A stretch of DNA of 64,000 nucleotides from Patescibacteria group bacterium (GTDB lineage: Bacteria; Patescibacteriota; Patescibacteriia; Magasanikbacterales; GWA2-37-8), in contig JBAZKA010000002.1 of NCBI GenBank assembly GCA_041651015.1, forward strand, positions 137,269-201,268, in the 5' to 3' direction. The position numbers and the translations under genes were made by a program. Shown here piece by piece: positions 1-64,000 of this stretch; position 1 is the stretch's first letter, and each line of letters begins with the position of its first letter. The notes under the pieces were generated by a model, which saw only the letters and a list, made by a program, of their open reading frames with translations, did no database searches and had not been told where the DNA came from.

Positions 1-464
1 ACACACAAGCCGTGGAAATTTTGGAGAAGTCCGGTGAAAAATTTGAATATCCGGTTGGCTGGGGTAAAGAACTGCAAACCGAGCATGAAAGATATCTGAC
101 TGAGGTGGTTTATAAGAAGCCGGTTTTTGTCACGGATTATCCCAAGGAGTTCAAAGCGTTTTACATGCGCCAAAATGATGATGGTAAAACCGTGGCTGCC
201 ATGGATTTGCTCGTGCCCGGTATTGGTGAAATTATCGGCGGCAGCCAGCGTGAAGAACGTTTGGCTAAATTGGAAACGCGTATGAAAGAATTAAACTTGA
301 ATCCGGATGATTACTCATGGTACTTGGATTTGCGCAAATACGGCGGTGTACCGCACGCGGGATTTGGCCTTGGCTTTGAACGCCTGATAATGTATTTAAC
401 GGGCATGGAAAATATCCGCGATGTGATTCCGTTCCCGCGGACGCCCAAGAACGCGGAATTCTAA
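1..464 (+). CDS. asnS: asparaginyl-tRNA synthetase, C-terminal fragment (5' part outside window)
   Basis: Class II aaRS motif 3 (GFGLGFERL) and AsnRS-type C-terminus [15 protein letters not shown]. Reading frame is open to the window edge. Confidence 0.8.
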
Positions 465-477
465 ATTAAAAAAATAA

Positions 478-516
478 ACACCGTTCGGATTATTACCGAT
501 CGGTGTTTTTTGTCGT
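478..516 (+). terminator. rho-independent terminator after asnS
   Basis: Imperfect GC stem acaccgttcgg/ccgatcggtgt followed by a T-run. Confidence 0.55.
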
Positions 517-835
517 ACTCTGTGGTCTGTGGTCACTTTGCTCGGACACGCGAATTTAGATATGAGATTACGACCAGTATGCCGAGCTCAATGATTAGAA
601 GTCCGGCCGGAATCATGGAAAAATACATTACTGTGTTTGTCTTTTGGTTGTCTTGCGTCGCAGTAGATACCAAAAAAGCGGTGACGACGACGAGGGCAAA
701 AATGGCCATTGTTAGATAACACAACGTGTAAATTTTGTTCGCTATAGATACAAACCTTGTTGTCATTGGGCGCATCCTTTCGTTTGAGCGAGCAATAGCT
801 GTAAAAAGAACGCTTACGGCATTGATATAATGTCA

Positions 836-1816
836 CTATTTTAGGTTCGGGTCAAGTGTTATAATTACCACCTCCGGTATGGCAAATAATCTAAGCGGCG
901 CGCCGGATTCACCCGCGCCCACTGAGATATAAATCGGCGAGCCGTTGTAATAATTCATACCACGATAGTATGAATTTTCCAGAATTGTCTGCGCACCGGC
1001 GAGAGGCCCCCAAAGCGGTATCCAAATTTGTCCGCCGTGGGTGTGTCCGGCGAGGGTGAGCGTAGGATACGCAAAATTCGCCGGGTAAGATAATATCCCG
1101 TCCGGGTTGTGAGTAATAAAGATTAGCGGTTTGTCTTCGTCCCAATTATTTAATTCCGAAAAATCCGGTTGTTTATTTTTCCAAATATCATCAATGCCGA
1201 ATAAGCAAATTTTTTGATTGTTTATTTCCGGACAGACGATATTATTTTTAAGTAAAGCAATACCCATTTCACGCATGCGATCGGCTAAAATTAGAGAACG
1301 ATCGCCGGTATGCTTCTCCGGTTTGTCAATAATGTGTCCGCCGATGCCGTATTCATGGTTGCCAAGAACGTAATATACAGGATAACGGCTGACCAAATTT
1401 GCCAGTGGTTCCAAATATTCGCTTTCGTCTTCAAAAGTTCCTTCGTTATCAATCAAATCTCCGCCAAGAATTACGATGTCCGGATCATTGGCAATAATTT
1501 TTTTTACGATTTTTTTCACCCAATCGGATTTTTTCCATTGGCCGACTTGGATGTCCGAGACAAAAGCGATCTTAATCTGGTGCTGTAATTTATTATCGTT
1601 TAATTCTACTTTCGTCGTTTTCAAAATAAATGGTTCCACGAGCGTAGAGTAAAAAGCAAGAAAAATTCCCAGAACAAGAATTGACAGACATAAAACCGAT
1701 AGTCGTCTGTGGCGCGCAAAAAATAATTCCGGTTTACGCCGGTCGCGGATAATAAAAAATATCATGATCGCCGCCACCGCGACATAACCGTATGTGATAA
1801 TGAGGAGAAAATTCAT
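836..1816 (-). CDS. membrane-anchored metallophosphoesterase (calcineurin-like)
   Basis: N-terminal TM helix. Phosphoesterase motifs GDLIDNEG, GNHEY and GHTHGGQ. Low GC like the host. Confidence 0.75.
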   Translation of the reverse strand: MNFLLIITYGYVAVAAIMIFFIIRDRRKPELFFARHRRLSVLCLSILVLGIFLAFYSTLVEPFILKTTKVELNDNKLQHQIKIAFVSDIQVGQWKKSDWVKKIVKKIIANDPDIVILGGDLIDNEGTFEDESEYLEPLANLVSRYPVYYVLGNHEYGIGGHIIDKPEKHTGDRSLILADRMREMGIALLKNNIVCPEINNQKICLFGIDDIWKNKQPDFSELNNWDEDKPLIFITHNPDGILSYPANFAYPTLTLAGHTHGGQIWIPLWGPLAGAQTILENSYYRGMNYYNGSPIYISVGAGESGAPLRLFAIPEVVIITLDPNLK

Positions 1817-2058
1817 AGTGCCCTTGAGTTCGTATTTTCCGAAATTGATGAGTTATACAAAATGGCTAAAACAACGATACCTGAATTGGGCGAAGCTGTC
1901 AATTCAATAGAAATGTGAGTTATTATTCCGAACTGGCCCCCACTGCATTGCCCTGATTACGTATTCATTAAAATCGCCAGGTTTTACAGTTCTGTTGTTT
2001 CAGCATAATAACTTCATCGACCTAGGAATCTATTGATTTTCAGTTCGTCAATGCCACA

Positions 2059-2883
2059 CTATTCCCACAAAGATATGCCCAGCATCTTGCTTACCATCGA
2101 ATCGTATGAAAAAAGTATATGGTTGGACATCATCGTGTTTTCTTGGATCCTATCGATTGTCCATGCAATTGCTTGTAAGTCAGGTTGTCTGATAGAAAAA
2201 GAAAAACTGCCAACCGTGAGATCTTCAACAGCGCCGGATTCTGAATTTTGAAAGATCATGCCATCAATGACCCGATAAATAAAACATTTTCCAGCAATAT
2301 GGATAAAATCAGGGCGTCTGTTAATGGGAATACTATGGTTAATTAAGTAGTATTCGTTGACGTGGTTAAATATTGTATCAGGGGCAATCGAGTCCGTTGC
2401 GTAGATTATTTTGACTGGCCAATTGTCATACTTCCCATATTTGAGCTGACTACTAATCCTTCCTTTAAGGTCTTTCACCGGTGGAATTGAAGCAATGCCA
2501 TCAAGTGCATCAAATAATTCTTTTTTATCTAATGTTGACTTAATGGAGACAACCCCAAGCGTCCCTTCTATCGGTGAAAATGATTTTCCTGATCCATCTT
2601 GATTGTGGAGGTTAAAACGCGGTGTGGTGTCAGTTGTGATGATAATATCGAGTTGCTTGGACTCCACGCCTTCTTCATCAAAAATGAAACCGCCGAAGAA
2701 AATATTGCATTTCGATGGGATGTGCTGTTTGAGAAATTCGGCATAGATTTTCTCTCTTGAGGTGCCTATGTCTGTGCAATTTCTAAAAACGGAAGCAGCC
2801 TTGGCTTCTCCACGAAGAACTTCGGCGACTTTCAGGTAGTATTCTCGCAATCTAAGGAAGATATTGTCATTTGTTTTATTCAT
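2059..2883 (-). CDS. hypothetical protein, possible nucleotidyltransferase-fold (weak)
   Basis: 274 aa. FFGGFIFDEEGVESKQLDIIITTD resembles a Gly-rich loop plus acidic strand of Pol-beta-like NTases, but the second acidic residue is not clear. Low GC. Last gene before the GC jump. Confidence 0.35.
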   Translation of the reverse strand: MNKTNDNIFLRLREYYLKVAEVLRGEAKAASVFRNCTDIGTSREKIYAEFLKQHIPSKCNIFFGGFIFDEEGVESKQLDIIITTDTTPRFNLHNQDGSGKSFSPIEGTLGVVSIKSTLDKKELFDALDGIASIPPVKDLKGRISSQLKYGKYDNWPVKIIYATDSIAPDTIFNHVNEYYLINHSIPINRRPDFIHIAGKCFIYRVIDGMIFQNSESGAVEDLTVGSFSFSIRQPDLQAIAWTIDRIQENTMMSNHILFSYDSMVSKMLGISLWE

Positions 2884-3144
2884 TATTTATCCTCCATGGC
2901 TAGAAAACTTTTCAATCTCTCCCTCCTTCGAACCCACTTATCCACAACATGAACACGGATCCGCCGTTTTAGCCCCCTCTCGGTTGTATTAAATATCAGC
3001 TACACTATTCAGCAAGCGATCACCGGGAGAGGACTACAAACAGAAATTTAGTTTTCGTTCTCACCTCAGATCGCGATTATTCAAATGGCTCTAGACAGGC
3101 CTATCCAATCGCAGAAGGGAGGTGAGATGCACAAACGATAACAG

Positions 3145-3564
3145 GTGATTCGCACACCTGTCAAGTGCAGTAGATTTATGAACGACAATTCATACGATGA
3201 AGAAGACGGCTTCAGCTTCAACGCCAACAGCGAGGGAGAGGAGGCGCCGCGTCGCCGGTCTCCGCTCGCGCTCCACATCCGCCGCTTGCGGCAGTGGTAC
3301 GGCGAGACCGGGATAGAACAGCAAGACCTCGCCCAGATCGCGGGCGTGTCCGATCGCCAGCTCCGCGTCTACGAACGCGGCCGCGCTCTGCCCCAGTCCA
3401 TCGAGTTCCTGCTTTCCATTGCCCTCGCGCTCGGCGTGCCCATGGAGTGGCTCATCAACCCCAACCGGCTCGAGAAGATCCGCCAACAGATCGACGAACG
3501 CCGCGAAGCCTTCGAAAGAAGCCGCCTCGGCATTGAGGGCTCCAGCGGATCATGTGAGGAGTAG
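3145..3564 (+). CDS. XRE-family helix-turn-helix transcriptional regulator
   Basis: HTH_XRE-like segment QQDLAQIAGVSDRQLRVYERGRALPQSIEFLLSIALALGV. First high-GC gene. GTG start at 3145 or ATG at 3178. Confidence 0.6.
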   Translation: MIRTPVKCSRFMNDNSYDEEDGFSFNANSEGEEAPRRRSPLALHIRRLRQWYGETGIEQQDLAQIAGVSDRQLRVYERGRALPQSIEFLLSIALALGVPMEWLINPNRLEKIRQQIDERREAFERSRLGIEGSSGSCEE

Positions 3565-4063
3565 CATTCCTTTCACGATCGCCGCGGTCGTCCGACACGC
3601 CGGCCTTGCCATCACCGTTCTTCGCGGACACGAGGTCATCGAGATCAACAAAACGAGGATCACGTCCTCGGAGAAGCTCGGCCGCGTTGTGGCGAAGTAC
3701 ATAAACGAAGCCGCCGACGATTACGAAGCAGAGAAGATCATTGTGGAGAGAAACAGCTCCGTTCACCGCATCCTGCGGAAACGTTGCTGCTCTGGAGAGA
3801 GACTCTTCACCGTCGATCCTCGTGACATCAAGCGGCTCGCGCTGCGCGACGAGCCGTGCGCTACAAACAGGGCGCTCCTCGCGAGGCTCATCAGGCGCTA
3901 CCCCAAGCTCGCACGGTTCGTCGCGGTTCACCGCGACACGGGCGAGCTCGGATGGAACGACCCGCGGCGCACCGCCGCGCTCCTCGCCGTCGCGCTCGGC
4001 TTCGCCGCGCAGAACGTCACGCAGAACGTCGCCGATCACGGCGACTCAAACATTCATTCATGA
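3554..4063 (+). CDS. hypothetical protein (start uncertain, non-ATG)
   Basis: Long ORF in a coherent frame after the XRE gene with no internal Met. A GTG at 3554 is the most plausible start. No recognisable domain. Confidence 0.3.
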   Translation: MRSSIPFTIAAVVRHAGLAITVLRGHEVIEINKTRITSSEKLGRVVAKYINEAADDYEAEKIIVERNSSVHRILRKRCCSGERLFTVDPRDIKRLALRDEPCATNRALLARLIRRYPKLARFVAVHRDTGELGWNDPRRTAALLAVALGFAAQNVTQNVADHGDSNIHS

Positions 4064-4075
4064 TCACTAAAACCC

Positions 4076-4333
4076 ATGTTCAACAAATTCAAACGTCCGG
4101 GAGCGGAGCACCGCTCCCGTGAAACAAATGTGGACAAATTACTCCGTATTTTAGGCGACGAGCGCTGGCACTCCACGTCCGAGCTTGTGGCACGCGTATC
4201 CCATTCGTTCTCGCACTCGAAATTTAGGCTCGTGAAATACGGCTACCCCGTGGAGAAACGAAAACACCCGCACAAATCTCGGCAGTACCAATACCGGCTT
4301 CGCCCCATTCCGGGCGAGCCGGAGTTCGAATGA
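4076..4333 (+). CDS. hypothetical small basic protein
   Basis: 85-aa ORF with ATG start, basic composition, possibly DNA-binding. Confidence 0.35.
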   Translation: MFNKFKRPGAEHRSRETNVDKLLRILGDERWHSTSELVARVSHSFSHSKFRLVKYGYPVEKRKHPHKSRQYQYRLRPIPGEPEFE

Positions 4334-4823
4334 TCCTTCGCCGCGGTCGCGACGCTCACGCGATCGACGACCGGCTCCTATTCGCCGTCATACTCTTCCT
4401 AAAAGACGAGGAGCCTCGAACGGCCTAACAACGAGAAAACTGGCTAACCAACGGGCTGAAAACGCCACGCGTGCCGTGGGCTTCGCCCCCGACGTATTTC
4501 TGTCATCTAAGTGTGGTCCCGCCCGGGTCATCTCCCCTTCGGGTCGAGCCTCGGTCACCCCACTAAGAGACAGAAATACGTCGGGTGCCTGCGGCCCCAC
4601 GACACGCGGGCGGCGGGCTACCCCGAGGCCGACCGCGACACCGACCCCGCAGAGGCGGGGCGGGTCGCGTCGCCGGCCATCGGGTCCCAACGCCGAACGG
4701 GTGAACGGGGTGAAGAGAGTGCCTCAACATCCTACGGAGAAATCATGGCGCGCGGCCGGGCCGCGTTGGGCGTGGCTTCGCGCGTCCCCTTTACTTTTTC
4801 TATCCACTATCCAGCACCCCTCT

Positions 4824-5741
4824 ATGTCGACATCCCCCTACCGTCGCCCGGAGCAACCCGCCTCCGGCTTCATCCTCCAACCGCGGGACAGAAAAATCCT
4901 CAAGACAGTGGTCACACACCGATTCGTCCGCAGCGACCACGTCCGCGATCTGCTCTTCCCGGACAAGTGCCTGCGCGTCGTGCAAGTGCGGCTCCGCAAG
5001 CTGTGGGAGCACCGTTACCTCGCCCGCTACTTTGTACCCAAGATCTGGAACGTCCCCGAACCGGCCATGGTGCGCCCGGGCCAGCCGGTCTACGGCTTGG
5101 ACGAGGCCGGCGTGGCTCTCTTCGCCGACAGCGAGAACGCCCACGCGATCGTCGCGAAGTACCGAGCCGGCAAGGTGAGCAGCTCTTGCTTGGAGCACAA
5201 CCTCGTAGCGACCGATTTCCTCGTCAGCACGGCGTTGGCCTGCTCGGGTCGGAAGGATCTCCAACTCGTCGAGGCCGAGAGCGAGGCGAGCTTCTGGCAC
5301 AAGATCACCGAGTGGAAGGCCAAGGGCAACCGCGGGCAGTTCATCATCCCGGACTGCGGTGTCACGCTCGCAAACGAGAAGGGCGAGCGCCTCACGTTCT
5401 ATGTCGAGGTCGTTCGCGCCGATGTGAAGGGTGGCAACGGACACCTCATCCGGAAGCTCGATCACTACGTTAAGCTTTTACGCGAGGGGTTCTTCAAGAA
5501 GGTCTACGGCCACGATCACCTCCGCGCCGTGATCATCGCCACCACGTCAGGCAACCGCGCCGACAACCTGCGCGAACTCGCCAAGTCGCTCACGAACGGC
5601 CGGCGTCTGTTCTGGTTCGGCTCATTCCAGACCAAGGGAGAGGACGGCAGCAATATCTCCACGATCACGAGGGACACGATCCTCGCGAAGAAGTGGATGA
5701 CGGCCGACGGGGAGTTACTATCCATCGCCGAAGCAGTGTGA
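4824..5741 (+). CDS. replication-relaxation family protein
   Basis: N-terminal wHTH-like LQPRDRKILKTVVTHRFVRSDHVRDLLFP...VRLRKLWEHRYLAR typical of Replic_Relax plasmid/ICE proteins. ATG at 4824 inside the longer ORF 4476..5741. Confidence 0.5.
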   Translation: MSTSPYRRPEQPASGFILQPRDRKILKTVVTHRFVRSDHVRDLLFPDKCLRVVQVRLRKLWEHRYLARYFVPKIWNVPEPAMVRPGQPVYGLDEAGVALFADSENAHAIVAKYRAGKVSSSCLEHNLVATDFLVSTALACSGRKDLQLVEAESEASFWHKITEWKAKGNRGQFIIPDCGVTLANEKGERLTFYVEVVRADVKGGNGHLIRKLDHYVKLLREGFFKKVYGHDHLRAVIIATTSGNRADNLRELAKSLTNGRRLFWFGSFQTKGEDGSNISTITRDTILAKKWMTADGELLSIAEAV

Positions 5742-5897
5742 ACGGGCATTCACCGACTCTATAACAGTCTCCCTTGTACCATGACACACCTGTGACACTA
5801 ACAATATCTACACAGAAAAAACGCTATAACCTATTTGACAGAATAAAAACCTCTGGCCACGTTTGAGATGCTTCCCAAACAACCATAGGAGGGGGAA

Positions 5898-6215
5898 ATG
5901 GATCCAAGACGAATCAGTCTAGACGTCACGGTCGGCGAATACAACGGTGTCTGCTTGCCCAGCAACGAGGGCTCCACGGGGTATCATTGGATTCTTCCGA
6001 TGATGCCTAACTGCATCAACCGCACGAATGACGAGTGGATGCCAGCGTTCCAGACCTCGCCGGGCTATACTGGCACCCCTGGTGTCCACGTGTTCGTGTT
6101 CCAGGGGATGACGCCCACGCAACAGCCGGCGGAGATGGAATTCTTGCTGGTGCCGCCGGGGCGTGACCAGAAGCCGACGCAGAGAGCCGTCTGCACGGTC
6201 ACCGTGCGCAAGTAG
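5898..6215 (+). CDS. hypothetical protein
   Basis: 105-aa ORF with no recognisable domain. Confidence 0.3.
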   Translation: MDPRRISLDVTVGEYNGVCLPSNEGSTGYHWILPMMPNCINRTNDEWMPAFQTSPGYTGTPGVHVFVFQGMTPTQQPAEMEFLLVPPGRDQKPTQRAVCTVTVRK

Positions 6216-6271
6216 CTCCCGCCCGCGCCGCATCTCAGTTTTTCCACGATAATCATTTTTTAAAAAAAATC

Positions 6272-7558
6272 ATGACCATCACCCAACATCTGTCGCAAAC
6301 GGCCGAGGGGGATCCGCTCCTCATCCTCGGCGAGACCGTGTTCCGACATCGCCATCAGCGGTTCGGACTTCTGCCCGAGGATCGGCTTCGTCATCTCTGG
6401 CTCCTCGGCAAGACCGGCTGCGGCAAGTCCACACTCCTCGCGAACCTCGCCATCCAGGATCTGGAAGCCGGCAACGGATTCGCCCTCCTCGACCCGCACG
6501 GCGATCTCGTCGATGACGTCCTGCCGTTCGTGCCGCCGAATCGCATCAACAATGTGCTCCTTTTCGCGCCGGAAGATCGCGATTACCCAGTATCGTTCAA
6601 CGTCTTCCGCCGAGGCCGATCGCTCCATCCGGACACGGCGCTCCTCGCCTCGGGGCTGCTCTCGGTGTTCAAGAAGCACTGGGCGGATTCCTGGGGACCG
6701 CGGCTTGAGCACATTCTCAGAAACGCCATCCTCGCCGTGGCGAACGACCAGAGAGCGACGCTCCTCTTCCTCTACCGCTTCCTCACAGACGAGGCGCTCC
6801 GCGACAACGTGGTCGCCACCGTATCAGATCCGGTTGTCGCGGCGTTTTGGAAGAAGGAGTTCCCGGGCTACACCAAGGCGCTCCAGGCCGAGGCGATCGC
6901 CCCGGTTTTGAACAAGCTCGGCGCCTTTGTCGCGAACCCGATCATCCGCGCCATCGTTGGGCAGGAACGCTCACGCGTGGATTTCATCTCCATCATGGAA
7001 ACGAGGGGTATCATCTTTGCCAAGCTCCCGTCCGGACGCATCGGCGAGGACGCGAGCCGTCTCCTCGGCTCTCTCCTTCTCACCGCGATCCAGCTCGCGG
7101 CCATGGAGAGATCGCACCGAGAACCGACCTTCACGATCTACGCCGACGAGTTCCAGCACTTCGTCACCGATTCCCTTGCGACCATGCTCGCCGAGGCCAG
7201 GAAGTTCGGCCTCGGGCTCGTGCTCGCGCACCAGTACCTCGGCCAGCTACCAGTCACGGTGCGAGACGCACTTCTCGGCAACGTCGGGAGCGTCGTCTGT
7301 TTCCGCCTCGGCGCGCACGACGCCGAGATCCTCGCCCCGGAGTTCAACCCGCCGTTCGTGGAACACGATCTGCAGCACCTCGGTCGCTACCACGCCGCGG
7401 TGAAGATCCTTGCGAGGGGGGAGTCTCTCCGACCGTTCACGATGAGGACGTTGGAGATGAAGACACCGACGCTTGGAGCCGAGAAGAGGGTTGCGAGGTT
7501 GGAGACACAGGTGAGGAGACGATTCTGTGATTTAATCACACTGAACGTCCCAAAATGA
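6272..7558 (+). CDS. VirD4/TraG/TrwB-like P-loop ATPase (coupling-protein-like)
   Basis: Walker A LLGKTGCGKST, DPHGD motif (like the VirD4 DPKGE motif), Walker B IYADEF. Confidence 0.55.
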   Translation: MTITQHLSQTAEGDPLLILGETVFRHRHQRFGLLPEDRLRHLWLLGKTGCGKSTLLANLAIQDLEAGNGFALLDPHGDLVDDVLPFVPPNRINNVLLFAPEDRDYPVSFNVFRRGRSLHPDTALLASGLLSVFKKHWADSWGPRLEHILRNAILAVANDQRATLLFLYRFLTDEALRDNVVATVSDPVVAAFWKKEFPGYTKALQAEAIAPVLNKLGAFVANPIIRAIVGQERSRVDFISIMETRGIIFAKLPSGRIGEDASRLLGSLLLTAIQLAAMERSHREPTFTIYADEFQHFVTDSLATMLAEARKFGLGLVLAHQYLGQLPVTVRDALLGNVGSVVCFRLGAHDAEILAPEFNPPFVEHDLQHLGRYHAAVKILARGESLRPFTMRTLEMKTPTLGAEKRVARLETQVRRRFCDLITLNVPK

Positions 7559-7641
7559 CGCGTTTCAAACGGCATTCCATGCAATGAAGACAAGATAAAA
7601 AATTTCTGTACATTCGATCAGGTCTGCATTATTTTTCGAAA

Positions 7642-8172
7642 ATGGACTGGAGACGACGAAGGCAGATCCGCCAGTTGGCTGATCGTGTGCGAGATGCCCT
7701 CAAGTTGGAAGGCCCCCCTTATGACGTCGAGCTAGCAGTAAAGCTTCTGAACGGCACTATCGTAGCTCCAACTGACTGGCTGACAGAAGCCCTTGTTCGC
7801 AAGAATGGCGAGTCCTTCATCATCGAGGCAACAAAAGCAGCGTCATCGGAACGACAGCGGTTCTCTATAGCTCATGAGTTGGGCCACTTGTTCCTTCACA
7901 TGGGATATCTGGTTGATATAGACACTTGGAACAGCATCAACGAATACCGCGATTCCCCCATGTACCGCAGGGGACATAGCGAAGAAGAATTCGAAGCCAA
8001 CGAGTTTGCCGCCGCCTTCCTCATGCCAGAATCTGACTTCCGAAAAGTGGCCGAAGAACACAAGGTCGGTTGCAGTTACCGAACAACGGACATCGCACAA
8101 AAATTCGGTGTCTCCATGCCAGCCGCCCAAAACCGCGGTAAATGGATAGGCCTTTTCGACTGGAATTCATAA
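7642..8172 (+). CDS. ImmA/IrrE-family zinc metallopeptidase
   Basis: HEXXH motif (AHELGHLFLH) followed by EANEFAAAFLMP, the downstream Glu motif of the ImmA/IrrE (DUF955) fold. Stop abuts the start of the next gene (8172/8173). Confidence 0.7.
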   Translation: MDWRRRRQIRQLADRVRDALKLEGPPYDVELAVKLLNGTIVAPTDWLTEALVRKNGESFIIEATKAASSERQRFSIAHELGHLFLHMGYLVDIDTWNSINEYRDSPMYRRGHSEEEFEANEFAAAFLMPESDFRKVAEEHKVGCSYRTTDIAQKFGVSMPAAQNRGKWIGLFDWNS

Positions 8173-9459
8173 GTGCCGAAAAATATAGAACTCATCCAGC
8201 AAGAATTGGGCTCGGCCCCTGTGGAAACCTCCGACCTGCCTCCTGCCCGCGTGTATCTCTTCATTTCGTTTGACTTAGTGAACTCTACAATTTTCAAACA
8301 GCGTGAAGAGAGTTGGCCCACGGTTCTTGGGACCTTCTACAGAAGAGCCGAGCATGGGATAAACGCTCGGGTCGCAGGCGCAACCGTTTGGAAGTACGCT
8401 GGCGATGAGGTTCTGTTCTGGGTCGCTCCATCATCGGCTGAAGAAATGTGCAAACAACTCGACGGCGCGTATCAGGTGCTGCAAGAGTTAGATCGTGAAA
8501 TGGACACTACCTCTAACCGTCGTCTTCGGGTGAAGGGCACCTGCTGGATAGCTTTAGCCGAGCCAGAAAGTCCAGAGAATTTGCGGAGCCCTGATAGACC
8601 CAAAGCACCCAATCTCATCATCTCCCAACCGCTCGAAGCGAATCCACCGACTCGTGATTTCGTCGGGCCTGATATTGATGCTGGATTCAGACTAGGTGCA
8701 TGCACGTTCAAGTCCACTTTTGCTGTGAGTGCTGAACTAGCGGCGGTTCTTTTAGATAAAGCGCCGATGCCAATCGCTAATAATCTTCATGTTGTCGGGT
8801 ACAAGAAATTGAAAGGTGTATGGAAGGATCGTTTCTACCCCATCGTTTGGTATCGCAAAGAGCTGGATAATGGCTTTGAATATGATGATAAATACGAGAA
8901 CGAAATGCTCGCCAATGGCATTGCAGAGAAGGAAAAAAAAGCAGCCAAGATCGAAGAACTGAAAGACGCTGTCCATAGCATTCGAACCGGATACGTTAAG
9001 CAGCTACTCGATGCCTTTGAACGACCAGCATTGGAAATGTCACCTACGCCGCGTCTGGAAGTACACTGTGCTGCAGCGTGTCGCCGTAGCAATGGCGACG
9101 TTTTGGTCGCCCAGCGCCAAGCAGATAAACGCATCCATCCGGAGAAGTGGGAGTTTGGTTGTGCTCAACTTCGACTCGGAGATACGTTTGAGGAAGCGCT
9201 CGCTCGAGATTACAGGGATGATTTCGGTGCTGAACTCAACTTCCCCGCCGACGCCCATGCACTGGCAACCTACAGTTTTGAACGCGATGGAAGGAAGATT
9301 CCTGGTGTCATTTTACTCGCGATTGTCACAAATCCCGAAGACTGCAAAGCACACAAGCATCAGAATATCCGCTGGATTAACCCCAGCGACCCACCACATG
9401 ATGTGGTCGAGAATGCTGTCCCCGATCTCGTGAAGGCGCTTTCTCGACTTGCGAGTTGA
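8173..9459 (+). CDS. class-III-nucleotidyl-cyclase-like domain fused to NUDIX hydrolase domain
   Basis: N-terminal F-x-D-L-x-x-S-T (FISFDLVNST), K-x-x-GD-x-x-L (WKYAGDEVLF) 44 aa later, and G-x-x-I-D-x-G-F-R-L (GPDIDAGFRL). C-terminal NUDIX-box-like GDTFEEALARDYRDDFGAE. See findings. Confidence 0.5.
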   Translation: MPKNIELIQQELGSAPVETSDLPPARVYLFISFDLVNSTIFKQREESWPTVLGTFYRRAEHGINARVAGATVWKYAGDEVLFWVAPSSAEEMCKQLDGAYQVLQELDREMDTTSNRRLRVKGTCWIALAEPESPENLRSPDRPKAPNLIISQPLEANPPTRDFVGPDIDAGFRLGACTFKSTFAVSAELAAVLLDKAPMPIANNLHVVGYKKLKGVWKDRFYPIVWYRKELDNGFEYDDKYENEMLANGIAEKEKKAAKIEELKDAVHSIRTGYVKQLLDAFERPALEMSPTPRLEVHCAAACRRSNGDVLVAQRQADKRIHPEKWEFGCAQLRLGDTFEEALARDYRDDFGAELNFPADAHALATYSFERDGRKIPGVILLAIVTNPEDCKAHKHQNIRWINPSDPPHDVVENAVPDLVKALSRLAS

Positions 9460-9833
9460 GAGAGACCTGATAGAGACGTCAGAATCTGACTGATCAAGGG
9501 GCTCTACGGCTGTAATTCACGCCTGGGAATGAGTGCGAAACGCAGGCACAGGTCGCTGCCGCGTCAAAATCTTTTTTATAGCCACTTTCTCGGTATTCCA
9601 CAGCGAACGTTTCATGCCTGTGTCCCCGCCCCCTCTAACGTGGCTGGTAACCAATTCCGACCACGGCGCACGTCAGCCTGACCGCTGGCGCGGCGCGCAT
9701 CTCGCCTTCGAGGTCAGTCGATGCGAGGTGCTTAGAGGGGACGGGAGCATTCCCGCCCACCGTTCTTTTCACAACGTTCCTTCCCTGCCTGCCGGCAGGC
9801 AGGCACAACCCCAAACCCAAGGAGACAAAGAAG

Positions 9834-10049
9834 ATGGAAACGCACAGCACCGATCCGGAACGCGAGATCATCGACGGCTTCACCGCCGTCGAGATCAGGA
9901 ACATGGCCTTGGACAGCGTGGTCCAGGCCCGCTGCGACGACTGCGGCGCGATCCACGATGTGGAGCCCGACGCCGAGTCCTACGATTGCGCGAGCTGCGA
10001 CGCCAAGGGCTCGGTGAAGAGCCCGCTCGTCAAGCTCGGCCTCATCTGA
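9834..10049 (+). CDS. hypothetical zinc-ribbon protein
   Basis: aggaga RBS. Two CxxC pairs (CDDCG ... CASCD). Confidence 0.4.
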   Translation: METHSTDPEREIIDGFTAVEIRNMALDSVVQARCDDCGAIHDVEPDAESYDCASCDAKGSVKSPLVKLGLI

Positions 10050-10101
10050 CCGACGCGGACATCACCGCACTTCTACGGAGAAGAGAAAGGAGGAAACGAA
10101 A

Positions 10102-11358
10102 ATGACCGACTGGGTCGACTTCGCCGAGATCCGCGAAAGGGTTTCGCTCGAGCAGGTGCTCCTCGAGTTCTACGGACTCGACAACCTGCGCCGCGACAAC
10201 GCGAAGCTCATCGGGCCGTGCCCGGTGCACCTGGGCGACTCGAAACGAGCCTTTCACGCCGACCTCACGAAAAACGTCTGGCACTGCTTCACCGGCTGCC
10301 ACCGCGGCGGGAACCAGCTCGACCTCGTGGCGCTCAGGGAGGGGATCACCATCCGCGAGGCCGCGCTCAAGCTCAAGGCGTTCTTCCACCTCGACGAACG
10401 CGGCAGCACGGCTCGCTCTCAACAGGGCGCCGCCACCGCTCGCGCATCGCCGAAGGGATCATCTCCCTCTCAGTCATCCACTCCACCCCGTCGCTCCTCA
10501 TCCCGCACAGACACCGCCGCCCGACACGAACATCAGCGTGCATACGCCGAAAGCGATGGCGACGACTGCGATGCCGACGGAGAGGTCATCGCCGACGACG
10601 GCAACACCAACGCCACCGACGGTGCAACCGCGAGCTCAACCGCAGACACTGATCTTCCGATCAACCCGCCGCTCGACGTCGTCCTCAACCTGAAGGGAGA
10701 TCACCCGCATCTCGCAAAGGATCGCGGACTCGCTCCCGAGACGATCGCGCACTTCGGCGTCGGCTACTGCCACCGCGGCATCATGAGGGGTTGCATCGCC
10801 ATTCCGATCCACGACGAGATGAACAACCTCATCGCCTACGCCGGACGGCGCCTCAAGCCCCAGGACATCCGCGAGCTCGGCAAATACAAGCTGCCCAAGG
10901 GCTTCCGCAAGGATCGCGTCCTCTACAACCTCAATCGCGTGAAGGACGCGATGCCCGCCGAAGGCATCGTCCTCGTTGAGGGCTTCTTCACCGTGTTGAA
11001 GCTCCACGAGGCCGGCGTCCAGAATGCGGTCGCGGCCATGGGTTCGGAGCTGTCCGACGCTCAGGCGCAGCTCCTGATCGACACCCCCGGCGTGATCATC
11101 TTGTTCGACGGCGACAACGCCGGACGCCTCGGCGCGATAAACGCGAGAGACAAACTCACCGCGCTCGGCATCACTGTCCGCGTCGCGAATCTGCCCGAGA
11201 ACACGGAGCCGGACGATCTTTCACCCAAGGCGCTGCGCTGGCTCGTGAACGGCATGAAGTTGCTCGACATCGCCGAGGTCGGCTTCTCGTTCCGAGAACC
11301 GCGCGCCGGTGCAAGCGCAGACACCGTCACCGCATCGCCGAAAGAAATGGAGGAATGA
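10102..11358 (+). CDS. DNA primase (CHC2 zinc finger + TOPRIM)
   Basis: CHC2 zinc finger CPVHLGDSKRAFHADLTKNVWHCFTGC. TOPRIM segment VLVEGFFTVLKLHEAGVQNAVAAMGS...ILFDGDNAG. Low-complexity linker in the middle. Confidence 0.75.
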   Translation: MTDWVDFAEIRERVSLEQVLLEFYGLDNLRRDNAKLIGPCPVHLGDSKRAFHADLTKNVWHCFTGCHRGGNQLDLVALREGITIREAALKLKAFFHLDERGSTARSQQGAATARASPKGSSPSQSSTPPRRSSSRTDTAARHEHQRAYAESDGDDCDADGEVIADDGNTNATDGATASSTADTDLPINPPLDVVLNLKGDHPHLAKDRGLAPETIAHFGVGYCHRGIMRGCIAIPIHDEMNNLIAYAGRRLKPQDIRELGKYKLPKGFRKDRVLYNLNRVKDAMPAEGIVLVEGFFTVLKLHEAGVQNAVAAMGSELSDAQAQLLIDTPGVIILFDGDNAGRLGAINARDKLTALGITVRVANLPENTEPDDLSPKALRWLVNGMKLLDIAEVGFSFREPRAGASADTVTASPKEMEE

Positions 11359-11359
11359 A

Positions 11360-11569
11360 ATGCGAGTTCAACTCACGGTCGACATCTCCGCCCGGATGGC
11401 TCGCGCGATTGCCCACCAGTGGGGCTTTGAGCGCCGGGCGACACGCAGCGAAATGGAGGTCTGGTTCGACGGCCACATCACCGCGCTCTGCGAAGTCGTG
11501 ATGCACGAGTACCTCGCGCACCAGCGCGAGGAGCGGAAACGCCGAAGGAGGCTTCGCCATGACGGATAG
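11360..11569 (+). CDS. hypothetical small protein
   Basis: ggagg RBS, ATG at 11360, 69 aa with an Arg-rich tail. Confidence 0.35.
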   Translation: MRVQLTVDISARMARAIAHQWGFERRATRSEMEVWFDGHITALCEVVMHEYLAHQREERKRRRRLRHDG

Positions 11570-11909
11570 CGACTTCGAGATCGTCCACACCTACACCCGT
11601 GAACAGGCGATCGAAGACGGCGTGCTCGTAGAAACGGGCACTGCAATCGTCCCCTCAGTGAAAGGCATTGCCGCGGTATCTGTCTGCATCACCGTGAACT
11701 GCTACGCGACCGCTCATCTTGACGATGATGGGCGCCGCGCAAGAGTCGTCGAGCTCGCTCTCGCCGCGCTCTTCAACAAGCCCGATCGCGAGGACACGCC
11801 CTACATGCGCCTGCGCGTGCTCAAGGAGAATCTGCCCGCCGGCTGCCCGACCATCTGGGCGATCCTCGACGGCGACGGCATCACGGTGATGCTCCCCGAG
11901 GACTACTGA
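11559..11909 (+). CDS. hypothetical protein
   Basis: 116-aa ORF contiguous with neighbouring genes. Confidence 0.4.
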   Translation: MTDSDFEIVHTYTREQAIEDGVLVETGTAIVPSVKGIAAVSVCITVNCYATAHLDDDGRRARVVELALAALFNKPDREDTPYMRLRVLKENLPAGCPTIWAILDGDGITVMLPEDY

Positions 11910-11951
11910 ACCCCGCCGAAGAGATCACCGAACAAAAGAAAGGAAAACCAA

Positions 11952-12608
11952 ATGGCTCGTCATCATCATGGCGGCGAGCGCCGTCAGCTCGCCGACCGGC
12001 TCCTCCTTACAGGAGCCGAGTTCTTGTCCGAGGCCGAGCTTCTCGGCCTCGCCCTGCACCACACCGCGCTCGGTCACGCGCTTGCCTCGCAGACAACAAA
12101 CTGGTCCGAGGCCGATCGCACTCTCATTGGCCGTGTGCCCGGGCTGTCAACGGATCGCCTCGCCTCGCTCTATGCGATGAGTGAACTGGCGAAACGGTTC
12201 GCGGTACGTCCGCTCTATCTCAGTCAGTCCCTCCATTGCAGCGAGGCCGTGGTGAATGTCTATCGGCCCAAGCTCGCCCTGATCAAGCAGGAGGTGTTCG
12301 TGGCGATCTCGCTCAACAACCGGAACTGCGTGGTCGCCGAGCACACCATCGCCAAGGGCTCGCTCGATTCGGTCAACGTCCATCCGCGCGAGGTGTTCCG
12401 TCCGCTCCTGCGCGACGCGGCCGCCCGCGCCATTGCACTGCACAACCACCCGTCCGGAGATCCGACGCCGAGCGAGAACGATATCTCAATGTGCCGCCGC
12501 CTCCACGAGGTCGGCAAGCTCGTCGGCATCCCGCTCCTGGATTTCCTGATCGTGGCCCACGAAGGCTCGGTCTCGTTCCGCGACATCGGGCTCATGCCCG
12601 CGTCGTGA
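11952..12608 (+). CDS. radC: RadC-like JAB/MPN domain protein
   Basis: JAMM motif HNHPSGDPTPSENDI. Confidence 0.8.
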   Translation: MARHHHGGERRQLADRLLLTGAEFLSEAELLGLALHHTALGHALASQTTNWSEADRTLIGRVPGLSTDRLASLYAMSELAKRFAVRPLYLSQSLHCSEAVVNVYRPKLALIKQEVFVAISLNNRNCVVAEHTIAKGSLDSVNVHPREVFRPLLRDAAARAIALHNHPSGDPTPSENDISMCRRLHEVGKLVGIPLLDFLIVAHEGSVSFRDIGLMPAS

Positions 12609-12790
12609 GAGACGAGATCAAATCACAACGCTCTTTTCTCTGCCCGCCAATTCGCTGCGCCGCCATGGCGATAGCGACTTGAGCGGGCAGGCGCTCTTTC
12701 ATCCAAATCACCGCGCTCCTCGGGCTCGCCCAATGACGGCGGGCTCGAGGGCGCCTCTTTCCCGAGAACGGGAAGAAAGGATCTGTCCCC

Positions 12791-13015
12791 ATGCCGAAGA
12801 ACAACAGCAGAAACAGCGAAGAGAAGAAGACGCACCTCAACGTGTTCACGCCCGTGGAGAAGAAGGACTCTAAAACGTTCTGGCTCCGCGTCGGCTCGGC
12901 CTTCACCAACAAGGACGGGAGCATCAACGTGTACCTGGATGCTGTGCCCTTGAACGGCAAGCTCCAGCTCCGCGAGCCGAACCCCAACCCGGATGAGCGC
13001 GACGATGACCGGTGA
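12791..13015 (+). CDS. DUF736-like protein (ICE-associated)
   Basis: FWLRVGSAFTNKDGSINVYLDAVPLNGKLQLRE matches the DUF736 pattern seen in integrative conjugative elements. Confidence 0.5.
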   Translation: MPKNNSRNSEEKKTHLNVFTPVEKKDSKTFWLRVGSAFTNKDGSINVYLDAVPLNGKLQLREPNPNPDERDDDR

Positions 13016-13748
13016 CAAAGAAGAAAACACCGGCCTACCGGACGGTGTGAACACCCCGATCGACGAGCGGATGTCTGTCCGTCTCATTGAAGCACTCACC
13101 GCGGTCTGGTCCAAGATCCGTAAACATCATCCCGATGTTCCCGGTGTCGTCATCCTCGCCGCGCCGTCACTGCGAAAGCAGCTCAACGTCCTCGGCCACT
13201 TCGCCGCGCTCCGCTGGAGCGCGCGAAAGAAGGGTGATCAGCACTTCCACGAGGTCGTGGTTGTGGCCGAGCACCTCGACCGCACAGCCGAGGAGATCGT
13301 CGGAACTATCGTTCACGAGGCCGCACACGCTATGAACTTCGAGCGACAGATCTTCGACTGCTCACGGAGCCAGTACCACAACCAGCGGTTCAAAGACGCT
13401 GCCGAGGAGCTCGGGCTCGAGGTGGACCAGGTACCGCACTACGGCTTCGCGAAGACAAGGATGACCGAGAAGACGATCGCGCTCTACGCGAACGAAATCG
13501 CAGGGCTCAACGACGCCCTCGTCCACCGGAGAAAACCGATCATCATCGCGAAACCCGCGCCGCCAAAGGATGGCACGCGCGACGGACCGGGTGACGAAAA
13601 CGACAACGCCGACGACACGCCCGCCTCGCGTCACCTCAAAGCCGTCTGCTCCTGCGACCCGCCGTTCATTATCCGAGTTTCCAGAAAAACCCTCGCCGAG
13701 ACGCGCATCATCTGCGCGCGATGCGGGGAGGAGTTTGGGGTCGTCTAG
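12993..13748 (+). CDS. SprT-like zinc metallopeptidase with C-terminal zinc ribbon
   Basis: HEAAHAM (HExxH) plus C-terminal CSCDPP...CARCGEEF ribbon. Confidence 0.55.
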   Translation: MSATMTGDKEENTGLPDGVNTPIDERMSVRLIEALTAVWSKIRKHHPDVPGVVILAAPSLRKQLNVLGHFAALRWSARKKGDQHFHEVVVVAEHLDRTAEEIVGTIVHEAAHAMNFERQIFDCSRSQYHNQRFKDAAEELGLEVDQVPHYGFAKTRMTEKTIALYANEIAGLNDALVHRRKPIIIAKPAPPKDGTRDGPGDENDNADDTPASRHLKAVCSCDPPFIIRVSRKTLAETRIICARCGEEFGVV

Positions 13749-13759
13749 TCGTTCTTTGT

Positions 13760-13786
13760 AGCCCGCCAAAAATGGCGGGCTTTGTA
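13760..13786 (+). terminator. hairpin after SprT-like gene, at the boundary of the low-GC islet
   Basis: Stem agcccgcc/ggcgggct with a weak T-run. Confidence 0.4.
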
Positions 13787-13871
13787 TGTCACACCTGTAC
13801 CCCTTGACACTTTTTTATTTTTCATATTTTATTTCTATTCTATTTCGGTTTTTCCAAACAGGAGGTACATT

Positions 13872-16718
13872 TTGTCGTTTGATTTTCAAACAATAGTTTC
13901 CGACATTTTAGAAAAACAATCTCTTGTTAGTTCTCCTTACCACAAAGCTTATCACGCATATATTGTAAATTGGCTAACAAACAGATATAAAGACAAATAT
14001 CCATATGTTACGCTTGTTGGTGTCGGTGGAACCGGTGTAGTTCTCGGCTTCTCTGACACCAGTTCTTCTCCTTTGAAATGTATTAAATACCCTGTTTCTT
14101 CATTTGGCACGACTGGCAATTTTACTCCAGGGCACGTCATCGAAACAGAAGCAAATCGTCTTACACAATTAAGTCATCAGAATATTTTACACGTTGACGA
14201 AGTAGGTAGTGTTCCTGTTGTTGATAATAGTGATGATTTCTCTCTAATCGACAACGAGGGCGAGAAGATCCCTTTCTTTGTAATGCCCTTCATACCCTGT
14301 AAAAATCTTGCTGATTTTCTTAAAGAAGATAGACCTATCGACCAAATCGTTTTGCTTACCATTCTCGCCCAAATTGCGGAAGCACTTGATTACGTACATC
14401 ATCACCATTTAATTCATCTCGATATCAAACCTGAAAACATTTTTGTTGATTTCACTTCTCCTGAGATTATTAACGCCAAACTCGCTGATTTTGGTTCGTG
14501 CAAAGAAATTTCTGTTGGTTCCACTTCCAAATCCATTGTCCTTTGCACAGATGGATATATACATCCAGATCTTTTAAACATTATTAAACAAGGGAACGAT
14601 AGCGATGCAAGACGTTTTCGCAATAAAGTTCCTAAAAGCATTTTTGATTCGAGATTTGATCGCTATTCTTTCGGAGCAACGATTTTGGATTCTGTTTACT
14701 TGTTTCTATCCAACAGTGTAGGAAGATCCGTCTCTCCCTATATGCTTCGTGCACTTCAGTTTATTTCTTTGAAGTGCGCCGATGGTTATGCAAATCACAT
14801 GGCAACACATCCTCGTCGCAAATATCTCGCACCTCCTGATCTTTATAACGATTTACTTTCAAAGAAAGTATCCTATGCTAGCACTACAGAAGTTCTCCGC
14901 GACATTCAAGCCGTTATCTCCAATGGGGATGGTTTCACAGAGCAGGAACTTCTTGATAGTTCCCAGGGAATCGTTTGTTTACCACCACGGTCTTTTGCGC
15001 CGTTCCCAGATAGAGTGCAACAGACTGTCGATTCCACGCCCGTTCGTCGCCTTTCAAGTATTTCACAGTTGGCTCTTGTATATCATGTATATCCAGGCGC
15101 TTCTTACACAAGAAAAGAACATACAATAGGTGTTTTTGCGACAGCCGCAGTTCTTTTGCGCCACATCATTAAAGATAGCAGAAATCCACTCGGCGTGCTA
15201 CTGCTTACACTAAAATGGCAGAGAGCTATACTGTTAAGCTCTCTCTGGCACGATATATCACATATTCCCTTAATGCATGAATTCGAAGATTCGATACCAG
15301 AATTGAGTCAAGGGTACTATTTTGCAAAAATTATGGAAAAGGACTTTGGTTCATTGGCTTTTCAAAAGGAAATTGATACTATTTTGGCTCTATGGAATCT
15401 TACCAGAATTGATGTTGTTTTGGTTCTCGGCAAAAAAAAGAACTTCGATTATCGTAAATGGAATCTTGACGAAGCCCAATGGGATTTTTTATGGGAACTT
15501 CCCGAAAGGCAGCTTTCTGCAAGTATTCTAAACAGTGCTGTTGATGCAGACAAAATGGATTATCTTCAAAGAGACGCTTTACATGTAGGTGTTCAATATG
15601 GTCACACAGTAGATCTTGAGAGGCTTTTCCGCAGAGCAACAGTCGCACTTACAGTGAATACAAATAAAAGGGATGGAACCACGATTACTTCCTTTAAATG
15701 CAGTTTAGGCTTCTGGAGTACAGGTGCAGCAGCTGCAGAAGCTGTAATTGAAGCACGACACAACATGTTCAATCAGGTTTATGCACATAGAACAGTTCGT
15801 GCTTCCAGGGCTATGCTGAATTATATTGCATGGAATTGGCGTTGTAGTATTGAGGAAGGAAAGACATATCGCCCTAATAGTTTGTTTGTAAGAGGTAGCT
15901 CTTTGTGCCCTAGCGGAAGCATCCTATCGCAGATGAGAAAACAGACTCAAAAGCAAATGCAAATGGATGAAATTGGTTCCACTGCCTTTGCTGAAAATAG
16001 AACACTGAATGTTTCCGAAAAACGTTTTGAAGATAAGCTGCGTGATAATTTGCCATATTTGGAATCGTCACTGATAAGATGGTTGGCGGCGCAATCCGGG
16101 AAAGACGAAGCGGTATTAATGGCCGAGTCGTTGATACAAAGAGAATTGTATAAGGAATTATTTGTAATAAAAATTGCGAAAGTTCAACAGTTGTTTGATG
16201 CAATATACTCAACAAAAAAGGACACCGAGAATGAATCAAAGTATGAAATGAACTTTCGGTGCAATAATTGGTTAGGGCTTATTGATTTCATAGAAGCAAA
16301 ACTTAAGGAATACATACAAAATGAAGAAAAAAACAAAAGCGTGGCTATATCAATGGAGCAACTAGAGAAATCGAAGTTGCCTTGTTTATTGGTTGATTTT
16401 GCGTTGCCTAAAACAATGCGTGGGCAACCTATACTATACCTGGTGAGCGAAGAAATGAGATCTGGTGTTGGTTGGGAAAAAGTTAGAAAACAAAATCCAA
16501 GCGGTGGAAAAGAAACTTTATCTGGCATGATCGTTGAGAAGTCGAGAATTTATGAGTTGTTCGGGGGAGGGGTATCGGAAAGCAAGTGGTTAACACCTGT
16601 GATTAGAGTATTCGCGTCGAAAGAGATAGCAAATGTATTACGCAGACATCTTCACGAAGAAACAGTAATCGAATGGCTAAATAGATATTTACAGGATGGA
16701 AGAGCTGTCGTGGAATAA
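13872..16718 (+). CDS. Hanks-type Ser/Thr protein kinase fused to dGTPase/SAMHD1-like HD domain
   Basis: Kinase motifs GVGGTGVV (Gly loop), HLDIKPENIF (catalytic loop), KLADFGS (DFG). C-terminal HD motifs H...LWHDISH and VDADKMDYLQRDALHVGV (dGTPase/SAMHD1 signature). aggagg RBS then TTG at 13872. The ORF is open from 13782. GC is ~38% inside a 65% GC region. Confidence 0.6.
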   Translation: MSFDFQTIVSDILEKQSLVSSPYHKAYHAYIVNWLTNRYKDKYPYVTLVGVGGTGVVLGFSDTSSSPLKCIKYPVSSFGTTGNFTPGHVIETEANRLTQLSHQNILHVDEVGSVPVVDNSDDFSLIDNEGEKIPFFVMPFIPCKNLADFLKEDRPIDQIVLLTILAQIAEALDYVHHHHLIHLDIKPENIFVDFTSPEIINAKLADFGSCKEISVGSTSKSIVLCTDGYIHPDLLNIIKQGNDSDARRFRNKVPKSIFDSRFDRYSFGATILDSVYLFLSNSVGRSVSPYMLRALQFISLKCADGYANHMATHPRRKYLAPPDLYNDLLSKKVSYASTTEVLRDIQAVISNGDGFTEQELLDSSQGIVCLPPRSFAPFPDRVQQTVDSTPVRRLSSISQLALVYHVYPGASYTRKEHTIGVFATAAVLLRHIIKDSRNPLGVLLLTLKWQRAILLSSLWHDISHIPLMHEFEDSIPELSQGYYFAKIMEKDFGSLAFQKEIDTILALWNLTRIDVVLVLGKKKNFDYRKWNLDEAQWDFLWELPERQLSASILNSAVDADKMDYLQRDALHVGVQYGHTVDLERLFRRATVALTVNTNKRDGTTITSFKCSLGFWSTGAAAAEAVIEARHNMFNQVYAHRTVRASRAMLNYIAWNWRCSIEEGKTYRPNSLFVRGSSLCPSGSILSQMRKQTQKQMQMDEIGSTAFAENRTLNVSEKRFEDKLRDNLPYLESSLIRWLAAQSGKDEAVLMAESLIQRELYKELFVIKIAKVQQLFDAIYSTKKDTENESKYEMNFRCNNWLGLIDFIEAKLKEYIQNEEKNKSVAISMEQLEKSKLPCLLVDFALPKTMRGQPILYLVSEEMRSGVGWEKVRKQNPSGGKETLSGMIVEKSRIYELFGGGVSESKWLTPVIRVFASKEIANVLRRHLHEETVIEWLNRYLQDGRAVVE

Positions 16719-16721
16719 AAA

Positions 16722-16748
16722 ATCCCCAAGAAAACAAACTTGGGGAGA
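16722..16748. terminator. bidirectional hairpin between convergent genes
   Basis: Hairpin ccccaag-aaaacaaa-cttgggg flanked by A/T runs. Confidence 0.5.
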
Positions 16749-16769
16749 AAGAATTCGATGCCTTTGATT

Positions 16770-17510
16770 TCAAGAATCGATCGGATTCAAACCAAGAAGA
16801 AAGAATCCAACATTATCGTCTCTGTTTCCGTCCCATACATTGCAACGAAGACCTGATTTCTCAAAAGTAATTGTCACTACTCGGCCACGTGAGTATTTAT
16901 CGTCGGTGGATACACTTAAAAGAGAGTCGGGCGCTCGACAGCCGGTTTCTCTAAAATGGGAGAAAACGAGAGGGACAATAACCGAAATAGAACCTAAAGA
17001 AAGGCAATGGACTTCTGGAAGACCGTTGAGTTCGCGTAAGATCCGTAAATAGTCATTCTGTTCTGCAAACGAACGACTAGTACTCGATTTAGCAACGACT
17101 GGAATCCAGAAAGCAATTGCTGGCAAAGATAACTCTTTACATTGATGTAGAGCTTCCTTATTTAAAAGAACTCGACCGCCACAAAAGGGGCCTGTTTTAC
17201 TGCCGTTTTCAAACAGACTGAATCCCTTGCGTAAATGCCAACAACAAGGGCCGTTGTAATCCACAGATCTTGAGTAACTTCTCCAGGCTGATACGGTTGA
17301 GGAAGGCTCACAGCAAGCATTTCTGTGAAGAAATGTTACTGCTTCCTCATCTGTAAGTGGAGTGGCGAAGGTATATTTCTTTTCTTCTGAAAGAATATTC
17401 CCTATCATGGATTTCAATAGCACTCCATTGTTGATTATAAAACGACGTTCGTCCACGTTCAAAGAGAGAAACAAATTGGAGATTTCCAAGAATGACACGT
17501 CTTTCGGCAT
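16770..17510 (-). CDS. hypothetical protein (Cys/His-rich)
   Basis: 246-aa low-GC ORF convergent with the kinase-HD gene. CCEPS...CCWH motifs. No recognised domain. Confidence 0.45.
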   Translation of the reverse strand: MPKDVSFLEISNLFLSLNVDERRFIINNGVLLKSMIGNILSEEKKYTFATPLTDEEAVTFLHRNACCEPSSTVSAWRSYSRSVDYNGPCCWHLRKGFSLFENGSKTGPFCGGRVLLNKEALHQCKELSLPAIAFWIPVVAKSSTSRSFAEQNDYLRILRELNGLPEVHCLSLGSISVIVPLVFSHFRETGCRAPDSLLSVSTDDKYSRGRVVTITFEKSGLRCNVWDGNRDDNVGFFLLGLNPIDS

Positions 17511-17979
17511 GACACGCTCCTTGTAAATGTACAGACAGTAAAATTTTACTGTCGGAAGGTGCGAATCGTCGCGTCCTCCACTATTTCGTCCAGTTGATAA
17601 ATAAAAGCAGTCTTAAAATACGACTTGATTGTTGAACTTCATAGTGGAAGACATGAACTGAGACACATTAAGTGTATCACAAACAAGGAACATATGTCAA
17701 ATACAATACATGGTCACCCTGATGTCAAGCATTGGGGCTTGGCGCGATTTAGTCAAGACCCAACTACAATACCAGACAGCGCTATCGAAAAGACCATAGG
17801 GCACTTGAAAATATAAAAGATTAAAACTGCTTGCTGTTATAAAAATAGCTTTATCCATCTATATTACAATATTACCGTCCTGAGATGCACCGCAAGAAGC
17901 TTGCGAATGCTCAATAATATGAAAAGCGATTTTGTCTTTTTACAAAACAGGTATCGCATCATTGAGAATATGAAGGTTT

Positions 17980-18031
17980 AGCACTGGCAACTCCGCGGTG
18001 CGAGGCCCATGGGGTCCAGTTGCCAGTGCTG
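17980..18031. repeat. 13-bp inverted repeat hairpin at low-GC/high-GC junction
   Basis: Arms agcactggcaact and agttgccagtgct separated by 25 nt, followed by cttttat. Confidence 0.5.
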
Positions 18032-18057
18032 AGCTTTTATAAAAAGTGCTCTCGGGA

Positions 18058-18687
18058 TCACTCGCTCTTCGCCGCTGGTTCCCCTTCGGGTGGTGCCGCC
18101 AGAACGTTCACGTTCACCTCCACTTCGGTCAGCGCGGAATTGTAGGCCGCGTCTTTCGCGCGGATCACGAGTCGGTACTTGCCGGGCGAGAGCCCCTTGG
18201 GCACCGGGAAATCCAGCTCCTCGCGTTTGGAATCCAGGGCGCCATCCTTGACTCTGAGCGTGGTCCAGGTCTTACCGGCGTCGCCGGATACTTGGATGAG
18301 CGTGATGTTGGAAAGCGCGTCTTCAACCGCGCCGGTCACGCGTCCTTCCGCCTCTTTGAGGTCAATGAAGCGCGGCGGCGCGGTGTCCTGTTGCTGGGCG
18401 AGCGCCCCTATATCCCCGTTGGCCGCAGATACGCTTGAGGTAGACACAGCAGCTTCATCCAGTATCTCGGCCTCGGAGCAGACCGCGGTCGGCGAATTGC
18501 CCGAATCCGGATTCGGGCAGTAGAAAACCTGCGTCTGCACGGGCAGGCCGAAAAGCGTGGTGGTCTTCACATACCAGGCCTCACCGGTCGCGTCCTTGAC
18601 CGAGGGCATGGACGAGGTGACGGACGTGCAGCCGGTGGTCAGGGCGATGAGCGCGATCGTCGCGATAGAAAGATTTTTCTTTTTCAT
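18058..18687 (-). CDS. lipoprotein
   Basis: Signal peptide with lipobox MKKKNLSIATIALIALTTGC. The M15 start is inside a longer ORF. Confidence 0.55.
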   Translation of the reverse strand: MKKKNLSIATIALIALTTGCTSVTSSMPSVKDATGEAWYVKTTTLFGLPVQTQVFYCPNPDSGNSPTAVCSEAEILDEAAVSTSSVSAANGDIGALAQQQDTAPPRFIDLKEAEGRVTGAVEDALSNITLIQVSGDAGKTWTTLRVKDGALDSKREELDFPVPKGLSPGKYRLVIRAKDAAYNSALTEVEVNVNVLAAPPEGEPAAKSE

Positions 18688-18698
18688 GGTCACCTCCA

Positions 18699-18926
18699 TC
18701 ACCGCGTCACTTCGGCGACGGGCCGGCACTTGGGCTTGCCGTCGGTTGCGCGGCAGAACAGCATGTCCGTGCCGAAGTAGCTCCCCTTGACCACATAGGC
18801 ATGATTCTCGGACGACACCACGGCCGTCCGTGCCACGCAGCCCGAGGTGATCGCGCCGAGCGCGAGAAGCAGAACGAAAATGATCGCCGCCGGCTTGGCC
18901 GAGCGGTGCTTTTTGTTGTTCTTCAT
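18699..18926 (-). CDS. small lipoprotein
   Basis: Signal peptide with lipobox LLLALGAITSGC. Confidence 0.45.
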   Translation of the reverse strand: MKNNKKHRSAKPAAIIFVLLLALGAITSGCVARTAVVSSENHAYVVKGSYFGTDMLFCRATDGKPKCRPVAEVTR

Positions 18927-19069
18927 TATAACTTTACCTTTTCTTCAGGTTATCTTTGCCGCCCGCGCCTCAGCGCTCACGGCATCTCCAGTTTCCATCT
19001 CGAAAGGCGCTCTCCCGCCGCCGATGCCGGAACCATCCATGGGCATCGGCGGCAGGAGTCGTCATTCCG

Positions 19070-22402
<3,333 letters not shown>

Positions 22403-22579
22403 CTTCTCTTCCTCCCCGAGCCGCGCCTCAGGCGCACGAGCGTTCACGGTGTTTCCGCACGGCCCGCTGTTGTCCCATCTCTCAAGGCGCACTCCCGCCG
22501 CCGATGCCGGGACCATCCAGGGGCACCGGCGGACGGGACGTGCGAGGACCCCCGCGTTCAAAGCGGCCGATGCCGCCGA

Positions 22580-23134
22580 CTACTCGTGACTTGGTTCGCT
22601 CTGTTCGCTGCCGGCTGCCGCCGAGTCGTCTTTCAACGGAACGGCGACAGGATCTGGGGCCGCTTTCTCGACTGAATCGGCCCAGATGTAGCGGAACATG
22701 GGGACTTCCATTCCAGCCCCTTTGCAGTATTCTGAAGTGACGTAGCCCTTTACGATTATGCGATCGCCGTCGGATAGGCTTTCGATCGACGAGTATTTGT
22801 CTTTGCCGATTTCAAGGAAGACGCTTTGCGCTCCTCCATCCGCAGCAGTTTTCCCTGGTTCGTGAAGCCCGCTGAAAATGGAGTCGGGGCAATACTGTTG
22901 CTCAATGGCAGCACGCTGGCCTCCATATGAGGCCTCAACCTCCACCCACTTGCCTTTGGGCTGCAAGGCTTGGATGGTCTTCAACGACATCTTCTCGTAG
23001 GTCTTGGGGCCGGGAGCAGCGGCGTATTCATTGCTGCCGCCGCCGCTCTCCGAGTAGATGAGGCTCCCGCATCCGGCGACGGTCATAGCAAGAACCCCCA
23101 GCGCGACCATGGACAACCAGACTGACTTCTTCAT
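22580..23134 (-). CDS. lipoprotein
   Basis: MKKSVWLSMVALGVLAMTVAGC lipobox. Internal start at M75 of the ORF. Confidence 0.5.
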   Translation of the reverse strand: MKKSVWLSMVALGVLAMTVAGCGSLIYSESGGGSNEYAAAPGPKTYEKMSLKTIQALQPKGKWVEVEASYGGQRAAIEQQYCPDSIFSGLHEPGKTAADGGAQSVFLEIGKDKYSSIESLSDGDRIIVKGYVTSEYCKGAGMEVPMFRYIWADSVEKAAPDPVAVPLKDDSAAAGSEQSEPSHE

Positions 23135-23421
23135 CCTCTCTCCTCCGTCTGTGCCCTTTAAAAAGAAAAGGGCGAATGAGTCGGCCTCTCGCGAGAACTC
23201 ACCCGCCCAATCCGCACAAACGAAGGTAATCACTCCTCCGCTGCCACGGTGGCGCAAGGATACGAGAGGCCTTTGTCTTGAGCTGGCAGTCAACGCGATC
23301 CGTCGCGGGTGATTAATCCGCCTAGCCCTTGCGGGCCGGATCGAGTCTTCTTTCAACTCACGACCATTATGGTGGCGATGGGGAAGAGAAGCAATAGGGA
23401 AAAAGAGAAAACCCGCGCGGA

Positions 23422-23664
23422 TTAAGGCGCAACGCGATTGAGCGTGTGCACGCCGAGAGGTAGATCGTTGCGATCAACGATCACGACGTCGGAGATATTT
23501 TTCGTCCAGGTGGCGGCGACATTCTGTGCTTCTTCTTTGTCGTCGTAGCTACCGATGACGACCGCGCCGGGCACGTAGACGGCGTATCTCCCGGACTCGG
23601 TTTTGTTGGGAGAGCGCGCGATGGCACTCTCTACCTCGTAGATCTGGGCGATCCTGTTGGTCAT
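23422..23664 (-). CDS. hypothetical protein
   Basis: 80-aa ORF. Confidence 0.3.
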   Translation of the reverse strand: MTNRIAQIYEVESAIARSPNKTESGRYAVYVPGAVVIGSYDDKEEAQNVAATWTKNISDVVIVDRNDLPLGVHTLNRVAP

Positions 23665-23849
23665 GCGAGCCTCATGTAAGTCGGTTGACGGAACATACCA
23701 TAGCTGTAATCGACCGCCTTCCTATAATTCTGAAAAATTGCAACAAGGACGTTACGGGCTCGGTTTCTCGCAGTTCCCACGGTCATGACCGTTGCGCGGG
23801 CCTCAACCGGGATCCATGGTAGTCACGTTCGCGTCAGTCGGAGGGCACC

Positions 23850-24206
23850 ATGGCCGAGAAGAAATCAGCGGTGCTGTGCCAGAGTTGTGGCATGGCGATG
23901 TATGATGCGGAGAACTTTGGTACCGATGCCCAGGGCAACCGGGTGAGTGATTACTGCCGGGACTGCTTCCGGAATGGAGGCTTCGTAGAGCCGGAGCTGA
24001 CCATGGAGGTCATGATCCAACGGCTTTCCGAAGGCATGTTCCGGTCGGAACAAGAACCGTCGATTAGAGACTCCATCGTTAATTTTATCGGCAGCCTCGA
24101 GCGGTGGCACGGAGAGCTTTGGACCCCTCCGCCATCGACTATTTCGGTCGTTGAAGACAACGAGGAAACGCCCGGAGGCTTGAGCTCGTCGTTCAGCCCA
24201 AGGTAG
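23850..24206 (+). CDS. hypothetical zinc-ribbon protein
   Basis: CQSCG...CRDCF motif. Confidence 0.4.
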   Translation: MAEKKSAVLCQSCGMAMYDAENFGTDAQGNRVSDYCRDCFRNGGFVEPELTMEVMIQRLSEGMFRSEQEPSIRDSIVNFIGSLERWHGELWTPPPSTISVVEDNEETPGGLSSSFSPR

Positions 24207-24440
24207 AGCCGCCGAACAAGAAAGAGAATGCCCCTCAAGGCGAACGCCTTCCTGATTTGTCTGTCTGCACCCGCCGATCTGTCTTTCGATTCTTTGCCGC
24301 GGAAAGGCAGTGGAGCTTGTTGTCTATACGATTCCGTCCATCGGGTTGACCGCGTTGAGCGGGATCTCGCGCACGACGTGCTCGACCGGGAGTTCTGGGG
24401 ATGACTCAGCCAAAGCTGCTATTGCAGTGTTGGACACATT

Positions 24441-24782
24441 GTGATAATCTACTTATTAGACGCTAAGTCTGTATTAATTAATGACATAACAATACTTATG
24501 GAAATACACGATCGATTTTCTGAGAATCCCGATGGGATTGATGTGGTTGGTTGTAATTCTTACTCAGATTACCAAGAACTCGCGGAGAAACTTGACAAGG
24601 AAGGATATGTTTTTGCACATAATATGCTAAAATCAGATGCAAAGCAATGGTTTGACAATAGTGGCATAAAGAAAGATAATGATGTGGTTTTTACAAGCGC
24701 CTTCTCTCGTCCGAATGAGATAAAATTGTACGGTGAGCCCGTGAAGGGCTACGTTGGAATTTGGTGCAGACAGGGTAAATAA
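24441..24782 (+). CDS. hypothetical protein (low GC)
   Basis: 113-aa ORF convergent with the cyclase-CSD gene. Confidence 0.35.
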   Translation: MIIYLLDAKSVLINDITILMEIHDRFSENPDGIDVVGCNSYSDYQELAEKLDKEGYVFAHNMLKSDAKQWFDNSGIKKDNDVVFTSAFSRPNEIKLYGEPVKGYVGIWCRQGK

Positions 24783-24821
24783 AACGAAGGATCAATCAGA
24801 GTATTTATTTGGCGATAGTAA

Positions 24822-25967
24822 TCATTGGATCTTTATCGGATAGTAACCAGCGGGACCTTTTTCATTTTTATCGATAGTAAAGTCGATGGTCATTCCACGT
24901 GACCACGCGATGGATTCGTCGAGTAGAATGAAGAATTTTTTGGTCCCCCCATCCTTCGTTTCACAAGATGCAAATCCGTAACCTTTTATAACTGTATCCA
25001 ATCTCCCTCTTAGAACTTCTCCAAATCTAATCACATAAGTAGCACGCCGACTTTTTCCTTTCGCAAGAGAAAGTGCAGGTATAAACCAGACTTCTTGGTC
25101 TACCTCTATTCCTAGTCCATTCTGAAACAAACAGTCTGGATTAAACCAGAAATCTTCATCTCCGGGGCCTGAGATGAAACCATAAGTATCTTTTAAGGAA
25201 GAAATGCGTCCCATTATCCACTCGATGTTTTCAGATTGATTTTCCCTGGGACTGATTTTAATCGATTCATCGTTTTGTTTCGATGGTGTATTGGCCAACA
25301 CAATGGTCTGGCCAAGACTCGTTTTTGTAATATAGGGTGTGCTGACTCCATATCTTTGGGCCGCCCACATTATTTCGTAATATCCAATAGGACGGGAGAA
25401 ACCTTTCGCTGTGACAAATTCCTCGTTGCCTTGGTAGTCGGAAACTTTTCGTTTAGGAGACACGTTTCTTCCGAGCCGGGATGAAATTCTATTCATCGCG
25501 GCAGCGGCTACTGTATCATTGTCGACAAAAACAGCGTTAGATTTTGCTGCACTGCAAAGACGAAAAGCCCTATCAGCTACTGTGCCTATATAGTCCTTGC
25601 TTCCTTCGGTTACATCAAATTCGATTACTTCACCATAAGACACACCAACCGAACAACTGCATGAAATCTGGTTTTGCTCCCTGGCAACTGCCATGGATTC
25701 CTGAATAAATATTGACCAGTTGATAGCTTCCGCCACATGATCCTCGGAAAAGACTGACATAGCACCATCACCAAGAAACTTTACTATTGTGCCTTTGTAC
25801 TCTTTGATGCTATTAAAAAGCAAATCGAAAAACCATGCATATTGTGTGAGCCATGTTGCTTCCGACTGTTGCTCTTTCATGCTCGTGGAATCGGTAAGAT
25901 CAACAGCGACTATTGTTTTCATAACTCTTGAATTTGGATCGCGAAAAGTTTCATGTAATGATGTCAT
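24822..25967 (-). CDS. class-III-nucleotidyl-cyclase-like domain fused to two cold-shock (CSD/OB) domains
   Basis: Cyclase-like VAVDLTDST, KFLGDGAM and GTVADRAFRL. Two CspA-like modules: DTYGFISGPGDEDFWFNPDCL...GIEVDQEVWF and IKGYGFASCETKDGGTKKFFILLDESI...TIDFTIDKNEKGPAG. GC ~40%. Confidence 0.55.
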   Translation of the reverse strand: MTSLHETFRDPNSRVMKTIVAVDLTDSTSMKEQQSEATWLTQYAWFFDLLFNSIKEYKGTIVKFLGDGAMSVFSEDHVAEAINWSIFIQESMAVAREQNQISCSCSVGVSYGEVIEFDVTEGSKDYIGTVADRAFRLCSAAKSNAVFVDNDTVAAAAMNRISSRLGRNVSPKRKVSDYQGNEEFVTAKGFSRPIGYYEIMWAAQRYGVSTPYITKTSLGQTIVLANTPSKQNDESIKISPRENQSENIEWIMGRISSLKDTYGFISGPGDEDFWFNPDCLFQNGLGIEVDQEVWFIPALSLAKGKSRRATYVIRFGEVLRGRLDTVIKGYGFASCETKDGGTKKFFILLDESIAWSRGMTIDFTIDKNEKGPAGYYPIKIQ

Positions 25968-26877
25968 GGACCCTCCTTTGGAATGATGTTGTCATTCAAT
26001 ATATAAACACGCGTACTAGTTTATCTCCTTCATTGGTGAAAACTTCCTTGGTGGTGCTCGAATGGAATTATGCGTTTGTTTTCTTTACAAGAATCCGTTC
26101 CTGTGGTGAGCCCCCGTTGGGGCACGGTGGAAAGGGCTCGCCCTTAACACACGTAGTTTCTTTACCGCAAAGTTTGCATCCGAATACGCCGGACTCAGGA
26201 ACGACTTGGACAGATTTGTACCCCATTTTGAACTCCTATGTTACCGACATCCCTAAAGCGGGATATTGGATAATTATCCACGCGAAAAATCGAAATAAAT
26301 CGATTGCTTCTAACAGGGAGGAAGAGGCAAGCTTCAGAAACTTCAACTAGGATGTGAAATGTAGTTCGTCTTGAGAAATATGTTTTTCCGCATGCAGATT
26401 TTCGGAAACCATATCCTTTCTTCCATTGTGGGAAATGCCACCACTGCAAAACACAGAACATAACGAAATTACCAAAAGGCAAACATCGGAATAATAATCG
26501 CACCTCGTGGGAGAAAATCAAGAGGTACAGGTGTGACAATGATAAGCTAAAAATCGTTATACGCATAAAAGACGAGGGCTAATAACGGAATACGAAAACA
26601 AACCTCTGGAAAAATGAGATACGCGATCAGTGTTCCTTCAGTTTTTGTGTCCGAATCGGAGTCGATATCGGTGTTGTCGTCCTCAACATGAAGAGCGATT
26701 TCACCCGTATTTTGTGGATGATCAATGTCTCGCTTCCGAGACGATCGCCCACTTCGGCATCGGCGACTGCCGCTGCGGCGATATTTTTCATTTCATCGTC
26801 ATCGCCCTTGCTCTCCACACCGGACGCGATCCAAAATCCGATCTGCATTTCCGGAAAGCGACCGCGGAGGGACTTCG

Positions 26878-27327
26878 ATGGATACCCAGATCCTTTCAAC
26901 CGAAGACATTGCGCTTCAGAGCATCGACGAGCTTCAAGACCGAATGGAGCGTATCACCCTGTCGTTTTACAAACGGATGTCCTCGATGTCCGAGTCCTCC
27001 CTTTCTCTCATCGCCTTCACCGCGCTTCGCTACATCCACGCGTACGGCCCCGCGACCGTCGGGAAAATATTCTCGGCCATCGCTCGCTCGCAGAGCACGA
27101 CCTCCGAGCTCCTCACGCGTTTACGCAAGCACGGCCTTGTTGAGCACAATAGGAACGACAAGGATGGCCGAGTGGTAAATATTCGCATCACAGGCAAAGG
27201 GCGGAGCGCTTTGGCGAGCGCCGAGGCCAAGCGCGACGAGGCCTGGCGCGATCTGCTCGGTCATCTCGATGAAAACGATCGGCAGACCTTGATCGCCGCG
27301 ATGCGGCAAATCTGCGCGATACTCTGA
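26878..27327 (+). CDS. MarR-family transcriptional regulator
   Basis: MarR-like wHTH (ATVGKIFSAIARSQSTTSELLTRLRKHGLVEHNRNDKDGRVVNIRITGKGR). ggaggg RBS with ATG at 26878. Confidence 0.6.
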   Translation: MDTQILSTEDIALQSIDELQDRMERITLSFYKRMSSMSESSLSLIAFTALRYIHAYGPATVGKIFSAIARSQSTTSELLTRLRKHGLVEHNRNDKDGRVVNIRITGKGRSALASAEAKRDEAWRDLLGHLDENDRQTLIAAMRQICAIL

Positions 27328-27338
27328 CCGGAGAACCG

Positions 27339-27692
27339 ATGAACAACATGAACCCTTCGACAAACACACCGGGGCAGGCTCCTCCCAAAAGAGGCGGCTA
27401 CGGACGTCTCGCGATAGTGTTGCTTTTACTTCTCATCGCGGTCTGCGGTATCGGCTATCTTTATCTGCGTATGACGCTCGCGGAATTCGAGCGCGACAAG
27501 GCCGTCGTAGAAAAGCAACTCGCTGACGCGCACGCCACGGCGAGCGCTGTTGATGCCAGATACAACGCGGCGATCGCCGCCTGCACCATGCAGGAACAGA
27601 CCTGCCGCGTCGAGCTCGACAAGTGCAAGCGCAGCATGCAGACGATGGTGGAGACGCCGCCAGCGCTTACACCGGCGCCGAGCGTCATGTAG
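27339..27692 (+). CDS. membrane-anchored hypothetical protein
   Basis: One TM helix (LAIVLLLLLIAVCGIGYLYL) with a coiled-coil-like tail. Confidence 0.4.
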   Translation: MNNMNPSTNTPGQAPPKRGGYGRLAIVLLLLLIAVCGIGYLYLRMTLAEFERDKAVVEKQLADAHATASAVDARYNAAIAACTMQEQTCRVELDKCKRSMQTMVETPPALTPAPSVM

Positions 27693-27750
27693 CGTACGGT
27701 CGCGGGTCTGTGTGTTCCGCAACGATGGTCATTTCATGGGGGCATCAGTG

Positions 27751-28038
27751 ATGCGTTTGACCAAGGCAGGCATCATCGAAAAAATTTTAAGAAAACGTCT
27801 CGCGGCCACGCAAGCAGCGGCCGCGGACTTCACTGACCTCATTTTCGAGATCATGAAGGAGACGCTCGCCCGAGGCGAAGGTTTGAAGCTGACGCGGTTC
27901 GGTAACTTCATGATCACAAAGAAGCGTGAACGGATCGCCAGAAATCCGCATACCGGCGAAGCGATGGTGATCGCCGCGAGGCGCGTGGTGGGATTCAAGG
28001 CAAGCACGCTACTGAAGAAAGACATTAATAAAGTATAA
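27751..28038 (+). CDS. HU/IHF-family DNA-binding protein
   Basis: MRLTKAGIIEKIL...GEGLKLTRFGNFMITKKRERIARNPHTGEAMVIAARRVVGFKAS shows the HU/IHF arm pattern. Confidence 0.65.
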   Translation: MRLTKAGIIEKILRKRLAATQAAAADFTDLIFEIMKETLARGEGLKLTRFGNFMITKKRERIARNPHTGEAMVIAARRVVGFKASTLLKKDINKV

Positions 28039-28301
28039 AGGTCCGGCGACTGTTTTATAGAACTAGAATTGATGCTGATTCAAGGCTGTCTATAACAAAA
28101 AAAGAATGATTTACCCAAATCCGCTCCTCATTAATTCTCGGTTTCTTTCCGCCAAATCTTCATGACTGTCAGAATCCGATTCCCGGTAATATATTGAATA
28201 TTCAAACAATTTCCGACATTTGTAACAAGTTGCGCTTGACAAGAATCATTCCGTTAATTATCTCATATTAAATTCAACCCCATTTATGGAGGAGAAAAAA
28301 G

Positions 28302-28760
28302 ATGAATCTGGAAGGTCAGAAGTATTCGAGCGAAATGGTTTCTCTTATGATCGAAGCTTTGGGCGGAGACGCTCAGGTGGAGAAGATCGTCAAACAGAAG
28401 CGCATCGCCGCCGTGGTGAAGGCGGGGACGACGGTCGGGGAAGCTTGCGACAAGGCGCAGGAAGAGGGTTGGCTCGACTGGTTCCGCGCCATGACCATGG
28501 GCGAGATGGCGGCAATGCTCGGCGGGAAAGGGTCATCCCAAAAGGCGTCCGGCACTCGGATGAACAAAGAGGAAGTAGTCGCCCTGTGCGGCAAGGTCAT
28601 CGCCTTCTTGCAGGGGAAACCGGGAACCAGGGTCGGTGAAATCTCCTCCGCCGTGGGGGCCGAATCCATCAAGGTCGCGGCCCAGCTCAGAAAACTGATC
28701 ACCGAAGGCAAGGTCAGGAGCGAGGGCGCGAAGATCAAGACGGTGTATTTTTTGAAGTAG
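28302..28760 (+). CDS. hypothetical protein, possible winged-helix DNA-binding C-terminus
   Basis: ggagg RBS. C-terminal LCGKVIAFLQGKPGTRVGEISSAVG...LRKLITEGKV. Confidence 0.4.
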   Translation: MNLEGQKYSSEMVSLMIEALGGDAQVEKIVKQKRIAAVVKAGTTVGEACDKAQEEGWLDWFRAMTMGEMAAMLGGKGSSQKASGTRMNKEEVVALCGKVIAFLQGKPGTRVGEISSAVGAESIKVAAQLRKLITEGKVRSEGAKIKTVYFLK

Positions 28761-28829
28761 ATAGCGGTTTTTCTTGGCCCTGGGAGTCACTCGCCTCCGT
28801 TTCTAATCGGCTACCGGCAACTACCACTC

Positions 28830-29597
28830 TTGCAATATCGCTTTCCGCATTTAAAGGGTACACGTGTACCTCTTGTGAATTCTGAAAATCGTCATACTAT
28901 GTCTACAGGTGATATTCTCATGCCCCAATTTACTACCCAATCATACCCATACGATGTTGAGGATCAAACAATTCTTGTTGTCGACGACGATGTCATGGTT
29001 CTGCAAATGATTCGCAGAACGCTGAATAACAGCGGGTTTGCCAATGTGTTGACAACCGCGGATGCAGCGACCGCACTGGTAATCATTGATGGCTGTCGTC
29101 CTGCCCTTGCGCTCGTGGATCTCGATCTCGGCCCAGACTCGCAAAACGGAATCGGCCTGATAAAACAGCTAAAGCCAAGTCCGGATGGGCCGATCCCTGT
29201 GGTTCTTTCCGGCAATAAAACGCAGGAGCAGTTTTTCAAGGCAGCACGTGCCGGAGCTGTCGACTATTTTGTCAAAGGACCGTGTATCGATCTCTCCAAA
29301 GAAGTGAGACGGCTGCTGAATGGAGAACGTGGTGTCACGAAAGAACGTTCTTTGCCCGAGATCGTTTCCGATCTTGGTTATCTGCGCTCTTTTGGCTTAA
29401 CAAGAAAAGAGATTGAAATTCTCACTGAGTTCGCCAATGGGTTTCCCAAGATAAGTGATCTGGCCAAACGCCAACAGCAACCGCCAATACAGGTGAGAAA
29501 GTATTTTTCAAGTATCTACGAGAAGCTCAACATAACCGATATTCACCAACTTATTCGCACACTGATGATTTGCGAATTTTTCAACAGAGATAACTGA
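28830..29597 (+). CDS. two-component response regulator, LuxR/FixJ-type HTH
   Basis: Receiver domain (ILVVDDD...ALVDLDLGPDS). C-terminal LuxR HTH (LTRKEIEILTEFANGF...KISDLAKRQ...VRKYFSSIYEKL). Real start probably 28899 or 28920. Confidence 0.65.
   Translation: MQYRFPHLKGTRVPLVNSENRHTMSTGDILMPQFTTQSYPYDVEDQTILVVDDDVMVLQMIRRTLNNSGFANVLTTADAATALVIIDGCRPALALVDLDLGPDSQNGIGLIKQLKPSPDGPIPVVLSGNKTQEQFFKAARAGAVDYFVKGPCIDLSKEVRRLLNGERGVTKERSLPEIVSDLGYLRSFGLTRKEIEILTEFANGFPKISDLAKRQQQPPIQVRKYFSSIYEKLNITDIHQLIRTLMICEFFNRDN
28857..28870. promoter_or_regulatory. perfect 14-bp palindrome GGTACACGTGTACC (operator-like)
   Basis: Lies ~30-60 bp upstream of the likely start of the response-regulator gene. Same motif family as sites at 32683, 32886, 36381 and 36592. 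Confidence 0.5.
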
Positions 29598-29684
29598 GTA
29601 ATCATTGAATATGTTTCGGTGATCCAATTTGAAAACATATTTACTCAACTTGGTGCAAGAAGAACTCGACGGAGGGATTAATCA

Positions 29685-31349
29685 ATGCATATCCATCAAT
29701 ATATTACAAATGGATATATCGCATTATTGTTGATTGTTTTAAATGCCTGTCAAGGCGTTCAACAAAACTACGGCCCGCATGACACCGAGACCAATGCGGA
29801 CGCGGCGCCGGACACCGACACTGATGCAGATGCCGACAGCGATGCGGACAGTGAATCCGAGACCGTCGATACGGACTTCACGAGCGAGGCGATCCCGACG
29901 ACGTGCGCCGAGGCGGCGGAGCAGCAGACGTCTGTTGGGTGCGAATTCTTCGCGGCGGATTTGGACAACGCCTCTCAGAACGACCACATGACCTACGCCA
30001 TCGTGGTCTCCAATCCGCAGGAAGTGCAAAGCGCCCAGATCACTCTATGGGACGGCACCGAGAGCGCCATCTACACGGCGACGCTGGCGCCCGGCGAGCT
30101 CCATGTCATCGACGTTGCGTGCGATTTGGGCTGTCTGGTGCCACCGCACGAAATCGACAAGCAGGGATTCTCTCGAGGGGCCGGTTTTCGCCTCGCCTCC
30201 GACGTCCCGATTCTCGTCTATCAATGGAATACCTACGGCATCGATGAGGCCAGCGTAGATGCCTCACTACTTTTACCGACCGTCAGCTTGGGCAGAAGCT
30301 ACATCGTCGCGGCGTGGGGACAGGGCAATAGCATCAACATGCCGACCAGTGTCTCCCAGGTCACAGTCGTCGCCATCGAGGACGATACGCACGTCTCGTT
30401 TATCCCCTCGACGGACGTTCCGGATTTCGGCGACGCGGGGCCGTACGGGGCGGGTGTGGAGACGGAGCCGGTGAGGCTCGACGCGTTCGACATAATCGCG
30501 CTCGGCCCAGCGATCTTGGATGATGACGTCACAGGCACCGTCGTTCGGTCGGATAAGCCGGTAGTCGTGTTCGGCGGGCACGCGTGCGCCACAGTGCCCG
30601 ATGTGTACTATCAGGCCTGCGATCACCTGGAGGAACAACTCTTCCCGTTGTCAGCGTGGGGAACGAGCTCTGTATTGGCGCGGCACGCTCCGCGCCAGAA
30701 CTGCATGTACGAGGATCTGGTCGTCTGGCGGGTCATTGCGGGTGCGGACGACATGGCCGTGACGTTCGACCCGCCGGCGCCCGATCCCGCGGGGAGCGCG
30801 TACTACTTTGAAAAGCAAGGTGACGTGCTCGAGTTCATGGCGTCGGACAACTATTACGCCGAGGGCCTGTTCGAGAGCCCCGCGGACCCGACCGAGCCCG
30901 AGGCACCGTTCCTCGCGTATCAGTTGATGACGGGCGCCGACTACCCTGACTGCTTCCTCAACGAAACGAGGAGGGAAGGCGACCCGATGATGCTCCAGGC
31001 CGCGCCGGCCTGGCAGTACTTGGACAGGTACGTGTTCAACACGGACAACGTGTTCGACTTCGCCTATGACCGCATCACCATTGTGAGACCCACGGGTGCG
31101 CACGTGGTGCTGGACTGCCTGGGGCTCATCCCGGACTCGCAGTTCACGGCGGTCGGCTCGAGCGGTTGGGAGGTCGCCTACGTCGTCATCGACGATCCCG
31201 ACAACACGACCGGTTGCGAGGACGGTGCGCACGTCCTCACGGCTTCGGCCCCCGTGGGCCTGTCCGTCGTGGGAACTGGCGATGGCGTGTCATACGGCTA
31301 TATGGGCGGCACGGGCGTGGCGCCGATCAACCCGGTGGTGGTGGAATAG
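29685..31349 (+). CDS. secreted lipoprotein, unknown function
   Basis: Lipobox LLLIVLNAC. Acidic D/T/S linker. 554 aa with no recognised catalytic motif. Confidence 0.5.
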   Translation: MHIHQYITNGYIALLLIVLNACQGVQQNYGPHDTETNADAAPDTDTDADADSDADSESETVDTDFTSEAIPTTCAEAAEQQTSVGCEFFAADLDNASQNDHMTYAIVVSNPQEVQSAQITLWDGTESAIYTATLAPGELHVIDVACDLGCLVPPHEIDKQGFSRGAGFRLASDVPILVYQWNTYGIDEASVDASLLLPTVSLGRSYIVAAWGQGNSINMPTSVSQVTVVAIEDDTHVSFIPSTDVPDFGDAGPYGAGVETEPVRLDAFDIIALGPAILDDDVTGTVVRSDKPVVVFGGHACATVPDVYYQACDHLEEQLFPLSAWGTSSVLARHAPRQNCMYEDLVVWRVIAGADDMAVTFDPPAPDPAGSAYYFEKQGDVLEFMASDNYYAEGLFESPADPTEPEAPFLAYQLMTGADYPDCFLNETRREGDPMMLQAAPAWQYLDRYVFNTDNVFDFAYDRITIVRPTGAHVVLDCLGLIPDSQFTAVGSSGWEVAYVVIDDPDNTTGCEDGAHVLTASAPVGLSVVGTGDGVSYGYMGGTGVAPINPVVVE

Positions 31350-31357
31350 CGGAGCGC

Positions 31358-31984
31358 CTATTGCTCCTCGGCATATTGTCCGGTAGCGTTGCGCCGGCGC
31401 ATCTCCTCAAGCGGAAGTTTGAAACCATCACGACCAAGCCACAAGTAAGATTTATAAGACCCATCCTGTTCATGCTCGCCTGTGAAGTAGTTCGATGCGC
31501 CTTCCCATGGCATGAAAGTAAGGTATCGCTGGTATTCCACAAACGCCTCAGTGGTAGCATGTTGATAGGTGATCTTGCACAGAGTTTTACCACAGGTAGA
31601 CTCAACAAACGCCGTGTCAATGAGTTTGTTTTCTACAATGAATCGCGCCGCGTCTTTGCTATACTGCGCGCCAGCGGGTTTGTCGACAGGCTCTTGGGAA
31701 AGCAGGGTATCCAGTTGGCCCGGCACTTCGGCCCACCCGGTCGTTTCCTCATCTAAAACTTTTTTTTGTGCAGCAGCAATCGCCACCAACTTCGCTTTTG
31801 TTTCCGAGATGCGTTTATCTTGATTGCTTTGTACCGTACCTTTGGGACGTTGTGGTGTGAAAATAGAATTATGTTGAACGCCAGTTGAATGCGATCTTGC
31901 CGAGTAGGGCAATGCCCTTGCTACGCAAATAGCAATTACAATGGCTATCGCTGCCATCAAGATCAGCAGGAATTTTTTTTTCAT
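31358..31984 (-). CDS. secreted protein, cassette member A1
   Basis: Signal peptide. Paralog of 34756..35391 (shared C-terminal Cys pair and GxxLPLxE...R tail). Confidence 0.5.
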   Translation of the reverse strand: MKKKFLLILMAAIAIVIAICVARALPYSARSHSTGVQHNSIFTPQRPKGTVQSNQDKRISETKAKLVAIAAAQKKVLDEETTGWAEVPGQLDTLLSQEPVDKPAGAQYSKDAARFIVENKLIDTAFVESTCGKTLCKITYQHATTEAFVEYQRYLTFMPWEGASNYFTGEHEQDGSYKSYLWLGRDGFKLPLEEMRRRNATGQYAEEQ

Positions 31985-32008
31985 GGGAATTGATGTTGTG
32001 TTTTACGA

Positions 32009-32548
32009 TTAGTCCATCCAGTATTCAATAACCTTCACGATCTGGGTACTGCCACTGTACGCAGAAGCACCGCAGCGCGCGACCTGATCATCATAAGTCC
32101 ATATCGAACCGCCATTGTAGGTTCTGCCCTGAATAATGTAATTTGCATCGGTGCACCTGAAACCATCGTTGCCTACTAATTGCGTTACATCTGCAGCCGT
32201 CCACGCTTCTTTCCAAATGTCGTAATTTTGAAAACTGTAGAGAGGAGAAGTTTCCCCGGAATCTAGCTCCATGCAGCAAGTCCAATTCACTCCGTATCCG
32301 TTCGCCGTGTCATGCCCGGTAGGCTGCCAACGTTCACAGGTTCCTATGCCGCTATAATCACATGGACTAATCGATTGATCGAGATCCCCCTCTGATGCCC
32401 ACCAAATCGAACCGGTAGTACAAACCTTTGTTCCTGCATCCTGAAGAAGACAGATGCGAAAGCTCCTGGCTTCCACTTTGAGCGCGCTAGCGTTGAGCGA
32501 GACGAGCATTAACCCTAGGGCCGCAGTCATGAGGAACAGTTTCTTCAT
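32009..32548 (-). CDS. secreted Cys-rich protein, cassette member B1
   Basis: Signal peptide ...SALKVEARSFRIC. Paralog of 35472..36095 (conserved IEYWMD/IEYRMDE C-terminus). Confidence 0.5.
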   Translation of the reverse strand: MKKLFLMTAALGLMLVSLNASALKVEARSFRICLLQDAGTKVCTTGSIWWASEGDLDQSISPCDYSGIGTCERWQPTGHDTANGYGVNWTCCMELDSGETSPLYSFQNYDIWKEAWTAADVTQLVGNDGFRCTDANYIIQGRTYNGGSIWTYDDQVARCGASAYSGSTQIVKVIEYWMD

Positions 32549-33052
32549 CTTGCACCTTCCATTTTTTGCCCGAGATGGGCGGTTGCGGTTTCGGTCGTGG
32601 AAACGTCCCGAAAGCCTTTCAGTGCTTTTTCATTAGAGCACCATCTACATCGTGCAACCATGCGAAGATGCCCGTCAACTCGTACAGGTGTACCCTCGCG
32701 AAGCGGTGCGAGTAGAAGGAGAAAAGCGGTGAGAATTTTGAAAATACATTGAATATCAGATAGATAGGAACGGGTCGATGAGTCTTCTCGGCCAAGTACT
32801 TCTGGTGGAAAAATCACGCGAGAAGAGGGAATAGCATCACCTCCTGACGGATAGAAACTGCGTAACTTGTTATATGTATTGACATTTTAGCGCCGGTACA
32901 GGTGTGCCTTTTTCTGTGACAAAATTTCCTAAAAAAAGCGATCCAATATCCCTCCAAGACAGCGACTGTGCACAGCGACCACTTTGCCAGAAACACCTTC
33001 TCGTCCCGACGCATTCACCAACTTGAATGCCCCTGTCGGCTGCGCAGCGTTG

Positions 33053-34732
33053 TCATTGCACCCTGTACTTCGCAACGAACGGATGCTCGTGGACGCCATC
33101 GCACGTCACGGGATTGCCGTCGTCGTCGTACCCGAACGTCGCGATCTCCGGCACCGAGGAATTGTTGTTGTAGTTCCCACCGACGACGAACTCGTCCGCG
33201 CCTACCGATGTGACGCTGCTCGGCAAGATGCAGCTTTCCAGGTCGGCCGAGGGGATGAGCCCCGCCCACGCGAGCGCGCCGCCGAAACCGTACCGTGCGA
33301 TGAACGCGTGTTCGAGTCCTGTGTACTCTAAAGAGAATATGGTCTCTTCCGGTTCGCCGTAGCCGAACGTCGCCGTCGGACCGCCCACGAAGCCGACCGC
33401 GTAAAGACCTTCCGTGTCCGCGGCAACGCCGTACACGCGGTCGTTGCCGCCGGACAGACCGACGCTCTTCGCCCACGGAAAATCGCCGTCGGGAGCGCTC
33501 GCGGCGATGAAGCCGGATTCGGATTCGTCCAGAGAAAGTGTCTGGTCGCCGAATGTGGCCTCCCCTTGATAATAGCCGACGAGCACGGCGCCGCTCCCAA
33601 GAGCGGCGACATTCCATCCGTACTCTTCGGTTCCTTCGCTGGAGCCAGCGCGCACGGCCCATTGCAGCGTCCCATCATCGACCGCATAGCGCGCCACGAA
33701 GATGTCACCCGCCCCTTCAACGGTGAACTTCGTCTCGTTCGTCTCCCCCGAGCCGAAGGTGACCGTGTCGCCCGCTGTTTCGTCGAGGATACCGCCGACC
33801 AGCACGATCTCGTTGCCCGAAACGAGCGCCAACCCCGAGCCATAAGCGAACCCGCCGGTCGTGCCCTTGGCCCACAGGAGCGCACCGTCCGCATTATAAC
33901 GAGCGAGAAATGCTCCCTGCGAGGGCAATGTCGTTTCATTCGACTCACCCTCGCCGAACACCGCCGGCCCACCTACGAATCCTGAGACGATGACCGTGTC
34001 GTCAGGCGCCGCGACGATGTCAGACGACGAGTCGGTATAGTCACCATCAATCGATCCAACCGAGATGGCCCACAGGAGCGCGCCGTCCGCACTGTAGCGA
34101 GCAAGGAAACAGTCCCGTCCGTCGTCGACGGCCGCCAACTGAATGTCGGCGCCACTTGGGGATTCGAGTGTCACCGTGCCGTATATCGCGCCACTGATTG
34201 CGAGATCACCCTTGTCGGTCTCAACGACGCCCAACGCGCCAATCTGCGATTCTTCGAAGCTGCCGACCGAGATGTAGTCCGCGGACCAGGCGATCGCCCC
34301 GCCCGACGCCAGAATAGTCAAAAAAGAAGAGATGGTTGGATATCTGACTTGGCTTGCAACAGCGATGCGCCCGTCGTTCAGCACCACGACGCGGGCGACA
34401 CCGCCCTCGTAGGCGAGCCCCGGATCGCCGAGACAAGCCACCCATTCGAGCGCGAACGGCCCGGGCGAAACGAACGTCCCGCCGTCGTCTTCGCTCCCGG
34501 CGTCCGCGGCCGCGTCCGTCCCGGCGTCGGCGCCCGCATCCGGACCGGCGTCCATCAAATCATCCGTGTCGCCCCCGTCGGGCGCTCCGCTGTGGTGCTT
34601 TTCCGAGCACGATGAGCAGCCAGCGAGTTGCCACAAGATGGCCGAACTGAGCACTATCCCAATAAACAATTCCGGCGGGCACCGTCTCCGACGCTGTTCA
34701 CGAACGAGCAAATTCGTCATGACTTCACCCAC
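33053..34732 (-). CDS. beta-propeller repeat lipoprotein (SBBP-like repeats)
   Basis: Lipobox LAGCSS. Acidic linker. At least six repeats of the type FLARYxADGALLWA / FVARYAVDDGTLQWA. Confidence 0.55.
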   Translation of the reverse strand: MGEVMTNLLVREQRRRRCPPELFIGIVLSSAILWQLAGCSSCSEKHHSGAPDGGDTDDLMDAGPDAGADAGTDAAADAGSEDDGGTFVSPGPFALEWVACLGDPGLAYEGGVARVVVLNDGRIAVASQVRYPTISSFLTILASGGAIAWSADYISVGSFEESQIGALGVVETDKGDLAISGAIYGTVTLESPSGADIQLAAVDDGRDCFLARYSADGALLWAISVGSIDGDYTDSSSDIVAAPDDTVIVSGFVGGPAVFGEGESNETTLPSQGAFLARYNADGALLWAKGTTGGFAYGSGLALVSGNEIVLVGGILDETAGDTVTFGSGETNETKFTVEGAGDIFVARYAVDDGTLQWAVRAGSSEGTEEYGWNVAALGSGAVLVGYYQGEATFGDQTLSLDESESGFIAASAPDGDFPWAKSVGLSGGNDRVYGVAADTEGLYAVGFVGGPTATFGYGEPEETIFSLEYTGLEHAFIARYGFGGALAWAGLIPSADLESCILPSSVTSVGADEFVVGGNYNNNSSVPEIATFGYDDDGNPVTCDGVHEHPFVAKYRVQ

Positions 34733-34755
34733 CTGATTAGGTGTCTTGAGTACGG

Positions 34756-35391
34756 TTATTCTTGTAATGTTTTTTGTCTGTCATGCAACTCTTTCAGTGG
34801 GAGTTCGTAGCCGTTCGTCCCCATCCAAAACGTGCTGCTCCATGTATCATCATTGCTTGGTGAACCGTGAAAATAGTTGGAGTCGCCGAACCAGAGGAAT
34901 ATACTATTTGCTTTTTGATACGATTTGTAATCGTCACTATTGTTGTGCGTGAATTTCACACGACATATTTCGCCACCGCATTGGGCTTCGACCAACGCTG
35001 TCCCTTCAAGCTTGGCGTCCTTCAGAAATTGTTGGGCAGTTGCACGCATAGAATCGCTGGCAAGGATATCATTTTTTTGGAGTTTAAAAAGATGATCGAG
35101 CTCTTCGGGGACATTCTCCCACGCTGAAGCGGTTTTCTCTTCCTCGGGGCGAGGCGAAACCATCGCGGCTTTCATCTTTTTTAAAAAAAGCTCTCTTTTT
35201 TTACTGTCCGGTGTTTGTGAAGAAATTTCCCCATCGGACACAGACATGGATCGGGGCGTCTGTAAAGTGTTCTCTCGTGGTGACGATGTTGATTTTCGAG
35301 AGATGGCGACGAGGGCTCCCGTGGCAATTACGGACACCAACAAAGCTGCAACGAGGTATCTTCGATTCATCGCTTGTTTGCCTTTTGCCAA
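34756..35391 (-). CDS. secreted protein, cassette member A2
   Basis: Signal peptide. Paralog of 31358..31984. Confidence 0.5.
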   Translation of the reverse strand: MAKGKQAMNRRYLVAALLVSVIATGALVAISRKSTSSPRENTLQTPRSMSVSDGEISSQTPDSKKRELFLKKMKAAMVSPRPEEEKTASAWENVPEELDHLFKLQKNDILASDSMRATAQQFLKDAKLEGTALVEAQCGGEICRVKFTHNNSDDYKSYQKANSIFLWFGDSNYFHGSPSNDDTWSSTFWMGTNGYELPLKELHDRQKTLQE

Positions 35392-35471
35392 TTGGTCAAT
35401 GACAGCAGAAAATGAAAAATGAACGGAAGCGCTTGTGTACGCGCTTCCGTTCCAAGTTGCTGCATTGAATG

Positions 35472-36095
35472 TTATTCGTCCATTCTATATTCAATGCCCA
35501 TTGTTTTGTAAGAACCCGAAGTGTTCACCACGGTCATTTTGCATGCCATAACGCCCATATCGGAAGTATAATTATGATCATCAACGTCTTCAAACTCGAT
35601 GCCCTGATAGACCGTATCAGTAGTTGTGCAATAGTTGACGGAAGAACCCTCTGTCCAGGTCACAATACTATCGATTTCGCCAGCTCCCCATTGAGTCCAG
35701 CCAACAGGAAGAGCGGGAAGAGGAAGTGGGTCAGCGACGGTGTTATAAAATATAAATCCTCCGCCTGTGATGGTCTCCGCTGATGTCTTTACAAAACAGC
35801 ATGATGACGACACAGCCTGGACGTCATTATAGTACGTCACGTCTATGGGGCTCCAGACTTCGCATGAGGCCCAATCGGCATTGCCCGGGTTTTCGCAGGT
35901 TGTATCTGTTCTCTTATACAGAGTAGCACTATTGCCTTTGTGGTAGGTGACGTACCATCCATCTCGACACGCAGTATCGGTGTTGTTCACGGCGGTACAG
36001 AAGGTGATCGCCCGAGCCTCCGCGCTGAGCGCCGAGGCGTCATGACAGAAGAAATAGACTCCCAAACTTGCTACCAACAGAGACAGTTTCCGCAT
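35472..36095 (-). CDS. secreted Cys-rich protein, cassette member B2
   Basis: Internal start MRKLSLLVASLG inside ORF 35472..36248. Paralog of B1. Confidence 0.45.
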   Translation of the reverse strand: MRKLSLLVASLGVYFFCHDASALSAEARAITFCTAVNNTDTACRDGWYVTYHKGNSATLYKRTDTTCENPGNADWASCEVWSPIDVTYYNDVQAVSSSCCFVKTSAETITGGGFIFYNTVADPLPLPALPVGWTQWGAGEIDSIVTWTEGSSVNYCTTTDTVYQGIEFEDVDDHNYTSDMGVMACKMTVVNTSGSYKTMGIEYRMDE

Positions 36096-36999
36096 TTTTC
36101 GCCATCCTTCTTTTTGGCAACTTTGCCAGTTGAATTCCGCCACAGCATAATTGCTCCGACGGGAACATCTGATACGAATTAAAAACGAATTACAGGCTAT
36201 TCTGGAGCCTTCCCTCCTTACTTCGAAGCACGACATCGGGTCGTGCACGCGTGTGAAGTCGTTTCGGTTTGGTTCGCGTCAAGTTGTTCACTGTATTTTT
36301 TCCAAAGCATTCGTGTTGCCGAAGTCGAACGTGAACTTTACGAAATAATCGAACAGCCGATGAGGAGAAGTCGTCAAGACGTACACCTGTACCCTCCCGA
36401 GAATGTCGGAACAGGGAAGAAACAGGGTGGAGATGACAGAAAGATGAGCAAAAACAAATAGAAACGAAAGGTGGAATACAAGAACCGTAAGACCTGTAAA
36501 GACTCGAATAGTCGGGGGAAAGCTTACTGAATCATCTGTTGCATCGCATGAAAGCGGGATAACCCATGGAAATCATGTCATGTTTAGATTGGGTACAGGT
36601 GTACCAATCATTTTTTCTTATTTTGCGAAACTTTTTTGTAACAAGCCTGAAAAGGGGCTCCGCCCCTTTTGAACCCTGGCCTTAGTTGATCGGGATGTCG
36701 GCGAACGGGATGTTGTCGAAGACGATCGCGAGGATGAACACGGCCACCACTGGCGCGTGTTTTGTTTTTGCCTTCTCCTCTTGCTGGGTATTTTAGCGAA
36801 TCGGCGGCACGGCTGTGCAAGGTAGTGCTCGCTTGGCTTCGCCTCCACCTTGACAGCGTGCCGCATCGATTCGCTTCTCTTGGCAGCAAGAGGGAGAAGG
36901 CAGGAGCGAACCTGCGCCGACAAAGGTCGGGTGAGCGAACACGGGGTTGCCCGGGCGTTCATCACCGGTGCGGGATCGCTTCAAGCCAGGCTCTCCGTA

Positions 37000-37215
37000 A
37001 TGTTTAAAAATATGACTCAACAATTTTTTTCAAAAAGAATGAGCACGCGGGATTTCATCTACTGCGAGACGTGCGAGACCTACGTGGATCTGTTCAAGTT
37101 CGACTCGTTGGAAGAGACCGGACACGGCGAGTGTGCCTGGAGATTCGTGAACCCGATCGAGCTTCCGGTTTTGGCGGATGAGGTCGCGGCCGAGGGCTGT
37201 TTGCTCGGCTGGTAG
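37000..37215 (+). CDS. hypothetical small protein
   Basis: ATG at 37000. CETCETY...GHGEC motif. Confidence 0.25.
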   Translation: MFKNMTQQFFSKRMSTRDFIYCETCETYVDLFKFDSLEETGHGECAWRFVNPIELPVLADEVAAEGCLLGW

Positions 37216-37286
37216 GTCTGCCTGCCGGTAGGCCGGTGTGCTCGCGGTTTAAACTATACATTTTATTCCACTTAATTTTGAAAACT

Positions 37287-37850
37287 ATGACGACGAGAAT
37301 CAACACGGAGAAGCTGGACGAGAGCAACACCTTGCTTGAGATCCTGATCGACGAGTGCCGACGTCACGAGCTGCCGAAGTTTCAGGAAGGAGAGGGGCGG
37401 ACGATCATCCGGGCCTTTCATGTCCCGTACAGCGGCAGCTCCCGGCCGGACTATGTGGACTTCTTCGACTACCTGGAGGAGGACGCGCGCATCCTGGTCA
37501 TGGAACTCTACGACCGAGGGAAAGCGGATCGCACGGGCGACATCATGACGCTCGAAGAACTCAAGGCCGAGTGGGAGACCGTGGACGATGACGGGCTCTT
37601 GCACGACCTTGTCGATCGGAGCTTGACCTGGCAGCAGGGACTCAGGGAGTGCGAGATCATTCTCGACAACTGCGAGGAGGTGGAGACGGACTCGGGGCTC
37701 TGGGAGAAGCTCGAGCCGACCGAGGCGATCCGGTCTCAGGCGTTCTTCACCTACAAGAACGAGGTGAGGAGACGCGGCCTCGCGCTCATCGAGGAAAAGA
37801 TCAAAGACGAGCACGAGTTCACGAACGAGAACGACTGGGTGTTTGCGTAG
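37287..37850 (+). CDS. hypothetical acidic protein
   Basis: 188 aa from the MTTRINTEK start, no recognised domain. Confidence 0.4.
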   Translation: MTTRINTEKLDESNTLLEILIDECRRHELPKFQEGEGRTIIRAFHVPYSGSSRPDYVDFFDYLEEDARILVMELYDRGKADRTGDIMTLEELKAEWETVDDDGLLHDLVDRSLTWQQGLRECEIILDNCEEVETDSGLWEKLEPTEAIRSQAFFTYKNEVRRRGLALIEEKIKDEHEFTNENDWVFA

Positions 37851-37936
37851 GAGGTGAAGGAGTAGGAAATCAGGGAGCGGGATTCTTGGTCGCGGTCAGC
37901 TCGGCCGCGACCGAGGGTTCGCGCGGGGGTTTCCGT

Positions 37937-37959
37937 TTCCGTTGCCGTACTGTTGCCGT
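37937..37959. repeat. 23-bp direct repeat copy 1 (ttccgttgccgtactgttgccgt)
   Basis: Identical copy at 38146..38168 inside the 3' end of the integrase gene. Candidate att core or arm-type site. Confidence 0.5.
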
Positions 37960-38127
37960 GGGTCTACCACCAGAGGCGGATTTTGAGGGTTTTGGACGGT
38001 ACGAGAAGGACTTGAACCGATCTGCGAAGATAGCGGGAATTGCTGGCAAAGCCGCGTCCCGTCTGGCTTTCCGCGATCTTCGAGCAGGTGGTTCAAGTCC
38101 CGTCGGGGTCACAATGATTTCAGGGGT

Positions 38128-39369
38128 TTAGACACTCACCACGCCTTCCGTTGCCGTACTGTTGCCGTAAACACGCGCCCCGTTGCCATCCAAGACGGCA
38201 ACGGCGTCGGTCACCGATTCCGGTGACAGGTGCGCGTAGCGGAGCGTCATCTGCATGGTGGCGTGCCCGAGTTGTTCCTGAATCGTCTTGAGCGGCACGC
38301 CGCGCATCGCGAGATGCGAGGCGTAGGTGTGCCGCAGAACGTGCCAGCCGATCTCGCGCACGTTCGCGAGCTCGCAAACATGCCGCAGCGCCCAATCCGA
38401 GCTGTTCGAAGAAATCGCCGAGCCGTCTGCTGTTGAAAACACGAGCTGTGCGCCGATCGTGCGACGCGCCGCGAGCGCGCTGTCCGTTGTGTCGTTCACG
38501 GTGCCGCCATCCTCGTACGCCCGCCGCCGTTCATTTTCACGCGCGGCTCGCTTGCACTGTTCGATCACGGCAACGGTTGCCGGCGTGAGGTACACGGTGC
38601 GCACCTTGTTGTTCTTCGGCGAACCGATGATGCCCTTGGCCACGGCGCGCGAGATGCGCAGATACGGCGATCGTCCCTTGAGCTGGACATCGCCCCACCT
38701 GAGTTCGAACAGCTCCCCGCGCCTGAGTCCGGTGCGCATGGCGACGAAGAACGGCGCGTGCCACAGCGGCGCTTTCGCGGCTGCGGTCGCGAGAAGCCGC
38801 TCCGCCTCCTCGAACGAGAGGTAGTCGAACGACGGTGGTGGGCACTTTGGAAAACGGCAGCGCGGCGCGCGCTCGAGATGTCCGACTTCGGTGGCGTACC
38901 ACAAGAGCCGCGACAAGACGGCGAGCGCGTTCTTCACGGTCTTGGGCGAGAGCCCCGAGGCGAGCAGGTCTTTCTTCATCTTGTCGATGTCGAGCGTGTT
39001 GATCTCATCGAGCCGCTTCAATCCCATGGCCGGCAGGATGTAGAGCCGGAGCATCGATTGTTTGGAGGTCACCTCGGACGGCTTGTTCTCGGTCTTCGCG
39101 TACAACTCGATGAACACTTTTGAGAACGCTTCGACCGTCGGCATTTCTTCTTGTTCTTCCGCTCCTTTCTCGCGGTACGTGCCGTCGCTGAGCGCCCGGA
39201 AAATCGCGCGCTCCTCGGCCTCGGCTTCGCGCCGAGTCGTGCCTTGAGCGACGCGCCGAATGCGTTCGCGGCGGCCGTCCGCGTGTCTGTATGCAAAGTC
39301 GATCAAAAGAATCTCCCGCACCGTGCCGGTCTTTTTGTCGGTGCGATTTTCGCGTCTCACGCTCATCAC
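38128..39369 (-). CDS. tyrosine recombinase / phage-type integrase
   Basis: C-terminal catalytic region HVLRHTYASHLAMRGVPLKTIQEQLGHATMQMTLRYAHL (R..H..R..Y). N-terminal SAM-like domain. Confidence 0.85.
   Translation of the reverse strand: MMSVRRENRTDKKTGTVREILLIDFAYRHADGRRERIRRVAQGTTRREAEAEERAIFRALSDGTYREKGAEEQEEMPTVEAFSKVFIELYAKTENKPSEVTSKQSMLRLYILPAMGLKRLDEINTLDIDKMKKDLLASGLSPKTVKNALAVLSRLLWYATEVGHLERAPRCRFPKCPPPSFDYLSFEEAERLLATAAAKAPLWHAPFFVAMRTGLRRGELFELRWGDVQLKGRSPYLRISRAVAKGIIGSPKNNKVRTVYLTPATVAVIEQCKRAARENERRRAYEDGGTVNDTTDSALAARRTIGAQLVFSTADGSAISSNSSDWALRHVCELANVREIGWHVLRHTYASHLAMRGVPLKTIQEQLGHATMQMTLRYAHLSPESVTDAVAVLDGNGARVYGNSTATEGVVSV
38146..38168. repeat. 23-bp direct repeat copy 2
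   Basis: See copy 1. Overlaps the last ~8 codons of the integrase. Confidence 0.5.
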
Positions 39370-39752
39370 TCACCTCTGCGATGAACGGGACGCGGCTTTG
39401 CCGCGAACCAAGATATCACAGATGGGCGGTGCACGCGGAAGGTTCGCCCGCAACGACGCACTCCGGGCAAGTCCCCGCGGCGGATCATCGCGTAGACGGT
39501 CTTGCGATCGAGTCGCAAATATTCGGCGGTCTCTTCAATCGACAGAAATTCGAAGCGCGCGAAACAGTCGTCTTTTTCGATGTCATCGCCGGAGTCGGGG
39601 ATGCTGCGCGATGTCCGCAGAATGTCTCCGTCATCGCCCGCCCGCCCACTCGTTGCGCGCTTCTCGGCGGAAACGGCGTCCGCGACGATCCCGTTCGCGC
39701 CGTCGGTGTCGGCGTTGAAACGGGGGCTACTCGGAGGTTCGGATCGATCCAT
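39366..39752 (-). CDS. excisionase-like HTH DNA-binding protein
   Basis: C-terminal LSIEETAEYLRLDRKTVYAMIRRGDLPGVRRCGRTFRV (Xis/MerR-type HTH). Overlaps the integrase start by 4 nt. Confidence 0.6.
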   Translation of the reverse strand: MDRSEPPSSPRFNADTDGANGIVADAVSAEKRATSGRAGDDGDILRTSRSIPDSGDDIEKDDCFARFEFLSIEETAEYLRLDRKTVYAMIRRGDLPGVRRCGRTFRVHRPSVISWFAAKPRPVHRRGE

Positions 39753-39764
39753 GTTCCTTTCCTT

Positions 39765-40676
39765 TCAACCTCGCCCTGTCCTGGCAGAGCCTCGTCTATC
39801 CACCCGTCTATCCGCGGCGAGGCGCGTCTTTGGAAACCCGCGCCGTTCGCGGTTCCGCGCGATCGCGGTGGCGGGTGTATTAGGGCCTCTGGCCCGTCCC
39901 CCCGCCGCGCCGCCTACCTCGGTCGGTTCCCGCACCGGTCGCGCGTTGACCTCGTCCACGAGGAACACGCGGCCGAACTCCTCGAGCCCGTGCGACGCGA
40001 GCGACTCCGTGATTGTCGTTCGTCGCGCTTCGCTCAGCACCACGAACCACAGGGCGTCGATGACGCCGTGCTCGGCCGCGCCGAGATACCTCGCCAGCTT
40101 GTCGCCGATCACAGACTTCACCGGCTCGGTGCCGCAGTCCGCTTCGACCGCGACGAAGACCGCGCCCTCCGGTGTTGCGAACTCGGCCAGGCCGTCCGGC
40201 TCGATGTGCCAGTCCGCGAGCCCGATCTCGGCCGCGAGCGCGCCGCCGGCGTTGGCCCAGCGGACGAGAGGCGATCCTCGTTTCTCTCCGAGCGCGGCCG
40301 CGTAGAGCCTGGCATCCACCACCATGAGCCGATGCGTGAGAGTCGACATCTGGATCGGGCCGGCGAGCCGCAATCGTCCTTCCAGATCCGGACGCGTGCT
40401 CTCGGCGAGCCGCAGTCCGCGCTTGGTCAGCGAAACGAGATTGGGGCTGTTCGCGCCGGTAACGGCCACGTTGATAAACCCCGCATCAAACAAACGGCGC
40501 AATCGCCGACGGGCGCGATCTTCGCTCGGGAAGAGCGCACGCGCCGCTTGCGATGTGGACATCGCGCCGCACAAACCGACGAGCGTGAGCACGTCGATGT
40601 CTCTCTCCTGAATCTCAAATCGCGACGAGACTCGGACGCGGCCCGTGCGCGAGGGCTTGGGTGAGCGCGCGGTCAT
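39765..40676 (-). CDS. replication-relaxation family protein (second copy)
   Basis: N-terminal ERDIDVLTLVGLCGAMSTSQAARALFPSED..RARRRLRRLFDAGFI, similar in pattern to 4824..5741. Confidence 0.45.
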   Translation of the reverse strand: MTARSPKPSRTGRVRVSSRFEIQERDIDVLTLVGLCGAMSTSQAARALFPSEDRARRRLRRLFDAGFINVAVTGANSPNLVSLTKRGLRLAESTRPDLEGRLRLAGPIQMSTLTHRLMVVDARLYAAALGEKRGSPLVRWANAGGALAAEIGLADWHIEPDGLAEFATPEGAVFVAVEADCGTEPVKSVIGDKLARYLGAAEHGVIDALWFVVLSEARRTTITESLASHGLEEFGRVFLVDEVNARPVREPTEVGGAAGGRARGPNTPATAIARNRERRGFPKTRLAADRRVDRRGSARTGRG

Positions 40677-41032
40677 ATGTGGATCCTGAACGGGTTGAGC
40701 ACACTGAGGCCGCAGACCGGGCAGTTCACGTAGGGCGCGATCGGCGCCCTACATTCCGGGTTTTCGCATTTCAGGATGGACGAGTTTTCGTAGGTGTAGC
40801 CGCACGAGGTGCACTCGTACACCTGACCGACGAGCGAAAAGACATGACCGCGAGGGCAAGTGACGACACCGCCGCGAATGGCGCTTCGCGCTCCCCACAG
40901 CCCGACGATGAGCTTGAAGACAAAACGCAGACCACTGAGCAACCAGAACGCGATCTCTGTCATCGTAACGACGACATTCGCGGCCAGGGTGACGAGAAAC
41001 TTCACGATGTTGAAAACGTTCTTCATGGTCAA
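40673..41032 (-). CDS. membrane protein with C-terminal zinc ribbon
   Basis: Two TM helices then CPRGH...CTSCG...CENPEC...CPVCG. Confidence 0.4.
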   Translation of the reverse strand: MTMKNVFNIVKFLVTLAANVVVTMTEIAFWLLSGLRFVFKLIVGLWGARSAIRGGVVTCPRGHVFSLVGQVYECTSCGYTYENSSILKCENPECRAPIAPYVNCPVCGLSVLNPFRIHI

Positions 41033-42609
41033 CCCCAGCGCGAACGCGGACGCGAAGCCGCGCTCGGCGCGTTGTCCGGCGCGTTCGTTTCGGCGCTCGC
41101 CGCGTTCGCATTCTGTTGTTCAGCGAATGTCGGCGAGGTTGGTCTCGACTGTCGCGGACGGCCGCGACATTTCCCTCTGCCCGAACGCGGCTCCTCGCCA
41201 AACGCTTCGGCGAGAGTCACGCGGCGAGATGTGGACGGCGGGAGCGCCAGGCGCGACTTGGCCGCGGTGATCTCGTCCTCGTGCTCGCCCGTGGCGCGAT
41301 GCAGCGCTTCCATATCCACGTCGGCCGAGTGGAAACGTTGAAGCGCGCCGGGCACGATGCGGAAGAACGCCCGATCTTCCAAATTGCACACGGCCGCCGC
41401 GAAACGGGAGCGAACGGCGCCGATGGTCTCATCCGTGCCGGACTTGGGCGCGCGCTCGCGGCTGAGCATTTCCGCGTCAGGCGCGGATAGACGCCCAACG
41501 ATTTTGAGCGTCGTATTCGTCAAAAGAACATCGAGCAAATTCGGGGCGGCTTTGTGCAAGAGCACGGTGCCTTGGGTGATGGCCGTGAGTGACATCCCGC
41601 GGCTTCTGCCCGTGGTGAGAATGGCTTCGGCACTGTCCGAGAGCGCATTGGCCACGAGCTGGGCTTCGTCGACAACCACACGGACGTGATGTCCGCTCCA
41701 CGGACTCGGACGCGAAAGCAAGTGGTCGATGACCACTCGGCACAGGAGGTTTGAGAAAAAATCTCTGAGCGAACTCATTCCACCCGACGGTGAGCCCAAG
41801 TCGATGAGCGTGAGAGCGCCGGGGCGTGTGAGATCGTCCAGAGAGATGCACGAAGCGGTGCTCATCATCCGCTCGAGCGGCTCGGTCATAGAGAAGGAGG
41901 TTCGCAACCGACTGGCACAGGACGAACGGAGCTCGTCTGAGAGTTGTGCAGACAAGAGGAACTGCTGGGCGCGTTCGGACGAGGTGGCGCGCGCCAGGGA
42001 CTTGAGTCCCTGTTTCTGCGTGAGCGCGTCGAGCGTCCAGATCGGATTCGCCGCCGGGTGATCCGATGCCAAGGTGCTGAGCAACAGATGCGCGAGGACG
42101 TCGAGCTGTCGAGCGCCAGTTCCCAGATGCTTGATCCCACCCGCGGCAGTGGAGACGTTGTTCACGAGCTCGGCGATCTGCATTGCCCGGATGCCGAGCG
42201 TCGAGTCTCGTCCGAGTTCGAGCCGGCAGAGGTTGAACGGGAAGCCCGTGCCCGAGAAGGGGTTCAGGTAGTTGATGTCACGGAGCCGCTTGGGAGCGAT
42301 GTGCGCGATTGCGGAGACGAGCGCGGCCACGATATCTCCCTTTGGGTCGATAACCGCGTAGGCGGTGGAGTCGGACGAGGCGATCTCGGCGGCGAACGCG
42401 GCGGCGCACATCAGGCTCTTGCCCGAGCCGCTCGCGCCGAGCACCAGCGAGCTTGCCGAGTGTTCGAGCGTAGGACGCGGCCAGAGGACGGATGAGCCGT
42501 CCTCGGCCTGTCCGATGATGACTCCGTCATCCGGCGACGCAGGCTGGGTGCCGCGCGCCGCCGAATGACGCGGTTTGCCGAACAACATCTTGGTGAAATC
42601 CAGGATCAT
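41029..42609 (-). CDS. VirD4/TraG-like P-loop ATPase (second copy)
   Basis: Walker A LGASGSGKS, DPKGD motif, Walker B VVVDEAQ. Confidence 0.55.
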   Translation of the reverse strand: MILDFTKMLFGKPRHSAARGTQPASPDDGVIIGQAEDGSSVLWPRPTLEHSASSLVLGASGSGKSLMCAAAFAAEIASSDSTAYAVIDPKGDIVAALVSAIAHIAPKRLRDINYLNPFSGTGFPFNLCRLELGRDSTLGIRAMQIAELVNNVSTAAGGIKHLGTGARQLDVLAHLLLSTLASDHPAANPIWTLDALTQKQGLKSLARATSSERAQQFLLSAQLSDELRSSCASRLRTSFSMTEPLERMMSTASCISLDDLTRPGALTLIDLGSPSGGMSSLRDFFSNLLCRVVIDHLLSRPSPWSGHHVRVVVDEAQLVANALSDSAEAILTTGRSRGMSLTAITQGTVLLHKAAPNLLDVLLTNTTLKIVGRLSAPDAEMLSRERAPKSGTDETIGAVRSRFAAAVCNLEDRAFFRIVPGALQRFHSADVDMEALHRATGEHEDEITAAKSRLALPPSTSRRVTLAEAFGEEPRSGRGKCRGRPRQSRPTSPTFAEQQNANAASAETNAPDNAPSAASRPRSRWG

Positions 42610-42610
42610 C

Positions 42611-42931
42611 TTACTTGTCGACCCGGCGTTTCAGCGACGTGGCCGGCGGCGGAAAGCGCTTGGAGAGGTTTTCTTTACGTCCGCGGAATCGCACGTAGGC
42701 GATGACGATGACCACGGCAACGAGCCCGAAGAACACCCAGCCCCAGGGGAAGTCTACGGAGCCGATCGCGGATGCACCCTCATGCGCCGTGGACGAGAAG
42801 TATGACAGGGCGAGGGGGAGCACCGTAACGACGGTGATGAGCCCGAGAATGATGCGCCCGAGAGACTTGGCCTCTTTCGGCAGTCCGAAAACAAGGCAGA
42901 GTCCGACGGCGACAAGGAGGATGGCAATCAT
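42611..42931 (-). CDS. small membrane protein
   Basis: Two to three TM helices. Confidence 0.4.
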   Translation of the reverse strand: MIAILLVAVGLCLVFGLPKEAKSLGRIILGLITVVTVLPLALSYFSSTAHEGASAIGSVDFPWGWVFFGLVAVVIVIAYVRFRGRKENLSKRFPPPATSLKRRVDK

Positions 42932-43710
42932 TGAACGCCTCCTCGCGATATCGCGTCTTTCGGACAGAAGGGTGAGAAAACCACTGCATCGCCAACGGTG
43001 AAGCGGGGACGCCAGAGTTCCATGGCAACGCTCGTCGGCACGTCCGGGGCGCGGTTACGCCGTTTCTTTTCCGCCGGGTTGATCCGTTCCGCCCAGCCGC
43101 ACCAACGGACTTGGATGCCGGTGTTGTCGAGCGGCGGCGGGCTCTTCTTCGAGGCTTTTCCCCTTTCGAAAGAGCGGAGGAAATACTCGGACTCGGTCTC
43201 GATGCCGTCGCTCCGGATCCAGAGGGTGCAGGCGACATCCTGCTGTCCGCAGCCCGCGGCCCGCATCTGTTCCAGCGTTCTACTGACCGCCAAATCGATG
43301 GGAGAGAAGCGGAGATCGAACGAGGTGCGCAACACGGCTTCCAAAGTCTCGTCCATGAGCTTGCCGTGCTCCTCCTTCGCCGCCTCGTTTCCTTCGATGA
43401 CGCTGCCGCGATTCGCGAGGTGCAACTCCTTGATCGCGATCGGTTCCATGTTTGTTTCTGGGTTGCCGGTTTTGAGGACGTAAACGTCGAGGCGATCCGC
43501 TTCCTCGGGGTTGGCGAGCGTTTGTTCCACCAAGGCGCGGATGATCTGATCATCCTTCTGAAGTGAATTCGAGACGTCATGAAGCAGGGCGTGGACAGCG
43601 CGCTTCTCGGCCGGCTCCTGGTAGTACGTGGTCGCATACGCTGCCGCGCCGATGACGAGGACGATGCTGGCGAGCAAGACCAGCTTCTTGGTTCTGGTGA
43701 TCTTTTTCAT
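42928..43710 (-). CDS. membrane-anchored hypothetical protein
   Basis: N-terminal TM anchor. Overlapping start/stop with neighbours suggests an operon with the ATPase. Confidence 0.45.
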   Translation of the reverse strand: MKKITRTKKLVLLASIVLVIGAAAYATTYYQEPAEKRAVHALLHDVSNSLQKDDQIIRALVEQTLANPEEADRLDVYVLKTGNPETNMEPIAIKELHLANRGSVIEGNEAAKEEHGKLMDETLEAVLRTSFDLRFSPIDLAVSRTLEQMRAAGCGQQDVACTLWIRSDGIETESEYFLRSFERGKASKKSPPPLDNTGIQVRWCGWAERINPAEKKRRNRAPDVPTSVAMELWRPRFTVGDAVVFSPFCPKDAISRGGVQ

Positions 43711-43712
43711 GG

Positions 43713-44744
43713 CTATCCCTCGCTTCTTGAACGCGAGCGTTTACGGCCGCGCATCTGGTTTGCGTTTTCCATGATGGCCGCGATGGCCGCGGCCTCGGCG
43801 ACCTTCTCGACCGCTTCGGTGAGGGTCTCTGCCTGCGCGGCGGCGTCTTCACGCTCGAACAAATGTTGCTCGTGTTCGTGGATGACCTGTTCTTCCTCGG
43901 CGAGCTCGACTTCGATCTTTTCCAGATTCTGCTGGGCGGCGGCTAAGAAGTTCACCCGCCGCATGTATTCCTCGTTGTCTTCACGAAACGCCAGATACTG
44001 GTTCTCCAGCCCGCGGCCGGTGACGTTCAGCCAAAGCACGATCGCGAGTTCAACGGCTGAGAGGCCGACACTCAGCATGAGGGCGGTGAAGGAGGAGCCG
44101 GCGACCAAGCGTATGAGGAACAGGGCGATGGAGAAAATGATGCCGGCGGCGAGGGCGATCTTCTGCGCTTTCTTGTTGTAGGCGTTCGCTTCGTACGTGG
44201 CGACGAGGCCCCATGACACCATACCGCCGCAGGCCACACCGACGATGGCGGAGGCGAGCCAAGCGGCGGCACCGCGAAGGCGGCCGACGAAAAACACGTC
44301 ATGAATGGAAATTGCCAGGGTGGCGGCGATGACCGCGGTGCCGATGACGACGTCTACGATGGGCGGAATGGGCTCGGGCGTCGGTTCTCCATATTCGGCC
44401 AAGCCCTCCTTACGTTCTTTGGTTTCCCTCTTTGCGGCCTCCCGCTCTTCCGACAGTTTTTCGCGTTTTGCCTTGGCCCGTTCGCATTTCGCATTGCGAG
44501 CGTGGTCGTGGTCGCTCTTCTCTACATCGAACAATTTGGCGGCGTGCATCTTTGCCGAGGCGACGAACGGCGAGATGATCTTCTTGATAAGTTCGCCGTC
44601 CAATACCTTGATGCCCATCTCTCGGAGTGTGTGATAAACGGCAGTGTCGACATCTGTGTAAATTGTGAGGTCCTTACCAGATGTCGCTTGCCCAAGAATG
44701 GCGCAAACCCTCTTTTCTGACTGATTTGTTTGATCTTTTTTCAT
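43713..44744 (-). CDS. membrane protein with coiled-coil, hypothetical
   Basis: Central multi-TM region flanked by charged coiled-coil segments. Confidence 0.45.
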   Translation of the reverse strand: MKKDQTNQSEKRVCAILGQATSGKDLTIYTDVDTAVYHTLREMGIKVLDGELIKKIISPFVASAKMHAAKLFDVEKSDHDHARNAKCERAKAKREKLSEEREAAKRETKERKEGLAEYGEPTPEPIPPIVDVVIGTAVIAATLAISIHDVFFVGRLRGAAAWLASAIVGVACGGMVSWGLVATYEANAYNKKAQKIALAAGIIFSIALFLIRLVAGSSFTALMLSVGLSAVELAIVLWLNVTGRGLENQYLAFREDNEEYMRRVNFLAAAQQNLEKIEVELAEEEQVIHEHEQHLFEREDAAAQAETLTEAVEKVAEAAAIAAIMENANQMRGRKRSRSRSEG

Positions 44745-44876
44745 TTCTCTTTTCTTTCTGCTTTCCGTTCCTTGTCTTTCCGGTTCCTTTCTGTTTCTGC
44801 ATTGAGTTTACTCATTCAAGCAGGTGCTCGTTGATTGGATTGTATTTTCGTCTTCCATACATTTGCTTGCTCCTTA

Positions 44877-45590
44877 CTATGCGGTTTGCCTGAAAACAGA
44901 ATTGCAGACATTGCACGTGGCATCGAAGTAGACGCTGCGCGCGATATAGATTCTGGTGCCACATTTGCAATGCCAGCATTTGCGACTCTTCTGTTTGGAG
45001 ATAACTGTCTCGGTCTCGTCCTTTTCGAAGCAGCCCCGAGTGCCGTTCAAATTGTTCTGCTGCGCCCAATCCAAGAACGGACTCGGATCAACGACAAGGC
45101 TTTCGACTTTCGCGGCTCCCCAGCGGTTGCAGGGAATTCCGATTGCGTCCAACGCCTTACGCATGCTCGAAGAGTGATAATTGTTCACGGAACTTGGCGC
45201 GGTGTCTGTGATTTCTTCTAGAGCATGGAACATTTCGTGGAGCAAAATGGCCGCAATTTGGATTTCGGAATGCTTATGGAAATAGCCGGGATTGATACCG
45301 ATCTCAAAGCGATTGCCATATCCGTTGCGGTTGCAATGATAGTGGCCGAGCCACCTGCTATGCACTTCTTTAAATGTGAATACGAAGTCCGGGCGGGACG
45401 TCGGGCGATATTTCCATTCTCTCGGTATAAAACATTCCCAGAGAGAGACCGACCACTGACGCATTTTCTTTGAAATTTCCGAGTAGTGCCAATCTGACAG
45501 ACTATCCTGAAAGTTTCCGAGAGATTGGTTCATCTCCGCATCGGTGATGTTGGGCTGCACGACCAACACTTCTGCTGTTTGCCTTGTCAT
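44877..45590 (-). CDS. SprT-like metallopeptidase with zinc ribbon (second copy)
   Basis: HEMFHAL plus CWHCKCG...CNVCNS. Confidence 0.5.
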   Translation of the reverse strand: MTRQTAEVLVVQPNITDAEMNQSLGNFQDSLSDWHYSEISKKMRQWSVSLWECFIPREWKYRPTSRPDFVFTFKEVHSRWLGHYHCNRNGYGNRFEIGINPGYFHKHSEIQIAAILLHEMFHALEEITDTAPSSVNNYHSSSMRKALDAIGIPCNRWGAAKVESLVVDPSPFLDWAQQNNLNGTRGCFEKDETETVISKQKSRKCWHCKCGTRIYIARSVYFDATCNVCNSVFRQTA

Positions 45591-45919
45591 GGGTTATTCG
45601 CCTTTCGTAAAAGGCTGCGTCGTGCTGCAAATCTCATTGAGAGTTCGGCCAATGATTTCTCTGATGTGCTCGTGAAATGCGGCGAAGTAATGTTACGGGT
45701 GTCAGGGAATTGCTTGTCTTTCGGTTCCGTTTCATCTGAAACGGTTTTCCGTTGTTTTTCTTCTGGAATTGTGTTAGCTGATTTGAACATCTTTGATCCT
45801 CATGCTCCTTTTCGAAGCGTTCTGTCGTCTGCTGTTGTGGGTCTATTCGTGCAACAGGCGACATCTGTCTCTACCTACTTGAGTTTCTTTAGTTTTTCCG
45901 CAGATGCACGGGCTATCTA

Positions 45920-46318
45920 TTGACAATTATTGGTATTTCTGGTAGGCTTTGTTTAGTTCACTTCTTGGTATTAGTTACATACCAACCAACTGGCCCCTTC
46001 GGGCCGTTTGGCTGGAGTTTTCGTGGGGCCGAGAAAGGACGGCCTATCGTGCCCCACAAAACAAAAGAGGATTTGGTTAAAGAAAGAAGAAAGCTTATAG
46101 AAGAACAGATTATCTCCCTGCATCTGGTCAAAAGACGGATGGGATGTGATTCAGATGATGTTAATCTATCACTGGCTGGTCTGTTTATTGACGGCGGCCC
46201 TCTGTCTGAAAAGCAAGCTCTTTTACTTAATCACACAAAACACTGCGAACCTTGCCGTCTTCTTTGTGATCTTATCACAAAAACGATTCGGCTTGACCGT
46301 CTTGAAAATTCATTGTGA
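45920..46318 (+). CDS. hypothetical protein, zf-HC2 anti-sigma-like motif
   Basis: LLNHTKHCEPCRLLCD resembles the zf-HC2 anti-sigma N-terminus. Start uncertain. Confidence 0.3.
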   Translation: MTIIGISGRLCLVHFLVLVTYQPTGPFGPFGWSFRGAEKGRPIVPHKTKEDLVKERRKLIEEQIISLHLVKRRMGCDSDDVNLSLAGLFIDGGPLSEKQALLLNHTKHCEPCRLLCDLITKTIRLDRLENSL

Positions 46319-46375
46319 GATTGCGACAGCAGCGCGTATTTTAAAATATCAAGTTCGGACATTACAAGCTCTCCA

Positions 46376-48802
46376 TTGGAGAGCTTTTGTTTTTATCCCA
46401 TGAAAGTAAAAAGAAAAAAGCTTTCACAGTTAGAATTGGAACGGTTCGTAAACGAACTGTACGCCAAAGCCAAGATACGGTCGTTTTTATCTGATTTGGA
46501 AGCAGTCGATCGGTTGCAACGTTTTTCTGATTTATCGAGCGAGTTCGGTGTTAGCTTTTCGAAAGATGAATACAAGAGAATATTTAATGACATCCAATAT
46601 TCGGCTTTTTACGAGTTACAAGAAAGAAGTGAAGACTCGATAGAAGAATTGCCCGGAGATGAAGACGAGAATCCTGGATTTTTGCTAGACGAAAGAAAAA
46701 AATATATAAAACATTTGGTAGAAGAACGTGAATCAGAAAAAAGGTTAGAGGAGCGAAACGCCCTTGAAACAGAATGTTCGATTGATTCGCCAACTCAAAA
46801 TGAAGCAAATGAAGACAAGAGAACCTTTATCGACTTTCTTGCACCAGTAATATTTGATCTTGTAGGAAAGAGCAACCCGTCTATTGTTGGTGTCTATCAC
46901 CTGTGTTGTAGGAAAGGCTTATCCCCGAAAGCGGCAGCAAAAGAACTGGAACTCACCGAGGGTCGAGTCTCTCAAATTAAGTCAGAAATAGTCGAGGTTT
47001 TTACAAAACACTATCCCAAAATCGCAAATGATAGGAAGAAATTCCAAGAAGCTTCAAGAATTATAACTCAGTTTTATGTTAGGAAATTAAAGATAGACGA
47101 TCCTGAAACCGTGAGAAAACTTACCGCAGTATTGACTGGCGCAGCCGTCTTCTTCGTAGCACTGATTTCTCAAGCAACAGAGATTTTCACGAGTGATGAG
47201 CTTATTGAAAATATTGCGAGAGGCACCAAGTCAACGTCGCTCTGGCAAGGATTCAAAGATCGCTACATCAACAAAATTAACATATTGTTGTCTCTTGCGA
47301 CAATCATTGTTTTGTCTCCTGCAATATATGAACTATTATCACATAGGCCTCATATAAAACCATCCCAGGGTAATATTACAGATCCAGCTACCGGATCAGA
47401 CGAGAATAACCCACAGAATCTCTTTAAAAATGAGAATGACAGCGGTGCGGTCGACGTAATGAATGGCGTAGAGTACTTGTCATTGCAGATAGAACAGACG
47501 TTTGGAAAAGAAAAATATAAAAACGTTTTTGTAATAAACGGTATTCCGCCAGATTATACAAGGGTGGTTGTGTATGAAATAACGAATAGAAACAAGATTA
47601 ATGCTACACATTTAGACATGAGCGCTGAAGCTTACTTGGTTCCCGCCATTGGCAATTCTAAAATTCCTATAAGTACGATGATACTTACCGCCGATGGTGA
47701 AAACACAAACACGAAGGCGATTGCCACAGAATCATCAGGTGCGGAACCGAAAAAGACTATGATAGTAATAGGTTCAACAATGCAGATAGAGCCGGGCTCC
47801 GTGATAGAAGGTACCTTCAATGTTGACTATGAAATTGGCAATATTAGGAAGAAACAAAGTAGGACTTTTGAAATCAAAGAACCCGGCGCATTTTTATGGG
47901 CCGGGGAATCTGAGATGAGCAGATACGGAGACAAATTGAATAGAAATTCTGTCATAATAGCTTCCAAGGGCGGAACCGCAAATATTGAAATAAGCACATA
48001 TCCCGAAGAAATTCTGGTGGGATGTTTATCAAAACCGAGTAATTTGCCAACAAAAGAAGGTTGCAAGAAGACCATACCAGACATGAGCTTTATTACGGCA
48101 GATATAGTAACGACAACTGATGGCGGTGGTGTCATGGACGGATTTATACGGATCTTGGAGATAGAAACAAAACAATTATTGAATCGAAACTTGGCACAAT
48201 CCAACAAAGAAAACGAACCAATAGCGCAGTGCGATTTGGCAGCCAATATTCTAGGAGTCGAATCTTGCGAAGGTGTTGTACAGGCAGTACCAGAGCAAGG
48301 GAAATTGCTTTTGTTGGATGAAAAGGGAGGATTTTTTCTCTCAGACCTTGACGGCGGGATTGAAAATGAGGACAAATGGATAATAGCCTTTGTTTCGGAA
48401 TCGAAAGGTAGAAAATGGTTTGCGAAAGCTAATGTCAACATTGAGAACAATGATCTGACGAGACTGTCAATAAAGAGTGAAAATGAAAGCGAGAAAACAG
48501 TTTCCTGTAAAACAACTAACAGAGCTGGATTTACGGAAGGATATTGCCTGCCAATACAATTGTCAGCTTACAGAATTGACGATGATACTTGGATCGGAAG
48601 TTATCAATTGTCTGGAATTGTTTATCCACGACAAAAAATGAAAGAGAATTACAAAGGCGCCTTGGCTTTGATTAGATTCTGTAAGTTTGAAGAAGGATGG
48701 AAGCCATGTAGTAAAAAAAGCGGAACACAGTATTGGGAAAAGATAGCAGAAAGAAGCGAGATATTTAATTCAAGTTGTAAAAAAAGTAATTGTTCACTAT
48801 AA
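46376..48802 (+). CDS. membrane protein with N-terminal sigma-70 region-4-like HTH and large extracytoplasmic domain
   Basis: HTH in IVGVYHLCCRKGLSPKAAAKELELTEGRVSQIKSEIV. Two TM helices at ~aa 255-310. ~500-aa C-terminal domain. GC ~38%. Confidence 0.5.
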   Translation: MESFCFYPMKVKRKKLSQLELERFVNELYAKAKIRSFLSDLEAVDRLQRFSDLSSEFGVSFSKDEYKRIFNDIQYSAFYELQERSEDSIEELPGDEDENPGFLLDERKKYIKHLVEERESEKRLEERNALETECSIDSPTQNEANEDKRTFIDFLAPVIFDLVGKSNPSIVGVYHLCCRKGLSPKAAAKELELTEGRVSQIKSEIVEVFTKHYPKIANDRKKFQEASRIITQFYVRKLKIDDPETVRKLTAVLTGAAVFFVALISQATEIFTSDELIENIARGTKSTSLWQGFKDRYINKINILLSLATIIVLSPAIYELLSHRPHIKPSQGNITDPATGSDENNPQNLFKNENDSGAVDVMNGVEYLSLQIEQTFGKEKYKNVFVINGIPPDYTRVVVYEITNRNKINATHLDMSAEAYLVPAIGNSKIPISTMILTADGENTNTKAIATESSGAEPKKTMIVIGSTMQIEPGSVIEGTFNVDYEIGNIRKKQSRTFEIKEPGAFLWAGESEMSRYGDKLNRNSVIIASKGGTANIEISTYPEEILVGCLSKPSNLPTKEGCKKTIPDMSFITADIVTTTDGGGVMDGFIRILEIETKQLLNRNLAQSNKENEPIAQCDLAANILGVESCEGVVQAVPEQGKLLLLDEKGGFFLSDLDGGIENEDKWIIAFVSESKGRKWFAKANVNIENNDLTRLSIKSENESEKTVSCKTTNRAGFTEGYCLPIQLSAYRIDDDTWIGSYQLSGIVYPRQKMKENYKGALALIRFCKFEEGWKPCSKKSGTQYWEKIAERSEIFNSSCKKSNCSL

Positions 48803-49086
48803 TAGATAAGATATCCGTTTCTGCCCCTCCCCACTCCAGAACTGAGGAGTACAATATCCGGATATGCAAAAAATATTCAAGAATTGTCGGCCCGAATATA
48901 GTAAAACCAGCGAACAAACAGAAAAAAAAATTCCGGTATTTGCCGAAGAAGAAATAAAAAACATCCTCGAATTTCTAGGGTGTCTTAAAGATATCTCGGA
49001 AGGACTTTTACGCAAGGGTTATACTCTCGCAGACGGGGTATTCATTCAGCCAAATAACAACAATAAGTCAGTAAATTCATTTCCAT

Positions 49087-50718
49087 ATGAGGACAACCGA
49101 ACTCGTTAAAACCGCACATGAATATCTCATCTATGCTCGTAAAAGCACTGATGACCAAGAGCATCAGAAGAACTCTATCGAATACCAGGTGATGCACTGC
49201 CGGAAGTTCGCCGCCGACCTTGGCCTGCGGATAGCCGATTACGCTGAAGACGATTTTTGTGACAACGGCATCGTTCAAGAGAGTCATACGGCGTTCAAAA
49301 CCTCCGGGTTGGAGATCTCACCAGATGGCTCGATACAGTACAATATCGACCGGCCTCGCTTTCAAAGACTTGTCGCGCTTCTGGCCTCTGGAAAATTCAA
49401 AGGAGTGATCTGCCTTTGCTGGGATCGCCTGTCTCGAAATCCGCACGACGATGCGGTTGCGAAATATCTTCATGATCGCGGCGTCGACATCCGATTTGTT
49501 CTCGCTACATACGACAACTCCAGTTCTGGCGCCCTTCACATGGCCATCGATGGTGTATTCGCCTCTTTCTATTCGCGCAATGTCTCCGAAAAGGTGACCT
49601 TGGCAATTGCTAAGCTGCGCCTCGAAGGAAAGCGCCTCGGCAAAGCGCCAATCGGATATTTAAACAGAGGGTCTGGGAACAAGCCGCTCGACCCTGCGCG
49701 TGCTCCTGTGGTCAAGAAGCTCTTTGAGCTCTACGCCACCGGTGAGTGGAGCATCGCCCAATTGGCGCAGTGGGCGAAGAAGCAAGGACTCACCAGCCAG
49801 GGTAAGCTCAGAAAGAAAAAATCGCCCGAAGGAGAAAAGGCTCATCCTGTTCTCCCGAGAACGATTGAGTTGCTACTACACAACCCGTTCTATGCCGGCT
49901 TTCTCCGCCACGACGGCGTTGAGTACCCTGGCGCTCACGAGCCGCTCATTTCTAGAGAGCTCTTTGATCATGTTCAACTCGTCCACAGAAAGCGCACGAC
50001 CTCTGTCCATTACGCCGAGGAACTGCCCTTCTGTTATCGCGGCCTGATCCGCTGCTCTTGCGGTCGGAGCTATTCCCCCTATCTTCAGAAGACTTATGTC
50101 TACTACGGCGCACGTTGTCGCGGCGCCTGCGGTAATCCGACACGGAATCTCTCCGAGCAGAAAATAGACGCGGTTTTCCAAAAATTGCTCGGCCGCCTTC
50201 ATTTTTCCGAAGAAGAAACGGCTTGTATAAAAGAAAATGCGCCGCAGTTTTTCGCTGAAGCGAACACGAAGAGAAATGAAACAGGACTGATCTACGAAAA
50301 ACAGCGCAACCGACTGATGCGTGATCTTCAGTATCTTGAAGACAATAAAATAGACCTGCTCAGAGAGCGTGCATTCACGCCAAATGAGATTTCAAAAGAA
50401 ATGGCACAATTGCGTGTCGAACTTGGGAGTCTAAAAACAAAAGCCACGACTTTAATCGAGGTAGATGAGCAGACAAAATTAGAGACAGTCCTGAATTTTT
50501 CCGAACTCATTATTTCCGCCAAGTCTGCATTAGAAAACGCCGATAGTCAGAAAAAGCGACACTTGTTCACAACCCTGTTTTCCGAACTGGTTTTGGACAA
50601 CGGAATTGTCGCTAGTTACAGCGCAAAACCGGGTATTGAAAAGTTGCTGAAAAGACCTCTTGCGAAACTCAGTGCCCTTGGAGGGAGTCGAACCCCCGTT
50701 ACTAGATTCGAAGTCTAG
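49087..50718 (+). CDS. large serine recombinase
   Basis: Resolvase-type N-terminus YLIYARKSTDDQEHQKNSIEYQ (catalytic Ser), recombinase domain, Cys-rich zinc ribbon (CSCGRSY...CRGACG), coiled-coil. The last ~15 codons are tRNA-Arg sequence. Confidence 0.8.
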   Translation: MRTTELVKTAHEYLIYARKSTDDQEHQKNSIEYQVMHCRKFAADLGLRIADYAEDDFCDNGIVQESHTAFKTSGLEISPDGSIQYNIDRPRFQRLVALLASGKFKGVICLCWDRLSRNPHDDAVAKYLHDRGVDIRFVLATYDNSSSGALHMAIDGVFASFYSRNVSEKVTLAIAKLRLEGKRLGKAPIGYLNRGSGNKPLDPARAPVVKKLFELYATGEWSIAQLAQWAKKQGLTSQGKLRKKKSPEGEKAHPVLPRTIELLLHNPFYAGFLRHDGVEYPGAHEPLISRELFDHVQLVHRKRTTSVHYAEELPFCYRGLIRCSCGRSYSPYLQKTYVYYGARCRGACGNPTRNLSEQKIDAVFQKLLGRLHFSEEETACIKENAPQFFAEANTKRNETGLIYEKQRNRLMRDLQYLEDNKIDLLRERAFTPNEISKEMAQLRVELGSLKTKATTLIEVDEQTKLETVLNFSELIISAKSALENADSQKKRHLFTTLFSELVLDNGIVASYSAKPGIEKLLKRPLAKLSALGGSRTPVTRFEV

Positions 50719-50744
50719 TGTCCTATCCGCTGAACGACAAGGGC
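50673..50744 (-). tRNA. tRNA-Arg (anticodon TCG)
   Basis: Manual cloverleaf: acceptor GCCCTTG/CAAGGGC, anticodon loop CTTCGAA, T-arm GGGGG-TTCGACT-CCCTC. Confidence 0.7.
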
Positions 50745-50772
50745 GTTTAAAACCCGCTTTCGCGGGTCTTTG

Positions 50773-50844
50773 TGGGTCGCCAGGGATTCGGACCCTGGAC
50801 CTTGTCCTTAAGAGGGACCTGCTCTACCAACTGAGCTAGCGACC
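50773..50844 (-). tRNA. tRNA-Lys (anticodon CTT), atypical T-loop
   Basis: Acceptor GGGTCGC/GCGACCC, D-arm GCTCAGTTGGTAGAGC, anticodon loop CTCTTAA. T-loop reads TCCGAAT (C at position 55). Confidence 0.55.
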
Positions 50845-50845
50845 C

Positions 50846-50886
50846 CCTCACCCAGAAATTTTTTGAAAAAAATTTCTGGGTGAGGG
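50846..50886. terminator. perfect 17-bp-arm palindromic hairpin
   Basis: cctcacccagaaatttt-ttgaaa-aaaatttctgggtgagg. Confidence 0.6.
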
Positions 50887-50930
50887 GGCGACCCGTTGCA
50901 TTTCTGCATGAGTCGCCTTGTAAGTAAATT

Positions 50931-51695
50931 TTATAACGGATCGCCCGGACTTCGTTTAATTACACGTGTGCTCGGACCTTTCCAGCTCTTGGCCTGTAAA
51001 GCCATTTCCGCGGCTTCGGTTTGAGCCTCTTGCTTGCTCATGCCTTCGCCGGTCGCGATTAATTCTTTGCCGAGATAAACCCCGACTTTAAATATTTTCG
51101 CGTGGTCCGGTCCGGTTTCGCCGAGGACTTTGTAGTTCGGCGTCAGCCCGACAGTTTCTTGGGCCGATTCCTGGAATCGGCTCTTGGCATCCATGTATAA
51201 ACCGTTTTCCAAAATGTATGGCAACTTCGGTATCACCCATTGTAAAATAAATTTTTTGGCCGCCTCATATCCGCCGTCCAAATACATGGCGCCGACCACG
51301 GCCTCAATCGTATTAGCCATGATATAGTCGCGCGCTTTGGTGCCGGCGTCTTTGGCTTCGCCATGGCTCAAAAATAAATATGGCTCCATGCCGATTTCGT
51401 AAGCAATGCTCGCGAGTGTTTTGGCATTCACGAGCGCGGCGCGCCAGTTAGTCAATTCGCCCTCGGGATTGGAAAATTCATTGAACAGATATTCTGTGAC
51501 AATCAGTTCCACCACGGCATCTCCTAAAAATTCTAAACGCTCATTATGCATGAGCGGAAAGTCGCGATGCTCGTTTAAGTACGACCGATGAACAAATGCC
51601 TGAATCAAATAATCCGGATCGTTGAACGATGTCCCCATTTTTTTCTCAAGAGCGGGGAAGTCTTTGGCTATGACTTCTGGTCTTTCTGCCATCAT
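50931..51695 (-). CDS. rnc: ribonuclease III
   Basis: RNase III signature ERLEFLGDAVVELIVTEYLF plus C-terminal dsRBD. Start at the internal MMAERPEV. Confidence 0.85.
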   Translation of the reverse strand: MMAERPEVIAKDFPALEKKMGTSFNDPDYLIQAFVHRSYLNEHRDFPLMHNERLEFLGDAVVELIVTEYLFNEFSNPEGELTNWRAALVNAKTLASIAYEIGMEPYLFLSHGEAKDAGTKARDYIMANTIEAVVGAMYLDGGYEAAKKFILQWVIPKLPYILENGLYMDAKSRFQESAQETVGLTPNYKVLGETGPDHAKIFKVGVYLGKELIATGEGMSKQEAQTEAAEMALQAKSWKGPSTRVIKRSPGDPL

Positions 51696-51699
51696 ATTT

Positions 51700-52173
51700 T
51701 TATTCTTTTTTAGTTTCCGTTTTTTCCGGTTCGGTATTTTGAGCCGCGGCTTGTTCCTCGGGCGGGAGATTTTTGAAAATCGCGCCGAGCACTCCATTTA
51801 CAAATTTGCCAGATGACGGCCCGCCAAATCCTTTGGCCAGCTCAATCGCTTCATTAATCGCCACTTTGGGCGGAACGTTTTTAGCAAAAACTAATTCGTA
51901 AACTCCGAGGCGCAAAACATTTCTGTCCACCACGGTAATTTGTTCAATCGGCCAATCGGGCGCGTATTCGGAAATTACCTTGTCTATCTTTTTCATGTTG
52001 GCGATGACGCCATTAATAAGCTCCACGGTAAATTCTTTTTCCGAAAGTCCGTCGCCGAATTCTTGGAAATTATGTTCCAGAATTTGCGGCAAGCGGTCGT
52101 TTTCGCTCCCACGGAAATCCCACTCAAACAAAGTTTGCATGGCGATTGTTCTCGCCAGATGGCGATTGGACAT
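51700..52173 (-). CDS. nusB: transcription antitermination factor NusB
   Basis: [14 protein letters not shown]...[13 protein letters not shown] pattern. Start at internal MSNRHLAR. Confidence 0.75.
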
Positions 52174-52183
52174 ATTATAAAGA

Positions 52184-52396
52184 TTATTTCTTGGCCTTTT
52201 TGGCGGCGCGAGCCGTGGCGCGTTTAACGCTGATGACTTCACGTCCGCGGTAAGTGCCGCAGAATCCGCAAGCGCAATGCGGCTTGACCGGTTTTTCACA
52301 TTTCGGGAAAAGATTGTATGTCTTGTCCGATAAAGCAAAATGCGCGGCGCGGCGGCGTTTGTGTGACGATGTTCGTCTATGTCCGGGTAAACCCAT
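52184..52396 (-). CDS. rpmF: 50S ribosomal protein L32
   Basis: [19 protein letters not shown]...[22 protein letters not shown] matches the L32 pattern. Confidence 0.7.
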
Positions 52397-52717
52397 ATGG
52401 TTGGTATTTAGTAAGTGATAATTTGTATTTTGTTACGACAAAACGTGGCTATTGTAGCAGATATTATGGTTTTTGGCAAGTGGGGATAAAATCCCTTATT
52501 TTAGCTAAAAAATGAATTTTTGGGCCATACCCCCTTGACAAAACCTCCAAAATATGCTATACTTATCCGTTAAGCTGAAAAATTTGCCCGCACATTACAA
52601 AGGTTCAAACGTCGAATAAAGGGTCAGGGTGTAGAGATAGCATCTGATTGATCTGTCTATAGAAATAAATAACACCGGCCTTTTATCGGACGTTTGAGCA
52701 ACAACTAGGAGGAAACA

Positions 52718-53125
52718 GTGAGCAAGAAAGATAAACAGAATGGTAAGGCTGGCAACGACAACACGATCCTCTGCACCATGTGCAAAATCAACCATGTGCT
52801 GCCGGAGACCGCATGGCTCCCGCACGCGGAGGTCATCATGGAGCAGCTCGGCCGAGAGGTGGAGACCGCAGACCTCATAAATCACGTGATCTGCCGCACC
52901 TGCGCCGACGAGATCGTGAAGGTCAAGCAGCCCGTGGGCCACGAGCGGCGTTCGTACGTCTACCGTTACGGTCAGACCTGCGAGTGCCTCGAGACGCGCG
53001 ACGCCCGACGAGCCGCGGCGAAGCGGCGCGAGATCGCCGCGAAGGCCCGCAACCTCGTCCGGTTCTCGGACGGCGGAGCGGGTGCCAAGGTCGGCGACAT
53101 CGTCATCATGAAGAAGGTCGGCTAG
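52718..53125 (+). CDS. hypothetical Cys-containing protein, anomalously high GC
   Basis: aggagg RBS with GTG start. ~62% GC within a ~40% GC region. CTMC and CRTC pairs. Confidence 0.45.
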   Translation: MSKKDKQNGKAGNDNTILCTMCKINHVLPETAWLPHAEVIMEQLGREVETADLINHVICRTCADEIVKVKQPVGHERRSYVYRYGQTCECLETRDARRAAAKRREIAAKARNLVRFSDGGAGAKVGDIVIMKKVG

Positions 53126-53443
53126 CGCGTCCCAAAAACCCGAACCTGAACAAGAAAGGATGGTGCCCATGCTCCGTGAGTGGTAAGCGCTCTTCAGCGA
53201 AAAACGGCGCAAGGACAAAAATAGTTTTTCGCAAACAACGAAAGCGGGTCAGCCAACGTTGGCGCGCCCGCACGCGACAACAAGAAAGGGAATAAGAATG
53301 CTCATTATATAGCGCCAGCGTCGGCGCAGCACAAAAATCGACGGGGACCGGCACAGCAATGTGGCCGGTCTTATTTTTTACCAATCTTGACTTTTTATAA
53401 TATTTATAGTAGTATTTTGCCAAACTAAACCGAGGAGGGAATC

Positions 53444-53710
53444 ATGCGCTCATTCAAAAAAATTGTGGTCTGGTTCGTCTATCAGTTGGTGATAATAATC
53501 GGCGCGCTCTGCGTCAGTTCTGTGCCGATTGCGATCGGGTTGGCAATATTTATTTGGATATACGCCACCGAGCAACCGGTGTGGATTTCCGCCCCGTGGT
53601 CAATCATTGCCGCATTGGCCGTGATTCTTCCGCTGTTCGGTCTGAAGAATAAAAATGTGGCAGTCATGCCCATGAGTTTGGAAGAATTTTTTCTCCGCCA
53701 TATGGATTGA
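53444..53710 (+). CDS. small membrane protein
   Basis: ggaggg RBS. Three hydrophobic helices. Confidence 0.45.
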   Translation: MRSFKKIVVWFVYQLVIIIGALCVSSVPIAIGLAIFIWIYATEQPVWISAPWSIIAALAVILPLFGLKNKNVAVMPMSLEEFFLRHMD

Positions 53711-53911
53711 TGTGTTGCACCTTTCGCGCGCCTCCCTCGGGAGCGCGTTTTTTTGTCGCAATTTGCGAAATATATTTTATTTAAGAAAATTTACTGCGCG
53801 TTTCGCTAGTTAGCAGGTTAATTAATAATTTGATTTTAGAGCCATTTTCTGCTATTGTAGCATCATTATATGTATTAATTGCGTATCGTGTTTTGCTGAA
53901 AATAATTAGTT

Positions 53912-54244
53912 ATGAATTATTCCAAAGAAATTAAAAAAGATTGCTATGCTGTCCGCATGACGGCTAGGGAAAACGACGAAGAACTGGGACATGCGTACTT
54001 GTATATAATTTTTAATGACTTGCACAAAGAACCATATGGTTTATTGGAGGATGTGTTTGTCAGCGACAAATGCCGTGGCCGCGGAGTTGGCAGTGAACTT
54101 TTAAAAATGATTATCAATGAAGCGAAAGAGCGCGGATGTTATAAACTAATTGCGGACAGTAGAAACAGCCGGACAGAAGTTCACGCCTGGTATTTGGCGA
54201 GCGGGTTCGTGGAATATGGCAAAGAATTTAGAATGGAATTTTAA
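53912..54244 (+). CDS. GNAT-family N-acetyltransferase
   Basis: Acetyl-CoA-binding motif RGRGVGSELLKMIINEAKERG. Confidence 0.7.
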   Translation: MNYSKEIKKDCYAVRMTARENDEELGHAYLYIIFNDLHKEPYGLLEDVFVSDKCRGRGVGSELLKMIINEAKERGCYKLIADSRNSRTEVHAWYLASGFVEYGKEFRMEF

Positions 54245-54258
54245 TTTAAAATAATCAT

Positions 54259-55149
54259 ATGCTTTGCGAAAGAATAAAAATGAAAAATCCGAATATCCTG
54301 GCAGTTTGCCCGGACGCGGAATACGCGCTTTTGGATTCGGGTGACGGAGAAAAGTTGGAACAATACGGTAAATATGTTTTGTCGCGTCCTGATCCGCAAT
54401 CGCTTTGGAAAAAGAAATTACCACAAACTGATTGGGCAAAAGCCGATGCCATATTTTTGCGCGATGGGCGCGCAACCGAGTGGAAATTGAAACCGGGTGT
54501 ACCGGCCAAGTGGGAAGTGGAATTGCAAGGTTTAAAATTTTGGGTCAAACCGACCTCATTCAAACACACCGGACTTTTTCCCGAGCAATCCAGCAACTGG
54601 TATTGGTTGTCAGGTATTATTCAAGCCTCCAAACAACCCCTGGAAGTATTGAATTTATTTGGTTATACCGGCGGAGCGACATTGGCGTGCGCCAAGGCCG
54701 GAGCCAAGGTCTGCCATGTGGATGGTTCCAAAGCGGCGGTCACTTGGGCGCGGGAAAACGCGGAATTAAATAATCTGCAGGACAAACCGATTCGTTGGAT
54801 TATTGATGACGCGGTAAAATTTGTGAAACGCGAAATCAAACGCGGGCACAAATACGATGGCATCATTATGGACCCGCCGGCTTTTGGCCACGGTCCAACC
54901 GGCGAGATGTGGAAGATTGAAGAAAATTTTTTAGAATTTTTGGATTTATGCAAACAACTTCTCTCGGATAAGCCGGCTTTTGTTTTGCTCAATGGTTATG
55001 CTTCGGGCTATTCGGCCATTGCCTATGAAAACGCGTTGAAAGATTTAATGGGCGATGTTGGTGAGATTGAAAAAGGCGCGCTCACTATCCGCGAACGCGA
55101 TACCGAGCGTCTTTTGCCCTGCGGAATTTACGCACGGTGGAAAAAATGA
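54259..55149 (+). CDS. class I SAM-dependent RNA methyltransferase (RlmI/RlmK-like)
   Basis: LNLFGYTGGATLACAKAGAKVCHVDGSKAAV and WIIDDAVKFV. Confidence 0.65.
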   Translation: MLCERIKMKNPNILAVCPDAEYALLDSGDGEKLEQYGKYVLSRPDPQSLWKKKLPQTDWAKADAIFLRDGRATEWKLKPGVPAKWEVELQGLKFWVKPTSFKHTGLFPEQSSNWYWLSGIIQASKQPLEVLNLFGYTGGATLACAKAGAKVCHVDGSKAAVTWARENAELNNLQDKPIRWIIDDAVKFVKREIKRGHKYDGIIMDPPAFGHGPTGEMWKIEENFLEFLDLCKQLLSDKPAFVLLNGYASGYSAIAYENALKDLMGDVGEIEKGALTIRERDTERLLPCGIYARWKK

Positions 55150-55152
55150 TTT

Positions 55153-55797
55153 ATGCTCAAAGTTCTCTATGAAGACAACCACCTTATCGCCGTATTCAAA
55201 CCGGCTGGTGTTTTAGTTCAAGGGGATAATACTGGAGATATTTGTTTGATGGACGACGTTAAAAAATATTTAAAAGAAAAATACAAAAAAACTGGAAATG
55301 TATTTCTCGGTTTGCTTCATCGTCTGGACAGGCCGGTTTCCGGTATTGTGCTTTTTGCCAAGACATCAAAAGGCGCTTCGCGTTTGTCCGAGCAAATCCG
55401 TAATCATGAATTCAAAAAAGAATACCACGCGTTGGTTGAGGGAAAACTAAAATCCGCCCGAGGCGGACTAAAGAATTATTTGTTGCATGACGAAAAAACA
55501 AACAAAGCGCAAATTTTTGATACTCCCAAAGGCGACGCGCAACTAGCCGAGTTGTCTTATGAAGTGGAAGAAACACAAGGGAAAAACTCTTTGCTCAAAA
55601 TTGACTTGAAAACCGGTCGGCATCATCAAATCAGGGCGCAGTTTGCCCATCTGGGTCATCCGCTTGTCGGGGACAAAAAATACGGCGCGGGAATGCTGTA
55701 TCGGGCAGGGGAGATCGCGCTTTGCGCCACTAAAATTACTTTCAAAACCGCGACTGGTGATGAAGTAAAAGAGGTGAAAATAAAAGCGCCTTTTTAA
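55153..55797 (+). CDS. RluA-family pseudouridine synthase
   Basis: Catalytic HRLDRPVSGIVLFAK. GRHHQIRAQFAHLGHPLVGDKKYG. Confidence 0.8.
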   Translation: MLKVLYEDNHLIAVFKPAGVLVQGDNTGDICLMDDVKKYLKEKYKKTGNVFLGLLHRLDRPVSGIVLFAKTSKGASRLSEQIRNHEFKKEYHALVEGKLKSARGGLKNYLLHDEKTNKAQIFDTPKGDAQLAELSYEVEETQGKNSLLKIDLKTGRHHQIRAQFAHLGHPLVGDKKYGAGMLYRAGEIALCATKITFKTATGDEVKEVKIKAPF

Positions 55798-56672
55798 GTT
55801 AATATTTGCGCCAAAATTTCATTCACATACCCCATGCCGTCATCACCAGTAATCACCACGTCAAAATTTTGTTTGTATAATTCCAAGTGTTCGTCGGTCA
55901 TTTGGTTGTAAAATCCGATTTTGATTAAATTGTTATAATCAAATCCGGTAACCATGCCCGTGTCATCAATGCCATCGCCCATGAGAATTACGTTCGGGCG
56001 TTTTTTTATTTCGTCAAAAATCGGCAGGGATTCCAAAGTAATTTCGTATTTATTCAGTGAGTGGACCACCGGCTCTTTGGCCGCAATCATTTTGCCATTG
56101 GCGTCAAATTCATACCAATTGGCGACAATGAAGATATTGTCGTATACGCGGTCAAAATTATTGATATAACGTTTTATCATGTAGCCCGGAGCGGCTGACA
56201 TAATTACGAATGGGATATTTTTGGCAAATGTATCACGAAACAAATCAAGCGCGCCGTCGCGGAAAAATAACGGATGCTCGGCGCAAACCCGGTCTAGAAG
56301 CGTCTTGGTAACTCCAAACTGAATCATGTCGGCATGGGCCGCGTCCCACCACTCGCGCATATAATTCGCGCGTTCGTCAAAACTGCGGTTGTAGTCAATT
56401 TCAATCGGATAATATTTCTCGTAGTGTTCTCGGCTGATTTTAACATACTCAGGATCTAAATAGCCGTCCCGGCGTAAATTGGCAAAAATGGAAGTAAAAT
56501 TGTTGCCTTCGTCATCGTATGCTCGCGTCAAGGTCCGATCAAAATCTGTTAAAATATGCAATTTTTCCGCGCCGTCTAGGCGCATATTGTCTATGGTTTG
56601 TTTCAATGATTCAGGATTGCAAATAATTACTTCTGGTTTGAGTTTCATGCCGGCGGGAGTTTGATAAGTCAT
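55794..56672 (-). CDS. HAD-superfamily pyrimidine 5'-nucleotidase-like
   Basis: HAD motif I DFDRTLT. Similar to cytosolic 5'-nucleotidase III. Confidence 0.55.
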   Translation of the reverse strand: MTYQTPAGMKLKPEVIICNPESLKQTIDNMRLDGAEKLHILTDFDRTLTRAYDDEGNNFTSIFANLRRDGYLDPEYVKISREHYEKYYPIEIDYNRSFDERANYMREWWDAAHADMIQFGVTKTLLDRVCAEHPLFFRDGALDLFRDTFAKNIPFVIMSAAPGYMIKRYINNFDRVYDNIFIVANWYEFDANGKMIAAKEPVVHSLNKYEITLESLPIFDEIKKRPNVILMGDGIDDTGMVTGFDYNNLIKIGFYNQMTDEHLELYKQNFDVVITGDDGMGYVNEILAQILT

Positions 56673-56674
56673 AA

Positions 56675-57376
56675 TTATTTACTCAAATAAAATTTTCTTT
56701 CTCCCTCCGAAAATTTTTCAATGGCATAGCGCAACATGGTGCGTGGCATATTTTTATAACGCGGTTTTAAATAATTCGTCAAAACTTTTTTATCGCGCTT
56801 GCCAACCTCGCGCAACATCCAACCGACCGCTTTGTGCATTAAATCATGTTTATCATTCAGCAAAATGTCGGCAAGTTTTAATGTGTCATCAAATTCTCCG
56901 GCGCGGATAAAAGCATAAGTGGCGAGCATGGCAATGCGCCGTTCCCAAAGAATTCTGGATTTGGCTAATTTATACAGTATTTTCCGATTTTTATCCAAAA
57001 GCCAAGTGCCAACAATATTCGGCGCGGATAAATCCACCAAATCCCAATTGTTTATCCGTTTGGTGTGTTTGAGGTAAAAATCAAAAATCTTTTTTTGATC
57101 TGCTTCACTAATTTTGGGGAATTTATAAGTCAAGATAATTAATCCGGTCAAACGGAATTCGTGATACGGACTCGCGATTAATTTTTTTACGTCTTCAAGC
57201 GTAATTTCTTGGAAATATTTTTTCGCCACTTCACGTTGACGGGGCACTTTGATACCCAAAAATTTATCTCCCTCGCCATATTGCCCCTTGCCGGTCTTGA
57301 AGAATCTTCGCAGGTGCACGGCTTGTTTTTTGTCGGCTATTTTATTCAATTCATTCGCGATTTTTGGGCAAATCAT
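56675..57376 (-). CDS. DNA alkylation repair protein (AlkC/AlkD-like HEAT repeats)
   Basis: NNWDLVD and all-helical repeat pattern. Confidence 0.6.
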   Translation of the reverse strand: MICPKIANELNKIADKKQAVHLRRFFKTGKGQYGEGDKFLGIKVPRQREVAKKYFQEITLEDVKKLIASPYHEFRLTGLIILTYKFPKISEADQKKIFDFYLKHTKRINNWDLVDLSAPNIVGTWLLDKNRKILYKLAKSRILWERRIAMLATYAFIRAGEFDDTLKLADILLNDKHDLMHKAVGWMLREVGKRDKKVLTNYLKPRYKNMPRTMLRYAIEKFSEGERKFYLSK

Positions 57377-57456
57377 ACATGCTTGCGTTAAATTTTGTAT
57401 CAGTGTAATATTTTAATAATGGTACGCCGTCAATTACCCTATCACGTACAAAAATT

Positions 57457-58764
57457 TTGCGCAATATGGTCAAACAAATCATTGATTTACATATTCATTC
57501 TAAATACTCGCGCGCGTGCAGTAAGGATTTGGAGTTGCCCAAAATTGCCTCCGCCTGCGTCAAAAAGGGGATAGATATTTGCGCCACCGGTGATTATACG
57601 CACCCGATGTGGTTTGAGCATATTAAAGATAATTTAGAAGAAATAGCTGATTCTGGGTTATATCGGCTTAAACGCGCAAATGCCACATCGTCCGCCTCGG
57701 GCGGACGTGAAACCCGTTTTATTCTTTCCACCGAACTATCCTGTATCTATAAAGATAAAGACGCGACACGTCGCCTACATTTGGTCGTTCTCGCGCCAAA
57801 TATCTCGGCTGTAGCCAAACTTAATGAATATTTGGCTAACCTTGGCTGTAATTTACGTTCTGATGGCCGGCCAATTTTAGGCCTCAAGGCCAAGGAAGTG
57901 TTGAAAATATTATTGGAAATTGATGAAAGATTTATGCTCATTCCGGCGCATGCTTGGACGCCCTGGTTTTCCATTTTCGGTTCCAAATCCGGTTATGATA
58001 AATTGGAAGATTGTTTTGAAGAATTATCGCCCCACGTTTGTGCTTTGGAGACAGGGCTGTCCAGCGACCCAGCCATGAATCATTTGTGGAGCGCTTTGGA
58101 CAAATACACACTCGTTTCAAATTCCGACGCGCATAGTTTGGATAAGCTTGGACGTGAAGCCAATGTTTTTGAATTTAATAATGAAAAGGAAATCACCTAT
58201 GATGAGATTTGCAGGGTGATTAAAACCGGCGATAAAAAAACATTCAAATACACGATTGAATTTTTTCCCGAAGAAGGCAAGTATCATTTTGACGGACACG
58301 CGCCATGCGCTGTGTGTCTGACTTCGGCGCAAACGAAAAAAGAAAATTATCTGTGCCCGAAATGTAAAAAGAAAATTACGGTCGGTGTCTTACATCGGGT
58401 GGAGGATCTGGCCGACCGCGAGGAAAAAAATATTCCCGATAAGTTTATTCCACACAAATATATTGTTCCTCTTTTGGAAATTATTGCGTCAGTGTTTGAG
58501 GTGGGAGTAAACAGCAAGCGAGTTCATGCTGAGTACGAAAATTTAATAAAAAACATTGGCCATGAGTTTTACATTTTGATTGACGCGCCGATTGAAAAAA
58601 TAAAAAAGGAAACCAACAATGAAAATATCGCGCTGGCCATTGCCAATATGCGTGAAGGTAAAATTGGCGTTTTCCCCGGGTACGACGGAATATTTGGTCG
58701 GATAGATTTATTGCAGAATAACAAGAAAAAACGGGTTGAACAGGGGCGGCTGATGCTTGAGTAA
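57457..58764 (+). CDS. PHP-domain nuclease, endonuclease Q-like
   Basis: N-terminal DLHIHSKYSRACS PHP motif and C-terminal zinc finger CPKCKKK...C. Size ~435 aa. Confidence 0.5.
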   Translation: MRNMVKQIIDLHIHSKYSRACSKDLELPKIASACVKKGIDICATGDYTHPMWFEHIKDNLEEIADSGLYRLKRANATSSASGGRETRFILSTELSCIYKDKDATRRLHLVVLAPNISAVAKLNEYLANLGCNLRSDGRPILGLKAKEVLKILLEIDERFMLIPAHAWTPWFSIFGSKSGYDKLEDCFEELSPHVCALETGLSSDPAMNHLWSALDKYTLVSNSDAHSLDKLGREANVFEFNNEKEITYDEICRVIKTGDKKTFKYTIEFFPEEGKYHFDGHAPCAVCLTSAQTKKENYLCPKCKKKITVGVLHRVEDLADREEKNIPDKFIPHKYIVPLLEIIASVFEVGVNSKRVHAEYENLIKNIGHEFYILIDAPIEKIKKETNNENIALAIANMREGKIGVFPGYDGIFGRIDLLQNNKKKRVEQGRLMLE

Positions 58765-58778
58765 ATATTACATAAAAA

Positions 58779-58812
58779 ATAAAAAACCCCGCTTTCGCGG
58801 AGCTTTTTATTT
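58779..58812 (+). terminator. terminator hairpin
   Basis: aaaaaaccccgctttcgcggagcttttt. A related cccgctttcgcggg hairpin occurs at 50754..50768. Confidence 0.45.
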
Positions 58813-58819
58813 TAAGAAA

Positions 58820-58918
58820 CTATTTGCGTTTCTTGGCCGGTTTGCGTTTCTTGGCCACCGGTTTCTTCGCGACTTTTCGTTTGGTCGCCGGTTTCTTCGC
58901 TTTTTTCTTAGCTGGCAT
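58820..58918 (-). CDS. 32-aa lysine-rich basic peptide (MPAKKKAKKPATKRKVAKKPVAKKRKPAKKRK)
   Basis: aaggggg RBS, ATG start. KKP repeats. Below the ORF-track size cutoff. Confidence 0.35.
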   Translation of the reverse strand: MPAKKKAKKPATKRKVAKKPVAKKRKPAKKRK

Positions 58919-59197
58919 ATTGGGCACCCCCTTTCTTCTGCGCGAGGCGCGCATAATGGGATAATTTTTTCTTTACTCGCGATCGCGAGAAAAAATTTTT
59001 TATTGTTGAAGTTTCTGCCAACAAGCATTGAGCACAAACTTCTTTCGACCTATCTATATTATATGCATAAATCAAAAAAAATGAAATAGTGTCAAGCAAA
59101 GTTATGCACAGGCTGACAAAATATTTGTAAAAATTAATTTATCTTGACTGAAATTATTATTTCTGGTTAAATTACATCATAATTTAATTGTTTTGTT

Positions 59198-60082
59198 ATG
59201 ACAAACGAAAACGAAATTGAAGTTAGTTCGCAACATGAGCACGAAGTTAGCGATAGCGAATTGTCGGCACTAAAAAAAGAAGTGTTTAAGGAACAAGATG
59301 GCATGATGAATAAATTGGTGAAGGACGGTGCTGTCAATTTTTTCAGGCAAGAGTTTCCTGATTTACGGCATGCGTTTATTGAACCGCAACGATGTGTTTG
59401 TTGCGCGGACGAAGGCACTGCACACATGGACATTAACGGTGAAGCTAAGTTTGCTTTAGCCGGTTCGGGGATATTGTATCCAGCCGGAGGCGAAGCCGAA
59501 CGTTTGGAAAAAGTAGCAAAAATAATGATTGAACGAGGGGTGAAAAATATTACGAGTCACGATGGTTGTGGCGCGGGCGGAGAAGCGTTCAAACGCGCTT
59601 TTCCCGAAGCCGACCCGCACGATCCGGATTTGGCGCAAAAGATTGCGGCGTACACCAAAGCGTGGGCTGATAAGCTGGCAGATAAAATGCGCGAGCTTGG
59701 CCATGACGCTGAACGCACGCATATTCCGGCGAACGAAATGGTACGACCGGAAAAATTTCACAACGCGCGCGTCATTTATTTTGACGGAGTCGGCGGTTTT
59801 AATCCTAACAAGGAAGTTGATTTGCCCAAAGGATTTGTGGTGGAAAGAAAATATTTGCCGGCTGATTACGCGGCCACGGAATTGGGATTTTTGTCAAACA
59901 TCGCTTTCGGTCATCATGGCTTTGGCGAATTGTTTACCGCGGATAATCCGTTTGTGCTCATTGCCATGGCGCGGACGGCCGATGAAGCTGATAGTTTGAA
60001 AAAAGAAATTGAAACCACGCTAGCGGAAAATGAAAATTTCAAATCAGAAAAGATAAAAATTGACGCGATTGTGATTGAGTAA
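59198..60082 (+). CDS. hypothetical protein
   Basis: 294-aa host-GC ORF, no recognised domain. Confidence 0.5.
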   Translation: MTNENEIEVSSQHEHEVSDSELSALKKEVFKEQDGMMNKLVKDGAVNFFRQEFPDLRHAFIEPQRCVCCADEGTAHMDINGEAKFALAGSGILYPAGGEAERLEKVAKIMIERGVKNITSHDGCGAGGEAFKRAFPEADPHDPDLAQKIAAYTKAWADKLADKMRELGHDAERTHIPANEMVRPEKFHNARVIYFDGVGGFNPNKEVDLPKGFVVERKYLPADYAATELGFLSNIAFGHHGFGELFTADNPFVLIAMARTADEADSLKKEIETTLAENENFKSEKIKIDAIVIE

Positions 60083-60091
60083 CAGAAAATA

Positions 60092-60130
60092 AATAAGCCC
60101 CGACTGCGAATGTCGCGTTCGGGGCTTTTC
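60092..60130. terminator. bidirectional terminator
   Basis: gccccgactgcgaatgtcgcgttcggggc followed by ttttcgtttt. Confidence 0.6.
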
Positions 60131-60144
60131 GTTTTATCTCTTGG

Positions 60145-61014
60145 TTAGGCGGCGGATGATTCCTTGTGGTCCGGGTGGCGCGGATCCGTGGGCTCAAGCA
60201 ATTCGCGAAGCGCCGGTTCAATGATATTCTCGCGAATATCCTTTGCGCCCTTGGAAATACCAACTCGCGTTTTGTTGCGTAATACAGCGACGGTACGGTT
60301 TAATGTATCAACAGCCAGCGACAGGTCCTTTTCCTCATTGATCGCCATTCTGTAATAGCGCATAAACATATCACCGAATTCGTTAGGCCACGCCCACATG
60401 CATTCGTCTTCTGGCGTCATGAGGTTCATGAATCCGATTAATGTGTTTATGTCCACTCGCATGGCCTCGTCGCCCGACCTAATCAATACATCGCTGCAGC
60501 TCGGAGTATTATTCTCATCATGGTTGTTTTTCAAGTAATTGCGGTCAATATACCAACCGCCTCCACCGCCGATTCTGCCGTTGATTCGTACTTGACGCGT
60601 GAACCAGCCACCCAATGAGATAATCACAGCACTGCGCTCAACCGCCATCGGTTCGCCGCGAAGTACAACCTCTGCGCGTTGTTCCTCATGGAGTGGCTCA
60701 TTGCAGCATTTTGCGTGGAAGAGCCAGAGCTCGTATCCAATCACGTTGCGTTTGAAGTACCGAATAGTGACGGAAATGAATATGATGTATCCGATAATGG
60801 CAGAAGGCAAGGATATATAGTAGAGACAATGCGGGAAGCTGCGCGGTTCCTCGCCAGAATAGAAAAACCAGAGGATGACGCTTATCACTGTCCCGATAAG
60901 CGCCATTACCAGCCAGGCGCGAGTGCTGACAGCCCCGTGTGATTCGGCGTATTCACGCCAAAAGCCCTCTCCTTTCGTTGGCACGGCAAAATTTACATGT
61001 CTTTGCTTTTTCAT
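60145..61014 (-). CDS. membrane protein, hypothetical
   Basis: Two TM helices. MKKQRHVNF start inside ORF 60145..61047. Confidence 0.45.
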   Translation of the reverse strand: MKKQRHVNFAVPTKGEGFWREYAESHGAVSTRAWLVMALIGTVISVILWFFYSGEEPRSFPHCLYYISLPSAIIGYIIFISVTIRYFKRNVIGYELWLFHAKCCNEPLHEEQRAEVVLRGEPMAVERSAVIISLGGWFTRQVRINGRIGGGGGWYIDRNYLKNNHDENNTPSCSDVLIRSGDEAMRVDINTLIGFMNLMTPEDECMWAWPNEFGDMFMRYYRMAINEEKDLSLAVDTLNRTVAVLRNKTRVGISKGAKDIRENIIEPALRELLEPTDPRHPDHKESSAA

Positions 61015-61238
61015 CTTCCGTCTCCTTTTTCCGACGTCCCGACACAAAGTCGGGATCAGTGGGTGGCGCGATGGACCGGTCTTTTTGGCACCATGCCAAA
61101 CAATCCGTTCGATCCGCCAAGAGATAAAATGTCAGGGAACTGGCAGTATTGAAACACGGATTAGGTGTAAAGTCAATGGGGGGGGGAGGACACTCTCTCC
61201 ACACAAAAAAATAACGGCAAAATGCCGTTATATTTTTG

Positions 61239-61320
61239 TGCCCGAGGAGAGAATCGAACTCTCATGACCGAAGCCGCACGATTTTGAGTCGTGTTCGTCT
61301 ACCAATTCCGACACCCGGGC
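61239..61320 (-). tRNA. tRNA-Leu (anticodon CAA)
   Basis: Acceptor GCCCGGG/CTCGGGC, anticodon loop CTCAAAA, long variable arm CGGCTTCGGTC, T-arm GAGAG-TTCGATT-CTCTC. Confidence 0.7.
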
Positions 61321-61419
61321 TAAATGTGCAAATATTATAGTAAATTCATGGAAAAATGTCAATAGGCCATCTTGTTTTTTTCGCTCCGTGTGCTACAATA
61401 TATTCATTAATATTTCTTC

Positions 61420-62187
61420 ATGCCTCCGGTAATTTCCATTGTCAATCAAAAAGGCGGAGTGGGTAAAACCACCACGGCCGTGAATTTAGCCGCCGGGCTG
61501 GCCGAGACCGGTAAGTTTGTATTATTGGTGGATTTGGATCCGCAAGGCAACGCCACATCCGGACTTGGCGCCAAACCTGAAGAAAATGAATCCGGGCTGT
61601 ATCATGCTATTGTCGGCCAGGCTCGCATTCATGACATTATCAAAAATACGGCCCACACCGGATTGCGGGTTGCTCCGGGTACGCCAGACTTGGCCGGCGC
61701 CAACGTGGAATTGGTAAATGTGGAAGGGCGCGAAAGAAAATTATCAGATATAATTTCCGAAGCCAAACATGCTTACGATTACATCATCATTGACTGTCCG
61801 CCCTCGCTCGGAATTTTAACTTTAAATGGTTTGGTTGCGGCCGACCACGTGCTCATCCCGGTGCAAGCCGAGTATTACGCGCTGGAGGGTTTGGGGCAAT
61901 TATTAAAAACCATTGACTTGGTGCGTGAGAATATCAAGCCGGAGTTAAACGTACTTGGCGCCGTGCTCACCATGTATGATTCGCGCAATCGTTTGTCCGA
62001 AGAAGTTTTGCATGAGCTTTATAAATATTTTCCCAACAACATATTTCGTTCGGTGGTGCCGCGTACCGTGCGTTTGGCCGAAGCTCCGAGCTATGGCCAA
62101 AGCATTTTTCATTATGAACCCAGTGGTAAGGGCGCCAAAGCCTATGAGCGTTTGACGCGGGAATTTTTAGATAGATTTGAAAAATAA
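61420..62187 (+). CDS. parA: chromosome partitioning ATPase ParA/Soj
   Basis: Deviant Walker A VNQKGGVGKTTTAVNLAAGLAE. Confidence 0.85.
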   Translation: MPPVISIVNQKGGVGKTTTAVNLAAGLAETGKFVLLVDLDPQGNATSGLGAKPEENESGLYHAIVGQARIHDIIKNTAHTGLRVAPGTPDLAGANVELVNVEGRERKLSDIISEAKHAYDYIIIDCPPSLGILTLNGLVAADHVLIPVQAEYYALEGLGQLLKTIDLVRENIKPELNVLGAVLTMYDSRNRLSEEVLHELYKYFPNNIFRSVVPRTVRLAEAPSYGQSIFHYEPSGKGAKAYERLTREFLDRFEK

Positions 62188-62198
62188 AATATTTTTTT

Positions 62199-63068
62199 AT
62201 GTCTCTCGGCCGAGGACTTGGAGCATTGATCACTCCAACCACAACCAAAGAACGGCAAAAAAAGGAATACTCAACCGGCGCCAAAGATAATACTCAGTCC
62301 TCACAACGAATCTGGACTGTGCCGGTTTCGGAAATCACGCCAAACGCGGATCAGCCGCGCAAATATTTTAATCCCGAAGAATTGCAGGAGTTGTCCAACT
62401 CAATCAAAGAGCATGGCGTATTACAGCCTCTTTTGCTCGCGGAAAAGCGCGATGGCGGATATGAAATCATCGCCGGTGAACGCCGCTATCGGGCCTCCAA
62501 ATTAGCGGGATTGGCCACTGTGCCGGCTATTGTCAAAGAATTATCCGAACAGTCAAAATTAGAAATTGCCTTGATTGAAAATATTCAGCGCGCTGATTTG
62601 AATCCCATTGAAGAAGCATTTGCCTATAAACGTTTGATTGATGAATTTAAATTGACCCAGCAAGAAGTGGCTGATAAAGTCGGCAAGAGTCGTCCGGCTG
62701 TGGCCAATACCGTTCGTTTGCTGGAATTGCCAGATGAAGTGCAAAGCGCTTTAATTGAAAAGAAAATTAACATGGGTCAAGCGCGCGCGCTACTGTCGCT
62801 TGGCAACAAAAAAGAACAGCTTGACGCACTGTCCTCCATGCTGGGGCAAAAAATTACGGTCCGTGAATTGGAAAAATCCGTAGCAAAAATGAAAACCGGC
62901 GGATACACGCGCCGCGATCCCAACCTCGCGTACATGGAAGAAAAACTTCGCGCCGCGCTCGGCACTAAAGTCAACATCACGCAAAAAGGCGAGCAAGGGG
63001 TGGTGGCTATCAATTACTATTCCAAAGAAGAACTGGCGCGCGTGATTAAAAAAATTATTGAAGAATAG
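62199..63068 (+). CDS. parB: chromosome partitioning protein ParB/Spo0J
   Basis: ParB box GERRYRASKLAGLATVPAIV plus HTH. Confidence 0.85.
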   Translation: MSLGRGLGALITPTTTKERQKKEYSTGAKDNTQSSQRIWTVPVSEITPNADQPRKYFNPEELQELSNSIKEHGVLQPLLLAEKRDGGYEIIAGERRYRASKLAGLATVPAIVKELSEQSKLEIALIENIQRADLNPIEEAFAYKRLIDEFKLTQQEVADKVGKSRPAVANTVRLLELPDEVQSALIEKKINMGQARALLSLGNKKEQLDALSSMLGQKITVRELEKSVAKMKTGGYTRRDPNLAYMEEKLRAALGTKVNITQKGEQGVVAINYYSKEELARVIKKIIEE

Positions 63069-63078
63069 AAAAATAAAA

Positions 63079-63110
63079 AGCCCGCCTTATTTGGCGGGTT
63101 TTTGTTTTTT
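63079..63110. terminator. bidirectional terminator between parB and the RelA/SpoT-family gene
   Basis: Stem agcccgcc/ggcgggtt with A-run upstream and T-run downstream. The stop codon of the minus-strand gene lies in the loop. Confidence 0.6.
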
Positions 63111-63989
63111 ACGAATATGAGGCATGTGAGGCAACGGAGGAATCAGATTTTTTAGCCAGCTCTTTTTTTCCACGTTCAAATATTGTCGTATGTGTTCGCG
63201 AGCGGCGTGTGTCTTTACAAATTTTAGCCAGTCCCGGCTCGGGCCTTTGCGGTTTTTGTCAGTAATGACTTCCACCACGTCACCGCTTTTGAGCGGTGTG
63301 TCCAACGAAACCATTTGGTCATTCACCAGAACGCCGTTGCATTTATTGCCAATGTTGGAGTGAATGTTGTAAGCAAAATCAACCGCCGTGGCATTTTCCG
63401 GCAGGTCAATGACATCGCCCTTGGGCGTGAAGACGAAAATCCGGTTTTGAAAAAAATCTACTTTCAGAACATCCAAATCCGATAAATTATTCAGCACTTC
63501 TTTTTGAATACGGGCCAATTCCGCGGCCCAGGAAATGTCTTTGGCCGGCGGACGCGTATGTCCGTCCTTGTTTTCATCATAATGCCAATGCGAAGCAATG
63601 CCAAATTCAGCCTCTTCGTGCATCTCCGGCGTGCGAATTTGAAATTCCACCACGCGCCCCTCTTCACAAAAAACCGTGGTATGCAAAGATTTGTATCCGT
63701 TCGGTTTGGGCTGAGAAATATAATCTTTGATTCTTCCTTTGAGCGGCCGCCATAATTTGTGAATCGCGCCCAAGGCGGCGTAGCAATCCCCAATGCTTGG
63801 CACCACCATGCGCACCGCCACCACATCATGAACTTGTTCCGTATCCCAATTTTTTTGTTTTAGCTTTGTAAATAAACTGTATAGGCGTTTTTTTCGGCCA
63901 TGAATATCTAACAGTTTGATGTCATCAAGTTTTAATTCTTTTTTTACATCAGCCATGATGGTTTTTAAATACTCCTCTTCTTCGGCCAC
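63087..63989 (-). CDS. RelA/SpoT-family (p)ppGpp synthetase domain + TGS domain protein
   Basis: Synthetase motifs RLYSLF, YKSLHTTV, EFQIRTPEMHEEAEFGIASHWHY. TGS segment IFVFTPKGDVIDLPENATAVDFAYNIHSNIG. The N-terminus may continue beyond the window. Confidence 0.7.
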   Translation of the reverse strand: MAEEEEYLKTIMADVKKELKLDDIKLLDIHGRKKRLYSLFTKLKQKNWDTEQVHDVVAVRMVVPSIGDCYAALGAIHKLWRPLKGRIKDYISQPKPNGYKSLHTTVFCEEGRVVEFQIRTPEMHEEAEFGIASHWHYDENKDGHTRPPAKDISWAAELARIQKEVLNNLSDLDVLKVDFFQNRIFVFTPKGDVIDLPENATAVDFAYNIHSNIGNKCNGVLVNDQMVSLDTPLKSGDVVEVITDKNRKGPSRDWLKFVKTHAAREHIRQYLNVEKKSWLKNLIPPLPHMPHIRKKQKPAK

Positions 63990-64000
63990 GATGCTATCAC

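Follow-up and report, generated by a model that had tools for sequence, protein, structure and literature searches.

Inverted repeats of the form GTACA-NN-TGTAC recur in the 64-kb stretch of DNA analyzed here (the window), and our sequence comparisons suggest that they are probably operators of a dimeric, autoregulated activator. The binder would most likely be the neighbouring response regulator of the NarL/FixJ type (28920-29597), in its phosphorylated form. A preliminary description had proposed a dimeric operator defining a small regulon, a proposal supported by both the enrichment and the conservation of the sites.

Sites and predicted target genes in the window

The window contains seven sites: two of a canonical form (13788, plus strand; 26537, minus strand) and five that are palindromic, comprising one in the regulator promoter and a proximal/distal pair ahead of each of two secreted-protein cassettes. 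All seven lie between ORFs, in agreement with the earlier claim that the repeats are intergenic. The sites and the genes around them are as follows.

13788..13809, plus strand: canonical operator with -35, GTCACACCTGTAC-CCC-TTGACA; the window's top PWM score (25.3 bits); directly past a terminator-like hairpin and 63 nt ahead of a TTG start at 13872
13872..16718, plus strand: Ser/Thr-kinase-like protein of 948 aa (Pfam Pkinase, E 7e-23; PADLOC mad6 and PD-T4-6 kinase models, E 6e-24 to 1e-9); predicted regulon member
24822..26226, minus strand: predicted regulon pair past the 26537 site, with Shine-Dalgarno sequence; a zinc-ribbon-like 52-aa ORF (26226->26068) and a 381-aa protein (25967->24822) with a cyclase-like N-terminal domain (Guanylate_cyc weak; PycC-like, E 1e-9)
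26516..26537, minus strand: canonical operator with -35, GTCACACCTGTAC-CTC-TTGATT (24.9 bits)
28857..28870, plus strand: operator of the regulator promoter, GGTACACGTGTACC, then TC and the -35-like TTGTGA (28873-28878)
28895-28900, plus strand: -10-like TACTAT of the regulator promoter, after a 16-nt spacer from TTGTGA; the site centre lies 31.5 bp before it
28920..29597, plus strand: response regulator of 225 aa, with a receiver domain and a divergent LuxR/GerE-type HTH; candidate binder
29685..31349, plus strand: lipoprotein-like 554-aa protein (IgGFc_binding, Pfam PF17517, E 1.8e-61; LNAC lipobox), directly following the regulator gene, with which it probably shares a transcript
31358..32548, minus strand: cassette 1, p179 (32548->32009; Cys-rich, with a Sec signal peptide) and p208 (31984->31358; N-terminal membrane anchor), features read from the translations; neither protein has a family in Pfam or NCBIfam
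32681..32694, minus strand: cassette 1 proximal operator, GGTACACCTGTACG, then AG and the -35-like TTGACG (32678-32673)
32895..32908, strand not assigned: distal site of cassette 1, GGTACAGGTGTGCC, lying 214 bp further upstream than the proximal one; without a following TTG hexamer, the minus strand continuing N4-CTAAA
33053..36095, minus strand: cassette 2 operon, with Shine-Dalgarno sequences; p207 (signal peptide; probable start codon ATG at 36095), p211 (35391->34756) and p559 (34732->33053; beta-propeller lipoprotein-like, NCBIfam SBBP-repeat lipoprotein at E 3e-10, below cutoff)
36380..36393, minus strand: cassette 2 proximal operator, GGTACAGGTGTACG, then TC and the -35-like TTGACG (36377-36372)
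36592..36605, strand not assigned: distal site of cassette 2, a perfect palindrome (GGTACAGGTGTACC) lying 212 bp further upstream than the proximal one; the minus strand continues N4-CTAAA

Enrichment over shuffled background is strong, and the repeats are real. Across the whole window, GTACANNTGTAC has four exact matches (28858, 32682, 36381 and 36593) against 0.03 expected, and five at one mismatch or fewer (adding GTACAGGTGTGC at 32896) against 0.42 expected, counts that were equalled in 0 of 100 shuffles. The extended pattern GTCACNNNTGTACNNNTTG gave six matches at up to two mismatches, against 0.91 expected. The 14-mers at 28857-28870, 32895-32908 and 36592-36605 have the letters first given for them, and two of the stated starts need a slight correction (32683 to 32682, and 32886 to 32895). 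What had been taken for a half-site near 13790 exists (CACACCTGTAC at 13790-13800) but is part of the full canonical site, and a second complete canonical site (minus strand, 26525-26537) had been missed. The copy reported near 3160 was left uncounted: it reads CACACCTGTCA, fails the TGTAC half and forms one arm of another inverted repeat, ACAGGTG-N7-CACCTGT (3141-3161). The sites do lie upstream of the secreted cassettes and the regulator, as originally noted, but the predicted regulon also gains two non-secreted targets (13788 and 26537).

It is very improbable that the repeats are functionless, whether as leftovers of cassette duplication, hairpins or terminators, or chance palindromes. The cassettes are duplicates and, judging from their divergence (protein identities of 26% and 28%), old paralogs; in a consensus scan, moreover, the two distal sites score as weak plus-strand hairpins resembling terminators, with a 5-bp stem and a T-rich tail. 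Against this, only the site blocks survive at that level of divergence. The cassette upstream regions are 30-33% identical in register, and two blocks rise above background (17/20 proximal and 16/20 distal, vs. a maximum of 14/20 at 549 other offsets), spanning 32670-32711 and 32883-32917 in cassette 1, the intergenic DNA of the two cassettes being otherwise random. Because neutral DNA would be randomized at 26-28% protein identity, these blocks do not appear to be duplication leftovers. The motif recurs, moreover, at non-duplicated genes (13788, 26537 and 28857) and in unrelated contigs, no plus-strand gene terminates at either distal site, and a stem of 5 bp makes a poor terminator. Conservation of the sites holds between the diverged cassettes as well as in the loci of regulator homologs, and the latter already contradicts a functionless origin.

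Form and promoter position of the site

The wider consensus is GTCAC-N3-TGTAC-SNC-TTGAC, of which the GTACANNTGTAC motif is a local, more palindromic variant. The site spans 13-14 bp; its family-wide form, (T)GTCAC-N3-TGTAC(C/G), is less symmetric than the window form, GGTACA-NN-TGTACC, and the perfect palindrome is a window-specific variant. Dyad symmetry in the family consensus is weak (the left arm, GTCACA, matches the mirrored right arm at 4/6 positions), and the consensus could equally be a direct repeat, TGTCAC/TGTACC.

Sites of the canonical consensus end 2-3 nt before a -35-like hexamer and are oriented toward the downstream gene. Window and homolog DNA, 179.6 kb once made non-redundant, contained 32 oriented matches compared to ~1 expected, with TTG falling exactly 3 nt past TGTAC in 23 of the 32. 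In the arrangement GGGTACA-NN-TGTACCY, the site centre lies 31.5-32 bp ahead of the -10. The operator precedes the -35/-10 elements at a constant spacing and is oriented with the gene, as in a NarL promoter activated from -44.5.

From this position, near -44.5 and centred ~32 bp upstream of the -10, a bound regulator dimer would make contact with RNA polymerase and stimulate transcription; activation rather than repression is the role that we infer. Its targets would include the regulator's own operon with the 554-aa surface protein, giving positive autoregulation, along with the two paralogous secreted-protein cassettes, the Ser/Thr-kinase-like gene and the 52-aa/381-aa cyclase-like pair. The paired sites, 212-214 bp apart, lie upstream of the first minus-strand gene in each cassette. 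The distal members lack a recognizable sigma-70-type -35 of their own; they may be auxiliary, working through cooperative binding, through looping or by providing a weak second promoter.

The same regulator might instead be a repressor that occludes RNA polymerase by binding next to the -35, with dimers at the cassettes looping the intervening 212-214 bp, though we consider this unlikely. Most cargo promoters combine a near-consensus -35 with a poor -10; a -35 of TTGACA/G would need no activator, and, as a point against the activator reading, a good -35 with a poor -10 departs from the classic pattern of promoters that an activator near the -35 rescues. Both cassettes also carry two sites at a conserved spacing, and the divergent site pairs of orthologs are 196-316 bp apart. 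However, the ortholog spacings are not helically phased, several promoters are single-sited with no partner within 350 bp, and the weak -10 elements are consistent with a need for help. The sites never overlap the -35/-10 core or the predicted start, stopping 2 nt short of the -35 at a fixed spacing, and this same position is where NarL/LuxR-type proteins activate (NarL at -44.5, PMC9314961).

The regulator as candidate binder

Co-occurrence and promoter geometry make the regulator the most likely binder. Its receiver domain scores above the Pfam cutoff (Response_reg, E 8e-15), and its phospho-acceptor residues are complete, with D22/D23, D67, S97 and K119 invariant across 10 homologs; the ATG at 28920 gives it the same length as its 225-aa orthologs. 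The C-terminal HTH falls below the Pfam cutoff (GerE, E 1e-3, 19.1 bits vs. 23.5 bits), and a profile of the C-terminal 80 residues alone matches only VraR-type DNA-binding domains, in the expected register, at E 0.4-0.8. Among NCBIfam models, the regulator can be aligned over its full length with FixJ and MctR, at scores falling far short of the cutoffs for either, and reaches 28 bits against a 250-bit cutoff for the NarL equivalog and 29.5 against 235 bits for RcsB. An AlphaFold2 model (pLDDT 73, with moderate confidence of 59-79 in the C-terminal domain) places helices at 162-172, 178-186, 193-202 and 208-220, and the best full-length Foldseek matches were RcsB (the best structural match), DesR, EvgA, StyR, NarL, FixJ, LiaR and VraR, at E 1e-7 to 1e-6 over ~200-210 aligned columns. 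In this predicted structure, the regulator folds like NarL/FixJ response regulators.

The regulator family is rare (15 matches among 5.8 billion proteins, all metagenomic), and the homolog loci with DNA are metagenomic "Deltaproteobacteria" contigs. A canonical site was found in every such locus at 44-61% identity (L001, L003, L009, L010, L011, L015, L016, L017 and L019), pointing to the regulator gene, a divergent operon and/or the gene just downstream, and the regulator's own promoter carries a site in every one of these loci with readable promoter DNA. The most distant locus (L006, 38%) has one site nearby and only a degenerate element in the own promoter. As the loci were gathered via the regulator itself, adjacency of regulator and site arises partly by construction. 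Downstream of the regulator ortholog in L001 is a homolog of p211 (E 7e-6), which is preceded by a site-like element at 9333. The divergent operon of the orthologs encodes a 112-aa protein, a ~262-aa protein, a membrane HATPase_c kinase (397-444 aa) and a B12/radical-SAM enzyme, and relatives in "Deltaproteobacteria" MAGs are locked to this conserved operon.

Could another factor bind the sites, with the regulator gene merely one of its targets? Besides the MarR protein (26878-27327), which the preliminary description had offered alongside the LuxR-type regulator, the binder could be a weakly matched winged-helix protein of 152 aa (28302-28760), the small 112-aa product of the ortholog operon or a factor from a different locus. 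Proteins of the MarR family recognize short palindromes, MarR and an HU-like gene are also found upstream of the closest homolog (P0002, 68% identity), the HTH of the regulator is atypical, and the regulator-site link carries the sampling effect described above. Such a factor nevertheless seems improbable. L001, L003, L010 and L011, which have 3-6 sites each, lack MarR, HU and the 152-aa protein, and the 112-aa, 262-aa, HATPase and radical-SAM proteins of the ortholog operon are absent from the seven-site 64-kb window. The regulator is the sole DNA-binding protein common to all loci, with a site in its own promoter in every readable locus at 44% identity or above. MarR as the binder is unsupported because it is missing from homolog loci that bear sites; the suggestion of a possibly autoregulated LuxR-type regulator fares better, given the own-promoter sites in homologs.

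No histidine kinase was found adjoining the regulator at its locus, and the HATPase_c protein of the ortholog operon had no tblastn match in the 64-kb window; the kinase for the regulator may be encoded elsewhere in the genome. The predicted targets all lie within a mosaic of integrated mobile elements. A further conjecture, to which we give rather little credence, is that a kinase-less copy of the regulator on a mobile element wires cargo to one signal. This cargo would comprise surface or secreted proteins together with the PD-T4-6/mad6-like kinase and the PycC-like cyclase, both resembling anti-phage defence genes. The operon of its relatives might make and sense a new small molecule, in which case the copy could eavesdrop on that system or come under its cross-regulation.

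These data give a rare, unstudied response-regulator subfamily a concrete, testable predicted DNA recognition sequence, together with a promoter architecture and a first predicted regulon (the regulator, two secreted-protein cassettes, a kinase-like gene and a cyclase-like gene). Mobile-element cargo in a genome labelled Patescibacteria would share one predicted transcriptional input. The sites can be used to find more targets in related metagenome bins, and reporters or DAP-seq probes can be designed from them without a cultured host.

Comparison with known systems

The cyanobacterial LexA box has the consensus RGTACNNNDGTWCB (PMC3091678), which the palindromic variant GGTACAGGTGTACC satisfies letter for letter. 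It is nonetheless extremely unlikely that these palindromes serve as SOS boxes for a LexA of the cyanobacterial/Gram-positive type: the family form, GTCAC-N3-TGTAC, misfits the LexA box, the sites lie at a fixed distance upstream of the -35 instead of over the promoter core, and repair functions are missing from the targets, which comprise secreted proteins, a kinase and a cyclase. No window ORF matched LexA_DNA_bind or Peptidase_S24.

The regulon proposed here is of an ordinary bacterial kind, run by an unstudied regulator family, and activation by a two-component regulator from a dyad beside the -35 is a textbook mechanism. At RcsB-box and lux-box promoters, a dimeric activator with a GerE-type HTH binds a dyad that overlaps the -35 or lies just upstream of it. 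The window sites resemble the RcsB, LuxR and TraR promoters in having a dyad immediately upstream of the -35 and a predicted GerE-type HTH dimer as activator. They differ from the RcsB and lux boxes in operator sequence, and the lux box is longer (20 bp); LuxR and TraR carry an autoinducer-binding domain, whereas the window regulator has a receiver domain.

The NarL half-site, TACYYMT, is unrelated in sequence to the GGTACA/GTCACA found here. Other differences from NarL are the partly symmetric family consensus, the lack of a kinase gene near the window regulator, and the absence of any tie to nitrate. The likenesses lie in architecture. NarL recognizes inverted heptamers 2 bp apart ("7-2-7"), and a single NarL site suffices for activation when its centre is at -44.5, which lies 32 bp ahead of the -10 (PMC9314961). 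As with NarL/NarP of E. coli, the window operators can be read as inverted heptamers with a 2-bp gap (GGGTACA-NN-TGTACCY), and the candidate binder likewise pairs a receiver with a predicted four-helix LuxR/GerE-type HTH. The window sites lie ~32 bp upstream of the -10, the position from which NarL activates (PMC9314961).

Palindromic sites around the response regulator

The candidate operators lie in a region where two minus-strand cassettes of secreted-protein genes converge on the plus-strand operon of a response regulator:

26878 (probable start), plus strand: MarR-family gene, first in the plus-strand order
Next, plus strand: HU-like gene
Next, plus strand: 152-aa ORF with a weak winged-helix match
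28920 (ATG), plus strand: response regulator (receiver domain; GerE match weak)
Next, plus strand: 554-aa lipoprotein-like protein with an IgGFc_binding domain
Cassette 1, minus strand: p179, rich in Cys and bearing a Sec signal peptide, and p208, anchored in the membrane at its N terminus
Cassette 2, minus strand: p207, p211 and a 559-aa beta-propeller lipoprotein-like protein

The regulator start is best placed at ATG 28920, since the resulting 225 aa is the length of its orthologs. Identity between the cassettes is low (p179/p207 26%, p208/p211 28%), which marks their duplication as old. For the p208/p211 family there were just three matches, two of them from this same genome, and the cassette families are almost unique to it; structure prediction for p179 was unusable (pLDDT 35).

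Four exact copies of GTACANNTGTAC occur in the 64-kb window (28858, 32682, 36381 and 36593), and a fifth with one mismatch lies at 32896. Dinucleotide-preserving shuffles (n=100) gave mean expectations of 0.03 exact copies and 0.42 at up to one mismatch, and none of the 100 reached the observed counts; the enrichment (4 exact and 5 near-exact copies), which the preliminary description had named as a check, is borne out. Its 14-mer sequences were confirmed and most of its coordinates hold, with slight shifts of 32683 to 32682 and of 32886 to 32895. The half-site that it placed near 13790 is real and in fact a fully canonical site (defined below), while a canonical minus-strand site at 26537 had been missed. 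Its other half-site, near 3160, reads CACACCTGTCA and was not counted as a copy, as it is one arm of a separate small inverted repeat (ACAGGTG-ATTCGCA-CACCTGT, 3141-3161, directly 5' of an ORF starting at 3179) that has the CAGGTG core in common with the operator and neither its TGTAC half nor its coupling to a -35 hexamer. Rfam and tRNA scans returned nothing near the sites.

Compared in register, the regions upstream of the cassettes are 30-33% identical overall and stand out from background in just two 20-nt windows: 32670-32711 (17/20), at the proximal site, and 32883-32917 (16/20), at the distal site. The best score at 549 other offsets was 14/20, and the proximal-distal spacing is kept (214 bp in cassette 1, 212 bp in cassette 2). 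Judged from this alignment, the sites are footprints and not duplication remnants; the shuffle counts, the cassette footprints and the wider motif locked to the -35 hexamer together exclude both chance and duplication as their origin. The distal sites have no TTG hexamer and share N4-CTAAA, followed on the minus strand, some 20 nt further on, by GTTA; their role may be auxiliary, or they may act as weak second promoters. They match a terminator pattern, but with a stem of just 5 bp and no plus-strand gene upstream of them this reading was rejected.

Two further structures lie in this part of the window. A G+C-rich hairpin (AAAAGGGGC-TCC-GCCCCTTTT, 36652-36673), 47 nt beyond the distal site of cassette 2, resembles a bidirectional terminator. 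An imperfect inverted repeat of 27 nt (36777-36803/36867-36893) falls within about 430 nt of apparently non-coding DNA. Rfam gave no match here.

A wider motif coupled to the -35 hexamer

The motif extends beyond the palindrome and is locked to the -35 hexamer. Read toward the gene, the gene-proximal and canonical sites of the window, taken as candidate promoters, are as follows, with the genes behind the canonical ones:

Regulator promoter: GGTACACGTGTACC-TC-TTGTGA, then 16 nt, then TACTAT
Cassette 2 proximal site: GGTACAGGTGTACG-TC-TTGACG
Cassette 1 proximal site: GGTACACCTGTACG-AG-TTGACG
13788, plus strand: canonical site GTCACACCTGTAC-CCC-TTGACA, directly past a terminator-like hairpin and 63 nt before a TTG start at 13872
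13872-16718, plus strand: 948-aa Ser/Thr-kinase-like gene behind that site
26537, minus strand: canonical site GTCACACCTGTAC-CTC-TTGATT, upstream of a zinc-ribbon-like ORF of 52 aa and a gene for a 381-aa protein
24822-25967: the 381-aa protein, cyclase-like in its N-terminal domain

Scored with a weight matrix derived from the oriented sites, seven window loci reached 17-25 bits, where about 1.9 matches at >=10 bits are expected by chance in the window. The extended pattern including TTG matched six times at <=2 mismatches against 0.91 expected, and five of the six are these promoters. A weak match at 5798 on the minus strand (GTGTCACAGGTGTGTCA, 12.1 bits, no TTG) was not counted as a site.

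Few proteins belong to the regulator family (15 among 5.8 billion, all metagenomic), and our site survey took in every homolog with available DNA, a set that does not include the loci of P0002, P0004 and P0005, three of the closest homologs. The core (A)TGTCACA-SS-TGTAC-SNC-TTGAC is present in every locus whose regulator is 44-61% identical (for example TGTCACAGGTGTACCTCTTGACA, TGTCACACCTGTACGTCTTGACG and TGTCACAGGTGTACGGCTTGTGC). More distant homologs keep the GTCAC-N3-TGTAC of the canonical form with a different centre (GTT in L017, TTT in L019, GGG in L009 and TAT in L006). The most constant portion is the right-hand TGTAC with the ensuing SNC-TTG. In 179.6 kb of non-redundant sequence there are 32 oriented matches, against about 1 expected, and TTG begins exactly 3 nt past TGTAC in 23 of them. 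Viral contigs contained neither a relative of the regulator nor an exact extended motif, and in the genome collection the matches were confined to a pair of 'Deltaproteobacteria' MAG contigs and a single, distant receiver protein from Herbaspirillum.

Two known signals were weighed as alternative identities for the motif. The palindrome fits the cyanobacterial LexA box RGTACNNNDGTWCB (PMC3091678), and LexA papers were all that searches of 8 million papers for the motif strings matched, with the system's own recognition sequence in none of them; but the window contains no LexA, the canonical form does not fit the box, and both site position and target genes are wrong for it. Inspected by eye as a sigma-54 promoter, TGTCAC-N5-TACC fails for want of the GG/GC dinucleotides.

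In the orthologous loci, the regulator gene and an operon diverge from a common intergenic region with two outward-facing sites, one per promoter; a third site commonly lies past the regulator gene, directed at the variable gene that comes next. The divergent operon, found beside most regulator relatives (L010 329-4508, L001 4050-8044, L003 875-4868, L006 7411-9786) and carrying the same operator as the regulator, encodes a 112-aa protein, a 220-281-aa protein (~262 aa) and, as the probable cognate kinase, a protein of 397-444 aa whose HATPase_c domain is C-terminal. A B12-binding radical-SAM enzyme (511-585 aa) comes next in most of these loci. Pfam annotated nothing in the operon beyond HATPase_c and the B12-binding radical-SAM enzyme, and the operon is possibly a signalling or biosynthetic module not described before. 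In the window, where no kinase gene lies near the regulator copy, nothing matched the 112-aa, 262-aa, HATPase or radical-SAM proteins.

Locus L010 also holds three regulator paralogs within 3 kb (5718-7314; 225, 230 and 213 aa; 37-39% identical to the window's protein), and a canonical site precedes each paralog operon, which suggests a small cross- or auto-regulated network sharing one operator. A Zn_ribbon_2 protein of 117-118 aa occurs near the regulator both in the window (23850-24206) and in L010 (7311-7664), with 40% identity. The L010 gene is first in an operon with a paralogous regulator, behind a canonical site at 7758 on the minus strand; no site was found upstream of the window gene.

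Since the cassette families are so nearly confined to this genome, the expected conservation of sites 5' of cassette homologs could be followed in L001 only. There the regulator ortholog is followed by a relative of p211 (E 7e-6), which stands behind a degenerate site; p179 and p207 have no detectable relative in that locus.

Predicted targets and the mobile-element setting

The two canonical sites of the window precede genes that, by sequence, resemble anti-phage defence components, namely a PD-T4-6/mad6-type kinase and a PycC-type cyclase. The 948-aa kinase matches the PADLOC models mad6 and PD-T4-6 (E 6e-24 to 1e-9) and the 381-aa protein matches the Pycsar cyclase model PycC (E 1e-9), matches that rest on generic kinase and cyclase domains. 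By eye, the C-terminal half of the 381-aa protein resembles two cold-shock-like domains.

The regulator region sits inside a mosaic of integrated mobile elements with two coupling-protein-like ATPases and two SprT-like genes in total:

4476-13748: Replic_Relax relaxase, TrwB-like coupling protein, M78 peptidase, primase, RadC and SprT
38128-50718: tyrosine integrase with HTH_17 (excisionase-like), HerA/TraG-like ATPase, SprT and serine recombinase

The second set ends beside tRNA-Arg and tRNA-Lys (50672-50845), and the two sets have the look of integrative elements, tandem or nested, inserted at a tRNA site. At the island's left edge (836-2883), a DUF6602 protein matching PADLOC PD-(D/E)xK and NucC nuclease models (E 3e-20 and 6e-11) adjoins a calcineurin-like phosphoesterase gene, and the two may be a further defence-type pair. 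Core genes (RNase III, ParA/ParB and a RelA/SpoT-like protein) begin at 51 kb. G+C alternates between ~40-45% in the core genes (51-64 kb) and 58-64% at 4-13.7, 18-24, 30-34 and 38-44 kb. The contig with the window (locus tags WC457_022xx; the regulator is MFA5127808.1) was deposited as 'MAG: Patescibacteria group bacterium', and relatives of the regulator all come from 'Deltaproteobacteria' MAGs or unbinned metagenomes. These relatives and the alternating G+C suggest recently acquired foreign DNA in a candidate-phyla-radiation genome. Some interest is added by this disparity between host label and relatives, by a regulator copy on a mobile element with no kinase gene nearby, and by two predicted targets that resemble defence components.

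The regulator as candidate binder and its mode of action

The receiver domain is intact, with D22/D23, D67, S97 and K119 invariant among ten homologs. The C-terminal 80 residues are highly conserved in the family and divergent from known HTH domains: Pfam GerE scored 19.1 bits (cutoff 23.5), and a profile of this domain alone retrieved only VraR-type DNA-binding domains, in the expected register, at E 0.4-0.8. An AlphaFold2 model (pLDDT 73) places four helices after a linker, and the solved structures that it matches best over the full length are RcsB, DesR, EvgA, StyR, NarL, FixJ, LiaR and VraR; NCBIfam models for FixJ and MctR align end to end, far below their cutoffs. From the receiver, the model and these alignments, we place the protein among NarL/FixJ-type regulators, outside any named family.

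The regulator is the only DNA-binding protein common to all site-bearing loci, although these loci were gathered via the regulator itself and co-occurrence with the sites is alone no proof of binding. MarR, previously put forward as another binder, is not supported, being missing from site-bearing L001, L003, L010 and L011, as are HU and the 152-aa ORF. Retention of a site at a regulator's own promoter, here over 44-61% identity, is the usual signature of autoregulation.

In the palindromic variant, which has the 7-2-7 arrangement GGGTACA-NN-TGTACCY, the 14-mer is followed by 2 nt, the hexamer and a 16-17-nt spacer, which sets the centre of the 14-mer 31.5-32 bp ahead of the -10. A regulator dimer would bind at about -44.5 and from there activate transcription, and would thereby positively autoregulate its own promoter; on operator sequences such as GGGTACAGGTGTACCC and TGTCACAGGTGTACCC the HTH domains of that dimer may be arranged either inverted or in tandem. 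Less probably, the sites serve repression instead, given that the -35 hexamers of the cargo promoters are strong and the paired cassette sites could loop; yet the operator always stays clear of the promoter core, a number of sites stand alone (13788, 26537, 28857 and several ortholog sites lack a partner within 350 bp), and ortholog pair spacings of 196-316 bp show no helical phasing.

The activation predicted here has close precedent. NarL has the same 7-2-7 geometry as the palindromic variant and a similar distance of ~32 bp from site centre to -10, and one NarL site is enough for activation when its centre is at -44.5, 32 bp 5' of the -10 (PMC9314961). With its dyad beside the -35, the system, known here from sequence, would work like NarL/RcsB/LuxR-type activators. 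The kind of mechanism is thus already known; what appears new is that a regulator outside the NarL, RcsB, LuxR and all other named families would have a recognition sequence of its own.

Follow-up and report, generated by a model that had tools for sequence, protein, structure and literature searches.

How does the gene of a large serine recombinase (LSR) come to end inside a tRNA gene on the opposite strand, and what does such an overlap reveal about the integration of the element that carries it? We addressed this question at one locus of a Patescibacteria (CPR) chromosome, within a stretch of 64,000 nucleotides that was analysed as a whole and is referred to here as the window.

The recombinase gene and its overlap with tRNA-Arg

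The overlap involves the first two of the following features, and the third is their host neighbour.

49087-50718, plus strand: LSR gene in its integrated form, 543 aa (Pfam, homologue alignment, AF2)
50673-50744, minus strand: tRNA-Arg(TCG), intact, the probable integration target (ARAGORN and Rfam)
50773-50845, minus strand: tRNA-Lys(CTT) of the host, upstream neighbour of tRNA-Arg (ARAGORN, Rfam)

The original prediction, that the LSR reading frame ends inside tRNA-Arg, was borne out. ARAGORN called tRNA-Arg(TCG) at 50672-50744 on the minus strand, and the cloverleaf, whose failure in covariance-model scoring would have counted against the prediction, reached 64.5 bits for Rfam RF00005 at 50673-50744 against a gathering score of 29. 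The LSR ORF and the opposite-strand tRNA have 46-47 nt in common, and the stop codon TAG (50716-50718) corresponds to tRNA-Arg positions 27-29, in the 5' strand of the anticodon stem. In the integrated form the protein terminates in ...LSALGGSRTPVTRFEV, and its 543 residues comprise 531 native residues and 12 that are encoded by the tRNA antisense strand (GGSRTPVTRFEV).

Judged by its sequence, the protein has the domains that define a serine integrase, namely a catalytic domain, a recombinase domain and a zinc ribbon with a coiled-coil insert. Pfam searches returned Resolvase (PF00239, 2.3e-19) and Recombinase (PF07508, 2.9e-14, residues 203-299), and the protein matched the integrase family PHROG 95 at 5e-68. 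Residues R18, S20 (in RKSTDD), R89 and R114/R117 are invariant in 50 homologues, as are the zinc-ribbon cysteines C323, C325, C344 and C348, and the AF2 model contains long helices at 375-457. The top Foldseek matches were the full-length SPbeta, Bxb1 and phiC31 integrases (E 1e-14 to 5e-11); A118 was matched too.

The two ends of the element

The ends of the insertion and its left flank are as follows.

50671-50680, plus strand: attR core AGTGCCCTTG, LSR codons S529-A-L, direct repeat of the attL core
1817-1826, plus strand: attL core AGTGCCCTTG, direct repeat of the attR core
1826-1918, plus strand: probable stranded 3' end of the LSR gene, 30 codons (EFVFSEIDELYKMAKTTIPELGEAVNSIEM), stop at 1916-1918, in frame with the core
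1827-50680, no strand: probable integrated element, about 48.85 kb between the cores (core spacing 48,854 bp), absent from the related loci L085 and L086
836-1816, minus strand: host metallophosphoesterase gene of the left flank (Pfam Metallophos), its ATG adjoining the attL core

That the overlap marks the attachment junction also held: it corresponds to attR, whose 10-bp core is complementary to tRNA-Arg positions 66-73 and to 2 nt of the 3' trailer. The distal site had been expected near 2.9-3.1 kb and was found elsewhere, with its core at 1817-1826. Three junction 10-mers recur in the window, and only this copy is followed in frame by the tail motif, the sequence after the left core reading SAL, then EFVFSEIDELYKMAK...IEM and a stop, with no start codon of its own. 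A profile built from intact homologues' tails ranked the stranded tail first among 2372 six-frame fragments of the window (E 0.05, 11 bits); this match is weak alone and carries conviction only when the core, the frame and the family-wide recurrence are considered with it. When the tail is joined to the gene, the restored LSR of 561 aa can be aligned over its full length with 46 intact homologues, residue E537 shows a conservation of at least 90%, and the core spans codons 529-531 and extends one base into codon 532. AF2 models the restored tail as two helices, 529-536 and 538-560, with a mean pLDDT of 83-93 in blocks of 10 residues.

Since the 30 stranded codons match the conserved C-terminus of homologues that adjoin no tRNA, attP most probably lies inside the recombinase gene itself, which is the main point and was absent from the original prediction. 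For the check for a conserved C-terminus that ends before 50673, the outcome is that in the integrated gene conservation stops at about 50680, at the probable crossover, and the remaining conserved part is found at 1826-1915, outside that gene. Both ends of the insertion thus appear to be halves of the LSR gene (49087-50680 and 1826-1918), which supports the serine recombinase as the enzyme responsible, and we infer that this enzyme carries out the recombination, with the crossover at a dinucleotide of the core.

One element of the original prediction was not supported, namely that sequence borne by attP restores the 3' half of the tRNA. The ORF reads 47 nt of the tRNA, and these belong to the host; the element has only the 10-bp core in common with this site, a core that includes the last 8 nt of the tRNA, and searches of the window with 25-nt and 23-nt pieces of the tRNA-Arg 3' half, allowing up to 3 mismatches, detected no further copy. 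A general repeat search of the window returned mostly coding repeats. The region at 2.9-3.1 kb contains an 8-mer, TCGAACCC, that is shared with the T-arm; it was rejected as the distal site by inspection, as a crossover there would leave the tRNA with an unpaired T-stem and an LSR that ends in ...SRTHLSTT, without the conserved tail.

The reconstructed sites are ...GCGAAACTCAGTGCCCTTGAGTTCGTATTT... for attP and ...AAAATTCATAGTGCCCTTGGAGGGAGTCGAA... for attB, with predicted junction sequences CTCTTGCGAAACTCAGTGCCCTTGAGTTCGTATTTTCCGAAATTG (attP) and GAGGAGAAAATTCATAGTGCCCTTGGAGGGAGTCGAACCCCCG (attB). In a dyad-symmetry scan the best attP dyad was centred on TT within the core, with only 11 of 22 positions matching, and the attB dyad was weak. 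A degenerate pattern for the attL, attR, attP and attB junctions gave 0 matches in JGI metagenome contigs, where neither an excised circle nor an exact empty site was thus seen, and a terminal-repeat test found no circular contigs among 80 metagenome loci.

The unoccupied state of the site is represented by two relatives. In L085 and L086, the ATG of the orthologous metallophosphatase gene comes 8-27 nt after tRNA-Arg(TCG), which itself follows tRNA-Lys; their RNase III is at least 90% identical to that of the window, and the insertion is absent from both. The order RNase III, tRNA-Lys, tRNA-Arg is common to the window, L085, L086 and L002. By this comparison of sequences, L085 and L086 carry the empty site. 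The left junction, together with the step from 40% to 60% G+C, is also spanned by a Logan contig, an independent assembly.

Taken together, these data make it very probable that a 48.85-kb element sits at the 3' end of tRNA-Arg, with attP inside the LSR gene and the gene split by integration. The attachment site would lie within the gene, 30 codons before its stop, with a core encoding Ser-Ala-Leu, and its recombination with the end of the tRNA gene (attB) would split the LSR gene. The integrated copy would then read into the tRNA antisense strand to give a 543-aa protein with an arbitrary end of 12 residues, and the conserved two-helix tail of 30 residues would remain at the opposite end of the insertion, at a distance of 48.85 kb. 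tRNA-Arg would stay intact, its last nucleotides being supplied by the core; excision would rejoin the halves into the 561-aa gene.

The genes of the element point to mobility in two modules, listed here together with a small ORF next to the recombinase.

3178-11358, plus strand: element backbone module (Pfam), comprising the next six genes
3178-3564, plus strand: HTH regulator (Pfam)
4476-5741, plus strand: Replic_Relax (Pfam)
6272-7558, plus strand: type IV coupling protein (Pfam)
7642-8172, plus strand: M78 peptidase (Pfam)
8173-9459, plus strand: NUDIX-domain protein (Pfam)
10102-11358, plus strand: DnaG-like primase (Pfam)
38128-42609, minus strand: second mobility module inside the element (Pfam), comprising the next three genes
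38128-39369, minus strand: tyrosine integrase (Pfam), about 11 kb from the nearest element end, in a high-G+C block
39765-40676, minus strand: Replic_Relax (Pfam)
41029-42609, minus strand: TraG/VirD4-like ATPase (Pfam)
48864-49109, plus strand: 81-aa ORF overlapping the LSR start, with a homologous small ORF in the family

The element is integrative, plasmid-like and mobilisable. IMG/VR viral contigs yielded no relatives and hence no support for a phage, and in plasmid and phage databases the coupling protein and the recombinase gave distant matches only (at most 38% and 26% identity, respectively). The G+C content of the element is a mosaic of 40% and 60%, and parts of the 48.85 kb may accordingly be secondary insertions. 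In 127 of 150 loci the recombinase gene is immediately preceded by a homologue of the 81-aa ORF; Pfam and PHROG searches with this ORF returned no family, and we regard it as a conserved partner gene and a candidate accessory or directionality factor.

Related loci and the exchange of the tail

Among 153 related loci at which the end of the gene could be read, 94 have the ORF end inside an opposite-strand tRNA. Because this is the case for 47 of 82 loci from species-representative genomes and for 47 of 71 complete gene ends from metagenome contigs, the overlap of the LSR gene with the tRNA is not due to chance. The tRNAs targeted at the 94 loci have 14 amino-acid specificities, and all but one of the organism-labelled tRNA-ending loci bear a Patescibacteria or MAG-bin label. 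Stranded tails lie upstream and on the same strand at a minimum of 25 loci, and nine loci as well as the window have short in-frame cores that start within 3 nt of the tRNA 3' end. These cores measure 5-10 nt except in L040, one of the nine, where the core has 38 nt and the repeat starts 31 nt upstream and runs 7 nt into the tRNA. Small elements, down to 2.67 kb in L061, have no other recombinase. Tandem arrays and remnant tails also occur among the related loci.

One group of close relatives exists in both states, as judged from the DNA. L161 is integrated at a tRNA-Glu beside Mur ligase and PBP genes, whereas in its relatives L176 and L152 the gene keeps an intact tail that is followed by element genes; in L152 the intact recombinase gene is followed by the same trio of Replic_Relax, coupling protein and primase as in the window. 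The DNA of L161 is 86-89% identical to that of L176 and L152 up to ...GTGACCCYAC, after which one continues into the tRNA and the others into the tail.

What the exchange of the tail does can be read in several ways. One reading, which is tentative and in our estimation less probable than not, is that the tail works as a functional switch: the excised and integrated forms of the enzyme may differ in activity or stability, by analogy with IntP and IntX of Mx8. In its widest form, which is also only tentative, a widespread clade of Patescibacteria LSRs on small plasmid-like elements would be specialised on tRNA 3' ends and carry attP in its own gene, the full-length isoform would be made only from the circle and the tail-swapped isoform only from the integrated copy, and the swap would be a built-in switch of activity, directionality or stability.

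It is also possible, if rather less than even in our estimation, that the swap is a neutral by-product of the position of attP, with both forms equal and directionality supplied by a separate factor. Replacement tails encoded by tRNAs differ freely in length and sequence among loci, as would be expected from this explanation, and the small partner ORF before the recombinase (127/150 loci) could be the directionality factor. Against it, the tail shows sequence conservation whether intact or stranded, and its helices are confidently modelled; moreover, an -AA ending is found in 9 of 44 intact homologue tails where about 0.15 would be expected, which hints at a functional C-terminus, although the tail in the window ends in ...NSIEM. 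The tyrosine integrase of Mx8 offers a precedent in which the corresponding change alters integrase specificity (PMC6070905).

An unlikely explanation is that integration is 'suicidal' in the manner of the SSV-type integrases, so that loss of the tail inactivates the recombinase and the element is locked in and decaying. Integration does split the gene, as it does with suicidal integrases (PMC8371274), and the tandem arrays and remnant tails would agree with decay. What is lost, however, is only the last 30 of 561 residues, with the catalytic, recombinase, zinc-ribbon and coiled-coil parts intact; many loci keep their stranded tails open, in frame and conserved, and a close relative is found in the unsplit state.

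It is highly improbable that the tyrosine integrase at 38128-39369 inserted the island and that the serine recombinase is cargo that came to lie at the end by chance. The element does contain this enzyme, and almost all known integrations into tRNA genes are by tyrosine integrases (PMC4383910, PMC7192596), but the ends of the insertion are the two halves of the LSR gene, joined in frame by the core, a displaced tRNA fragment longer than 10 nt is absent, the same architecture recurs in small elements that have no tyrosine integrase, and the gene of this enzyme lies far inside the element, in a high-G+C block. A chance run-on of the ORF into the tRNA, or an assembly chimera, unrelated to integration, has virtually no standing even though compact genomes often show short gene overlaps and the G+C mosaic of the window is striking, given the 94 related loci with the same overlap, the empty site in relatives and the second assembly across the left junction and G+C step.

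An att site in a recombinase gene would give a serine integrase two state-specific isoforms. Should the tail matter, as the switch reading proposes, these isoforms could regulate directionality or expression, with or without a separate directionality factor. This would be of wider relevance, as serine integrases are widely used tools of genome engineering.

Comparison with known systems

The LSR shares its domain order and fold with the serine integrases of SPbeta, Bxb1, phiC31, A118/LI and TP901-1, as well as short att sites without long homology. It differs from these phage enzymes in sequence (at most 26% identity), and its family adds a subdomain after the coiled coil and the exchangeable tail. 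In published surveys (PMC4383910, PMC7192596) the use of tRNA genes by serine integrases is described as either unknown or rare, being noted for 14 of 297 elements with the caution that it calls for experimental proof, and the word tRNA does not occur in a large survey of LSR att sites. The clade described here, in a phylum (CPR/Patescibacteria) whose mobile elements are poorly known, would use tRNA genes systematically, although these are regarded as targets of tyrosine integrases.

As in the tDNA islands of the Islander type, an intact tRNA gene bounds the element and an integrase gene lies at the tRNA-proximal end; here, however, only the 10-bp core is repeated and the end-proximal enzyme is a serine recombinase. 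Islander would not report such islands because its stated design depends on finding a tyrosine integrase together with a displaced tDNA fragment, and island finders with either requirement should miss these elements by design. Gene callers, for their part, will give integrated recombinases spurious tRNA-derived C-termini. The same rule would correct both: a short core at the 3' end of a tRNA together with a stranded FSEL/WLSEL tail upstream on the same strand.

A design with attP in the recombinase's own gene is known for tyrosine integrases, and we found no report of it for serine integrases. In the Myxococcus phage Mx8, the attB sites overlap tRNA-Asp genes. Its attP lies in the integrase coding sequence, and integration creates a new 3' end, so that the prophage integrase has a different C-terminus (PMC6070905). 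The likeness to the LSR lies in the attP inside the integrase gene and the C-terminus changed by integration; the difference is that Mx8 Int is a phage tyrosine recombinase, whereas the LSR is borne by plasmid-like elements with cores of only 5-10 bp. In the integration-dependent immunity of mycobacteriophage BPs and its relatives, attP likewise lies in a gene whose product has different C-termini in the integrated and free forms, the free-form protein of BPs bearing a C-terminal ssrA-like degradation tag (PMC4557955), with which the -AA endings of intact LSR tails may be compared. In BPs, however, it is the repressor gene that is split, and a tyrosine integrase acts as the recombinase; the LSR tail of the window does not end in -AA.

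The splitting of the suicidal SSV-type integrases of archaeal viruses and plasmids may, according to one proposal, serve to control directionality (PMC8371274). Those enzymes are tyrosine recombinases, described as restricted to archaea, in which large parts of the enzyme are separated, whereas here just a 30-aa tail is exchanged and the catalytic and DNA-binding domains stay together. The LSR thus works like the Mx8 and SSV-type systems and is not a member of either, being a serine and not a tyrosine recombinase; if the switch exists, it would correspond, among serine recombinases, to Mx8 IntP/IntX and to integration-dependent immunity.

Overlap of the recombinase gene with tRNA-Arg and the attachment sites

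The only serine recombinase gene in the window is the ORF at 49087-50718 (+), which encodes 543 aa with the C-terminus ...KLSALGGSRTPVTRFEV* and carries Resolvase and Recombinase Pfam domains, as in a large serine recombinase. As the original prediction stated, this ORF stops inside the anticodon stem of tRNA-Arg, its TAG (50716-50718) corresponding to tRNA positions 27-29. The tRNA, with anticodon TCG, was located by ARAGORN at 50672-50744 (-), and its cloverleaf is upheld by the Rfam covariance model (64.5 bits at 50673-50744 vs. a gathering score of 29). The accompanying interpretation was partly right: an attachment junction with the serine recombinase responsible is retained, but the partial duplicate of the tRNA 3' half expected near 2.9-3.1 kb occurs nowhere in the window.

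Comparison of C-termini among the 120 best relatives, which come almost entirely from metagenomes and MAGs, revealed two kinds that part after a conserved ...AKxGFxALLxR... region. The first continues into a conserved tail (xDY(V/L)FSELxxIY... or xxWLSEL...), and the second turns at the same point into GIRTHDQLVNSQLRYRCAT, GNRTPI or GTRTRN, the peptides that result when the acceptor stem and T-arm of a tRNA are translated antisense. Motif searching of the window in six-frame translation located ...HSALEFVFSEIDELYKMAKTTIPELGEAVNSIEM* at 1817-1915 (+), and a profile built from the tails of intact homologues only gave this fragment, which follows the left core, as its top match in the window (11 bits, 5 bits over the runner-up; E 0.05 among 2372 fragments). 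The core AGTGCCCTTG is present twice, at 1817-1826 and 50671-50680; of three junction 10-mers that recur in the window, it is the only one followed by the tail. The right-hand copy encodes recombinase codons S529-A-L and is the complement of tRNA positions 66-73 (CAAGGGCA) plus 2 nt, and the left-hand copy is in the same frame and is followed by 30 codons and a stop (1916-1918). Joining 49087-50680 to 1827-1918 yields a 561-aa protein; its alignment with 46 intact homologues of 510-624 aa extends over the full length and takes in the nearly invariant E537.

The host genome is a Patescibacteria MAG (NCBI proteins MFA5127777 onward). Uninterrupted tRNA-Arg loci were available from two relatives with 90% or higher identity in RNase III, L085 (JGI 3300035208) and L086 (SRR27370451). 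Both have the order L32, NusB, RNase III, tRNA-Lys, tRNA-Arg(TCG), 8-27 nt and the metallophosphatase ATG, with no insertion between the last two genes. In the window, the metallophosphatase ATG (1816-1814) adjoins the left core while the tRNAs and RNase III lie beyond the right core, and removal of 1827-50680 restores the arrangement of these relatives; on this comparison the 48.85 kb is an insertion. A separate Logan assembly runs across the left junction as well as the G+C step at ~3.1 kb (40% to 60%), and the left junction is therefore not one assembler's artefact. The same tRNA-Arg is occupied in the strain of locus L002 (recombinase 89% identical), with largely different cargo. Taken together, these sequence comparisons show that attP lies inside the recombinase gene, that the tRNA is kept whole by integration at its last nucleotides, and that integration exchanges the final 30 residues of the enzyme for 12 arbitrary ones. 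We consider this anatomy well supported and hold it with high confidence.

Reconstruction of the empty site leaves just 2 nt between the tRNA-Arg 3' end and the metallophosphatase ATG; before integration, therefore, this gene probably relied on read-through out of the tRNA operon. Its present upstream neighbor is an element DUF6602 gene (2059-2883, -) oriented outward toward it. Elsewhere on the host side, the spacer between RNase III and tRNA-Lys contains a nearly perfect palindrome of 45 nt, CCCCTCACCCAGAAATTTTTT...AAAAAATTTCTGGGTGAGGGG (50846-50890), that the corresponding spacers of L085 and L086 lack; it may serve as a bidirectional terminator or represent the insertion of a small repeat. 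The tRNA-Leu(CAA) at 61239-61320 (-) was missed by the whole-window Rfam scan at the gathering threshold and scored 51.7 bits when its region was searched alone; this is a filter effect and the tRNA is sound.

Cargo and nature of the element

The element carries the following genes.

Annotated genes of the integrated element
3178-3564, + strand, HTH regulator
4476-5741, + strand, Replic_Relax
6272-7558, + strand, type IV coupling protein
7642-8172, + strand, M78 peptidase
8173-9459, + strand, NUDIX-domain protein
10102-11358, + strand, DnaG-like primase
11952-12608, + strand, RadC
12993-13748, + strand, SprT-like gene
13782-16718, + strand, Ser/Thr kinase, 978 aa
19070-22561, - strand, large Ig-like surface protein
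29685-31349, + strand, large Ig-like surface protein
38128-39369, - strand, tyrosine integrase
39765-40676, - strand, second Replic_Relax
41029-42609, - strand, coupling ATPase
44877-45590, - strand, second SprT-like gene

No phage structural genes were found in the element, and IMG/VR contains no member of the recombinase family. We read the element as an integrative, mobilizable or conjugative plasmid-like element with further modules acquired. Blocks of ~60% G+C alternate with blocks of ~40% within 3150-45000 (host flanks, 42-48%), and the two modules of Replic_Relax and coupling ATPase are in opposite orientation (4476-7558, +; 39765-42609, -); this mosaic, the second mobility module and the tyrosine integrase suggest nested or composite elements. 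The SprT-like gene at 12993-13748 has 89% DNA identity to L002:5000-5552, in an otherwise different element, which indicates module exchange among elements at the same tRNA-Arg site. The 1163-aa product of 19070-22561 has Ig-like and MopE-type metal-binding motifs; degenerate 6-nt-periodic repeats (GTC/GGA/GTC...) at 19156-19519 encode an Asp/Ser/Thr-rich low-complexity stretch, and related repeats of 87 nt are located at 19497, 19866 and 20241.

Recurrence of the arrangement among related recombinases

Two collections were scanned with the recombinase-family alignment: species-representative genomes (80 loci, plus L002 and the window, 82 in all) and metagenome contigs (80 loci). The recombinase ORF ends within an opposite-strand tRNA in 47 of the 82 genome loci and at 47 of the 71 complete gene ends in the metagenome set. 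The tRNAs involved are those for Glu, Asn, Asp, Arg, Leu, Gln, Trp, Ile, Ala, Lys, Ser, Val and His, as well as Trp/Leu cases with in-frame stops, and the two sets together cover 14 amino-acid specificities. Among the genome loci, those ending in a tRNA bear Patescibacteria or MAG-bin labels except for the Verrucomicrobiota-labeled L079, and intact-tail genes with an organism label belong to Bacteroidota and Alphaproteobacteria, L051 being labeled only "uncultured bacterium". In distance clustering, the two kinds are interleaved.

The cleanest comparison is provided by L161, in which tRNA-Glu contains the end of the recombinase ORF and genes for Mur ligase and penicillin-binding protein lie alongside, and its close relatives L176 and L152. 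DNA identity is 86-89% up to ...TTTGTGACCC(C/T)AC, past which L176 and L152 read AWLSELLKLG... vs. GNRTLL... in L161. Downstream of its intact recombinase gene L152 has MazF, type IV coupling protein, Replic_Relax and DnaG-like primase, the gene set found at 4476-11358 of the window; thus the unsplit form exists, with element genes behind it.

At least 25 loci carry a stranded tail upstream, on the same strand, and in nine (L010, L019, L029, L033, L034, L036, L040, L061, and L070) a short core links the tail in frame to the recombinase, delimiting elements of 2.7-10.4 kb. These cores are 5-9 nt long and begin no more than 3 nt from the tRNA 3' end, except in L040, where a 38-nt repeat starts 31 nt upstream and extends 7 nt into the tRNA. 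The L061 element (2.67 kb) holds the recombinase, two small ORFs and nothing else, and the L033 and L040 elements have no tyrosine integrase; the serine recombinase is therefore the integrase.

Several loci show further arrangements. At L003:4219-5800 and L019:811-2252 the "stranded" tail is immediately preceded by another, divergent recombinase gene, as expected if a second element entered attR of the first. An extra tail fragment occurs 0.8-3.6 kb downstream of an intact-tail gene at L073:9747-10070, L117:6737-6925 and L125:15304-15462. In the element of the intact-tail homologue P0004, an OLD-family ATPase/TOPRIM gene adjoins a UvrD-like helicase gene (L091:1274-5132), by sequence a Gabija-like defense pair carried as cargo.

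The exchanged tail and comparison with known systems

By analogy with serine integrase biology, the enzyme would cut at the central dinucleotide inside the core, for which TT is the best, weakly supported, dyad center in attP, and would need no long homology, with which cores of 5-10 bp fit. The stranded tail lacks its own start codon. That its exchange has a functional effect, acting as a switch, is plausible, and we advance it tentatively, as a possibility on the doubtful side. The tail is conserved in intact and stranded copies alike and forms two confident helices in the AF2 model (block mean pLDDT 83-93); the extreme C-terminus of phiC31 contributes to the binding surface for the directionality factor (bioRxiv 10.1101/2025.05.02.651858), and an equivalent change in Mx8 shifts integrase specificity (PMC6070905). 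Nine of 44 intact tails (P0006, P0053, P0056, P0057, P0072, P0081, P0084, P0111, and P0117; e.g., ...ALAA, ...PRAA, ...KLAA) end in -AA, vs. ~0.15 expected by composition and none of 50 tRNA-encoded tails, and these ends resemble the ssrA-like C-terminal degradation tags of BPs (PMC4557955); the window tail ends in -IEM. The -AA end was noted also for P0090 and the L019 stranded tail. However, the replacement tails are arbitrary, and a conventional directionality or accessory factor has its own candidate in a small ORF (~50-90 aa) directly upstream of the recombinase and overlapping its start, found in 127 of 150 family loci, among them intact-tail as well as split ones. The window copy is at 48864-49109 (+), with other examples at L161:934-1137, L040:8902-9096 and L094:9627-9803; the conserved motif is (F/L)(S/T)xE(T/A)IxxLxELGxVLxxIHxRLxxEGYxIxDGKI, and no family was found in Pfam or PHROG.

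Domains, invariant residues and modeled fold identify the protein as a large serine recombinase (LSR), with at most 26% identity to phage integrases. The word tRNA is absent from a large survey of LSR att sites, and the TIGER paper (PMC7192596), which reported 14 of 297 elements at t(m)RNA genes, asked for proof by experiment. Our literature search, whose coverage was incomplete such that an earlier description is possible, returned no serine integrase split by its own att site. In BPs the att site is within the repressor gene (PMC4557955); in Mx8 (PMC6070905) and the SSV-type "suicidal" integrases, described as confined to archaea (PMC8371274), it lies within the integrase gene. The latter two are tyrosine recombinases whereas the window enzyme is a serine recombinase, the att-in-integrase-gene design being common to all three. 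The finding, of more interest than was originally proposed, is that the "attP inside int" design exists in a serine-recombinase form, which targets tRNA 3' ends and is common among Patescibacteria.
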